Shown: positions 1-64,000 of the stretch, one piece after another
Layout: each line of letters opens with the position of its first letter
Position numbering within the stretch: position 1 is the stretch's first letter
DNA from: an uncultured Chloroflexia bacterium
GTDB taxonomy: Bacteria; Chloroflexota; Limnocylindria; Limnocylindrales; CSP1-4
Length of the DNA stretch: 64,000 nucleotides
Direction: 5' to 3'
Assembly: GCA_963739365.1 (NCBI GenBank)
Contig: CAVUAG010000006.1
Location: 55,991 to 119,990 of the forward strand
The notes under the pieces: model-generated
Database searches by the model: none
Told to the model about the DNA's origin: nothing
Seen by the model: the letters and a program-made list of their open reading frames with translations, nothing else
Program-made: the position numbers and the translations under genes

Positions 1-1188
1 ATGGACTCTCGAGCCCGCGTTCGTGCCACCCTGGACCACCGCGAGCCCGACCGCGTTCCCCGCGACATGGGCGGGGTGCGGATGACGGGGATCCACGTCC
101 GGGCCTACGCGGGCCTGCGCCGCGCGCTGGGGCTTCCGGAGCGCGAGGTTCGCGTCGGCGACATCTCCCAGCAGCTCGCGGTCATCGACGACGACGTGGC
201 CGACGCGCTGGGCCTCGACGTCCGGGGAGTGGAGCCGCGCGGGCCGTCCGGGTATCGGCGCGAGCTGGTGGACGAGGGGGAGTACACCGCGTTCGTCGAC
301 GAGTGGGGCGTGCGGCGCCGGATGCCCAGGGACGGCTTCTTCTTCGACCCGTCGTCAGCGCCCCTGGGCGGGGAGATCGACGCCGGCGACCTCGCCCGGT
401 TCGCCTGGCCGGACGGGGGTGACCCTGCCCGTCGCGCCGGCGTCGCCGACGAGGCGCGCCGCGTGATCGCGGACGAGGGCCGCGCCGTCTATGTCGGCTC
501 GGTCTGCGCCGGCCTGACCGAGATGCTCTTTCGGCTCCGCGGGTTCGAGGACGGGTACATGGACCTCGCGGCCGACCCGGCCCTGGCGCGAGGGCTGATG
601 GAGCGCGTGCTCGAGATGAAGCTGGCCTGGTGGGGGGCGATCCTGCCCGAGCTCGGCGACGCGGTGGACGTGGTGGGCGAGGCCGACGACCTGGGCGGCC
701 AGTCCACGCCCCTCTTCGCCCCCCGAACCTACCGCGAGCTCGTGAAACCCCTCCATGCCGAGCTCTTCGCGTTCATCCGGTCGCGCACCCGGGCCAAGGT
801 CTTCTTCCACTCCTGCGGGGCGATCCGGGAGCTGCTCCCCGACCTGGTCGAGATCGGGGTCGACATCCTGAACCCGGTGCAGGTCTCGGCGACCGGCATG
901 GAGACGGCCTCGCTCAAGCGCGACTTCGGGCGCGACCTCGTCTTCTGGGGCGGCGGCGTGGACACGCAGGGCGTGTTGGGCAGCGGGACCCCGGACGAGG
1001 TCCGGGCCGAGGTGACGCGGCGGGTGGCCGACCTGGCCCCGGGCGGCGGCTTCGTCTTCGCGTCGGTCCACAACATCCAGGCCAACGTGCCGGCGGAGAA
1101 CGTGAAGGCCATGTGGGAGGCAGCAGCGGCCGAAGGCGCGTACCCGCTGCGGGCGCAGCCGGCCGCCGGCGCGGGAGCCGGCTCGTGA
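1..1188 (+). CDS. Uroporphyrinogen decarboxylase (URO-D) family protein, MtaA/CmuA-like fold
   Basis: 395-aa ORF with URO-D-family blocks: REPDRVPRD near the N-terminus, FFHSCGAIRELLPDLVEIGVDILNPVQ, GGGFVFASVHNIQANVP. The ATG is at window base 1, so an upstream extension cannot be excluded. The stop overlaps the next start (GTGA, 1185-1188). Confidence 0.8.
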   Translation: MDSRARVRATLDHREPDRVPRDMGGVRMTGIHVRAYAGLRRALGLPEREVRVGDISQQLAVIDDDVADALGLDVRGVEPRGPSGYRRELVDEGEYTAFVDEWGVRRRMPRDGFFFDPSSAPLGGEIDAGDLARFAWPDGGDPARRAGVADEARRVIADEGRAVYVGSVCAGLTEMLFRLRGFEDGYMDLAADPALARGLMERVLEMKLAWWGAILPELGDAVDVVGEADDLGGQSTPLFAPRTYRELVKPLHAELFAFIRSRTRAKVFFHSCGAIRELLPDLVEIGVDILNPVQVSATGMETASLKRDFGRDLVFWGGGVDTQGVLGSGTPDEVRAEVTRRVADLAPGGGFVFASVHNIQANVPAENVKAMWEAAAAEGAYPLRAQPAAGAGAGS

Positions 1189-2313
1189 ACGGCGAGTCGG
1201 TCGTCCGCGGGCGTCTCGTTCTCGACGAGCACGTCCGCGCCGGACAGGTCGTGGTGCGCGACGGCTGGATCGCCGAGGTCGAGCTCGACGCCGCGGAGGC
1301 GTCGGGCCCGTTCGTCGCCCCGGGCTTCGTCGACGTCCACGTTCACGGTCGCGGCGGCCACGACGCGATGGGCCCGGACGGCGCCCTCGATGGGATGTCC
1401 CGGGCGCTCCTGCGCCACGGCGTCACCTCGTTCCTGCCGACGGCCGTGACGGCGCCGCTGGCCGACCTGGCCTCGTTCGCCGAGCGGGTGCGGCGCTGGA
1501 TGCCGGCCGCCCCGGACGACGGGGCGGGTCCGCTCGGGTTCAACCTGGAGGGGCCGTTCATCAACCCGACGAGGAAGGGTGCCCAGAACCCGGCCCACAT
1601 CCGTGTCCCCGCCGAGGTCTCGACCGCGGATCTCGAGCCGCTCGTCGACGGGTTGCGGATCACCACGATCGCCCCGGAAGTCCCGGGGGCGCTCGACCTC
1701 ATCCGCTGGCTCCGCGCACGGGGCGTGGCGACCTCGCTGGGCCACTCCGCGGCGACGGCCGAAGAGGGGCGGGCCGGCTACGCGGCGGGCGCGCGCACGA
1801 CGACGCACCTGTTCAACGCGATGACCGGCGTCGACCATCGCGCCCCGGGGCTCGTCGTCGCCGCGCTGCTCGAGGACGACGCGTACGTCGAGCTGATCGC
1901 GGACGGGCACCACGTGGCCGAACCGCTGTGGCCGCTCATCCTGCGGGCCAAGCCGGCGGACCGGCTGCTCCTGGTCAGCGACGGTGTCTCGTTCGGCGGC
2001 ACGACCGCGCGGGCAGGACTCCTCGGCGGCCTGGCGTGCGTCATCGACGGCGACCGCTGCGTGCTGGCCGACGGCGGGAACCTGGCCGGCTCGGTGATCG
2101 CGCTCGACGCGGCGGTGCGGAACGTGGCCCGGTCCGGCGTCGCCGCTGCCGCGCGCGGTGGCCGCGGCCTCGCGCGAGCCGCTGGCGCTCCTGGGCGTGA
2201 CGGACCGGGGCCGCCTCGAGGCAGGGCAGCGGGCCGACCTCGTGGAGCTCGACGACGACCTGCGCGTGCAACGCGTCATGCGCGGCGGTCGCTGGTACCC
2301 GGGCCCGGGCTGA
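1185..2313 (+). CDS. nagA: N-acetylglucosamine-6-phosphate deacetylase, apparent 1-nt insertion near 2142
   Basis: GTG 1185 lies in the frame of track ORF 630..2492. NagA hallmarks: FVDVHVHGRGGHD, TSFLPT, THLFNAM, LVSDG. After ...AVRNVARSGV (ends 2141) the conserved C-terminus PLPRAVAAASREPLALLGVTDRGRLEAGQRADLVELDDDL...PG-stop continues one base out of frame (2143..2313). Confidence 0.8.
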
Positions 2314-2436
2314 GGGGCCGAGTCGGGCCGAGCTCAGGTGGGCGCCCCTCCGACCGCCGGCGGCCTCCCCGAGTTCCCGTCCCGGCATCCCCATCTCGCG
2401 CAGGCACGCTGACGCTCGCCCGCGCGGCCGCCGGGG

Positions 2437-3186
2437 TTACAGCGATGGCCGGATTCCCACGAAGACCTCGCGCTCCCACGCGTCGACGGTGACCGACGGC
2501 ACGAACCCCACCTCGCGCAGGAGATCGAGCCAGGCCGCTCGCGCGAAGAGGCCTTCGACGTGCCGGTCGTATCGGACGCGCACACCGTCGGCGCCCTCGC
2601 GGAGGAGCAGCGCGAAGTCGGTGATGAACGTCGTGTCGGACGGATCAGGGTCGTAGGACCATTCCAGGTACCGAAGGGCCCGGCCCTCGCCATCGTGGCC
2701 GCCGTGGTCGGTGTTCGGCTTGAAGGTCTCGCGCACGCAGTCGGGCGCGATCACGGCCGCCCCGCCCGGCCGCAGGTGGACCAGAGCGGTCGTCAGCGCG
2801 GCCCGCAGGTCGTCCTCGGTCGTCATGTACATGACGGCATCGTGGATGAGCACCGCGTCGAACGTCCGCCCCAGGCGAAGGGAGCGCATGTCGCCGAGCA
2901 GGTGCTCACAACCCGGGTTCAGCGTTCGGCTCAGGTCCAGCATCGCGGGCGCGATGTCCGTGAGCGTGAGGCGCAGGTGCGCGCGCAGGTGCGACGCGGT
3001 GTTGCCCCCGCCGGAACCCAGCTCCAGGAGCGTCTCCAGGGGGCCCGCGACGTTCGCCCGGAGGAGGTGGTGCACGAAGGCGGCCTCGTCGGCGTACTCC
3101 GCGGGCGCGGTGAGGAGGTGGAACCAGTCGGCGAGCTCGTCGTACATGCGGAGCCCGTCGCCGGGCGTGTCGGCGGGCTTCTCCAC
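2437..3186 (-). CDS. Class I SAM-dependent methyltransferase
   Basis: 249-aa intact ORF. Motif I LELGSGGGNTA, post-I LTLTDIAP, and the FDAVLIHDAVMYM block. Confidence 0.8.
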   Translation of the reverse strand: MEKPADTPGDGLRMYDELADWFHLLTAPAEYADEAAFVHHLLRANVAGPLETLLELGSGGGNTASHLRAHLRLTLTDIAPAMLDLSRTLNPGCEHLLGDMRSLRLGRTFDAVLIHDAVMYMTTEDDLRAALTTALVHLRPGGAAVIAPDCVRETFKPNTDHGGHDGEGRALRYLEWSYDPDPSDTTFITDFALLLREGADGVRVRYDRHVEGLFARAAWLDLLREVGFVPSVTVDAWEREVFVGIRPSL

Positions 3187-3223
3187 GGGTGGCTCCTCCA
3201 GTTGGCTGCAGCTGCCCCTCTCG

Positions 3224-3973
3224 TCAGGCAGGGTCGACGATCTCCAGGCGGATCCGCTTGTTGATCCGGCCCTTGCTCTCGTAGCCCGTCACCCGGATCG
3301 TGCCCACCTCGAGCGTGTTGGCGACGTGCGTGCCTCCGTCGGCCTGCAGGTCCAGGCCCACGATCTCGATCGTGCGGATCTGCTCGATCCCCTCGGGAAG
3401 CAGGTTGACCTTGGTGCGGATCAGGTCCGGGATGGCGAACGCCTGCTCGCGCGGCAGGTTGGCGACCCGGACGTCGCGGCCGCGGAGGAGCTCCTCGTTC
3501 ACGGTCGTCTCGATGGCCCCCACGAGATCGCCCGACATCCGCTCGAACTCGAAGTCCATCCGGCCGCCGCCGGGCTCCATGTTGCCGCCGGTCACGAGCG
3601 CGCCGTAGTCGCGCCAGACGACGCCGCACAGGGCGTGCAGCGCGGTGTGCGTGCGCATCAGCCGGAGGCGGCGATCCCAGTCGAGGTCGGCCGTGAAGAC
3701 CGCCGGCCCGGGAGGCGGCGGCTCGGCGCCAGCCTCCAGCTCGTGCCAGATCTCGTCGCCCGCCTTCTTCGCGGCGAGCACCTGCCATCTCCGCCCGTCG
3801 GGCGCCCGGATCTCGCCTCGGTCGGCCGGCTGGCCGCCGCCACCCGGGTAGAAGACGGTGCGGTCGAGGAGAACGAGGGCGCCCCTCCCCTCGGCCGGCG
3901 GGAGCTCCACCGCACGCACGCTCGCCGGGACGCTCCGGGCGTAGGCGTCGACGTAGCAGACGTTGTCGCTCAC
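3224..3973 (-). CDS. AlaX-type alanyl-tRNA editing protein (tRNA synthetase second additional domain)
   Basis: 249-aa intact ORF. Zinc-site motifs THTALHALCG (HxxxH) and LQADGGTHV, plus the FYPGGGGQP block typical of AlaX/AlaRS editing domains. Confidence 0.8.
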   Translation of the reverse strand: MSDNVCYVDAYARSVPASVRAVELPPAEGRGALVLLDRTVFYPGGGGQPADRGEIRAPDGRRWQVLAAKKAGDEIWHELEAGAEPPPPGPAVFTADLDWDRRLRLMRTHTALHALCGVVWRDYGALVTGGNMEPGGGRMDFEFERMSGDLVGAIETTVNEELLRGRDVRVANLPREQAFAIPDLIRTKVNLLPEGIEQIRTIEIVGLDLQADGGTHVANTLEVGTIRVTGYESKGRINKRIRLEIVDPA

Positions 3974-4078
3974 CTGCGGATCGTAGCGCGACGGACGATG
4001 GCTCGAGCCCGTGACGGCAGCCTTCGCGCCCCGTCCAGTGCCGGCCCGGCGCCGCCGCCCGCGCCCCGCCGGCCTCTC

Positions 4079-4569
4079 CTACTTCGCCGTCAGGGTGCCG
4101 GTCATGTTGGGGTGGACCGTGCAGACGAAGCCGTAGGTCCCGGCCGGCAGGGCCGGCACGTCGTAGGTCCGGGTCTCCACCCCGTTGAAGATCTCCCCGG
4201 TCCAGACCGCCGGACCGGTGGGGGAGCCCTCGTGGATGGCCACGTTGTGGGGGATCCCCGCGTCGTTGTTGGCGAACACGATCTGGAAGGGCGTGTCGGC
4301 CGGGACCTCGAGGGTGTCCGTGTCGAAGGCGATCCCGGATGCGCTGATCGTGACCTGCACCGTGGCCCCGCCGTTGCCGCCGTCGGACGGAGCCGCGGTG
4401 GGCGCACCGGAGGAGCCGGCGTGGCCGGCGACGCGCCGGGCTCGCTCGACGGGGCGACCGTGGGCGTGGGTGTCGGGGCGAAGGTCCAGCCGGGCGTGGA
4501 CTCGGCGGCGCACGCGGCGAGGACCGCTGTCAGGACCACGAGAAGGGCGAGGGGGCGGGCGAGGCGCAT
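4079..4569 (-). CDS. Cupredoxin (blue copper) lipoprotein, frame break in linker
   Basis: The C-terminal frame (track ORF 4079..4513) carries type-1 copper ligands: IPHNVAIH and YGFVCTVHPNMTG (H, C, H, M). The lipoprotein signal MRLARPLALLVVLTAVLAAC is in another frame (track ORF 4102..4569). The frames must be joined within the Pro/Ala/Ser linker, roughly 4395-4440. Confidence 0.7.
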
Positions 4570-4645
4570 GCGGGACGGAACCTCCGTGGCGGCGGCCGGG
4601 GCGCCGCGGCAGCGGCGCCCGATGCTCGTTGGGGACGCGCGGATC

Positions 4646-5914
4646 CTACCGAAGCGCGGCGGTTCGCGCCGTCGGGCGTGTCGCTTCCGGGCCGGTCGCC
4701 TCCGGCCGTCCCCCGGAGCGGATCCCGCGAACGAAGACGATGGCCACCAGGTAGCTCGCCGCCATCAGCAGGAAGACAGCCGTGAAGCCGGTCTCGTCAC
4801 CGAGCACGCCGACGAGCACGCCGAGCAGCGCCGCCCAGGCCGCGCCGACCAGGAACATCAGCGTGAAGTAGGTCGAGTTGGCCGCGTCGCGGATGGCGGC
4901 CGGGGCTGCCTCCACCAGCAGCCCCTGGAGCAGGCTCGCCTCCTCGAAGACGAAGGCCCCCACGAAACCGATCGCGAGCCAGACCAGCGGGATCGAGCCG
5001 CCGGCCACCACGAGCAGGACGAGAGCCGCCGAGCCTGCCACGTACGAGCCGATGAGCACCGGACGATGCCCGTAGCGACCCGCCAGCCGACCCGCGATCA
5101 GCGGCCCGGGAACGCTGCCGGCGAGCAGGAGCGTGTACATGAGGGCGATCGTCCCGGCGTCGAGGTCGAGCGAGCGGGCGAGGTAGAGCGGGACGAAGGT
5201 GGAGACGACGCCGATGCCGCGCCCGGCCGCGGCGATCGACGACGCGGCGAAGAGGCGCCGCAGGTCCGGCTCGCGCAGGACCGCGGCGAAGCCCGCGCGG
5301 ACGCTGCCATGGGCCACGGCGGCCGCCCGATCGGTGCCCGTCTCCCGCACGGCGACAAGGATCAGGGCGCCCACGACGACCGCCGGGATCCCGACGGCGG
5401 CCATCGCGACCGGCCAGCCGAACGAGACGATGAGCCAGGCGCCGACGAGGGGCACCGCCACGGTCCCCAGGTTCCCGCCCGCGATGTGGACGGCGATCGC
5501 GGCGGCCCGGGCGCGCGCGGGGCGCTGCTCGGCGATGAGCGCGTTGCCCACCGGGTGCTGGGGCGACCCGGCGACGCGGGCGACGATCGTGCCGAGCGAG
5601 AAGGCGCCCCACGACACGGCGAGGCCGGTCGCGGTCATGGCGGCGCCGAAGACGAGGCCACCGATGCCGAGGAGCGAGCGCCTGCTCATGACGCGCTGGA
5701 GCGGCGCATAGGCGACCTGGACGAGGCCGGTCAGGACGTTGCCGACGGCAAGAAGGAGGCCCATCTCGCCAACCCCGATCCCGAAGACCGGCGTCACAGC
5801 GATGAAGACAAGGGGCAGCAGAGCGGTCTGGGCGTGGATGAAGCCGTGCTGGGCCGAGAGCAGGCCCAGGGTGAGGCCGGGGCGAAGGTCGCCGGGCGGG
5901 GCCTGGTCATCCAC
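4646..5914 (-). CDS. MFS transporter
   Basis: Hydrophobic multi-TM ORF (track 4646..6016) with the MFS loop motif GRLAGRYGHRP. I place the start at GTG 5914 (VDDQAPPG...), overlapping the amrA stop by 8 nt. The upstream part of the ORF is R/S-rich and overlaps amrA. Confidence 0.75.
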   Translation of the reverse strand: MDDQAPPGDLRPGLTLGLLSAQHGFIHAQTALLPLVFIAVTPVFGIGVGEMGLLLAVGNVLTGLVQVAYAPLQRVMSRRSLLGIGGLVFGAAMTATGLAVSWGAFSLGTIVARVAGSPQHPVGNALIAEQRPARARAAAIAVHIAGGNLGTVAVPLVGAWLIVSFGWPVAMAAVGIPAVVVGALILVAVRETGTDRAAAVAHGSVRAGFAAVLREPDLRRLFAASSIAAAGRGIGVVSTFVPLYLARSLDLDAGTIALMYTLLLAGSVPGPLIAGRLAGRYGHRPVLIGSYVAGSAALVLLVVAGGSIPLVWLAIGFVGAFVFEEASLLQGLLVEAAPAAIRDAANSTYFTLMFLVGAAWAALLGVLVGVLGDETGFTAVFLLMAASYLVAIVFVRGIRSGGRPEATGPEATRPTARTAALR

Positions 5915-6545
5915 CCCGCGATGATGCGGGTTCGCCGGCCGCGAGGAGCGGCCCTGACGCCCGCTCGACCTCGAAGACCTCGAGCCGCGTCGTGCGCTCG
6001 CGCCAGGCGTCGGCATGAAGGCCGGCCTTCGCGCAGACCGCGTCGAGCATCTCGATCGTGCCCCAGCGCATCTCGGTGGCCACCTGCGGGAGCAGCAGCG
6101 CGCGACGGCCGCGGGCCTCCACGACGATCCCGTCGCGCCCGGGAACGAAGTCCCCCGGGTTGGCGAGCGGGCGCGGGCGGGAGAGCACGCTCACCTCGAT
6201 GCTGATCCCGGGGAGCTCGGGTGCCGCCACCGGCGGGAAGCGCGGGTCGCGCGTCGCCGCCATTCCGGCTGCCCGGACGACCGCCTCGCCAAGCGGCATC
6301 TCCGCGCCGAGGGTCCCCATGCAGCCGCGCAGGTCGTCGTCGACCGTCAGGGTCACGAACGCGTCTGCAGACGCAACGAGGGCCGGCTGGGCGCGGGCAT
6401 CGGGTACGGGTGCGGGCCGGCCCTCGACCGCCGCGATCACCGCGGCACGCGCGAGGTCGAGCAGGTGCTCGTGCGGGTGCGGCCCGGCGCTCGCGGCCTG
6501 CCCGGCGCTCGTGGCCTGCCCGGCGTTCGGGTCGGGATCGTGCAT
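5907..6545 (-). CDS. amrA: AmmeMemoRadiSam system protein A (AMMECR1 domain)
   Basis: Track ORF 5907..6881, with the start placed at ATG 6545 (MHDPDPN...). AMMECR1 core: AFVTLTVDDDLRGCMGTL, ATRDPRFPPV, IEVSVLS, GRRALLLPQV. Divergent from amrS across a 136-nt spacer. Confidence 0.8.
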   Translation of the reverse strand: MHDPDPNAGQATSAGQAASAGPHPHEHLLDLARAAVIAAVEGRPAPVPDARAQPALVASADAFVTLTVDDDLRGCMGTLGAEMPLGEAVVRAAGMAATRDPRFPPVAAPELPGISIEVSVLSRPRPLANPGDFVPGRDGIVVEARGRRALLLPQVATEMRWGTIEMLDAVCAKAGLHADAWRERTTRLEVFEVERASGPLLAAGEPASSRGG

Positions 6546-6681
6546 CGCGGCCTCCCAGGCCGGCATCCTGCGCGCGCCCGGCATCGTCGGCCAGTTCCGA
6601 ACGGCGCCGCCAACACGGGCCGGAGGGCACTGGCCGGGGCACGTCCGGCGGACGGAGACTCGACCTGAGGCCATCCGTCGC

Positions 6682-7784
6682 ATGTCCACCCTGCCCGTTG
6701 CCGGCCGCCGCAGCGCCGCCCCGTCCCCACGGGCCGTCGGCGTGGTTCCCGCGCTCCTCGCCGAGCCCCAGGAGGACGGCAGCGTCCTCTGCAACGCGTG
6801 CGCCATGCGCTGCCTCGTCCGGCCCGGCCGAATCGGCATCTGCGGCGTCCGGGAGAACCGCGACGGGGTCCTCCACTCCACCGTGTACGGTCGCGCGGTG
6901 GCCGTCGGGATCGACCCGATCGAGAAGAAGCCGCTCTTCCACGTCGCCCCCGGGGCCCTCGCCTACTCGATCGCGACGGTCGGCTGCCCGTTCCACTGCT
7001 CGTTCTGCCAGAACTGGGAGATCGCCCAGGCGCCGCGCCTGGGGCTCGACCTGCCGACGCGCAGCCTTCCCCCGTCGAAGGTGGTGGACGAGGCCCTGAA
7101 CGCCCGGGCGCGCGCGATCGCCTACACCTACGTCGAGCCGACCGTCTTCCTCGAGTACGCCCTCGACACGGCCGCGCGAGGCTCACGCCGCCGGCCTCCT
7201 CAACGTCTTCGTCACCGACGGCTACGCCACGCCCGAGGCGATCGATCTCCTGCGGCCCGTACCTCGACGCCGCCAACGTCGACCTCAAGTCGTTCGACGA
7301 CGCCTTCTACCGGAAGCTGTGCGGCGCGCGCCTGGCGCCGGTGCTCGACGCGCTGCGTGCCTACCGGGCCGCGGGCGTCTGGGTCGAGGTCACGACGCTC
7401 GTGATCCCCGGCCACAACGACGACTCCGGCGAGCTCCGCGCGCTGGCCGGCTGGGTCGCGACCGAGCTGGGCCCCGAGACGCCGTGGCACGTCAGCCGCT
7501 TCTTCCCGGCCCACAAGATGACGGACGTGCCGCCGACGCCCCTCGAGACCCTCCGCCGGGCCGCCGACATCGGGCGCGAGGCCGGGCTCGCCCACGTCTA
7601 CGTCGGCAACGCGCCGCAGCTCGAGATGGAGGACACCGCCTGCGCCGGGTGCGGGCGCGTGCTCCTCGAGCGCCGCGGGTACCGGGTCTTCGACCGCCTG
7701 GGCCCGGACGGGTCGTGCCCCTCCTGCGGGCGTGCGCTCGCGGGCCGAGCGCTCGACCACGACGGGCGCCAGCCCTGCGGATGA
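6682..7784 (+). CDS. amrS: AmmeMemoRadiSam system radical SAM enzyme, two apparent 1-nt insertions
   Basis: ATG 6682. Radical-SAM CPFHCSFCQNWE (CxxxCxxC). Upstream Cys cluster CNACAMRC...ICGVR. C-terminal blocks YLDAANVDLKSF, VTTLVIPGHND, PWHVSRFFPAHKM, CAGCG...CPSCG. The conserved text runs through three frames: ...EYALDTAA (to ~7172), then REAHAAGLLNVFVTDGYATPEAIDLLRP (~7172-7258), then YLDAANVDLK... Confidence 0.85.
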
Positions 7785-7862
7785 ACGCCATGGGCGGCTC
7801 GTCGGGCTCCGGCGGGTCCGTCCGGGCCGCGGTGGCGCGCCACGACCGCCGTCCCGCGCCCG

Positions 7863-8817
7863 ATGGCGGTCGCCGGGAGCTTCTACCCGGCGGGCGCCGG
7901 CCAGCTGGCGGCCACCGTGGACGAGCTGGTGGGCGCTGCGCGGGTGGCATTCCCGCCACCGGCGGGCCTCGATCCGGCGGGCCTCGCCGGCGTCCTCGTT
8001 CCTCACGCGGGACTCGTCTACTCGGGAGTCGTCGCGGCGGCAGCGTGGCGGGCACTCCTGCCCGCGCCCGGCCCGTCCGGGGACGCGCCCGCTTCGTCTC
8101 GGGGCGCGCCGGCCTCGTCTCGGGGCGTGCATCTCGTCTCGGGCGCGCCCGCGTCGTTCGAGCCTCCGACGACCATCGTCCTCCTCGGGACGAACCACGG
8201 TGCGGGATGGCTCGACGGCGTCGGTGCGTGGGACGGTGGGCCGTGGCGGACACCGCTCGGCGAGGTCGAGATCGACCGCGAGCTGACGGAGGCGGTGGTG
8301 GCCCTCGGCGCACCGTTCGCCGCGGACGCGCGCTGCCACCAGGGCGAGCACTCGCTCGAGGTGCAGCTCCCGTTCACGCGCCGGCTCGCGCCCGGAGCCC
8401 GGATCGTCGCCCTCTCGGTCGGCGCGGGGACGGGCGCGCGGGCGATCGAGGCGGGGGAGCGGCTCGGCGCGGCTCCTGGCTGCCCGGCGGACGGCGGGCC
8501 AGGACGTGGTCGTCGCGATCAGCTCGGACATGGCGCACTACCCGGCCGCCGATGTCGCCGAGCGGGTGACGGCAACGCTGCTGCCGTCCATCGTGAGCCT
8601 CGACGGCGCGGGGCTCGCTCGCGCCGAGGCTGCCACGCGGCGCGAGCCCGGCGTCTCGTGCGGCATGTGCGGGATCGAGCCGACAGTCCTCGGGCTCGCC
8701 GCGCTGCGGGCGATGGGCGCCGCTCCGGGCGTGCCGCTGGCAGCCGCCACGTCGGCCGACGCCGGCGGCGACCCGCGCCGGACGGTCGGCTACCTCGCGG
8801 TCGGGTTCACGGCCTGA
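7863..8817 (+). CDS. amrB: AmmeMemoRadiSam system protein B (MEMO1 family), one apparent 1-nt insertion
   Basis: ATG 7863 MAVAGSFYPAG. MEMO blocks VPHAGLVYSG, VLLGTNH, EHSLEVQLPF. After ~8470 the protein continues in the frame of track ORF 8506..8817 (LLAARRTAGQDVVVAISSDMAHYP, CGMCGIEP, VGYLAVGF). Confidence 0.8.
8085..8160 (+). repeat. In-frame ~21-nt tandem repeat inside amrB (APASSRG units)
   Basis: gcgcccgcttcgtctcgggg / cgcgccggcctcgtctcgggg / cgtgcatctcgtctcggg / cgcgcccgcgtcgttcg. This translates as DAPASSRGAPASSRGVHLVSGAPAS, between the conserved HAGLVYSG and LLGTNH blocks. Confidence 0.7.
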
Positions 8818-8840
8818 GCGTCCGCTGCATCGTGACTCTG

Positions 8841-8950
8841 CACCTGCAGCCGGTCACCTGCAGCCGGTCACCTGCGTGGCCGCCGTGAGCGCCGAGGTGG
8901 CGGGTGGCCGCCGCGGTCGCCGAGGTGGCGGGCGTGGCCGCCGCGACCGC
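8841..8950. repeat. Two short tandem repeats in the convergent intergenic region
   Basis: cacctgcagccggt x2 plus a partial third copy (8841-8876). A ~29-nt unit gccgaggtggcgggYgtggccgccgcgRYcgc x2 (8891-8950). Located between the amrB stop (8817) and the stop of the small membrane gene (8965). Confidence 0.6.
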
Positions 8951-8964
8951 CGACGTCCCCGAGG

Positions 8965-9226
8965 TCAGTGCTTCTTCTTGTCCTTCGGGACCTCGTACAG
9001 GTCAGAGCGCGGGTCGTGGTAGCCGGCGCCCCGCGTCGAGCTCGCGCTCGCCTTCGGCGCCATCAGGAAGAGCGCGAAGAGGGCGAAGGGGCCGAAGATG
9101 ACGCCCAGGATCCCCCACGTGATCGGCCCGCCGACCGCGCTGGGGCGCGCTCTTGTACGCGAGGTAGGCGCAGAAGAGCCAGATGAACAGGCCGAGGATG
9201 ACTCCGCCGAAGTAGATGATCTCCAT
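8965..9226 (-). CDS. Small two-TM membrane protein (no family recognised), frame break near 9135
   Basis: ATG 9226 MEIIYFGGVILGLFIWLFCAYLAYKSAPQRG. One frame over it continues RPITWGILGVIFGPFALFALFLMAPK...YEVPKDKKKH, with the stop at 8965-8967. The unshifted frame instead gives an R/P-rich tail. Confidence 0.4.
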
Positions 9227-9237
9227 GGTTGCGGAGT

Positions 9238-10173
9238 CTAGCGGGCCGGGACGCATCGTTCCGGTGTCGATTGCGGGCAGCCGGCGGGCGTGCTCACGGC
9301 CGCCCTCCCGGCTTGTGCCGCCAGGCGCCGCCACGGCGCGAGCGTCGGTCGTGGCATCGGTCCACAGGAGCACCGCGGCCGCCGGCAGCGCACTGGTCGG
9401 TCGTCGAACGCCGCGAGCAGCGCCCTTCCGTCGGCGGGGAATCGCGCCACGAACAGGGGCGCGAGCTCGGCCACGAGGCTGCGGTTGCGCCTCGTGCCCC
9501 GGAGGATCCACGCTCCTGAGACGGTCCAGCCCGGGAAGGCGGGCATGGACGGCCGCCAGCTTGTCGTCGAACGATCGAAACGCAGCGCCCACGTCGAGCA
9601 GGAGATCCCACACCTCGACCACGGCGGCTTCGTGGCGGTGGCTCGCGTGAGAAGGACGTCGATCACGCGGCCGGTACCACCACGCGTCACCGGCATCTCG
9701 GGCGCGGGCGACCATCCGCCGGCAGCCGCGCGCTCGACGAGCGCGCTCTGCCGACGGAGGTGCTCGATGTCGCGCGGGAGGCTGGCGCCCGACACGGCCT
9801 CGAGGAACGCCGCGAGCTGGACGCCGATGGCCGCCGCGACCACGGCCCACAGCTCGATCGGCGCGTTCGCCCCGAGCCCTCGCTCGAGCTCGCTCCACCT
9901 TGCCTGGCTGATCCGGGCTCGGGTCGCGGCCTCCGCCTGGGACATCGCTGCGGTGGCCCGCGCATCCCTCAGCCCGACGCCGAGGCGAATGGCGACCGCG
10001 TCGGCTCGCCCGCGACCGCGCATCACCTCGTGGGTCGCGCGGGCGACGGGGCGGCGGATCGAGGGCGCGGCTGTTCCCGGCGGCGGCCCGTTCGCGATCG
10101 TCGGCGCGGCTGTTCCCGTCGTCGGCGGCTCGGGACACTCTCGGGGTGTCGGCATACTGCCCCCATCATTCAC
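9238..10173 (-). pseudogene. XRE-family HTH regulator with several frame breaks
   Basis: HTH signature LRDARATAAMSQAEAATRARISQARWSELERG. Downstream, plausible protein text alternates between track ORFs 9238..10173 and 9002..10138: IDVLLTRA / HEAAVVEVWDLLLDVGAAFRSFDDKLAAV / GWTVSGAWILRGTRRNRSLVAELAPLFVARFPADGRALLAAFDD / AVLLWTDATTD. This implies at least three breaks. The 3' end is undefined. Confidence 0.5.
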
Positions 10174-10383
10174 AGGCGGGCTTCACGCCGACTTAACGCT
10201 GTTCGGGCCGTGGCCGGAGGCGTTCAGGCCGGTCGGGGCGGTCGGTCGTGACGGCCGCGAGCGTGGGACCGGGGCGGCTCGACGGTCTTGGGTCGGGTCT
10301 TCGGAGCCGCCGTAGAGTCGTCCCGACCCGAACCCTGCCTACTAATGCTGGGGGCAGTAGACGCGACGAGGGCGACGCTGGGG

Positions 10384-10680
10384 CGCACGCGGGCGCGCCG
10401 CGGGCCGCGGCTCCGCCGCGGGCCGCCTACCGCCGCGGGCCGCCTCCGACGCGGGCTGACGCCTCCGCAGCAGGCGGCGACGGACCGGCGCCCACGCGGC
10501 CGGCAGCGCGCACAATGGCGGGCAGCGCGCACGCGGGCCGGCAGCGCGCACATCGGGCCGGCAGCGCGCGCGACGGGCGGCGCCGCGCAACGGGCAGCGA
10601 CGGGCCGGCGCCCGGCCTGCCGACCGGCGCCCAGCCCGCCGCCGGCGCCCGCCGCCGACGCCCCGCCCCGCCGAACCGCC
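10384..10680. repeat. Degenerate GC-rich 17-20-nt tandem repeats (non-coding)
   Basis: Units ccgccgcgggccgcctNc x3 (10395-10450), then ggccggcagcgcgcaca-like units x5-6 (10497-10600), then a Pro-codon-like ccgccg tract up to the glnA stop. No credible ORF in any frame. Confidence 0.6.
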
Positions 10681-10695
10681 CCCCGACGCGAACGC

Positions 10696-12049
10696 TCAGA
10701 ACGCTTCGAGGTACCGGTCAAGCTCCCACTGCGTGACCTGCGTCCGGTACTCGTCCCATTCGGCCGTCTTCGCCTCGACGTAGTGCTCGAGGACATGGTC
10801 GCCCAGCGCCTCGCAGACGACCGCGTCCGCCTTCAGCTCCTCGATCGCCTGGCCCAGCGTGCCCGGCAGCTCCTGGATGCCGCGCTCAGTGACCTGGTGG
10901 GCGTCCATCTCGAAGAGGCTCTCCTCGACCGGGTCGGAGAGCGCCAGGCCGCGCTCCACGCCGTCGAGGCCGGCCGCGATCATCACGGCGAACGCGAGGT
11001 ACGTGTTGGAGGACGGGTCCGGGCAGCGGACCTCGGCGCGGGTCCCCTCGATGGACTTGCCCGGCGAGATCATCGGCACCCGGATGAGCGCGGAGCGGTT
11101 GGTGCGACCCCAGGTGATGTAGGTCGGCGCCTCGTAGCCGGGGACGAGCCGCTTGTACGAGTTCACGGTCGGGGCGAGGACGGCGGCCATCCCCTTCGCG
11201 TGGGCGAGGATGCCCGCCATGTACGAGCGGGCGAGGTCGGAGAGCCCGTACCGGTTGGCGGGATCGGCAAACGCGTTCCGGCCCTCGTCGATCGAGAAGA
11301 GGCTCTGGTGGGTGTGCATGCCCGAGCCGTTGATCCCGAAGATGGGCTTGGGCATGAACGTGGCGTAGAGGCCGTGGAGCTGGGCGATCGCCTTGAGGGC
11401 GAACTTGAAGGTGAGCGCGTTGTCGGCGGTCTTGAGGGCGTCCGAGTACTCGAAGTCGATCTCGTGCTGGCCGGCCGCGACCTCGTGGTGGGCCGCCTCG
11501 ACCGAGATCCCGAACGCCTCGAGCGCGTCCACCATGTCCTGGCGGACTTCCTGCGCGAGATCGGTGGAGAAGTCGAAGTAGCCGGCCAGGTCGTGCGGGA
11601 GCGGCGCGACCTTGCCGGTCTCGTCGCGGCGGAAGAGGAAGAACTCCAGCTCGGGACCCATGTTCACGACGTAGCCGAGCTTCCGGGCGCGCTCCACCTG
11701 CCGGCGGAGGACGTAGCGGGGGTCGACCGGCGAAGGGCTCGCCGCGCGGCGTGAAGACGTCGCAGATGACGCGCGCCGTGCCGCGCGGGCCGTCGCCGGG
11801 CTGCCAGGGGATCTCGGCGAAGGTCGCCATGTCCGGCATGAGGTACTGGTCGGACTCGGCGATCCGGGTGAAGCCCTCGATCGACGACCCGTCGAACCAG
11901 GTCCCGTGACTGACGGAATCCGCCATCCGGTGGATCGGGATCGTCACGGCCTTGACGATCCCGAGGATGTCGGTGAACTGCAGCTGGACGAAGCGGATGC
12001 CGTCCGCCTTCGCCTTCTCGATCTGCTCCATCGCGCTGGCGTCGGCCAC
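10696..12049 (-). CDS. glnA: Glutamine synthetase type I, apparent 1-nt insertion near 11725
   Basis: GTG 12049 preceded by AAGGAGGAGG. The N-terminal domain (GIRFVQLQFTDILG, WFDGSSIEGF) is in track ORF 10886..12049. The catalytic domain (NMGPELEFFLF, MPKPIFGINGSGMHTHQSLF, NSYKRLVPGYEAP) is in track ORF 10696..11697. The join is EPFAG / DPRYVLRRQVERARKLGY, where ggt-c-gac carries an extra base. 1354 nt = 451 codons + 1. Confidence 0.9.
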
Positions 12050-12201
12050 GGGACCTCCTCCTTGAGCGCGGCCACGCGGCGGGCTCGCGCAGGCTATGCG
12101 TCGCCCGCGTGACGCGCGAACGATCGACCGCGGGCCCCCCGAGGATAGCAGCGGGCGGACGCCCTGAGGCCCCGGCTGACGCCCCGGCGCCCGCTTCGAT
12201 C

Positions 12202-14348
12202 TCAGTACTGGAAGAGCAGCTCGCGGTACTTCGGCAGCGGCCAGAGCTCGTCGGAGACCAGCGTCTCGAGCTTGTCCACGACGACCCGCAGCTCCTCCTG
12301 GGCCGGGATCACCTGGTCCGCGAACGCCCGGGCCTCAGCGTGCACCGAATCCGCCTCGTGGGCGGCATGCTGCGCGTGCTCGAGGGCGTGGATCGCATCC
12401 ACGAGATCGTCGGCCAGGCCGGCGACCTTGGTCGACACGGCGGCGATCCCCCGGGACGCGGCCCCGCCGGCGAGCTGGCCCAGGTACAGGGCGGCGGCGG
12501 GCAGGATCATCGTCCGCGCGATGTCCAGGGCGCAGCTCGCCTCGATGTCCTGGACCTTGACGTAGCGCTCCCAGAGGATCTCCACCCGGGAGGCCAGCTC
12601 CCGCTCGGAGAGGACGCCGAACTTCCCGAAGACGGCCTTGGCCTTCGCGGTCGTGAGGGCCGGGAGCGCGTCGACCGTGGTCGGGTTGTTCGGCAGGCCG
12701 CGCCGGGCAGCCTCCGCGTGCCACTCGTCGGAGTAGCCGTTGCCCTCGAACAGGACCTGCTTGTTCGCCTTGACGATCGCCGAGAGGACCGTCGTCAGGC
12801 CCTCGAAGTCGCCGTGCTCCAGCTGCCTCGAGCTCGTCGGCGAGCTGCGACGAGCGAGTCGGCGACGGCGGCGTTGAGGACCGTCTGCGGCCAGTAGATG
12901 GGGGCCGACGAGCCGACGGCGCGGAACTCGAACTTGTTGCCGGTGAAGGCGAAGGGCGAGGTCCGGTTGCGGTCGGTGGCGTCCTTCGGGAGGAGCGGGA
13001 GGGAGGTGACGCCCAGCTCGACGTGGCCGCCCTTCTTCGATGCCGAGGCGGCGCCCTGCTCCAGCTGCTCGATCACGTCCTCGAGCTGCGAGCCGAGGAA
13101 GACCGACATGATGGCCGGCGGCGCCTCGTTGGCGCCCAGGCGGTGGTCGTTGCCGGCATCGGCGATGCTCGCCCGCATGAGGTCGGCATGGACGTTGACC
13201 GCCCGGATGACGGCCATCAGGAACGCCAGGAACTGGGCGTTGGCGTGCGGGTCGTGGCCGGGGTCGAGCAGGTTCTCGCCATCGTCGGTGCTCATCGACC
13301 AGTTGTTGTGCTTGCCCGACCCGTTGATGCCGGCGAACGGCTTCTCGTGCAGCAGGAGCATCAGGCCGTGCTGCGGCGCGAGGCGCCGCATCGTGCTCAT
13401 GACGACCATGTTGTGGTCGGAGCCGACCGACGTCGCCTCGTAGACGGGCGCCATCTCGAACTGGCCGGGGGCGACCTCGTTGTGGCGCGTCCGGGCGGGG
13501 ATGCCCAGGCGCCACAGCTCGCGATCGAGGTCCATCATGAAGGCCAGGATCCGCTCCCGGATGGGGCCGAAGTACTGGTCCTCCAGCTCCTGGCCCTTGG
13601 GCGGGGCGGCGCCGAAGAGGGTGCGCCCGGTCAGGACGAGGTCCGGGCGCTGCTCGGCCAGGCGCCGATCGACGAGGAAGTACTCCTGCTCCGGCCCGAT
13701 GTTGGTGAAGACGCGGTTGGCCGTCGTGTTGTCGAACCAGCGCAGGACGCGCAGCGCCTGCGTGCCCAGCGCCTGCTGCGAGCGGAGCAGCGGGATCTTG
13801 TGGTCGAGCGCTTCGCCGGTGAACGAGACGAACGCCGTCGGGATGGTCAGCGTGACGCCGTTCGGCTCGACCTGCAGGAAGATCGGGCTGGTCACGTCCC
13901 AGGCCGTGTAGCCCCGGGCCTCGAAGGTGGCGCGGATGCCGCCCGACGGGAACGAGCTGGCGTCGGGCTCACCCTGGAGCAGGTTCTGACCGGAGAACTC
14001 CGCGATGGTCTGGCCGTCGGCCGTCGGGGTCAGGAAGGAGTCGTGCTTCTCGGCCGTGGAGCCGGTCATGGGCACGAACCAGTGCGTGTAGTGGGTGGCC
14101 CCGTGGGAGAGGGCCCACTCCTTCACGCCATGGGCAACCGCGTCGGCGATCACCGGATCGAAGGGCTCGAGACCGTCGATCGTGCGCCGCAGCCGGTTGA
14201 AGATCGGCTTGGCCAGGAACTGCCGCTGGGCTACCTCGTGGAACACGTACTGGCCGTAGATCTCCTCGCCGGCGTGCTCCAGGTAGTCCTGGGTGGAGGC
14301 GACCCTGTGGTTGGAGATCGACTCGATGGCGTGGCGACGAGCAGTCAT
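12202..14348 (-). CDS. glnN: Glutamine synthetase type III, frame break(s) near 12830-12860
   Basis: The N-terminal >500 aa (track ORF 12795..14369) carry [68 protein letters not shown]. The C-terminal ~210 aa ([21 protein letters not shown] ... KYRELLFQY) are in track ORF 12202..13515. A short third-frame stretch QLADELE suggests two 1-nt insertions. The start is ATG 14348 or 14369. Confidence 0.85.
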
Positions 14349-14621
14349 GTGGCTCCCTGTCGAATCCATGTGGGAAGTGCGGCCGCGTCCCCGCCCGTGC
14401 CTCGGCGCGGCCGGCCACCGATGAGATGCGCCTGGATTGGCCCCAACCTACAGGATCGGGCGGGGCTGTCCAAGACCTCGCCGGTCGGAGCGTCCGAGAT
14501 GTCTCCGAACGGCAACCTGTTCGTGGGTGTGGCTCAACGGTCGATCGTGCGCGCCGGGGAGAGGGGGCGCGGCGCGGCCGCGCCGCGTGCGCGACGCCGG
14601 CAGGCTGCAAGAATCCGGGCC

Positions 14622-16036
14622 ATGAGCCCAGAACCAGAAGCACCCCGCCCGGACGCCGCCGTCCTTCGCATCCCGCCCCCGCTCGACCCGGCGTTCCGGC
14701 CCTCCGGACGCGCCCGGCGCGCCCTCGAGGAGCGCATCCGCGCGTCCGGGCTGGCGATCCCGGTGACGTTGGCCGTCGAGCAGCCCGGCGGAACCGTCAG
14801 CCGCCACGACACGGTCGCCTGGCCCGATGGCCATCCCGAGGCCGCGCTCGGCGATCACCACGCGGAGCGTCTCCTCAAGACGCTCCTCTGGACCCGGGGC
14901 GGGAGCCGCGTGCACGTGGATGGCCCGGACAGGCTGGTCGACACCTGCAGCGCCACTACGCCGAGGAGCCCACCGGCATCTTCGACGCCCGGATCGCCGC
15001 GGAGATCTACCTCCGGCCGCTCGAGCTCGTGCGCACCCCTGCGGCCGAGATGCCGTCGTCGGGCGGCGCGACCGTCGCCCTCGGCGGCCACCTCGACGGC
15101 TGTCGCATCGGCTTCGACCTCGGAGCCAGCGACCGCAAGGTCGCGGCCGTGATCGATGGCGAGGTCGTCTTCAGCGAGGAGGTCCCGTGGGACCCGGCGA
15201 GCCACGCCGACCCCCAGTGGCACTACGACGGGATCGATGACTCCATTCGGCGCGCAGCCGCCCACCTGCCGCGCGTCGACGCGATCGGCGGCAGCTCGGC
15301 CGGCGTCTACGTCGACAGCCAGGTCCGCGTCGCCTCGCTTTTCCGGTCGGTGCCGCGCGACCTGTTCGCGGCACGCGTGCGGGGCCTGTTCGATGAGCTC
15401 CGCGCAGCGTGGGGCCGGGTCCCGTTCGTGGTCGTCAACGACGGGGAGGTGACCGCCCTGGCGGGCGCGATGACGACGGGCGCCGGCGCGTTTCTCGGGA
15501 TCGCGCTCGGCTCCAGCCAGGCCGCCGGCTACGTCACGCGGGAGCGGACCCTCACGACGTGGCTCGACGAGCTGGCGTTCGTGCCGGTCGACGATGCGCC
15601 CGGCGCGCCTCGAGACGAGTGGTCGAGCGATCGGGGCTGCGGCGTCCAGTACTTCTCGCAGCAGGCGGTGGGCCGGCTGCTCGGCCCGGCCGGCATCGTG
15701 GTCGACGCTGACACGCCGCTCCCCCAGCGGCTTGTCCACCTCCAGGAGCTGATGGAGGCCGGCGACCGGCGGGCGCCCCGGGTCTACGCCACGATCGGCA
15801 CGTACCTTGGCTACGCGCTCCTTGACTATCGCGATTTCTACGACGTGGAGCACCTGCTCCTGCTGGGCCGGGTGATGACCGGCCCAGGCGGCGACGTGGT
15901 CATCGACCACGCCCGCGCGGTCATCCGGGCGGAGGACCCGGCGGCGGCAGAGGTCATCACGGTGCACACGCCGTCCGAGCGCGACAAGCGCCACGGCCAG
16001 GCGGTGGCGGCTGCTTCCCTGCCGGCGCTGGGTTAG
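14622..16036 (+). CDS. ROK family protein (sugar kinase/regulator fold), apparent 1-nt deletion near 14947
   Basis: ATG 14622 (MSPEPEAP...) lies in the tail of track ORF 13023..15152. After ...VHVDGPDRLVDT the text continues LQRHYAEEPTGIF... in track ORF 14426..16036. Actin-fold/ROK text: IGFDLGASDRKVAAV, VVVNDGEVTALAG, GIALGSSQAAG. Confidence 0.7.
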
Positions 16037-17431
16037 GTGGGGTGGCGCCGCGCGACCAGGTCCTCGAGCAGCCGCCCGAACTCGCGGCGGAGATCCACGT
16101 AGCGGTCGGCCCGGGCCACGAGCCGCAGCTCGCCCGACGGGTCGAGGCGCGTCCAGGTCCGGCGGCGCGGGAAGTAGAACGTGAGGGCGAGCCCCACGAT
16201 CAGGAGGAAGAAGCTGACCCAGACGATCGACGCGCCCGGGTCGCGCTTCACGATCACGCCCGAGAAGGCCGTGACCTTCTCGAAGGTGATCCGCAGGTCG
16301 CTCGAATCGACGACGTAGGTTCGGCCCGGCGTGGCGCCCCCCACGAACGTGGTCTCGACGACCGGCCCGCCAGCCGCGTCCTCGCCCGTGACCCGGTAGC
16401 CGACCACCGCGAGCGAAGCGGCGCCGGTGGCATCCGCCCCGAGCAGCATCTCCAGCCCTTCCTCGCGCCCGGGGATCGTGAAGCGCCCATACGGCCGCCC
16501 GCCGTTCACCTCGTCGAGCGGGACCGGCCCGGCCCACAGGAGGCGCCCGGCTCCGTCGCGGATCGTCAGGTCGACCGCCGGCCCGAAGAAGTTCTGGTGG
16601 AACGTGTAGCCGGCCGCGGCAAGCGGGTCGTTCACTCGGATCACCTTGCGAGCGATCTCCTGCCCGTCGCGGTAGACCGCGAGGTCGGTCGTGAAGTCGG
16701 TGAAGCGCCCGTCCGGCGTCGCGGGGCGCCGTGAAGGCCAGGCTCTTGACGGAGACCAGGCCGATCGACCCGATGCTCGAGACCGGCAGGGCCTGGCCCT
16801 CGGGCAGGAGGATCCCGGTCTCGAAGCCGAAACGGCTCGTGATCGCCGCGGCGAGGATGAACCCGACCAGCCCGGCGTGGGTGAGGAGCGTGAACAGCTT
16901 CGCGTTCTGGTTGCGATCGCCGTAGAGGAAGCGGGCGCCGGCAGGTCCCTCCTCCTCCCGGACCCGAAACCCGGAGCGCCGCAGGGCCGCGCGCACGTCC
17001 TCGGCTCGGACCCCGTCGCGGATCACCGCCCGGTCCGGGAGGTCCGGGTCGAAGAAGCCGTCCGGCTGCACGACCCGGACGTCACGCGCAGAGCGCCAGA
17101 GACCCGGCGTGCGGTCCAGGGTGCAGACGACGATCGAGACGGCGAGCAGGGCCAGGAGCGCCGTGAACCACCAGGCGGAGAAGACGCGGAAGAGGCCGAG
17201 CGCCTCGAAGAGGTCCGTCAGCGGGGCGCCGAGCGAGGGTTCCACGCGGGCACGCAGGATCGCCAGCTGCTCCGCGAGATCGGCCGGTGAGCGAAAGGCG
17301 GCGCCGGGCAGCTGCGGGACGATGATCCCGACGACGCCCACCAGGGCGATCGCGATGATCTGGACGACGGCGAAGCGAACGGAGGTGAGCAGGCCGTAGA
17401 CCGCCCGACCGGGGCGGGCGAGCAGGGTCAT
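16033..17431 (-). CDS. resB: Cytochrome c biogenesis protein ResB/Ccs1, apparent 1-nt insertion near 16725
   Basis: N-terminus in track ORF 14855..17431: VRFAVVQIIAIALVGVVGIIVPQ, FSAWWFTALLALLAVSIVVCTLDR. After ...KSLAFTAP it continues in the frame of track ORF 16033..16644 (DGRFTDFTTDLAVYRDGQEIARKVIRVNDPL ... WVSFFLLIVGLALTFYFPRRR). 1399 nt = 466 codons + 1. Confidence 0.85.
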
Positions 17432-18678
17432 CCGGACGCGCGGGCGGGCTCGTCGCGAGCTCGGCCGTCGCCGGCCGCCGAAGCGGGCTCGTCGCGGACC
17501 GTCCCTGCCACCTCGAGCGCCTGGCCCAGGTCGGCCAGCAGGTCGTCAGCGTCCTCGAGGCCCACCGAGACACGGACCAGGCCGGGGGCGATCCCCGCCT
17601 CCGCGAGCTCGGCCGCGCCCAGCTGGCGATGCGTGGTCGACGGCGGGTGCACGACGATCGTGTGGATGCTGCCCAACGACGCGGTCCGTTCCGGGATCCG
17701 CAGGGCGTCGACGAAGGCGCGGGCGGCCGTCGCGCCACCGGCGAGCTCCAGGGCGAGCATCCCGCCGCCGAACGCGAGGAGGCGGGATGCGACGACGTGC
17801 TGCGGGTGCGAGGGCAACATCGGGTAGTAGACGCGCGCAACCCCCTCGGCGGTTTCGAGGAACGCGGCCAGGCGGGCGGCCGTCGCCGTGTGGCGCTCCA
17901 TCCGCAAGGCAAGCGTGGGGATCCCGCGCAGGACGAGGAAGGCCGAGAAGGGCGCCAGCGTGCCCCCGGTCTCCACGTGCAGGTCGTGGACGGCGGCGAT
18001 CCTTGCCCGCGAGCCCACGACCACGCCGGCCAGCACGTCCGAGTGGCCGGAGAGGTACTTCGTCGCCGATTCGACGACGAGGTCCGCCCCGTGCTCCAGG
18101 GGTCGGCAGAGCGCCGGCGACGCGAACGTGTTGTCGACGACGACCGCCGCGCCGTGACGGTGGCCGAGCGCGGCGAGCGCCGGGAGGTCCGCGACCGCGA
18201 TGGTCGGGTTCGAGATCGTCTCGAGGTAGAGGAGCCGGGTGGGCGCGGCCGCGAGGGCCGCCTCGACGGCGCCGTGGTCGGCCGCATCCACGAACACGGT
18301 CTCCACGCCGAAGCGGGCCAGGACCGCGGTGAACAGCGCGCGCGTGGTCCCGTAGATGGCGCGCGTGGCCACGATCCGGTCGCCCGCCCCGACCAGGGAG
18401 CCGACGGCGAGGTTGATCGCGCCCATGCCGGTTGCCGCCGCGAACCCGGCCTCCGCCCCGTGCAGCTCCGCCGCGGCGTCGGCCAGGGCATCCACCGTCG
18501 GGTTGCCCAGCCGGGCGTAGACGTAGCCCTCCGTCGCTCCGGTCGTGACCGCGCCCAGCTCGTCCGCGTCGGCCGACGAGAAGGTGGCCGTCTGGTAGAT
18601 GGGCACGGACGTCGGCCGCTGGTCGACGCGGGGGGCACGGGTGGCGGCGCGGATCGCGCGCGTCGTGAAGCCGTCCAT
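17428..18678 (-). CDS. Cys/Met-metabolism PLP-dependent enzyme (cystathionine gamma-synthase/lyase or O-acylhomoserine sulfhydrylase type)
   Basis: ATG 18678 MDGFTTRAI. Family text YARLGNPT, VVDNTFASP, ESATKYLSGHSD (PLP lysine), LGSIHTIVVHP, RVSVGLED. Intact, 416 aa. The stop overlaps the resB start (ATGA, 17428-17431). Confidence 0.85.
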   Translation of the reverse strand: MDGFTTRAIRAATRAPRVDQRPTSVPIYQTATFSSADADELGAVTTGATEGYVYARLGNPTVDALADAAAELHGAEAGFAAATGMGAINLAVGSLVGAGDRIVATRAIYGTTRALFTAVLARFGVETVFVDAADHGAVEAALAAAPTRLLYLETISNPTIAVADLPALAALGHRHGAAVVVDNTFASPALCRPLEHGADLVVESATKYLSGHSDVLAGVVVGSRARIAAVHDLHVETGGTLAPFSAFLVLRGIPTLALRMERHTATAARLAAFLETAEGVARVYYPMLPSHPQHVVASRLLAFGGGMLALELAGGATAARAFVDALRIPERTASLGSIHTIVVHPPSTTHRQLGAAELAEAGIAPGLVRVSVGLEDADDLLADLGQALEVAGTVRDEPASAAGDGRARDEPARASG

Positions 18679-18737
18679 GGCGGCCGATCGTACACCGCGG
18701 GCCGGCGAGCGCTCGCCCTCGGATCCCGTGGGTCCGG

Positions 18738-20083
18738 TCAGTCGGCGTCGAAGCGTCGAGGGGGCGGCGCGCACCCGTGGCGATCGGCGCGGCCAGCACC
18801 GCTGCCGGGTCGGCGGGCGGCGCAGCCCGGTCGGCGGCGCTCGGCGGACGTCCGGGCCCGATCGCCTCCAGGGCCGTGCGGCCGTTCGGGCGCCGGCGGA
18901 CGAGCCGCTTCACGTCGTACATCGCGTCGTCCGCGGCGGCCATGACGTCGTCCAGCGACCGGCCGGGCGTCCATTCGCCGAGCCCGATCGAGACCGCGAG
19001 CGGGATCCGCTCGCCGCGCTCGCCCAGCCCGGCGGCGGCCACCCCCTGGCGGATCTTGTCGGCAACGACGCGGGCGCCGTCGCGGTCCGTCTCCGGCAGG
19101 AGGACGATGAACTCGTCGCCGCCCAGGCGGGCGGGGGTATCGATGCGCCGCACGTTCTCGCGGATCACGCCGGCCACGGCCGAGAGGGCCCGGTCGCCCA
19201 CCCGGTGGCCGTACGTGTCGTTGAGCTCCTTGAGCCCGTCGAGGTCGGCCATCAGCACGCAGAAGCCGTGCCCGTACCGGGTGGCCCGGTCGATCTCGCG
19301 CTCGAGGGCCGCGATGATGTAGCCGCGGTTCGCGAGCCCGGTCATCGCGTCGATGGTCGAAAGGCGGACGGCGGCGTCGCGGGTCCGTCGCTGCTCGCGG
19401 GCAACCACCATCGCGACGAAGGCCAGGAGAGCGAGGGCGGTGAGGTTCACGGCCACGGTCGCGAGCGATCCCGTGTCCGGCGTGGTCCCGTCCGCGGCGA
19501 CCAGGACGGCCACGAGGTACCCGGCAGTTGCCGCACCGGCGAGGGCCACGGTCACGAGGGGCGGGACGACGAGCGCCGCCCCGGCGACGACGAGCGGGTA
19601 GGCGTAGAAGAACGGGCTCGCGGCCCCACCGGTGAGGGCGATGACGATGCTCACGAGCGTGATCGCGACGGCACCCTCCACGACGAAGCGCGCCGGCCCC
19701 AGGCCAGCGGCCGGCAGGATGTCGTGAGCGAACAGGATGAAGATGCCGCCGATGGCCAGCACGAGGAGGAGCGGGTCCTCGGCGTCCGGCCAGAGCCCGG
19801 TCGCGTAGACGACGACGGCCGTGGAGAGAAGGTACGCCCAGCTGGCGACCCGGACGACCCGATCGTAGGCGGCCGGGGGGACGCCATCGCCCAGGACCGA
19901 GGACGGGTCGAGGGCTGCGATCGCCCGGATGTCGAGCGCGCCGCCGTCCGCGACGCCGGTGCGCCGTGCCGCGTTCCGCTCGTCGAGCCGTCGCGCGAGC
20001 GCGGGGCCCAGGACGATCCAGAGAAGCGCGATGTCCAGCACGACGACGGCGCCGAGCCCTGCCGCGAGCCAGGCGTTCGTCAA
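18738..20083 (-). CDS. Membrane-anchored diguanylate cyclase (GGDEF), 3' end provisional
   Basis: TTG 20083 preceded by GGAGAAGGAG. About six hydrophobic segments, then a GGDEF domain (DAMTGLANRGY, RLGGDEFIVLL, AAADDAMYDVKR). In its own frame there is no stop until 17546, which would read through the whole PLP-enzyme gene. A 1-nt slip in the Pro/Ala-rich tail reaches TGA 18738-18740, which I use as a provisional end. Confidence 0.65.
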
Positions 20084-20376
20084 TGGTTCTCCTTCTCCCG
20101 GCTCGCGTGCCCGGCCACGCGGAATCCGGAACTGGCGCGATTCTCGCATGCCGGCCTGCCGACGGAAGAGCCCCGGCGCGGGATCGTTGCGCCCGCGCAA
20201 CGGCGACGAGGCGTCGGCGCACCGGCAACGGGCCCAGCCCTGGATCGGCCCAGGGAAGACGCCGAGGCTGCACCGCGTGGACGGCGTCCGCGAGACGCAG
20301 TCGTTCGTCTACTTCCGGATGGTCGAGCAGGTCTACGCCTGGGGCACGCGCCAGGAGCGCGGCAGGCGCGGCCGCG

Positions 20377-21480
20377 CTACGCCGACGGCATGTCGACGGC
20401 GGCCGAGCCGCCGATCCGACGCTCCACTGCCGGCAGCGGCTTCCCGGATTCGGCCAGCCAGCAGGCGGACGCGCGGCCGCCGCCGAGGTCGATGAGCGGC
20501 GGCTCCTCCGTCCGGCAGCGCGCCATGATCCCGGCCTGCTCGGCCAGCGGGCAACGCGGGTGGAAGCGGCAGCCCGACGGGATGTGCGCCGCGTCGGGCG
20601 TCTCGCCGGCGAGGATGACCCTTCGGGCCCGCAGGCCCGGCTGCGGGGGCTCCGGGGTTGGCATCACGGACACGAGCGCGCGGGTGTACGGGTGGCGCGG
20701 GTCGCTGATCACCTCCTGCGAGGTGCCCAGCTCCATGATCTTGCCGAGGTACATCACCGCGATCCGGTCGGCGATGACCCAGGCCACCGAGAGGTCGTGG
20801 GTGATGAACAGGTAGGTCAGGTCTCGCTGGCCGCGCAGGTCGAGCATCAGGTTGAGGATCTCGGTCCGGATCGAGACGTCGAGCATGCTGACCGGCTCGT
20901 CGGCCACGACGATCGCGGGGTCGAGGACGAGCGCGCCCGCGATCACGACCCGCTGCCGCTGGCCGCCCGAGAGCTCGTGCGGGTAGCGGAAGGCGAAATC
21001 GGTCGCCGGCCGCAGGCCTGCCGTGTCGATGGCATCGAGCACGCGGGCCTCGCGCTCGGCGACCGTGCCCCCGAGGTTCTGGACCTCGAGAGGCTCGATG
21101 ACGAAGTCATGGATCGTCTGCTTCGGGTTGAGCGTCTCGTACGGGTCCTGGAAGATGAGCTGGACCCGGCGCCGGTAGCGGCGGAGCGCGTCGCCGCCCC
21201 ACGCATCGGTGACGTCCTCGCCGTCCAGGAGGACGCGCCCCCCGGTCGGCCGGGTGAGCTTCACGATGACTCTGCCGGTCGTCGTCTTGCCGCTCCCCGA
21301 CTCCCCGACCAGGCCCAGGACCTCTCCGCGCCGGATCGTCAGGTCGATGCCGTCCACCGCCCTGACGTAGCCGATCGGCCGGCGGCGCACGATGTCCGCG
21401 AGACCGCCCCTGATGGGAAAGTGAACCTGCAGGCCCTCCAGCCGGATGAGCTCCGTGCCGTCCTGCGGCGGGCCGGTCAT
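20377..21480 (-). CDS. Oligopeptide/dipeptide ABC transporter ATP-binding protein (OppF/DppF type)
   Basis: Intact, 367 aa. Walker [10 protein letters not shown], signature LSGGQRQRV, Walker B VVADEP, and the oligopeptide C-terminal block [11 protein letters not shown]...GCRFHPRCP. The start overlaps the upstream stop (ATGA, 21477-21480). Confidence 0.9.
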
Positions 21481-22722
21481 GTCGGCTCCCCGGTGGCAAC
21501 GGCGAGACTGGCCGCGGGCAAGGCGCGTGGCGTCCCGTCGCTGCCCGGCGGGTAGAGATGGCAGGCGACCCGGACGCGATCGTCGAAGCGAACCTCCGGC
21601 GGCACCTCCGTCCGGCAGATCTCCATCGCCACCGGGCAGCGCGGGTGGAAGCGGCAGCCCGGGGGCGGCGTCCGAAGGTCCGGTGGCGATCCCGGGATCG
21701 TCCCCAGGTCGCGCCGACCCGAGAGGACGTCCGGGAAGGCTCGCAGCAGCATCTGGGTGTACGGGTGGCGCGGCGATCCGTAGACCCGGCCGACCGGCCC
21801 CTCCTCGGCGACACGGCCCGCGTACATGATCATCACCCGGTCGCAGGTCTCGGCCAGGACCGAGAGGTCATGGGTGATGAGGATGAGCGACAGGCCGAGC
21901 TTCTCCCGGAGGTCCTCGAGGAGCTCCAGGATCTGGGCCTGGACCATCACGTCGAGGGCGGTCGTCGGCTCGTCGCCGATGATGATCGCCGGGTCGCAGG
22001 CGAGGGCCATCGCGATCATCGCCCGCTGGCGCATGCCGCCCGACAGCTCGTGCGGATACGCCTTCGCCCGCGCCCTCGGGATCCCGACCAGCTCCAGGAG
22101 CTCACCGGCTCGCTTCGCGGCGGCGGCCTTCGAGAGATCCAGGCGCTCGATCATCGGCTCGGCGATCTGGTCGCCCACGCGCTGGACCGGGTTGAGGGCG
22201 TTCATCGCCCCCTGGAAGATGATCGAGATCTCGCGCCAGCGGTACCGCTGGAGGGCCTTCTCCGATCGCGTCTGCAGGTCGATCCCGAACAGCCGCACGC
22301 TGCCGGCAACGACCTCGGCGTTGGACGGCAGGAGGCGGAGGAGCGAGAGCGCGGTGGTCGTCTTGCCGCAGCCGGACTCTCCCGCGATCCCCAGGGCCTC
22401 CCCGTCCTCGAGCGTGAAGCTGACGTCGTCGACCGCGTAGACCGTCTGCCCGCCGAGCCGGAAGTGGGTCGTGAGGCCCTCGACCACGAGGAGCGGGGCC
22501 TCGGGGTCGGCCTGCTTCGGCAGCGGCCACTGGCGGCGGCCCCGGATCGCTGCTCGGCCGACGACGGGCAGGGTCGGCAGGTCGGGCGTCTCCGGGTCGC
22601 GCCCGGGCGGCTCGGCCTCGTCGCCGGTGGCCGCAACCTGCCCGTGGACCGCCGGGGACGTCCTCGAGGCGTCCCTGCTCGCCGGCGCCGGCGAGGCGCG
22701 CGGGATCCGGCAGGATGCTCAT
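21477..22722 (-). CDS. Oligopeptide/dipeptide ABC transporter ATP-binding protein (OppD/DppD type), probable frame break in N-terminal extension
   Basis: Core in track ORF 21477..22487: GESGCGKTT, LSGGMRQRA, IIGDEP, PRHPYTQMLL...[12 protein letters not shown] 22722 overlaps the permease stop (ATGA) but is in a different frame from the core. The core frame is open but start-less between 22487 and 22720. I infer a frame break around 22640. The alternative is a GTG 22487 start with a 230-nt gap. Confidence 0.75.
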
Positions 22723-23669
22723 CGCCGCAGCCCCGCCTTCGGGTTGAGGACGTCGTCGAGGGCGTTGCCCACGAGCGTGAAGGCGAGGATCACCACGACC
22801 ACGCAGAACGCCGGTGGGGCGATGTACCACCACGCCCCGAGCCCCGGGGCGCCGGACTCCTGGGCGCGGTTCAGGATCTGCCCCCACGACGGCGAGAACG
22901 GGTCGCCGAGGCCGATGAACGCAAGCGTCGTCTCCGTGAAGATCGCCGCCGCGAAGGTCAGGACCGTGTTGGCGACGAGCAGGTTGACCACGTTCGGCAG
23001 GATGTGGCTCCGCATGATGTGGAGCCGTCCGCCGCCGATCACCCGGGCGCGATCGACGAACATCCGCTCCCGCACGGAGAGTGTCTGCGACCGGATGATC
23101 CGTGCCGTCGCGGCCCAGCTCGTGAGGCCGATCACCACGACGATCACGAACAGGGTGGCCCGGATCCCGAAGAACTCCGCATCGGTCCCCACGATGTCGA
23201 GGATGATCGGCGCCAGGACGATCGCAAGGACGAAGGTGGGCAGGACGAGGAAGAAGTCCGTCAGGCGCATCAGGAACTGGTCGGTCCGGCCGCCGGAGAA
23301 GCCGGACACGATCCCGATCACGGCACCGATCAGGACCGTCATGAGCGTCGCGAGGAGCCCGATGACCATCGAGATCCGCGCGCCGTGGACGGTGAGGTTC
23401 AGCATGTCCCGGCCCACCTCGTCGGTCCCGAGCAGGTGCTCGAGCGAGGGCGGCTCCAGCGGGGCACCGGTCGCGGTCGTGATCGTCTCCAGGGGTCCCA
23501 CGAAGAGGGCCGGGGCAATCGCGAGCACCGCGAAGACGAGCAGGATCGCCGCCCCGACGACGCCGTCGCGGCGCTTCGCGTAGCGGCGAGCGAACCGGCG
23601 GGCGTTTCGCAGCCGCAGCTGCCAGCGCGCCCGGCGCACGCCCGCAGAGGTCATCGGGGCCGTGCTCAC
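22719..23669 (-). CDS. ABC transporter permease (OppC/DppC type)
   Basis: Track ORF 22719..24149, with the start placed at GTG 23669 overlapping the upstream stop (GTGA). Text: LGTDEVGRDMLNLTVHGARISM, and the EAA-like loop RARVIGGGRLHIMRSHILPN. Confidence 0.85.
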   Translation of the reverse strand: MSTAPMTSAGVRRARWQLRLRNARRFARRYAKRRDGVVGAAILLVFAVLAIAPALFVGPLETITTATGAPLEPPSLEHLLGTDEVGRDMLNLTVHGARISMVIGLLATLMTVLIGAVIGIVSGFSGGRTDQFLMRLTDFFLVLPTFVLAIVLAPIILDIVGTDAEFFGIRATLFVIVVVIGLTSWAATARIIRSQTLSVRERMFVDRARVIGGGRLHIMRSHILPNVVNLLVANTVLTFAAAIFTETTLAFIGLGDPFSPSWGQILNRAQESGAPGLGAWWYIAPPAFCVVVVILAFTLVGNALDDVLNPKAGLRR

Positions 23670-24684
23670 CGGCGCACCCGCGGGTCGAGGTAGCCGTAGA
23701 CGATGTCGGCGGCGAAGTTGGCCAGCACCACCGAGACCCCGAGGAAGAGGAAGATCCCCTGCAGGACCGGGTAGTCGCGCGAGTCGAGGGCCTGGACCGT
23801 GAGGGTCCCCAGGCCGGGCCAGTTGAAGACGATCTCGGCCGTGATCGCCCCGCCGACGACGTAGCCCAGGTTGATCGCGATCAGGGTGACCGCGGGCAGG
23901 AGCGCGTTGGGGATGGCGTGCGAGCGCAGCACCTTCCGGTCCGAGAGGCCCTTGGCCCGCGCGGTCGTGATGTAGTCCTCGGCCCGCGTCTCCGTCACCG
24001 ACGACCGCATCAGGATCGAGTAGCCGCCGATGAGGCCGAGGCTGATCGTCGCGAGGGGCAGGACCAGGTGCGGGACGAGGTCGGCCAGGAAGTCGAGCGG
24101 GCCGCTGTACGTCGCTCCCGGCGTCAGCATCCCCGAGGTGGGGAACCACCCGAGGCCGGCGGCGAAGATGATGATCAGGGGCATGCCGATCACGAAGTAC
24201 GGCATCGAGTAGAGGATCAGGCTGAGCCCGTTGCCGATCCGGTCGGCCTTCCCGCCCCTTCGCCAGCCGGAGTAGGCGCCCAGGGCCAGGCCCACGACGA
24301 TGGCGATCGCCTCGGCGAGGCCGATCAGCAGGATCGTCGGCCAGAACCGGTCGCCGATCACCTCGATGACGGGCTGGCCCTGGAACTTCATCGAGTAGCC
24401 CAGGTCGCCGACGAGGGTTGCCGCGATGAAGGCGAAGAGCTGGTTGTCGGGCTCCACGCTGATCGCCGGCGGATCCAGGGCGATGAGGACGGGCAGGAGC
24501 GGCTTGTCGAGGCCCCAGCGCTCCTTCGCCGCCTGTCGCTGCTCGGCGGTGACGTTCGGGTTGCGCGGGTTCACCCGGTCCGGCGACCCGGCATCATCCG
24601 GAACAGGATGAAGTTGAGCAGCACGATCATGACGATCGTGAAGATCGCCTGGGCCGACTGCCGGGCGAGGTAGCGGGCACTCAC
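23666..24684 (-). CDS. ABC transporter permease (OppB/DppB type), apparent 1-nt deletion near 24595
   Basis: N-terminus VSARYLARQSAQAIFTIVMIVLLNFILFRMMPG starts at GTG 24684. It is one frame off from the body (SPDRVNPRNP...WGLDKP...GDLGYS...TARAKGLSDRKVLRSHAIPNALLP) in track ORF 23666..24691. Confidence 0.85.
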
Positions 24685-24804
24685 GGGGCACGCCCGGCGA
24701 CTGCCGGCCTGCGGCGGGGCGCGCGCACGCCGCGGGTGGGCGACGGGAGCGCGCGGAGGGCCGCTGGGCAGCCCTCCGCAGTCATGCTCACGGACGCCGG
24801 GCCG

Positions 24805-26742
24805 CTACTCCTCCTCTGCCTTGCCTCCGGCGCGGGCCGAGCGACGCCGGAAGATGAACATGAGCACGATCCCGACCACGACGATGATGGCGCCGATGAA
24901 CAGCGCATAGCTCATCGCGAGGCTGCCCGAGTCGTCCGATTCGCCGCCCTCGGGCGCCGGAGTGGGTGCTGCCGAGGCGCCGGGCTCCGCGGACGGCGCG
25001 GCGGTCGGCGACGGCTGGGCCGTGGCATCGGTCAGCATCGTGTACTGGAGCGTGCCGTACGTGAAGAGCGGCGTCCCGTTCGCCTTCGGCTGGTTCTGCC
25101 AGCCGGCGAACCGGTCGGTCCGGTAGGCGGCCAGGGGCGCGTCGTAGAACACGATGTCGTAGACGGCCTGGTCGTAGATGAGGTTCTGCATCTCGGCCAG
25201 GATCGTCTTGCGCTCCTCCGCGGTGGCCGCGTTGGTCTGCGCGTCGTACATCGCGTCGAACTCGGGGTTGCAGTACTGGCTGTCCGACGACGACCCGATC
25301 GCGTCGCAGCGGAAGATCTGCAGGAGCGCGTTCGGGTCCGGGTTGCCGGCCCAGCCCCAGAGCTCGATGTCGTAGTCGGCCTTGTACTCGGCGCAGTTGG
25401 GCTCATCGCACGCTTCCGGCGGGAGCACGATGTTCCCCAGCGTCGACGAGTCGTACACGTTGGTCGTCACCTTGACGCCCAGCAGGCCGTACCAGTCCTT
25501 GACGAACTGGGCCACCTTCGGATACGAGTCGTCCGTGTCGGGCATGTAGAGGCGCAGGCTGATCGGCTTGCCCTCCTTGTCCAGGCGGTCCCCGTTCGCG
25601 TCGAGCGTGTACCCCGCCGCCTCGAGCTTCTGCTTCGCCAGCTCGATGTCGAAGGTCCGCGGGGTGGTGGGCTCCACGTGCCACTGGCCGAGAACCGGCG
25701 GGACGATCGTCGTGCCGACGCCGCCAAAGCCGCCGAGGACACGCTCGACGAGCTCGTCCTTGTCGACCGCGTAGCCGAGCGCGTCGCGGAAGGCCGGGTC
25801 GAGGAGCGCCTTCGTCGACGGGCCGCCGCCCTCGATCGTCTTGCCGTCCGAGGCGCCGTAGCCGTTGAACGCCAGCTGGGTCCACCCGTTCGAGGTCCCG
25901 ACCACGGTCGTGATCCCGACGTCCGACTGGAGCGCCTTGAGCTGCTCGGGGAGGGGGTCGCGGGCATAGTCGATCTCGCCCGCCTTGAGCGCCTGCACCA
26001 TCGTGTCGGCGCTCTTGTAGAAGACGATGACGATCTCGTCGGCTGCGCCCTGCGTGCCCCAGTACTCGGGGTTGCGCACGAAGCGGGCGAACTGGCTGGT
26101 CTGCCACTCGGCGAGCGTGTACGGGCCGGTGCCGACGAGCGGCGCCTCGAACTTCGCGTCGGCGATCTTGACGTAGTCGTTGTCGCCCCAGATGTGCTTC
26201 GGGATGATCGGCAGGTAGGTCTGGAGGATCCGGTCGGAGGCGTCCTCCGTGTACGCGATCATCGTCGTGTCGTCGGGGCACTCGACCTTGGTGACGCCGG
26301 CGTCGGCGAGGCCGGGGTCGAGGTAGCCGGCACCGATGTACGACTCGTCGGCGATCGCGTCGACGGCAAGCTGCCACGAGAAGCAGGCGTCCTGGGCGGT
26401 GGCCGCAGTACCGTCCGACCACTTCAGCCCGTCGCGGAACTTGAAGGTCCAGGACTTGCCATCGGCGGCGCGCGCCCAGCTCTCCGCGAAGCCCGGCACG
26501 GGCTCGAGGTCGGGCCCGAAGTCGACGAGCAGGTTGTAGGTGAGCTGGAAGACCTCGTAGCCGACGACGAGCAGCGTCTGGTAGGGGTTCGTCGAGTCGA
26601 GATCCTGGACGGTGCCGACTCGCAGGACGAGTGGCTCCTCCGCCGCGCGCGCGGGCGCGGCGAGCGCGGGCAGGAGCAGCGCTCCCGCCAGGCCCAGGCC
26701 GACCAGCACGCGAACGAAGCGATGGCTGACGGGTGCGCGCAT
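24805..26742 (-). CDS. ABC transporter substrate-binding protein, family 5, with C-terminal transmembrane anchor
   Basis: Intact, 645 aa. Signal peptide MRAPVSHRFVRVLVGLGLAGALLLPALAAPARA. Family-5 SBP body. The C-terminus has a Pro/Ala/Ser linker and an acidic patch, then YALFIGAIIVVVGIVLMFIF followed by RRRSARAGGK. Confidence 0.85.
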   Translation of the reverse strand: MRAPVSHRFVRVLVGLGLAGALLLPALAAPARAAEEPLVLRVGTVQDLDSTNPYQTLLVVGYEVFQLTYNLLVDFGPDLEPVPGFAESWARAADGKSWTFKFRDGLKWSDGTAATAQDACFSWQLAVDAIADESYIGAGYLDPGLADAGVTKVECPDDTTMIAYTEDASDRILQTYLPIIPKHIWGDNDYVKIADAKFEAPLVGTGPYTLAEWQTSQFARFVRNPEYWGTQGAADEIVIVFYKSADTMVQALKAGEIDYARDPLPEQLKALQSDVGITTVVGTSNGWTQLAFNGYGASDGKTIEGGGPSTKALLDPAFRDALGYAVDKDELVERVLGGFGGVGTTIVPPVLGQWHVEPTTPRTFDIELAKQKLEAAGYTLDANGDRLDKEGKPISLRLYMPDTDDSYPKVAQFVKDWYGLLGVKVTTNVYDSSTLGNIVLPPEACDEPNCAEYKADYDIELWGWAGNPDPNALLQIFRCDAIGSSSDSQYCNPEFDAMYDAQTNAATAEERKTILAEMQNLIYDQAVYDIVFYDAPLAAYRTDRFAGWQNQPKANGTPLFTYGTLQYTMLTDATAQPSPTAAPSAEPGASAAPTPAPEGGESDDSGSLAMSYALFIGAIIVVVGIVLMFIFRRRSARAGGKAEEE

Positions 26743-26979
26743 CGGTGCTCCTCTCCTCGACGCCCCGGCTCCACGCCGAGGCGTGCCCGCAGGGCCGGTC
26801 CCCCCACCCGATGCCCGCCGCCACTCTAGGCACGGCCGAGGCGCAAGGTCAACTCGGGGGCGCGCGTAGTGGACCGTTGGCGGGGAGCGCGCGGCGGAGC
26901 GCGCGGCGGGGGGAGCGACCGGGGGAGCGGTGGCGTCCCGGCCCTCGCCACTGGCGAGGCGACCGGCGACGTCCCGGGG

Positions 26980-27717
26980 TCAGCGCAGGAGGGCTGCCTT
27001 CTCCGCGACCGCCACCGGGTCGACCGGGAGGACCACGACGAACGAGCCGTTGAGGGTGCTCCCGCCCCGGCGCGGGCCCCGCTGGAACAGCACGAAGTGG
27101 CGGCTGAGAGCGGCCGGCGTAAGCTCGGTGCCGGGTGGCATCGTCGCTCCGTGGCTGCCCACGGGGCGTGGCCACCACGGGTCGCTGACGACGAGCGACA
27201 CGACGCGGAAGCGGGTCTGGGCTGCCGGGTCGGCGGTGGCCCGAAAGCCGCTGACGACGAATGCGTGGGCGCCTCTCCAGACGAGGAGCCCGGCCGGGCG
27301 GCGGGTGACCCGGATCGCCTCGGCCACGGCATTCAGCGCCGCCGTCCGCGACCCGTAGGCACGGACCCGGTATGGGCCGCCGCCAAGGCGCTCCAGGGCA
27401 TACGCCCATCCGCGAGCCGAAGCGCCGCCCGACCGTCGAACATAGACCGGGTTGGACATCCGCTGGGCCGTGCGCTGGGCCGTGCGCTGCGTGGCCCGGG
27501 TCGTATCGGCGCCCTCGCGGACGATGTTGAGCATCGTCTGCACGCTGGCGCCCACGCAGGTGACGTCGGTGTGCTGCGTCACGAAGTCGCCCGGCTCGAG
27601 CAGGTCCAGCCGATACTCGCGGCCCGACGCCGCCGCGATGGGGGACGCCGATGGCACGGCCATCGCCGTGACAAGGGCGACGGCAGCGAGGATCCGGCGG
27701 ACGGAGCGGGGACGCAT
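26980..27717 (-). CDS. Secreted protein with papain/C39-like Cys-His arrangement (hypothetical)
   Basis: ATG 27717 within track ORF 26980..28884. Signal peptide MRPRSVRRILAAVALVTAMAVPSASPIAAA. Gln-x5-Cys (QHTDVTCVGASVQTMLN), later GAHAFVVSGF and VVSDPWW, giving a Q/C/H/D order. Internal TAQRTAQR comes from a 12-nt tandem repeat. Confidence 0.4.
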   Translation of the reverse strand: MRPRSVRRILAAVALVTAMAVPSASPIAAASGREYRLDLLEPGDFVTQHTDVTCVGASVQTMLNIVREGADTTRATQRTAQRTAQRMSNPVYVRRSGGASARGWAYALERLGGGPYRVRAYGSRTAALNAVAEAIRVTRRPAGLLVWRGAHAFVVSGFRATADPAAQTRFRVVSLVVSDPWWPRPVGSHGATMPPGTELTPAALSRHFVLFQRGPRRGGSTLNGSFVVVLPVDPVAVAEKAALLR

Positions 27718-27773
27718 GGCGGCATCATCGCCCCATCCGACGATTCCGTCACCCGCCGGCTCCAGGGGCGAGA

Positions 27774-28697
27774 TCAGCCCCGGTCGAGGTCCTCCAGGAC
27801 CGGTGCCAGGGCCTCGATCGACGCGAGCGTGATCGGGTCCAGCGACGAGCTGGACGTGGGCGATCCCCTCGGCGGCGAAGGCGCGCAGGGTCGCCGCGAT
27901 CTCCTCCGCGGACCCTTCCACGGGCGGCTCCGCGTCGGGCGCGTACCCACCCTGCAGGCGGCCGCGGCCGCCGGGCAGGCGAATCAGCACGGCCACCGTC
28001 CGCTCGATCGCGACCGGATCGCGACCGGCCGCCCGCGCCGCCGCGTCCACCTGGTCGCGCAGCGCGCCGACCCCGGCGGGCCGGTTCCCGAACGCATCGA
28101 ACCAGGCATTCCAGGAATCCACGTGCGGCGCGGTGATCTCCAGCATCCGCGGCCCGGTCGAGCCGATCATCAGGGGCGGGCCGCCCGGGCCGTGGCCGGG
28201 GCACGAGCTCGCAGTCGCGGGCGGTGAAGAACTCGCCGGCGAAGTCGATCGCGCCCTCACGCAGGAGGGTCCGGATGATCGTGAAGGCCTCCGCGAAGCG
28301 GCTGATCCGGTGGTCGAAGGGGAAGCCAAACGCGGCGAACTCCGTCTCGTTCCAGCCGGCGCCCAGGCCCAGGACCAGGCGTCCGCCGCTGATCTCGTCC
28401 ACGGTGGCGGCCTGCTTGGCCAGCATGGCCGGCGCGTGGAACGCGGTGGCCGCCACCAGCGGGCCCGAGCGTCACGCGCGACGTGACCGCAGCGAGGGCG
28501 GCCAGGAGCGTCCACGCCTCCCACGGGCCGCGGGCGCGATCGTCGCCGGGCCGGCGGTAGAGGAGGTGGTCGCCGGTCCAGACGGAGTCGAAGCCGAGCT
28601 CCTCGGCCCGCAGCGCCATCGCCCGCAGGTCCGGCCAGCGGGCCTCCCACTCGACCTCGGGGAGCTGGATACCGACCTTGAGCGGGCGACCGGGCAT
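27774..28697 (-). CDS. LLM-class flavin/F420-dependent oxidoreductase, three frame breaks
   Basis: The conserved text walks through all three frames and returns to the first. (1) MPGRPLKVGIQLPEVE...FDSVWTGDHLLY...AAVTSRVTLGP in track 28257..28697. (2) LVAATAFHAPAMLAKQAATVDEISGGRLVLGLGAGWNETEF...FFTARDCELVPRP in track 27749..28456. (3) GPPLMIGSTGPRMLEITAPHVDSWN...AATLRAFAAEGIAHVQLV in track 26980..28884. (4) LDPITLASIEALAPVLEDLDRG-stop at 27774-27776. Breaks are near 28460, 28220 and 27838. Confidence 0.75.
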
Positions 28698-29257
28698 CGT
28701 GGACCTCCTGGGCGGATCGTAGGGCGATCGACGCAGAGCCGCGGCGGTGTGGCTGCCGGGGCGCCGGGCACGTCAGCGGCCGCCGGCTGCGCGCGACCGA
28801 GCCGGAGCCGGGTTCCGCGGCAACTGTCGCTGGGGGCGGCACTAACGGCACACCGACATGGCCCGGCGCAGGCGGGCGGTCCAACCGCCGGCGGTCCGAG
28901 GGTCGAACAGCCCGAATCCTTCGTTATCGAACGCGCGCGGGGAGCGATTGACGAGGGAATCCCGTCCGCGATGACACGTTCTCACGGGGCTCGCGGATGC
29001 CTGCCGACCACGTCGGTCGTCGTTCGTCAGTGCTGCCGGGAGCGACACTGACGAGTGACAATGGAGGCGGCGCCGCGGCGGCGGGCGATCTGCCGGCGGG
29101 GGCGGCGGCGGCGCCCGGCCAAGACGGGCCGTTCGGCCGTTTCGTGGACCCGGATGGGCGGTCGCATCATCGGCCTCGCCGACGGCGGTCCCCGATGGCG
29201 GACGATCGCCCGCGGGATGAGCCGCCCGGCCGGGCCAGTCTGCAGCGGGGATCCGAT

Positions 29258-30271
<1,014 letters not shown>

Positions 30272-30274
30272 GCC

Positions 30275-31452
30275 GTGAGTGCCGCGCTCGTCATCGCCGT
30301 CAAGGACCTCCGCCAGAAGCTCCGCGACCGCTCCGTCCTGCTCATGGCGGTGCTGGCCCCGCTCGGGCTGGCGTTCCTGTTCTCCACGATGCTCCCCAAC
30401 CAGGAGACGTTCCACACCACGTACGCGGTCGTCAACCTCGACGGCGGGGAGATCGCCCAGGGGCTGGTCGACGGTCCGCTGGCCGGGCTCGCAGACGGCC
30501 GGCGTGGCCGACCTCACGACGCTCACGACCGAGGCCGACGCCCGGGCGGCCGTGGACGCGGGAGACGTCGCGGCGGCCATCGTCATCCCGGCCGGGTTCA
30601 CCGAGGCCGTCCGGACCGGCGCGCCCGCCCAGCTGCTGGTGATCGGCGGTCCTTCGAGCCTGTCGGCCGAGGTCGCCCGCAGCGTGCTCGCCGGGTTCGG
30701 CAGCCAGGTCACGGCCGTCCAGGTCGCGGTGGTCACGGCGCTGGCGGCGGCCGGGGAGGCGCCCGACCCGGCTCTCGCCGGCGAGCTCGCGGCGGCAGCC
30801 ATCGCGGCGCCGGCCCCGATCGTCCTGACCGCGGGTGAGACCGCCGACCGGACCGCGTCGTCGAAGACCTACTACGGCGCGTCGATGGCGGTCCTGTTCG
30901 TCTTCTTCGCCGCCCAGTTCGGGGTCCTCAGCCTGCTCGCGGAGCGCCGCAACGGCACGCTGGCCAGGATGCTCGCGGCCCCGATCGCCCCGGCCACCAT
31001 CCTGCTCGGCAAGGTCCTGGTGAGCATGGTCGTGGCGTCGCTCTCGATGACCGTGATCGTCCTGGCCACGACGTTCCTGATGGGCGCCGACTGGGGCGAC
31101 CCGCTGGCCGTCGCCGCCCTGGTCCTCGCGGTCGCGCTGGCGGCCAGCGGCATCGCCACCCTCATCGTCGGGTTCGCCCGAACCGAGGAGCAGGCGTCCA
31201 GCTTCATCGCCGTCGTGGCCCTGACCCTCGCGGTGTTCGGCGGCTCGTTCTTCCCGATGTCCCAGGCGCCGGAGGGGATGGCCGCGCTCAGCCTCGTCAC
31301 CCCCCACGCGTGGTTCATCCGCGGGATCAACGACCTCGCGGCCGGGGGCGGGATCGCCGTCGTCGGGCCGTCGCTGGCGGTGCTCGTCGCGATCGGCGTG
31401 CGTGACCGGGGGAATCGGCCTGCTGCGGGCGCGCCAGGTGGTGGCGCCGTGA
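30275..31452 (+). CDS. ABC-2 family transporter permease, two frame breaks
   Basis: GTG 30275 MSAALVIAVKDLRQKLRDRSVLLMAVLAPL... (track 30275..30838). It switches near 30497 to track 30279..32078 (ADLTTLTTEADARAAVDAGDVAAAIVIPAGF...ERRNGTLARMLAAPI...). The tail VTGGIGLLRARQVVAP-stop (31450-31452) needs another shift near 31401. The stop overlaps the next GTG. Confidence 0.75.
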
Positions 31453-32614
31453 ACGCCCTCGCGATCGCCGAGGTCAACGTCCGCCGGCTCCTGCGCGACC
31501 GCACGAGCACCTTCTTCGTCTTCGTCCTGCCGATCGTGCTCATCGTCGTGCTGGGCACCGTCTTCGGCGGCCGGGTCGCGCCGCGGATGGGCATCGTCGC
31601 GGTCGAGAGCGGCGCCCTCGGGGCCGAGCTCGTGGACGCCATCCGCAACGGCGCCGTGAAGCTCGAGCTCAAGGAGCCCGCCACGGTCGCAGACGCTCAC
31701 GGCCGGGGTCGAGGAGGGCACGCTCGAGATCGGGGTGGTCATCCCGCCGGGCTACGACGCGACGGTGCGGGGCGGCGGCGTGGCGGAGATCGTCATCCTC
31801 GGCCAGCCCCAGAGCGCCGTCTCGGCCCTGCGCGAGGCGGTCAGCCAGGCGGTCGCGGCGCAGGCCGCCGTCGTCCAGGCCGCCCGCCTCACCGCGAGCC
31901 GCGAGGGAATCCCGTTCGACGCGGCCCTCGCCATGGCGCGATCCGTCCAGGGCGACGATGGCGGGCGTCACCGTCGCGGTGGAGCGCATCGGCGAGGGGC
32001 TGTTCCCGGCCGGCACGGGAGCGTTCGCGCCCGGCGCCCAGAACCAGCTCGTGCTGTTCATGTTCCTCACCTCGATGACGGCGGCAACCCAGCTCATCCT
32101 CACCCGCCAGCTCGGGGTCTCGCGGCGCATGCTGGCCTCGCCGATCCCGGTGCGGACCATCCTCGTCGGCGAGACGCTGGGCCGGTTCGGCGTCGCGATG
32201 CTCCAGGGCCTCTTCATCGTCATCCTGTCGGCGGTCATCTTCGGCGTGAGCTGGGGCGATCCGCTGGCCGCGGGGACCATCGTCGTCCTCTTCGCGCTCG
32301 TCGGCACCGGGGCGGCGATGGTCGTCGGCGTGTTCTCGAACAACCCGGACCAGGCCGGGGCGCTGGGCGTCATGGCCGGGATGCTGCTGGGTGCCCTGGG
32401 TGGCGCGATGGTGCCCCTCGAGATCTTCCCGGAGCCGGCCCACACACTCGCCTTCCTCACGCCGCAGGCGTGGGCCATCCAGGGCCTCCGCGAGGTTGCC
32501 CTCCGGGGCGGCGGAGTGGTCGACGTCCTCCAGGAGCTCGGGGTGCTGGTGCTCTACGCCGTCGCCCTGATGGCCATCGGGACGTGGCAGTTCCGACGCA
32601 TACTCACCAGGTGA
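31449..32614 (+). CDS. ABC-2 family transporter permease, two frame breaks
   Basis: GTG 31449 VNALAIAEVNVRRLLRDRTSTFFVFVLPIVLIVVLG. It shifts near 31695 to LTAGVEEGTLEIGVVIPPGYDATV... (track 31735..). It shifts again near 31955 to track 31958..32614 (QLVLFMFLTSMTAATQLILTRQLGVSRRMLASPI...). Each step is a +1 shift. Confidence 0.75.
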
Positions 32615-33187
32615 GCCCCACGGCCGACAGCAACGGCATTCCCGGCGGCGGTGCGCCCCGCGGCGCCGGCCTGCCCGTCGTCGACATCGTCGAGCTCGAG
32701 GTGGTGTGGGTCGCGGCCATCCGGTCGATCGTCGCCGCCGGAGGATGTCCCCGACTTCATGTCCGACGCCCTCTCGCTCGTCGCATCTGCGCTGCGCGAG
32801 GCCGGGCTCGCCCCGGCGGGCCCGCCCTTCGCCCGCTACTTCGCCTCCGGCCCCGACGGCCTCGACATGGCGGCCGGCTTCCCGGTCGCCGAGCCGTACC
32901 TTGGGGTGGCCGACGCGCCCCAGCTCCCGGAGTCCGGGTTCGTAGAAACGGTTTCCTCGTCCGTGATCGTGCATCCGGACGAGCTCCCCGCCGGACCCGC
33001 GGCGGTCGCCACGCACGTGGGTTCGTACCAGGGACTCGAGGCGGCCTGGAACTGGCTTCGCGAGCGTGTCGACGCGATGGGACGCCAGCTCGGCGAGGAC
33101 CCGTGGGAGGTCTACTTCATCGGCCCCGGCAGCGGCGTGGACGAAGCCGAGTGGCGCACGGAGCTGGTCTGGCCGCTGCGGGGATAG
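32611..33187 (+). CDS. GyrI-like small-molecule-binding domain protein, frame break near 32735
   Basis: GTG 32611 overlaps the permease stop (GTGA). N-terminus ...LPVVDIVELEVVWVAAIRSIVA, then PEDVPDFMSDALSLV... in track ORF 32651..33187. C-terminal text THVGSYQGLEAAWNWL...DPWEVYF...EWRTELVWPL is typical of GyrI-like/AraC effector-binding folds. Confidence 0.65.
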
Positions 33188-33241
33188 GCGGCGCCGCGGG
33201 AGAACGGCGGACGGCGGACACCCGGGCCCGAGCCGAGAGAA

Positions 33242-33316
33242 TGGTCGGGGTGGTGGGATTCGAACCCACGACCTCGTGCTCCCAAAGCACGTGCGCTACC
33301 ACTGCGCTACACCCCG
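33242..33316 (-). tRNA. tRNA-Pro (anticodon UGG), CCA encoded
   Basis: Reverse complement folds by hand into a cloverleaf: CGGGGTG TA GCGC AGTGGTA GCGC A CGTGC TTTGGGA GCACG AGGTC GTGGG TTCGAAT CCCAC CACCCCG A CCA. It has a 7-bp acceptor stem, a 5-bp anticodon stem with TGG at positions 34-36, and a GTTCGAATC T-loop. Confidence 0.9.
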
Positions 33317-33353
33317 GCCGATTTCGTGCTCACGAAACGCATGTGCTTCGCGA
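33278..33353. repeat. Direct repeat copy 1 (5' half of tRNA-Pro plus ~37 nt of upstream leader)
   Basis: gctcccaaagcacgtgcgctaccactgcgctacaccccggccgatttcgtgctcacgaaacgcatgtgcttcgcga. It matches 39319-39394 at 74 of 76 positions. Weaker similarity continues about 30 nt further (tctagcgtatac versus actagcctatag). Confidence 0.9.
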
Positions 33354-33561
33354 TCGAGCCGCTCAGGTCTAGCGTATACCGCCGAGAGTCGGGTCCTGCC
33401 GCCGGTTCGCGGCGAGGGTCATGAGTGCGGCGGCAATCGCTAGCACGTGTTCGAGGGCCTCGTCGACCACCCTAGGGCCGGGCGCGCGGTCCTGACTGCC
33501 ACAGTGAGGCGGCCGGGGCACTTCACGATCGGCGCCTCATGACATCGATGGCAGCGGGGCA

Positions 33562-34563
33562 TCACCGCTGTCCGCTCCGCGCCCGCGAAGGTGCAGCAAC
33601 CTCGCCGTGTGGCACGATGCGAACGGTGTTCTTCAATTGGCCGATGCCCGCGACGGAAATCCTTATCACATCATCTGGCCTGGCGGTGTATTCGGAAGGT
33701 GGCACGATGGACGTGCCAGTCAGAAGCCAGGCTCCGGCAGGGAGACTGTAGACCGCACCAAGAACCCGGATGAGGTCGGCCGGGTCTCGGACCATGTCGT
33801 CGAGGCTTGAACGGCCAGCGAACACTTGCGTCCCGCCGCGCTCAATGCCGAGGTGAACCGTGCGGCCAGTCAGTGCAACGTTCCAGGCAAGGACTGCGGC
33901 CGGACCGATCGAGCAAGAGGCGTCATAGACCTTGGCCTGAGGAAGGTAGAGTGGGTTCTCCCCTTCTATGCTGCGGGAACTCATGTCGTTGCCAGGGGCA
34001 TAGGCGACCACCTCGCAACGCGAGTTCGCCAGCACCGATAGTTCCGGCTCTGGGACGTCCCATGTCGAGTCCGACCTCACGCCGATCAGGCCATCAGCCG
34101 GAACCAGCCGCCAACCTGCGGCCTTGAAGAAGAGCTCCGGTCGGTCGGCCTCGTAGACGCGTTCATAGATGTCGGGGTTGACAGCCTCGTCGGCGCGAGC
34201 GTCGCGGCTTCTGAGGTAGGTGACCCCTGCTCCCCACACCTCCTGCGATTCCGCGAGACCCGCCCAGGCCAGCTGATGAGGATCCAGCGCGGGCAGGGCG
34301 AGGAGGGCATCGTCGTCAAGGAGGCTCCTGATCGTGGCCAGCGGCTCACTCAGCAGCCGATCGAGCGACGAGACTCGCGGATCACTCGCGGAGTTCAGGT
34401 CGAGAAGGCAACCAGACCGCCAAAGGGCCAGGCCGATCGCCCCGTCAGGATGGCGGACACGGGCAACCGCGGGAGACTCGGGCAACATGCGCAGATCAAT
34501 CCCGGCCATGCCGTTGGCACCCCTCGTCCCGCTCACAGGGGCCACACGCCCCGAATAGGCCAC
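33562..34563 (-). CDS. Fumarylacetoacetate hydrolase (FAH) family protein
   Basis: Intact 333-aa ORF. FAH-fold text PELFFKA, WDVPEPELSVL, GNDMSSRSIEG, LLTGTSIVPP, GIGQLKN. The start may be an internal Met (MAGIDLRML). More A/T-rich than the window average. Confidence 0.7.
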   Translation of the reverse strand: MAYSGRVAPVSGTRGANGMAGIDLRMLPESPAVARVRHPDGAIGLALWRSGCLLDLNSASDPRVSSLDRLLSEPLATIRSLLDDDALLALPALDPHQLAWAGLAESQEVWGAGVTYLRSRDARADEAVNPDIYERVYEADRPELFFKAAGWRLVPADGLIGVRSDSTWDVPEPELSVLANSRCEVVAYAPGNDMSSRSIEGENPLYLPQAKVYDASCSIGPAAVLAWNVALTGRTVHLGIERGGTQVFAGRSSLDDMVRDPADLIRVLGAVYSLPAGAWLLTGTSIVPPSEYTARPDDVIRISVAGIGQLKNTVRIVPHGEVAAPSRARSGQR

Positions 34564-34934
34564 CGGAGTTCCCTCCTTCGGCTCACGCCAGCCTCAGGGG
34601 CAGCCCACGCTCCGCGCCCTCGGCCGCCGGACTCTCTTGAAGCAAGCTCCTGTGCTGAGAGCGTATGTCCAAGACACCAGCACCGCTGGCGCCACGCCCG
34701 CCCTGCCTCGCGAGGGCAGCAGCAACCCGACTAGCGTAGATCAACGGCACCGCGGCGCGCGGGCCACTTCACGACCCACGGCCCTAGCCAAACGACGGGC
34801 GGGTGGCCATCCTGCCGCCAGCGTCAGGAGCAGTAATCGGTGCTCGGCGCAGCGATGCTCATCCAGGTGAGCCAGTCGAGCCGGCTGCCAGGTTCCCGGC
34901 GTGTCCTCTCACAAGGCGGCAAGGAGGCAGTCTC

Positions 34935-36074
34935 ATGAGTGACGTCGGAACCGGCCACACGGTCAACGCGGAGGCGAAGGCAGCGGCGGCGGAGCTCGTC
35001 GGCCAGGCGACGGCCGGGCTCGAAGGCAAGCCGACGCTGGCCATCCTGTTCTCGACGACGCAGTACGACACCGAGGCCCTCGTGTCCGCTGTGTCGGAGC
35101 TGCTGGGCGGAGTGCCCCTCTGGGGCGGCTCATCCTCCACCGGCGTGTTCCAGGATGACAGCTGGGTCACCAGCGACGGCGGTGCCGCCAGCCTGATGCT
35201 GATCGCCGACCGGCCGGCTGGAGTGGGCGTCGCCGCCGTCGGCGAGGGCGGCGGTTTCGCGGCCGGCAAGGAGGCCGCCCGGGCGGCGCTCGAGCAGCTT
35301 GGCGGGGAGGCCGGCGCCCTGCTGACCATCGCCTTCATGGGGCCCGAAGAGGAGATCCTGCGAGGGATCGCCGAGGTTGCCCCGGGCGTGCCGGTGGTCG
35401 GCGGGACGTCGTCGGACCACTCTCCCGACGGCAAGTTCCAGCAGTTCGCGAACGGCCACGCCTACAAGAACCACTTCGCCATCGCGGCCCTCGGGGGGCC
35501 GATCGGCTACGCGTTCACCAATGGCTACCGACCGACGGGCAAGAAGGCAACCGTCACCTCGGCATCGGGGCGCACGGCGTTCGAGCTCGGCGGCCGCCGG
35601 GCGATGGATGTCTACTCGGAGTGGGTCGCTCGACCCGAATCCGAGATCGGCGGTGGCGCGCTCGTGGCGTTCAGCGTCCAGTACCCGCTGCTCTTCCACA
35701 AGGACGGGATCACGTATTCCGCCCACCCGGTCAACAGCAACGCGGACGGCTCGATGGACTTCGGGGCGGCGATGAACCCCGGCATGGAGCTGGAGCTTGG
35801 CGAAGCCTCGGTGAACGGGCTGATCGCCGAGGCAGGCAACGCCGTCTACAAGGCGGTCCAGGGCGTGGGCCACCCCAAGGCCATCGTGCTTGCCCATTGC
35901 GGCGGGCGCGCCATCGCTCTCGGCGACCGGATCAGGGAGATCCCCGCCGAGGTCGAGCACGCCGTCGGCCACATGCCCCTGATCGGCTACCTGGCGTTCG
36001 GGGAGCAGGGCGTTTCGGTGCCAGGCATTCCCACCCATGCCGACCTGAGCCTGTCCGCGCTCGTTCTCGGCTAG
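34935..36074 (+). CDS. FIST-domain (FIST_N + FIST_C) putative sensory protein
   Basis: ATG 34935 preceded by AAGGAGG. Text: PTLAILFSTTQYD, VPLWGGSSSTGVF, VPVVGGTSSD, then the C-terminal half AIVLAHCGGRAIALG, IGYLAFGEQG. Intact, 379 aa. No attached output domain. Confidence 0.7.
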   Translation: MSDVGTGHTVNAEAKAAAAELVGQATAGLEGKPTLAILFSTTQYDTEALVSAVSELLGGVPLWGGSSSTGVFQDDSWVTSDGGAASLMLIADRPAGVGVAAVGEGGGFAAGKEAARAALEQLGGEAGALLTIAFMGPEEEILRGIAEVAPGVPVVGGTSSDHSPDGKFQQFANGHAYKNHFAIAALGGPIGYAFTNGYRPTGKKATVTSASGRTAFELGGRRAMDVYSEWVARPESEIGGGALVAFSVQYPLLFHKDGITYSAHPVNSNADGSMDFGAAMNPGMELELGEASVNGLIAEAGNAVYKAVQGVGHPKAIVLAHCGGRAIALGDRIREIPAEVEHAVGHMPLIGYLAFGEQGVSVPGIPTHADLSLSALVLG

Positions 36075-36197
36075 GTGCCAGTGCCGGTGGTGTCAGTGGC
36101 GGGTGCGGAGCCGGTCGGCGGCTGATCGGCGGCTCCGCGCTCGGCCCCAAGGTCAACGCCGCATCCCGGATGCGGCCGGTCGACTCGGAGGATCACG

Positions 36198-37670
36198 ATG
36201 GCTGTCGCAACACGGCTCTATCAGAACTACGTGAACGGTCGGTTCGTCAGCGCGCAGGGCGACAAGACGCTGCCGGTCGAGAATCCGGCCACCGGTGCTA
36301 CCGTCGCCAACGTGCCCGACTCGTCCGTCGAGGATGCGCGGGAAGCGATCGAGTGCGCAGACAAGGCACAGCGCGCGTGGGAGAAGCTGGCTCCGATCGA
36401 ACGCGCGGACTACCTGCACAAGATCGCTGCCGGAATCCGGAAGGATTCCGAGCACCTCGCCCGGGTCCTATCGGAGGAGCAGGGCAAGCCCCTCGACCAG
36501 GCCCGGGGGGAGGCGAAAGGCACGGCGAACTACTTCGATTACACGGCAGAGTGGGCGCGCCGCATCGAGGGCGACGTCATTGCCAGCGACGAGCCCAACG
36601 ACATGCAGCTGCTGCTGCGACAGCCCATCGGCGTCATCGGGGGCATCGTGCCCTGGAACTTCCCGCTCTACGTGCTCGCGCGGAAGGTGGCGCCGGCCCT
36701 TCTCACGGGCAACTCCATCGTGGTGAAGCCGAGCGAGATCACACCGAACAGCACGCTCGAGCTCGGCCGCATCTTCGACGACGCGGGCGTTCCCGCCGGA
36801 GTCGTCAATATCGTGTGCGGCTACGGCCCGATCGTCGGCGAGGAGCTGGCCTCGAACCCGCTCATCGGCATGGTGACCGTCACGGGCAGCATCAGGACGG
36901 GCTCCCGGGTCATGGAGCTCGCCGCGAAGAACATCACGAAGGTGAGCCTGGAGCTCGGCGGCAGCCATCCGGTCATCGTGATGCCGGACGCCGACCTGGA
37001 CCTGGCGGTCAGGTCCATCAAGGCAGGTCGCCTCCTCAACACCGGCCAGGTGTGCGGCGCACCCGACCGGACCTACGTACACGAGAGCGTCGCCGCCGAG
37101 TTCACCGACCGGCTGGCCACGGCCATGGGCCAGGCGACCTATGGGAACGCGCTCGTCGACGAGGGCCGAGACCTGGGTCCGATGGTGAGCGCACGGCAGC
37201 TCGAGGCGGTCAGCGGACGCGTCGAGCGTGCCGTCGCCGACGGCGGCCAGGTCGTGACCGGCGGCAAGCGCGCCGAGGACAAGCCGGAGGGCCACTACTA
37301 CCCAGCGACCGTCATCGCCAACTGCCGTCAGGACATGGCAATCGTCCGGGAAGAGATCTTTGGGCCGGTGATGCCGATCGTCACGTTCAACGACCTCGAC
37401 GAAGCGATCGCCTGGGCGAACGACTCGATCTACGGGCTCGCCTCGTCGATCTTCACCAAGAACGTCGACGTGATCATGCGAGCGTGCAACGAACTCCGAT
37501 TCGGGGAGACGTACGTCAATCGCGAGAACATGATGGAGAACATGCAGGGGTTCCACGCCGGCTGGCGCAAGTCAGGGATCGGGGGCGCGGACGGCAAGTA
37601 CGGCGTGCTCGAGTACACGCGAACCCACGTCGTCTATCTGCAATACGACATGGCGGCCGGCCGGCCGTAG
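36198..37670 (+). CDS. NAD(P)-dependent aldehyde dehydrogenase
   Basis: Intact, 490 aa. ATG preceded by GGAGGA. Text: VPWNFP, VVKPSEITP, SLELGGSHP, catalytic Cys in NTGQVCGAPDR, EEIFGPV. Confidence 0.9.
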   Translation: MAVATRLYQNYVNGRFVSAQGDKTLPVENPATGATVANVPDSSVEDAREAIECADKAQRAWEKLAPIERADYLHKIAAGIRKDSEHLARVLSEEQGKPLDQARGEAKGTANYFDYTAEWARRIEGDVIASDEPNDMQLLLRQPIGVIGGIVPWNFPLYVLARKVAPALLTGNSIVVKPSEITPNSTLELGRIFDDAGVPAGVVNIVCGYGPIVGEELASNPLIGMVTVTGSIRTGSRVMELAAKNITKVSLELGGSHPVIVMPDADLDLAVRSIKAGRLLNTGQVCGAPDRTYVHESVAAEFTDRLATAMGQATYGNALVDEGRDLGPMVSARQLEAVSGRVERAVADGGQVVTGGKRAEDKPEGHYYPATVIANCRQDMAIVREEIFGPVMPIVTFNDLDEAIAWANDSIYGLASSIFTKNVDVIMRACNELRFGETYVNRENMMENMQGFHAGWRKSGIGGADGKYGVLEYTRTHVVYLQYDMAAGRP

Positions 37671-37754
37671 CCTCCCTGGAACCCGGCGGCCGAGACTGCC
37701 GGGAGCCACCGTCCGCGACGGCGGACCAAGCTGCGGTCGCCGGTCGACACCGGC

Positions 37755-37783
37755 GGGCGCCCCGAGTCAGGCTCGGGGCGCCC
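37755..37783 (+). terminator. GC-rich hairpin downstream of the aldehyde dehydrogenase
   Basis: gggcgccccgag-tcagg-ctcggggcgccc, a 12-bp perfect stem 85 nt after the stop. There is no U-tract, so intrinsic-terminator function is uncertain. Confidence 0.4.
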
Positions 37784-38237
37784 ATCGTCATGCCGGCCGG
37801 TGGTCTCCGCGTGGGTTGCGGCGATCGCGGCCCACTGGCGTGTGCGACCCAACCAGACCCGGTCGACGCGACCAGGTCGCCAGCGCCCGCCGCCGTCGTG
37901 ACCTGACACGTCGCCCTCCGAGCAGGTTCGAGGAGGAGAAGGCGGAGCCGCCGGTCCCCGGCGCCTTCCACAACCCAAATCCAACCAGCCAGCCGTGCCC
38001 CGGCCGCACAGCTGACGGCGGGTCGGAGGACGGCTCGGCCGGCGCGGGTCGCTGGGAGAACCGCCGTGCCCTTCGGCTCTCGCCAGGCCCGCGACCAGCG
38101 CCTACCGTGACCGCTGACGGGAGGCTCGACACGCGGTCCAAACCCCGGCCGCCGGGACCGCGCCGAGCCACTGGCGAGACCGACCCGCATGCCCGAGTGC
38201 AGACACGACAGCGGGACCGGTTCGGAGGGGTCCTTCC

Positions 38238-38700
38238 ATGTCGCTCATCCAGCTTCGCGACCTCCAGAAGACGTACCGGATGGGCAAGCTCGAGTTCGAG
38301 GCACTCAAGGGCGTCGATCTCGACGTCGAGGAGGGTCAACTCGTGGCCATCGTGGGACCATCGGGTTCGGGCAAGTCGACGCTGCTCAACATGATCACGG
38401 GCATCGACAGGCCCACAGGCGGCAGCGTCACGATCGCGGAGACCGGATCGACCAGATGAAGGAAGACAGGCTCGCCGCCTGGCGGGGCGCCAACGTCGGC
38501 ATCGTCTGAGAATCGAGCCCTTTGCCCCTGGCGGCGTGCAGCCGGGCCGGGAAACACTTCCGACCACTGATGTGGCTGCCATGAGGCTGCTCGGCCGGCT
38601 CTCCTGGATCTCGCTCGCTGTGCCGCGCCCTGGCTGGTGCGGTTCGCGGCCAAGCAAGGGATCGGGGCCCCCTACATTCCTGGCGGCGCGCGCGGTCGAA
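38238..38700 (+). pseudogene. Decayed MacB/LolD-type ABC ATPase remnant
   Basis: ATG 38238 after GGAGGGG. MSLIQLRDLQKTYRMGKLEFEALKGVDLDVEEGQLVAIVGPSGSGKSTLLNMITGIDRPTGGSVTI, then stop. The next frame gives DQMKEDRLAAWRGANVGIV, then stop. Only a faint signature-like trace follows (SRSLCRALAG). Q-loop, Walker B and H-loop are missing. Confidence 0.7.
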
Positions 38701-38725
38701 GCCCTTTTGGCCTGAGGAGGCTCAC

Positions 38726-38989
38726 ATGAAGAAGGCGTGGGTCATCGCTGCCATAGTCGCCGGTGAGGCGCTCCTCGTGAGAGCGCTTGGGTCCGGGGTC
38801 GGCAAGACGGACATCGGAGAGCGGATCGCCGCGATGCCTGACACTTCACCGCCGAAGTGGATCTACACGAACGTCACTGCGATCCGAGCGAACACCGAAC
38901 GCATCCTCGCCCTCCTGGAGGAGCAGAGGCTCACCTCTCCGGGGGATCCGCAATCGCCTCCGGGGCCGGAGGTCGCGCGCGAAGCATGA
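38726..38989 (+). CDS. Hypothetical 87-aa protein with N-terminal hydrophobic segment
   Basis: ATG preceded by GAGGAGG. MKKAWVIAAIVAGEALLVRALG... No family recognised. The stop overlaps the ATG of a 23-codon micro-ORF (ATGA at 38986-38989). Confidence 0.4.
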   Translation: MKKAWVIAAIVAGEALLVRALGSGVGKTDIGERIAAMPDTSPPKWIYTNVTAIRANTERILALLEEQRLTSPGDPQSPPGPEVAREA

Positions 38990-39318
38990 CTCGAACCCGC
39001 TTCAAGCTCCCCGCTGGACTCGAGGACACCGTCGCGAGTTCGTTCCAGTTCAACTAGTGCGCGGGCCCGTCAAACCCCTTGCGGCCAGGCTGGCCCGCCT
39101 GTCCTGGAGTGAGCTCGGCGAGCTCCGGGGGCTCGGCGAGCCGCATGGTGGACGTAACGTCGCTGGTCGCAGGGCTACCCCCTGAGGCCCGACCACCGCC
39201 GCCAAGCTGGTACCCGGTCCGGCAGCTTCGTGCTCGCGAACCGCACAATAATCGGTGCCTTCACCGCTCGGCCGGTCGCGCTCAGAACCCCCGACCCTAC
39301 CCCGCACAGGCCCTTGGG

Positions 39319-39394
39319 GCTCCCAAAGCACGTGCGCTACCACTGCGCTACACCCCGGCCGGTTTCGTGCTCGCGAAACGCATGTGCTTCGCGA
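39319..39394. repeat. Direct repeat copy 2: truncated tRNA-Pro (positions 1 to ~39 only, 39319-39357) plus leader
   Basis: Identical to the intact tRNA from its 5' end through the anticodon loop to GGGAGC, then diverges (CCCAAGGGCC instead of ACGAGGTCGTGGG). There is no T-arm or acceptor 3' strand. The upstream leader is 35/37 identical to copy 1. Confidence 0.9.
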
Positions 39395-39553
39395 ACGACA
39401 CCCTGAAGACTAGCCTATAGCGCTCACGTGCCTGAACCCACCGTCGCGGGCCCTTCCGCACCGGCTGCGGCATGTCCTGGGTCGGCTTCGGCTACGGCCG
39501 CGATCCCGATCCTGGGGCTCCTGGGCGACGGAGCGTGCGAGGGGTCGCCCAGA

Positions 39554-40941
39554 TCAGGCCACCACCTCCCTGACGAGTCCCTCGAAGGCGTTCACGTAGC
39601 GGTCGATGTCCTCGTCGGTGTGCTGGACGGAGAGGGTCCACTCCTCTTCGCGCCCCGGGGCGATGATCACCCCGCGGTTGATGTTGTACAGCCAGGCGAG
39701 ATAGCAGAGCTCGACGTCCTGGTACTTGATGAACGACTCGTAGTCGGTGATCCGGCCGGTGGCGAAGTTGACGCAGCCCTTCGACGAGATGCCAACCGTG
39801 TAGCCGGGGAAGTCGTACTTGGCGCAGATCGCGTCGCACTCACTGATGAGGCGGTCGTTCAGGTAGTTGAGGTGCGCGTAGGCCGCGGGGGTCATCACCT
39901 CTTCCAGGCTCGCCCGGGCGGCCGCCATCGACAGCGGGTTGCCGTTGTAGGTGCCCACCTGGTAGACCTTGCCGCTCCTCACGACCTCCATGATCTCGTC
40001 GGTTGCCCCGATGGCGCCCGACGGCAGCCCGCCGCCAGGGCCTTGGCCAGGGTGACCATGTCGGGGACCACGCCGAAGCGCTCGACCGCGCCGCCGGCGG
40101 CGGTGCAGATGCCGGTCTTCACCTCGTCGAAGATGAGGACGATGCCGTGCTTCCTGGTGATCTCGCGCACGGCCTCCAGGTAGCCGGGCTCCGGGAGCAC
40201 CACCCCCAGGTTCATCATGGCCGCTTCCATGATGAGACAGGCGGGCTTGCGCCCTTCCTCGATCAGCCGCTCGATGCGGGCCTCCATCATGGGCGCGTCG
40301 TTGAAAGGCACGGCCGCCGTCATGTCCACGACGGCCTTGGGGATCCCGGCCCCGTAGGAGACCGAGCGGTAGTTGTCGCGCGGCCCGATGTCGCCGAAGT
40401 CGGCCACCCCGAGGCTCACCATCACGTAGTCGTGGTGACCGTGATAGGAGCCGAAGATCTTGAGCACCTGCTCCCGGCCGGTGTAGGCCCGGGCAATGCG
40501 GATCGCGTCCATGGTGGCCTCGGAACCGGAGTTCACGAAGCGCCACTTGGGCAGGCGGAAGCTCCTGGCCAGGTGCTCCGCCACCACGATCGAATCCTCG
40601 GTGGGCAGGGCGAACTGCGTGCCCAGCTCACAGCGCCTCTGGATGGCCGCGACGATGGCCGGGTGGGCGTGGCCCTGGACCATGCAGCCGAAGCCGTTGT
40701 GGAAGTCGCTGATCTCGCGCCCGTCGACCGAGTAGATCTTGGAGCCCTTGCCGTGGGTGAAGTAGATGGGATAGGGGTCGCGCATCTGGTAGCTGGACGA
40801 CACGCCCGCGACAAGGCTCCTGGCCGCCCGCTTGAACAGCTCGAAGGACCTGGGAGTCTCGTTCTCCAGGCGCGTCTCCTCCCGCTTTGCCAATTCGGCG
40901 ATCCGCTTGCGGTCGATCGTCCTGACGGGTGTCGAAGCCAT
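39554..40941 (-). CDS. Class-III (GSA-aminomutase-like) PLP aminotransferase, apparent 1-nt deletion near 40030
   Basis: N-terminal 300 aa in track ORF 39979..40941: FHNGFGCMVQGHAHP, FVNSGSEATMDAIRIAR, IFDEVKTG (PLP Lys), TLAKALA. It continues as GGLPSGAIGATDEIMEVV...GTYNGNPLSMAAA... in track ORF 39554..40546. Confidence 0.85.
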
Positions 40942-41113
40942 TCCCAGCCACCTCTTCCCGTTCCATATCCTTGGCCGCCTCGGCGACAGGGTTGATCCTA
41001 GCGGAGCCGGCGGTCCACCCTGGCCGAGTCGTCATCAGGCGGGACAGCAGGCGAGCCGGACGACGCTCGCCCGGGGCAGCGCGCACCGCGTTCGAACCCG
41101 TACGCTTCCCGTC

Positions 41114-42024
41114 GTGAGCGCCAACGCCTCGGCGACCGTCCTGTCGGTCCTCGGCCTGCGCAAGACCTACGGGTCGCTCGCGGCGGTGGACGGCGTGAGC
41201 CTCGCCGTGGCGGCCGGCGAGGTCGTCGGGCTGCTGGGACCGAACGGCGCGGGCAAGACCACGACGCTCGAGTGCATCGAGGGCCTGCGGCGCCCCGACG
41301 AGGGCGAGGTCCAGATCCTCGGCGACGGCGCCCGACGCGCGGATGCCATGGGCGTGCAGCTGCAGACCGGGGCCCTGCCCGCCGACATGACGGTGGGCGA
41401 GGCGATGCGGTTCTTCTGCGCCTACCACCGCGTCGCACCGCGCGACGATCTCCTCGAGCGCTTCGGGCTCGCCGAAGCGGGCCGCCGGCGCTACGGGGAC
41501 CTGTCGGTCGGGAACCAGCGGCGGCTGGCGCTCGCCCTCGCCATCGCCCACCGGCCGGCCCTGGTCCTGCTCGATGAGCCGACGGCCGGCCTCGACGTCG
41601 CCTCTCGGACCGAGCTGCACGCCATCGTGCGCGAGCTCGCTGCCAGGGGACGGCCGTGCTGCTGGCAACGCACGACATGGCGGAGGCGGAGAAGATCGCC
41701 GACCGCGTCTCCATCCTCCTCCGGGGCCGGGTCGTCGCGGAGGGAACCCCGCGAGAGATCACGGCGACCGGCGCGGCGATGACGAAGGTGTCGGTGGCGA
41801 CCGAGGACGGCGTCTTCGCGACCGGTGCCGTGTCGCTCGCCGCGGCCGCGCTGCGTGACGCCACGGGGGGCTACGCGGTCTACTACAGCAGCGACCCTGC
41901 CGCGACCGTCGCTGCCCTTCTCGCGGAGCTGGAGAGTCGCGGGGACCGGCTGGTGGATCTTCGCGTCGAGCGGCCCAGCCTGGAGGAACGCTTCCTCGAG
42001 ATCACGGGCGGGGGGCCGTCGTGA
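41114..42024 (+). CDS. ABC transporter ATP-binding protein (ABC-2 type), frame break near 41650
   Basis: GTG 41114. GPNGAGKTT, LSVGNQRRLALA, LVLLDEPTAGLD in track ORF 40832..41782. It continues AVLLATHDMAEAEKIADRVSILLRGRVVAEGTP... in track ORF 41656..42024. The stop overlaps the next start. Confidence 0.8.
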
Positions 42025-42846
42025 GCGCGCTCGCCGTCCACTTCGCGTTCCAGTTCAAGAGCATGCTGCGCAACCCCGCCCAGATGCTCCTCAGCTACCT
42101 CTTCCCACTCGCCTTCTACGCCTTCATGGGCCTGGTCATGACGGAGATCAACCCGGGATTCCGCGACAACCTCCTGCCGTCCATGACGATCTTCGCGGTC
42201 CTCACCGGCACCCTCCTCGGGCTGCCGGGGCCCCTCGTGGACGAGCGAGAGGCAGGCATCTACCGGGCGTACCGGGTCAACGGCGTGCCCGCGGCTGCGG
42301 TGCTCGCGATGCCGGCCCTGACGCTCGGCTTCCATGCGCTCATCGCGGCATCACTCGTCGCCGTCTACGGCCGGGCCGGTCTTCGGCGCCCCGCCACCCG
42401 AGAGCTGGGTCGCCCTGGCGCTTGCCACCGTGCTGGGCGCCGCGGTGTTCGCCGCGTTCGGCACGCTCATCGGCGTGGTGTCGGCAAGCTCGCGCGCGAC
42501 GATCCTCCTGTCCCAGGCGATCTTCCTGCCCTCCATGCTCCTCGGCGGCCTCATGGTGCCCCTGGAGAGCCTCCCCGACGGCGCGCAGGTCGCCGCCCTG
42601 TTGCTGCCGACGACCTGGCTGGCGCAGCTCGAGCAGGCGACGGTCTACGGTCGGGAGGTGGTGGTCGACCCCGCGCTGGCGGCCGCGGTCCTCGTCGCGT
42701 CCGCGGCCCTCACGTTCGGGATCGCCGCCTACGCGTTCAACTGGGACAGGAAGAACGCGACGCGGCGGGCACACCCGGCGCTGGCGCTCCTGGCGATCGT
42801 GCCGTTCGTCGTCGGGATGGTCGCGTCCCTGGGCTTGGCGGGCTGA
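42021..42846 (+). CDS. ABC-2 family transporter permease, apparent 1-nt insertion near 42375
   Basis: MSALAVHFAFQFKSMLRNPAQMLLSYLFPLAFYAFMGLVM... in track ORF 42021..43052. It continues PVFGAPPPESWVALALATVLGAAVFAAFGTLIGVV... in track ORF 42334..42846. Confidence 0.75.
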
Positions 42847-43061
42847 TCCGGGGCGGTCTCCAGGACGAGAGCTCAATGATCGCGGGCTCTCACCGACCTG
42901 TGTTCGCGAACCGCACCATCACGAGGAGGTCGATGTCGCTCGACGGCCGCTCGGTCCCGGGCGCCCGCTCCGGGCCAGCCGCGCATGCGGTGCGGCAGAA
43001 CGGTACCAGGAGCTGCGGCAGAATGGTACGGTACCACGCGGCGAAGTGGTAGTCTGGGGCC

Positions 43062-44294
43062 ATGGTCGACTATCTCCCGCGGCTCGTCGATGGACTCCTG
43101 GATGCGCTTCTCGTCGAGCTGCCGGCACTGTTCATCACCGGTCCGCGAGCGACGGGCAAGACCACGACTGCGGCGCGCAGGGCAAGGACCGTCATACGCC
43201 TCGACCGGGAGGCGGAGGCTGCTGCATTCCGGGCCGATCCCGACGCGGCGATGCGCGGCCTTCCGGAGCCGGTCCTCCTGGACGAATGGCAGGCAGTGCC
43301 GGGCGTCCTGGGGGCCGTGAAGCGCGCGGTGGACGCGCGACCCGACCCGGGCCGCTACCTGATCACGGGGTCGATTCGGGGCGACCTCGAAGGCGAGCTG
43401 TGGCCCGGGACCGGTCGGCTCACCCGGATCCCCATGTTCGGCATGACCATCCGGGAGCAGCTCCGGGTGCGTCCGTTCGTCCCGTTCCTCGACAGGGTGG
43501 TTGCGGGCGAAGACCTCCACCCGGCAGCGGACACGCCGGATCTCCGTGGGTACGTCGAGCTGCTGCTGCGGGGCGGGTTCCCGGAGCCGGCCCTCCGACT
43601 GGCGGCGGCGGCGCGCCGCCGGTGGCTCGACAGCTACGTCGAGCACCTGCTGACCCGCGACGCCGAACAGGTCGACGGTGGGCGGGACCCCGTGCGACTG
43701 CGACGCCATCTGGAGGCGCTCGCACTGAACACGGCCGGGATCGTCGAGGATCGAACGCTCTTCGAAGCGTCCGGCATCAACCGCAAGACGGCGCTGGCCT
43801 ATGAACGCCTGCTCGCCAACCTGCTGGTGGTCGAGGCGGTGCCCGCTTGGACCTCGAACCGCCTCAAGCGGCTTGTCCTGTCCCCCAAGCGTTACATGGT
43901 CGATCCTGGTCTCGCTGGCGCTGTGCTCGGCCTCGATGTCGATCTCGTCCTGCGCGATGGAGACCTGCTTGGACGACTGCTCGACACGTTCGTCGCCGCG
44001 CAGCTCCGCGCGGAGCTGGCGAACGCAGCCTCGCGCCCGCGCCTCTACCACGTGCGCCAGCAGCAGGGCCGGTTCGAGGTCGACCTCCTTGCCGAGCTGG
44101 GAGGCGGACGTCTCGTCGGGATCGAGGTCAAAGCCGATGCGGCCCCGACCGGCGACAGCGCGCGACACCTTGCGGCGCTTCGGGACAGGTATCCGGACAC
44201 GTTCGTCGCCGGGATCGTGCTGCACACGGGTCCGCGCGCATACCGGCTGGGCGATCGGCTACTCGCCGCACCGATCTCAGCCCTGTGGAGCTGA
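43062..44294 (+). CDS. AAA-type ATPase with DUF4143-like C-terminal domain (COG1373 type)
   Basis: Intact, 410 aa. P-loop ITGPRATGKTT and Walker-B-like VLLDEWQ. The C-terminal FEVDLL...GIEVKA block is typical of the restriction-endonuclease-like DUF4143 module. Confidence 0.7.
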   Translation: MVDYLPRLVDGLLDALLVELPALFITGPRATGKTTTAARRARTVIRLDREAEAAAFRADPDAAMRGLPEPVLLDEWQAVPGVLGAVKRAVDARPDPGRYLITGSIRGDLEGELWPGTGRLTRIPMFGMTIREQLRVRPFVPFLDRVVAGEDLHPAADTPDLRGYVELLLRGGFPEPALRLAAAARRRWLDSYVEHLLTRDAEQVDGGRDPVRLRRHLEALALNTAGIVEDRTLFEASGINRKTALAYERLLANLLVVEAVPAWTSNRLKRLVLSPKRYMVDPGLAGAVLGLDVDLVLRDGDLLGRLLDTFVAAQLRAELANAASRPRLYHVRQQQGRFEVDLLAELGGGRLVGIEVKADAAPTGDSARHLAALRDRYPDTFVAGIVLHTGPRAYRLGDRLLAAPISALWS

Positions 44295-44369
44295 TCGCCC
44301 GACGATCGGGTGCTGGTCGTTGATGGCACCCCGGTCCCGGTCGAGGCGTTCGCGCGAGGTCCGTGGACC

Positions 44370-45308
44370 CTAGTCCGGCACCCGCACGCTCGCCCACCAG
44401 TCGGCGTCCGGACGGAACGGGAGGGCCGGTCGCCCAACTGCATCGGTGTCCAGTCGGTAGACGAGTCCGGCGGCAGGCTCGGCGCGACGCCGCTCGTCGC
44501 TCCAGCCCTCGGTCGCGGTGGTGACATAGAGTCGGTTCATTCCCGGCCCCCCGAACGCACAGCACGTGCTCTGCTCGGCAGGTACCTCGAGCACCTGGCG
44601 CAGCAGGCCGTCCGGTGCGTGGCGGCGAACGCACCCACCCCCGTAGACGGCCACCCAGAGGTCCCCGGCGGCGTCCACGGTCAGGCCGTCCGGCGCGCCG
44701 ACCTCCTCGGGGATGGTGATCAGCACGCGGTCCCCCGAGATCGTGCCGGCCTCGCCGTCGAAGTCGAAGGCATGGACCACCCCCGGGATGCTGTCGGCCA
44801 GGTACATCGTGCCCCCGTCCGGGCTCCAGCCGAGCCCGTTGGAGATCGTCAGCCCGCCGAGGACCTGCTCGACCCGCCCGTCCCGGTCCAGTCGATACAG
44901 GGCTCCACCTCCGGCGTGGTGATCGTCGGCGAGCGTGCCGGCCCAGAAGCGGCCCTGCGGGTCGCAGGCCGCGTCGTTCATCCGGGTCCCCGCCGGGGCA
45001 ACCTCGGCAAGCGTCCGCTGGCGGCCGTCCGGCCGCAGGTGGACGAACCCGCGCCCGGCCGCCAGCAGCCAGCCGTCATCGCCCTCGATCGGGGTGATCG
45101 CCCCGACCGTGCCCGGCACCCGGTACGCGCGAACCGGGACGAGGCCGCCGTCCGCGGCGACCCGGTCGCGGTAGACGCGCCCGGCGACGATGTCCACGCG
45201 CAGGAGCTCGGCGCGCCGGGCGTCCCAGCGGGCTCCCTCGCCGAGCACGGTCTGCTCGGTCGTGCAGGCGACCGCGCCACCGGACGCGCCCGGAGCGCCG
45301 TGATCCAC
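44370..45308 (-). CDS. SMP-30/gluconolactonase/LRE family protein
   Basis: Intact, 312 aa. GEGARWD, NDAACDPQGRFWAGT, SNGLGWSPDG, PDGLTVDAAGDLWVA, LYVTTA. Confidence 0.85.
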   Translation of the reverse strand: MDHGAPGASGGAVACTTEQTVLGEGARWDARRAELLRVDIVAGRVYRDRVAADGGLVPVRAYRVPGTVGAITPIEGDDGWLLAAGRGFVHLRPDGRQRTLAEVAPAGTRMNDAACDPQGRFWAGTLADDHHAGGGALYRLDRDGRVEQVLGGLTISNGLGWSPDGGTMYLADSIPGVVHAFDFDGEAGTISGDRVLITIPEEVGAPDGLTVDAAGDLWVAVYGGGCVRRHAPDGLLRQVLEVPAEQSTCCAFGGPGMNRLYVTTATEGWSDERRRAEPAAGLVYRLDTDAVGRPALPFRPDADWWASVRVPD

Positions 45309-45323
45309 GCTAGAGGGCCAGCT

Positions 45324-46178
45324 TCACGCCGTTGCGTCGCCGGCCTTGACGAAACGGCCGCCGGGGCCCCGCGTCCGCGCTCCCGGCGTTGGCGGCTCCT
45401 CCTTCGGCCGAAGCTCGGCCGAGAAGAACTCGAGGGCCGTCTTCGTCTTCGTCTGCTGGTGGCCGCTGATGGGCACGCCCCGACTGCCCAGGTAGGCGCG
45501 CGCCTCCGCCGCGACCTGGAAGGCTTCCTCCGGCAGGCACTTGGTCGACAGCTCGAGGAGCCGCGAGCCATCCGGGTAGAGCCACATCTCCGCGACGAGG
45601 GGTCGCCCGAGGGTCTTCGGCTCGAAGACCGCCTTGAGGATGAAGGTGGGCCCGAGCGTCACGAAGGACTCGAACTCGATCCCGGCGGGGGCATGCGCCC
45701 TGAAGAAGGCGCGCTGCTCCTTCGAGAAGATGCTCCGCAGCGGGATCGTCCCAGCGGCGGCGTCCCGCACCTCCTGGCCGGTCACCCGGCCTTTCATCGA
45801 CCCGGAGCACACGAAGCCCCCGGGCAGGACGTCGACCTCGACGTTGAAGGCGGGTGAACGCCGAATTTCACGCGGCAGCTCGGAGGGCACCACCGGACGC
45901 AGCTTGACCACGGTGTCGCCACGACCGCCCTGCCGGCGCCGGGCACGGACGACGACCCCAGCCTGGTTGAGGAGGAGGTCCGGCGTGTCGAAGAAGTAGA
46001 CCTGGCGCGGCTGGGCCTCGACGGGGTCCATCGGCAGCCTGGCGATGGAGGCGCGCTGGTCCGAGGCCGGGACAGTGAGCTTGAGCTCGACGCTGTCGGA
46101 GCCCCGGATCAGCTCCAGCAGGCGCCCCATCTCGCTGGCCGGGATGCTCGGGGCCGCGATGGCGGTGTCCGTGTCCAC
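45324..46178 (-). CDS. CYTH-like (triphosphate tunnel metalloenzyme fold) protein
   Basis: Intact, 284 aa. Alternating charged beta-strand pattern VELKLTV, VVVRARR, TVVKLRP, FNVEVDV, LELSTK, as in CYTH/TTM barrels. The first acidic residue of the canonical ExExK is Ser here. Confidence 0.5.
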   Translation of the reverse strand: MDTDTAIAAPSIPASEMGRLLELIRGSDSVELKLTVPASDQRASIARLPMDPVEAQPRQVYFFDTPDLLLNQAGVVVRARRRQGGRGDTVVKLRPVVPSELPREIRRSPAFNVEVDVLPGGFVCSGSMKGRVTGQEVRDAAAGTIPLRSIFSKEQRAFFRAHAPAGIEFESFVTLGPTFILKAVFEPKTLGRPLVAEMWLYPDGSRLLELSTKCLPEEAFQVAAEARAYLGSRGVPISGHQQTKTKTALEFFSAELRPKEEPPTPGARTRGPGGRFVKAGDATA

Positions 46179-46358
46179 GATTTCGCTCCTATCCGCGGCG
46201 TCCGCCGCCCATGACGGCGACCGTGCTCGCGATGGTAACCATCCGTCGCATCAGGCGTGCTCCGGCATCGTGTGTCCCCGGACGCTCCCGCTGTCGCGGA
46301 TTCGCGTACGGGCCGTGGACGTCGCGGCGAAGGCGTGGGTTCGCGTGAAGCGCTCCGG

Positions 46359-47270
46359 TCAGAACGGTGTCGGGATGTGCTTCAGCGGCAGCTTCATCTC
46401 GACGTGCTTGGTGTTCACCTTGCGCTTCGGCAGCTCGACGTCCCGGACCGCCAGCGGTGCATAGGGGACCCGGCTGAGGAGGTGGCTGATGATGTTGAGC
46501 CGTCCCCGCTTCTTGTCGTCCGTGTGGGCGATGTACCAGGGCGCCCACGGCGTGTCGGTCGCCTCGAACATGGCGTCGCGGGCCTGCGAGTAGTCGTCCC
46601 AGCGGCCGTACGACTTGAGGTCCATGTCGGTCAGCTTCCAGGTCTTGCGTGGGTCATGGATGCGCCCCTCGAGGCGGCGCGTCTGCTCCTCGGGGCTGAC
46701 CTCCAGCCAGTACTTGACCAGGATGATCCCGTTGTCGACCATCGCCCTCTCGACGCCGGGCGTCTGCTCGAGAAACCTCTTCGCCTGTTCTGGGGTGCAG
46801 AAGCCCATGACCCGCTCCACGCCGGCGCGGTTGTACCAGCTGCGGTCGAAGATCACGACCTCGCCGGCGGCCGGGAAGTGCGCCATGTACCGCTGGACGT
46901 ACATCTGGCTCTTCTCGCGCTCCGTCGGCGCGGGCAGGGCGACGACCCTGAACACCCGCGGGCTGACCCGCTCTGTGATCCGCTTGATCGTGCCGCCCTT
47001 GCCGGCCGTGTCCCGGCCCTCGAACACGATGCAGACCTTGGCGCCGGTCGCCTTCACCCATTCCTGCATCGCCACGAGCTCGCCGTGGAGACGGCGCATC
47101 TCGCGCTCGTACTCCTTGGTGTTCATCTTCGAGGGTGAGCCGGGCTGGGTCGCCGCGGCCTGGGTGGTCCCAGCGCTCGGCTGGGCCTGGCCCTTTTCGG
47201 GCTTGCTGGCCTTCGTGTTCTTCTTCTTCGCCACGGATCTGATCCTTCCTGGGGTCGCGGACGCGAGCAT
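46359..47270 (-). CDS. ppk2: Polyphosphate kinase 2
   Basis: Intact, 303 aa. VCIVFEGRDTAGKGGTIKRI (Walker A), FDRSWYNRAGVERVMGF, KYWLEVSPEEQTRRL, PWYIAHTDDKKRGRLN. Confidence 0.9.
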   Translation of the reverse strand: MLASATPGRIRSVAKKKNTKASKPEKGQAQPSAGTTQAAATQPGSPSKMNTKEYEREMRRLHGELVAMQEWVKATGAKVCIVFEGRDTAGKGGTIKRITERVSPRVFRVVALPAPTEREKSQMYVQRYMAHFPAAGEVVIFDRSWYNRAGVERVMGFCTPEQAKRFLEQTPGVERAMVDNGIILVKYWLEVSPEEQTRRLEGRIHDPRKTWKLTDMDLKSYGRWDDYSQARDAMFEATDTPWAPWYIAHTDDKKRGRLNIISHLLSRVPYAPLAVRDVELPKRKVNTKHVEMKLPLKHIPTPF

Positions 47271-47323
47271 CGAGCAGCGGATGGGACGCCTGGGCAGCTG
47301 AGACTCAGCTCGGTCCGCGACGC

Positions 47324-47480
47324 TCAGAACGCCCGGTTGCGCCGGTCCGCCCGCAGGATCGCCTCGGCCTCATGGTAGACGCGGTTGAGCTCGGCCGTCT
47401 CGATGAACGTCATGTCAGGTCACGAATGGCCAGGTAGCCGCGCAGGGCGCCCTGGAGGGAGCATCGCCGAGGCGGCGATG
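47324..47480 (-). pseudogene. Internally deleted remnant of a paralog of the ART-like gene at 49333..50335
   Basis: 47324-47413 encodes MTFIETAELNRVYHEAEAILRADRRNRAF-stop. By my alignment it matches 49331-49424 at about 87/94 nt. It is immediately followed by a block matching 49826-49895 (LQGALRGYLAIRDLT versus VQRALRGYLATRGLT). About 400 nt of the parent gene, including its R and STT motifs, are absent. Confidence 0.7.
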
Positions 47481-47534
47481 ACGGGCCTCCCGCCCGAGGT
47501 CGCCGCGAGACGGCGGGACGCGCCTGCGCTCTGC

Positions 47535-49223
47535 CTACCCCCGGTCCCGGAAGCGTGCCATGAGGCTCCTCGTGGCGCTCGGATAGCTGAGCCCGGCCTG
47601 ACGGAGGATCCAGTCGCCCGAGAGCTCGTCGAACGTCGCCGGGAGCGGGCCACCACCGGGGGGCAGCAGTCCCGCCCACGCCTCCCCGGGGTCGGCCTGG
47701 ACCGTCGCCGACCCGGCGGTCGTGACCCGGCGGCGCGGACCGAAGAGCCGCGTGTCGACCTGGCTCACGGCCGGGCCGACTCCCGGAGGCTCGAGGAGGA
47801 GGCACGGCAACCCCGGGTCGGCGCTGATCGTCTCCGACGGCTCGGCCCCCACGTTCGGCGTGAACGTGACGCGCATGACGTCCCGCCCCTCGTGGGCAAC
47901 GCGACCGAGCCAGGCGCCGTCCGTCACCTCGAGCTCGATGTGGTCGGCGACGTACTTGGGGAAGCCGATCGACCGGCCGCCGTCACACGCCGTCTGGTCG
48001 TCGACGGGCATCGTGACCACGTACCAGCCGCTCTGCCGCCCATGGCGACAGGCGAGGAGGATGTAGCCCTCGCCGTAGGGCACCAGCGGGGCATCCACGC
48101 CGTGGTAATCGATGACCGAGCCGACGACGAGCGGCGAATCCGGCATCTCGAAGGCCGCGGGGAGCAGCGAGCGGTAGAGCGCCGCATCGGCGGGCGAGAA
48201 GGCGACGGTGATGCCGCGCTGGCCGTGGTAGCCCCACGGGCGCACCTGCGGCGGCTCCACCGCCAGCGGGGCCGGGAGCGATGGTGACGCGGGGGTGGTG
48301 CTCGCGACCTCCCTCGTCCCTGATGTCACGAAGTCGGGTCGGGCGTAGGCGGGGCCGGGGTAGCGGTAGAAGCCCTCGCCGCTCTTGATGCCCACGCAGC
48401 CGCGGTCGAGATACCCCCTGAGGAACGTGGCGTTGCGGCGCAGCTGCGCATCGCCGCTGACCCCCGCCCAGTAGTCGGTGATGTGCCAGACCGTGTCGAG
48501 GCCGACACCGTCGAGCATCCCGAACGGCCCGATCGGCATCTTGAAGATGGCCATCCAGGCGCGGTCGACATCCTCCACCGAGGCGACCCCGTTGGCGGCC
48601 AGCGTGATCGCTTCCCGGTTGACGGCGTTGTACATGGCGTTGAACACGTAGCCGGGGCTCTCCTTGCGGACATGGATCGGGATCTGCCCGATCTTCCGGG
48701 CGAACGCCCACAGGAGGTCGGTCGTCTCCGGCGCCGTTCCCGGGAGCGGCATCACGTCGACGACGTTCGACTGCCAGACCGGCGTGTGAAAGTGCAACGC
48801 CGCGAAGCGGTCCAGCCGGCCCGAGGCCGCAGCGAAGGTCGAGGGCAGCAGGGTCGAGGTGTTCGTCGTGAAGATCGTGCGGGACGGGCAGAGGGCATCG
48901 AACTGCCCGAGGACGCGGCCCTTCAGGGCGGGGTCCTCCGGCACGGACTCGCTCAGGATGTCCGCCTCCGCCGCAGCGGCGGCCGGGTCCGACGTCCAGG
49001 TGACGCGGCCGAGCGCCTGGTCGCGCGTGGCCGACCCGATGCGACCGGTCGCCACGAGCTCCTCCGCGTAGGCGCGCATGCGCCGGGCCCCCGCGTCGAG
49101 GGCGGCGGGCTCGAGGTCATACATGGCCACGTCGTAGCCATGGGTGGCGCACTGCAGCCCGATCTGGAGGCCCATCGTGCCGCTGCCCACGATCAGCACG
49201 CGCCGAACGTCCGCGATGTCCAT
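47535..49223 (-). CDS. 3-hydroxyacyl-CoA dehydrogenase fused to an acetoacetate decarboxylase-like (ADC) domain
   Basis: Intact, 562 aa. N-terminal Rossmann VLIVGSGTMGLQIG, then SESVPEDPALK, TNTSTL, ESPGYVFNAM, GPFGMLDGVGLD. After a Pro/Ser linker comes a ~250-aa domain with ADC-family-like text (YGEGYILLACRHGRQSGWYVVTMPVDDQTACDGGRSIGFPKY). Confidence 0.75.
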   Translation of the reverse strand: MDIADVRRVLIVGSGTMGLQIGLQCATHGYDVAMYDLEPAALDAGARRMRAYAEELVATGRIGSATRDQALGRVTWTSDPAAAAAEADILSESVPEDPALKGRVLGQFDALCPSRTIFTTNTSTLLPSTFAAASGRLDRFAALHFHTPVWQSNVVDVMPLPGTAPETTDLLWAFARKIGQIPIHVRKESPGYVFNAMYNAVNREAITLAANGVASVEDVDRAWMAIFKMPIGPFGMLDGVGLDTVWHITDYWAGVSGDAQLRRNATFLRGYLDRGCVGIKSGEGFYRYPGPAYARPDFVTSGTREVASTTPASPSLPAPLAVEPPQVRPWGYHGQRGITVAFSPADAALYRSLLPAAFEMPDSPLVVGSVIDYHGVDAPLVPYGEGYILLACRHGRQSGWYVVTMPVDDQTACDGGRSIGFPKYVADHIELEVTDGAWLGRVAHEGRDVMRVTFTPNVGAEPSETISADPGLPCLLLEPPGVGPAVSQVDTRLFGPRRRVTTAGSATVQADPGEAWAGLLPPGGGPLPATFDELSGDWILRQAGLSYPSATRSLMARFRDRG

Positions 49224-49332
49224 GCCAGCACCTCGACTCGACTGACCGAGATTGACCGTGGACGCGCGACCTCAGGATACGGGACTCCATAGGGCGGGCT
49301 GGCAGCCGGCAGGCAACTCGATCCTGTCACGC

Positions 49333-64000: not shown

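Follow-up and report, generated by a model that had tools for sequence, protein, structure and literature searches.

Probable remains of an island array that entered tRNA-Pro(UGG) through its 5′ half in a soil Limnocylindrales genome

The window (the whole 64,000-nucleotide stretch of DNA analysed) probably carries the scar of islands that entered a tRNA-Pro gene via its 5′ half and were left as a decayed array without an integrase. The host genome is that of a soil Limnocylindrales (Chloroflexota), a MAG whose 2.3-Mb assembly is 69% complete. The variable region linked to the tRNA gene reaches about 52.7 kb and spans about 19 kb in all, of which about 6 kb lie between two direct repeats; synteny conserved with the relatives restarts at position 52785. 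The order of the array is the tRNA, a first group of genes (FAH, FIST and ALDH), the site of a presumably lost att unit (relic 37806-37900), a second group (riboswitch, ABC ATPase stub and orf87), the att unit 39227-39425, about 13 kb of accessory genes, an arm relic at 52.6 kb and the conserved core.

The tRNA-Pro repeat and the att unit

The intact tRNA-Pro(UGG), which has an encoded CCA, occupies nucleotides 33242-33316 of the minus strand, where the first-pass annotation had placed it. ARAGORN (tgg) and Rfam (75.7 bits) both call this one tRNA, and it is the only copy of the UGG isoacceptor in the assembly. This gene probably serves as the attachment site of the islands. A repeat search identified a 105-nt direct repeat with 90% identity (33278-33382 and 39319-39423), which consists of the first 39 nt of the tRNA and 66 nt of leader. 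Reading of the sequence gave 74/76 identical positions over 33278-33353 and about 68% across the following 30 nt or so, in agreement with the 76-nt repeat (33278-33353 and 39319-39394) with weaker similarity beyond it that had been described at first. The proximal copy (33278-33382, minus strand) includes tRNA nt 1-39 (33278-33316) and the leader (33317-33382), and departs from the canonical leader of the genus beyond 33353. In the displaced copy, nt 1-39 cover the 5′ strand of the acceptor, the D arm, the 5′ strand of the anticodon stem, the loop and the next 2 nt, on the 3′ strand. The T arm and the 3′ strand of the acceptor are missing, and the truncation just 3′ of the anticodon loop is as the earlier reading had it. 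No further full copy of the repeat was found across the 2.3-Mb assembly.

The displaced copy is part of an att unit of about 200 nt in which a 92-nt arm is joined to the tRNA 5′ half and its leader; in the window the unit encompasses nucleotides 39227-39425. When 14 displaced units from 9 genomes are aligned, the mean identity is 72% for the island-side arm (39227-39318, minus strand), 95% for the displaced tRNA-Pro 5′ half (39319-39360, minus strand; nt 1-39 and 3 upstream nt, without a difference from the intact copy) and 78% for the displaced canonical leader (39361-39425, minus strand), falling to 31-44% just outside; in the window the conservation ends sharply at about 39425. An arm-only relic, weakly similar (52553-52621, plus strand; 79.7% over 59 nt, nhmmer E = 4e-4), lies at the distal border of the variable region.

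A 19-nt motif, TTCGTGCTCRCGAAMCGCA, is present three times in direct orientation (33323, 39227 and 39364), against 0.02 occurrences expected by chance. In the proximal leader (33323-33341, plus strand) it reads TTCGTGCTCACGAAACGCA and includes a 6-bp inverted repeat, TTCGTG..CACGAA. In the displaced leader it is found at 39364-39382, and in the arm at 39227-39245, which accounts for a third leader-motif copy noted originally at about 39226-39246; the arm also includes a small hairpin and an A/T-rich stretch at 39253-39266. The motif is a candidate protein-binding site. Its interpretation as an arm-type site is speculative, because the relatives' integrase has no recognisable arm-binding N-terminal domain.

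Comparison of 42 genomes of the genus (relatives are coded G0xx) showed that the unit marks the variable region beside tRNA-Pro. Displaced units are present in about 16 of the 42, in numbers of one to five per genome; in the loci examined they all share the orientation of the tRNA and lie no more than about 80 kb from it. In the remaining genomes that gave a match there is only the tRNA with the same leader, and since they carry this leader with no displaced unit, we consider it native to the genus; four incomplete genomes have no match. The truncation point, 2 nt past the anticodon loop, is identical in more than 14 copies from 9 genomes. These observations bear on the possibility that tRNA-Pro and its promoter were duplicated locally in tandem, one copy being truncated by a deletion and unrelated genes being inserted with no participation of an integrase. 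Such an origin would agree with the lack of an integrase in the window, with a leader duplicated along with the tRNA half as in a segmental duplication, and with the age of the repeat (91% identity to G050, the nearest relative). It is nevertheless disfavoured, and we consider it improbable, on account of the constant truncation point, of the conserved arm of 92 nt, joined to every copy and not part of the tRNA flank, of the occurrence of the same unit as the boundary of integrase-bearing islands in three relatives, and of an integrase clade fixed on the 5′ side of tRNA-Pro in many genomes.

Integrase-bearing islands of relatives and the proposed integration

In G011, G004 and G012 a tyrosine recombinase of 327 amino acids, with PF00589 (95.8 bits) and SAM-like N domains, adjoins the intact tRNA on its 5′ side. 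The leader of the tRNA in these genomes is of a different, island type, and the canonical leader with the 5′ half is found 14-28 kb off, beside the arm. The far end of these islands is formed by an arm, 5′-half and leader unit, which the window unit 39227-39425 matches. This Xer-like integrase is divergent from tRNA-Pro and located 90-170 nt upstream of it in the three relatives, as well as in some 20 genomes that are more distant; among integrase homologues with at least 51% identity and with flanking sequence, tRNA-Pro is encoded on the opposite strand, immediately upstream of the start of the integrase, at about 21 loci. The integrase protein is 96-98% identical across the three species while their core DNA near the locus is about 78-86% identical to that of the window, which indicates recent transfer.

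The location of the relatives' integrase 5′ of the tRNA and the recurrence of the unit point to an integration at the anticodon loop that replaces the 5′ half and the promoter. Islands would be moved by the Xer-like tyrosine integrase with tRNA-Pro(UGG) as the chromosomal attachment site, and strand exchange would occur at the anticodon loop, a crossover point suggested by the end of the identity. Unlike most tDNA islands, the incoming element would bring the tRNA 5′ half with its leader and promoter, and the tRNA after integration would be a hybrid, its promoter and 5′ half coming from the island and its 3′ half from the chromosome. The old promoter and 5′ half would be displaced to the distal end, abutting the island arm of about 92 nt. 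Repeated integration, followed by deletion of integrases, would then generate arrays of integrase-less cassettes split by arm, 5′-half and leader units. We infer the order of these events, the cassette-fusing deletion and the promoter function of the leader. In this uncultured soil Chloroflexota class the integrase clade consistently uses a minority solution to the tRNA target, the replacement of the 5′ half, and it must therefore bring a working promoter for an essential tRNA.

There is no integrase in the window, as the first-pass annotation had stated. PF00589 has no match on the contig in a profile search, the relatives' integrase has no tblastn match in the window or the 69%-complete assembly, and a clade-specific HMM applied to all six reading frames between 33 and 53 kb detected no remnant (the best E being 0.13). 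Neither the window nor the assembly has an excisionase, and conjugation genes were not seen, the relatives showing only the integrase and a Replic_Relax protein. Integrase loss can be observed in relatives: G015 includes an internal unit with an integrase-type leader and no integrase, and a deletion in G050 removes part of the arm and the expected place of the integrase.

The units could instead be active attP-like sites, from which any integrase-bearing element that is present excises integrase-less cassettes in trans, shuffles them and returns them to tRNA-Pro, the window cassette being dormant and awaiting a helper. One Xer-like integrase would then capture, shuffle and export cassettes with tRNA-Pro as the anchor of the exchange, a system that would recall integrons or the accretion of CIMEs, and each insertion would re-promote an essential tRNA. 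We regard both the active sites and such an exchange system as unlikely, although several features agree with them. Internal units are structurally complete and attP-like, and each sampled array has at most one integrase, always adjoining the intact tRNA and never in a sampled internal cassette. Cassettes, which carry genes on both strands, range from 1.7 kb with a single beta-lactamase-family gene (G007) to about 18 kb, and vapBC toxin-antitoxin genes are found within the arrays. The cassette with the riboswitch, the ABC gene and orf87 is tRNA-proximal in G050 and internal in G016, and the position of FIST-ALDH also differs between arrays. The 95% conservation of the displaced 5′ halves could be added to these features, but it is expected anyway because each copy belonged to a working tRNA until its displacement. 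Also against active sites, gene orientation within cassettes is mixed, the integrase scores 52.5 bits against the 265-bit cut-off of the integron-integrase model, the rearrangements include plain deletions through att units, which represent decay and not site-specific exchange, and two exact-match scans of metagenome contigs found no circular, excision or empty-site junctions. The window copy itself shows no sign of still being able to move.

Contents and history of the enclosed segment

The enclosed segment includes, as noted at the outset, three long intact genes and one decayed ABC ATPase. The first gene codes for an FAH-family hydrolase of 333 amino acids (33562-34563, minus strand), whose relatives bear the JGI label 2-dehydro-3-deoxy-D-arabinonate dehydratase. 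It is followed by genes for a stand-alone FIST N + C sensor protein of 423 amino acids (34803-36074, plus strand; homology with relatives from 34825) and an AldA-type aldehyde dehydrogenase (ALDH) of 490 amino acids (36198-37670, plus strand; NF007497, 666 bits, over the cut-off), which in relatives is the final gene ahead of an att unit. The ALDH 3′ flank (37755-37805, plus strand) has a GC-rich hairpin at 37755-37783, and the relatives' FIST-ALDH homology stops at 37805. The adjacent 37806-37900 (plus strand) appears to be what remains of the leader's outer extension in an att unit that was lost, and is found directly after the leader in G050, G016 and G007. A c-di-GMP-II-GAG riboswitch aptamer (38111-38194, plus strand; RF03169, 63.5 bits against a gathering score of 40) precedes the stub of a LolD/MacB-like ABC ATPase (38238-38509, plus strand) that retains Walker A only, about 4.2 kb being absent with respect to the matching G050 segment. 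The last gene, orf87 (38726-38989, plus strand), codes for 87 amino acids with no assigned function and is conserved in the corresponding cassette of both G016 and G050 (91-92%). Beyond the second repeat, a class-III aminotransferase in two frames (39554-40941, minus strand; frameshift near 39980-40000) opens the next variable segment.

We infer that the 6-kb segment resulted from the fusion of two older cassettes at 37805/37806 with loss of the att unit between them, the first consisting of FAH, FIST and ALDH and the second of the c-di-GMP-II riboswitch, the ABC ATPase stub and orf87. At the end of the FIST-ALDH homology there is an att unit in G011 (within 4 nt), in G041 (about 100 nt further) and, as a degenerate remnant, in G050. 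In the latter the counterpart of the sequence from 37806 on comes immediately after the tRNA and leader, and FIST-ALDH is about 20 kb away, beside the degenerate unit. The 39.3-kb repeat is old; the window shares it with G050 at 91% identity. An assembly or binning artefact among co-occurring congeners could be invoked, notably for the ALDH/37806 junction and the frameshifted neighbours, as several MAGs of the group derive from single samples and two neighbouring genes are frameshifted, which is common in long-read assemblies. This is very improbable: a misjoin at a repeat would retain a repeat copy, of which the junction has none, and each gene block, like each of the two repeat copies, is corroborated individually in independent genomes.

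The FIST-ALDH pair is present genus-wide with 81-91% identity in relatives, similar to the core, and together with most of the cargo it looks vertically inherited. The FAH gene has a counterpart in 0/41 genus genomes and is thus specific to the host genome. Because FIST-ALDH diverges like the core, recent acquisition is supported for the FAH gene only. Composition deviates modestly: the G+C content of the cassette is 68.3%, compared with a mean of 72.5% for the genome (sd 1.7, same-size windows), which puts it among the lowest 1.3% of these windows; by tetranucleotide distance it ranks in the top 1.9%. An atypical GC3 is confined to the FAH gene (0.72, its neighbours having 0.86-0.93), where individual 120-nt stretches go down to 60% GC, and the low-GC stretch continues beyond the second repeat to about 41 kb. 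The cassette reported initially is therefore indeed below the genome in G+C, but the 57-60% quoted overstated the difference, not being its overall value. Likewise, the suggestion of a degraded island that entered through the 5′ half gains from the relatives' 5′-side integrase and far-end units, but that of one acquired 6-kb cassette gives way to two probably fused older cassettes, a single host-specific gene and a region that extends to about 52.7 kb. In annotation, the region 33.3-52.7 kb is best regarded as an island array in decay, with the FAH gene as the only clearly recent acquisition.

Relation to known elements

The locus is a tDNA island with a 5′ fragment and CIME-like decay, an arrangement that is uncommon but known. 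A 5′ tDNA fragment is found in 159 of 3919 Islander islands (PMC4383910), so the duplication of the 5′ half, which had been singled out as unusual, is infrequent but not new. As in those islands, an intact tDNA (33242-33316, minus strand) and a cognate fragment in the same orientation on the same replicon (39319-39360, minus strand) bracket the island; the fragment is correctly placed (tRNA nt 1-39, upstream in the tRNA orientation) and the length, about 6 kb with a variable region of about 19 kb, falls within 2-200 kb. The sublocation centred on the anticodon loop, the tyrosine integrase (here in relatives) and the tandem arrays are further similarities (PMC4383910). In contrast to Islander islands, the duplicated block also includes a leader of about 65-140 nt with a putative promoter, and the window copy, with no tyrosine integrase inside or overlapping it, would fail the Islander integrase filter that the islands of G011, G004 and G012 pass.

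Like a CIME, the segment is flanked by an att site of an integrative element family (unit 39227-39425) and has no integration or transfer genes of its own. The accretion arrays of ICEs and IMEs, such as Streptococcus thermophilus ICESt1/CIME (PMC5704250), likewise keep att sites after the loss of integration genes, grow by integration into the att site of the target gene and are mosaics of decayed elements; they differ in that they belong to conjugative systems and use a gene's 3′ end as their target, where here the 5′ half is used and conjugation genes were not seen.

Chromosomal integrons also have an Xer-related tyrosine recombinase by the primary site, integrase-less cassettes between repeated sites and toxin-antitoxin genes. 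However, the cassettes here are multi-gene, with both strands coding and sizes of 1.7-18 kb, and not mostly single, co-oriented and promoterless with attC; the repeats are, by sequence, direct units derived from a tRNA and not attC hairpins. The relatives' integrase scores 52.5 against 265 bits with TIGR02249 and 27.4 against 435 with NF011946, and the window has none.

Within the Chloroflexota, the ssrA islands of Dehalococcoides (PMC3146451) are similar in that many tandem islands lie within about 100 kb of one small-RNA gene, separated by direct repeats derived from the gene, some with no integration module and with accessory metabolic cargo. Those islands use a CcrB-like serine recombinase, the ssrA 3′ end (T loop) and a 20-bp repeat, whereas here a tyrosine recombinase, the tRNA-Pro 5′ half and a unit of about 200 nt are found. 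Across the genus, the arrays range naturally from intact islands to remnants that have lost the integrase, a series with which the att site used by a new integrase could be defined experimentally.

Structure and distribution of the displaced tRNA-Pro 5' half

The sole tRNA gene identified by ARAGORN in the window is a tRNA-Pro(tgg) located at nucleotides 33242-33316 of the minus strand (Rfam, 75.7 bits). A repeat search showed that its 5' portion belongs to a 105-nt direct repeat of 90% identity (33278-33382 and 39319-39423), and reading of both copies located two mismatches in the first 76 nt and about 68% identity in the last ~30 nt. The displaced copy consists of tRNA nucleotides 1-39 (the 5' acceptor strand, the D arm, the 5' strand of the anticodon stem, the loop, and two bases of the 3' strand) and 66 nt of upstream leader. 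The direct repeat of the 5' half and leader of this tRNA proposed in the first-pass annotation is thus confirmed. The distal leader, at the 39.3-kb copy, includes the sequence GGTTTCGTGCTCGCG, the proximal leader, at the intact tRNA, the sequence GATTTCGTGCTCACG, and the DNA adjoining the displaced 5' half on the island side ends in ..CCCTTGGG. A 19-nt motif, TTCGTGCTCRCGAAMCGCA, for which 0.02 matches are expected by chance, occurs in each leader and a third time at 39227-39245. No further full copy of the repeat was found in the assembly, a 2.3-Mb MAG of 69% completeness. A consensus scan detected no sigma-70 promoter in either leader, this consensus being uninformative for a Chloroflexota genome with a 72% GC content.

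Comparison of 12 kb of the locus with 30 relatives revealed that the region 39227-39425 is multi-copy in the genus and clustered beside the tRNA-Pro of each genome. Fourteen displaced copies from nine genomes could be aligned in register, defining an att unit with sharp edges that includes an arm of ~92 nt (39227-39318 in the window), 42 nt of the tRNA 5' half, and a leader of ~65 nt, with mean pairwise identities of 72%, 95%, and 78%, respectively, and of 31-44% just outside the unit. The match to the tRNA ends at the same base in all aligned copies, two nucleotides past the anticodon loop, and the units at the loci examined are oriented like the tRNA. Displaced units are found in about 16 of the 42 genus genomes, with one to five in each. 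Four incomplete genomes yielded no match, and all others have just the tRNA, preceded by the leader of the units; this canonical leader is therefore native. We conclude that the repeat is a true scar left by the integration of islands from a family that replaces the 5' half of the tRNA. Islands with a 5' tDNA fragment represent 159 of the 3,919 in the Islander collection (PMC4383910), and the window locus agrees with the configuration rules of that work in everything except the integrase. The record titles of the related loci correspond to Chloroflexota and Candidatus Limnocylindrales, mostly soil MAGs.

The arm also includes a small conserved hairpin (39253-39266, minus strand) followed by the A/T-rich sequence ATTATTGTG, which could terminate transcription from the displaced tRNA promoter or serve as a bending or binding site. 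The smallest cassette seen, 1.7 kb flanked by the tRNA and a single att unit in the relative G007 (locus L017, 5210-6962), includes a single gene of the beta-lactamase family (PF00144).

A tRNA-Pro-linked integrase in related genomes

A whole-genome Pfam scan identified a tyrosine recombinase within ~500 nt of the tRNA-Pro in the relatives G011 and G004, and gene maps added a third genome, G012. This integrase is a 327-amino-acid protein (PF00589, 95.8 bits) with SAM-like N-terminal domains; it is Xer-like and scores below the XerC and XerD cut-offs, and domain searches showed no evident arm-binding domain. The integrase score and the cassette structure led us to reject a reading of the locus as an integron. 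In all three genomes the integrase gene is found beside the 5' end of the tRNA, in divergent orientation, the intact tRNA is adjoined by a different, integrase-linked leader, and the canonical leader with its 5' half is found 14-28 kb away, joined to the arm. A swapped leader together with a distant canonical unit is what would be expected if the attP of the island brings in a leader and a tRNA 5' half and the crossover takes place at the anticodon loop.

A survey of 185,579 species genomes found most members of the integrase clade in Limnocylindrales and other Chloroflexota. Among homologues with at least 51% identity and available flanking sequence, the integrase start is preceded in about 21 loci by a tRNA-Pro on the other strand, at a distance of 90-170 nt. 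Remoter homologues (40-46% identity) show the same placement beside tRNA-Gly, tRNA-Arg, or tRNA-Ala, or are located classically, downstream of other tRNAs. Homologues of ~38-46% identity occur in Chloroflexota, including Dehalococcoidia, and in Actinomycetota; the former placement is seen at loci L043, L046, L052, L059, and L081, and the latter, downstream of tRNA-Thr, tRNA-Phe, or tRNA-Arg, at L044, L066, L068, and L076. One wider integrase family includes both target-half solutions.

The integrase protein is 96-98% identical among three species while the flanking core DNA of the relatives is ~78-86% identical to that of the window, a difference that points to a recent horizontal spread of the integrase. 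The regulatory and metabolic cargo of the islands includes a LAL-type regulator, a CHAD protein, an MFS transporter, two-component systems, and a cyclase-STAND protein. A Replic_Relax protein is encoded as well, and the gene and domain annotation of the relatives' islands showed no genes for conjugation or of phage type. A module of CHAD, membrane-protein, and LAL-regulator genes is 96.9% identical between two species (L014 of G011, 1511-7002, and L016 of G016, 9506-15001), against a backdrop of ~80-86% identity in the relatives' flanking core DNA.

Loss of the integrase and probable history of the 6-kb cassette

The absence of an integrase noted from the sequence held up: an HMM search of the 33-53 kb region detected neither the gene nor a remnant (best E = 0.13), and the same assembly lacks a homologue of the relatives' integrase clade. 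In the sampled arrays an integrase was never found in internal cassettes. An internal unit of G015 has the integrase-linked leader type with the integrase gone, and in G050 one arm is truncated to 55 nt, its end fused with the neighboring island where an integrase would be. The term CIME has been applied to remnants that have lost the integrase but kept their att sites, and to arrays built by accretion (PMC5704250). A comparable island array beside one small-RNA gene has been described in Dehalococcoides, but it involves a serine recombinase and the 3' end of ssrA (PMC3146451). The array in the window is old and decayed and has no integrase. Neither the predicted empty site (tRNA 3' half, 5' half, and distal leader) nor the junction between arm and 5' half had an exact match in metagenome contigs.

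The lower G+C content proposed for the cassette is real, although far milder than line counts had suggested: 68.3% versus a genome mean of 72.5%, within the lowest 1.3% of windows of the same size, with a tetranucleotide distance in the top 1.9%. GC3 is unusual only in the FAH-family gene (0.72); in the FIST and ALDH genes and the neighboring aminotransferase it is 0.86-0.95, their lower total G+C originating in the first two codon positions. Low G+C continues beyond the second repeat, to ~41 kb. The 6 kb was not recently acquired as one cassette; the FIST-ALDH pair is 81-91% identical across the genus, a value comparable to that of the core. The FAH-family gene is missing from the other 41 genus genomes; its nearest relatives are one ~95%-identical metagenome fragment and otherwise metagenome proteins of 60-74% identity, some of them labeled Chloroflexi or Limnocylindria. 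We do not claim this KdaD-like gene and the ALDH as a Weimberg-type pair, the ALDH passing an AldA-type model.

The closest relative at the locus, G050 (~91% identity), has the tRNA and leader directly followed by the homologue of window positions 37806-38507 (riboswitch and ABC ATPase), then by ~4.2 kb that the window lacks (probably the remainder of the transporter), by orf87, and by an arm; its FIST-ALDH genes are located ~20 kb further along, beside a degenerate unit. The flank of ALDH leads to an att unit 4 nt on in G011 and ~100 nt on in G041, and no genus genome has a sequence spanning 37805/37806. We infer from these arrangements that the 6-kb cassette represents two former cassettes fused by a ~240-nt deletion, which would have taken out an arm, a 5' half, and the inner leader, with the similar short sequences CCGGTGGTC and GGACTGGAC as its possible endpoints. 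An ordinary deletion of this size suffices because the first ~95 nt from 37806 (37806-37900) match the outer part of the leader extension found behind the leader in G050, G016, and G007. A base-pair-precise loss of an att unit behaving as a MITE-like mobile element was rejected: no genome has the order ALDH, unit, 37806, all units are in one orientation and clustered by the tRNA, and the leader extension match also argues against it.

The riboswitch upstream of the ABC ATPase stub is of the c-di-GMP-II-GAG class (RF03169, 63.5 bits, 38068-38194). In every genus genome, copies of the ~120-nt stretch surrounding it are numerous and dispersed, often in clusters, which points to a large riboswitch-controlled regulon.

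The region beyond the second repeat

Past the 39.3-kb unit there are ~13 kb of non-syntenic genes, a weak arm relic is found at 52553-52621, and conserved synteny with the relatives is back at 52785. In G005 the homologues of window positions 61.6-64 kb lie ~0.7 kb from the tRNA leader. In G006, a homologue with 79% identity to the vapBC-like module of the window (50517-51164) immediately follows an att unit (L018, 7731-8407), and therefore toxin-antitoxin genes travel in these arrays. A class-III aminotransferase (39554-40941) and an ABC ATPase (40832-42024) are each readable only across two frames, and are either pseudogenes or the product of indel errors of a long-read assembly.
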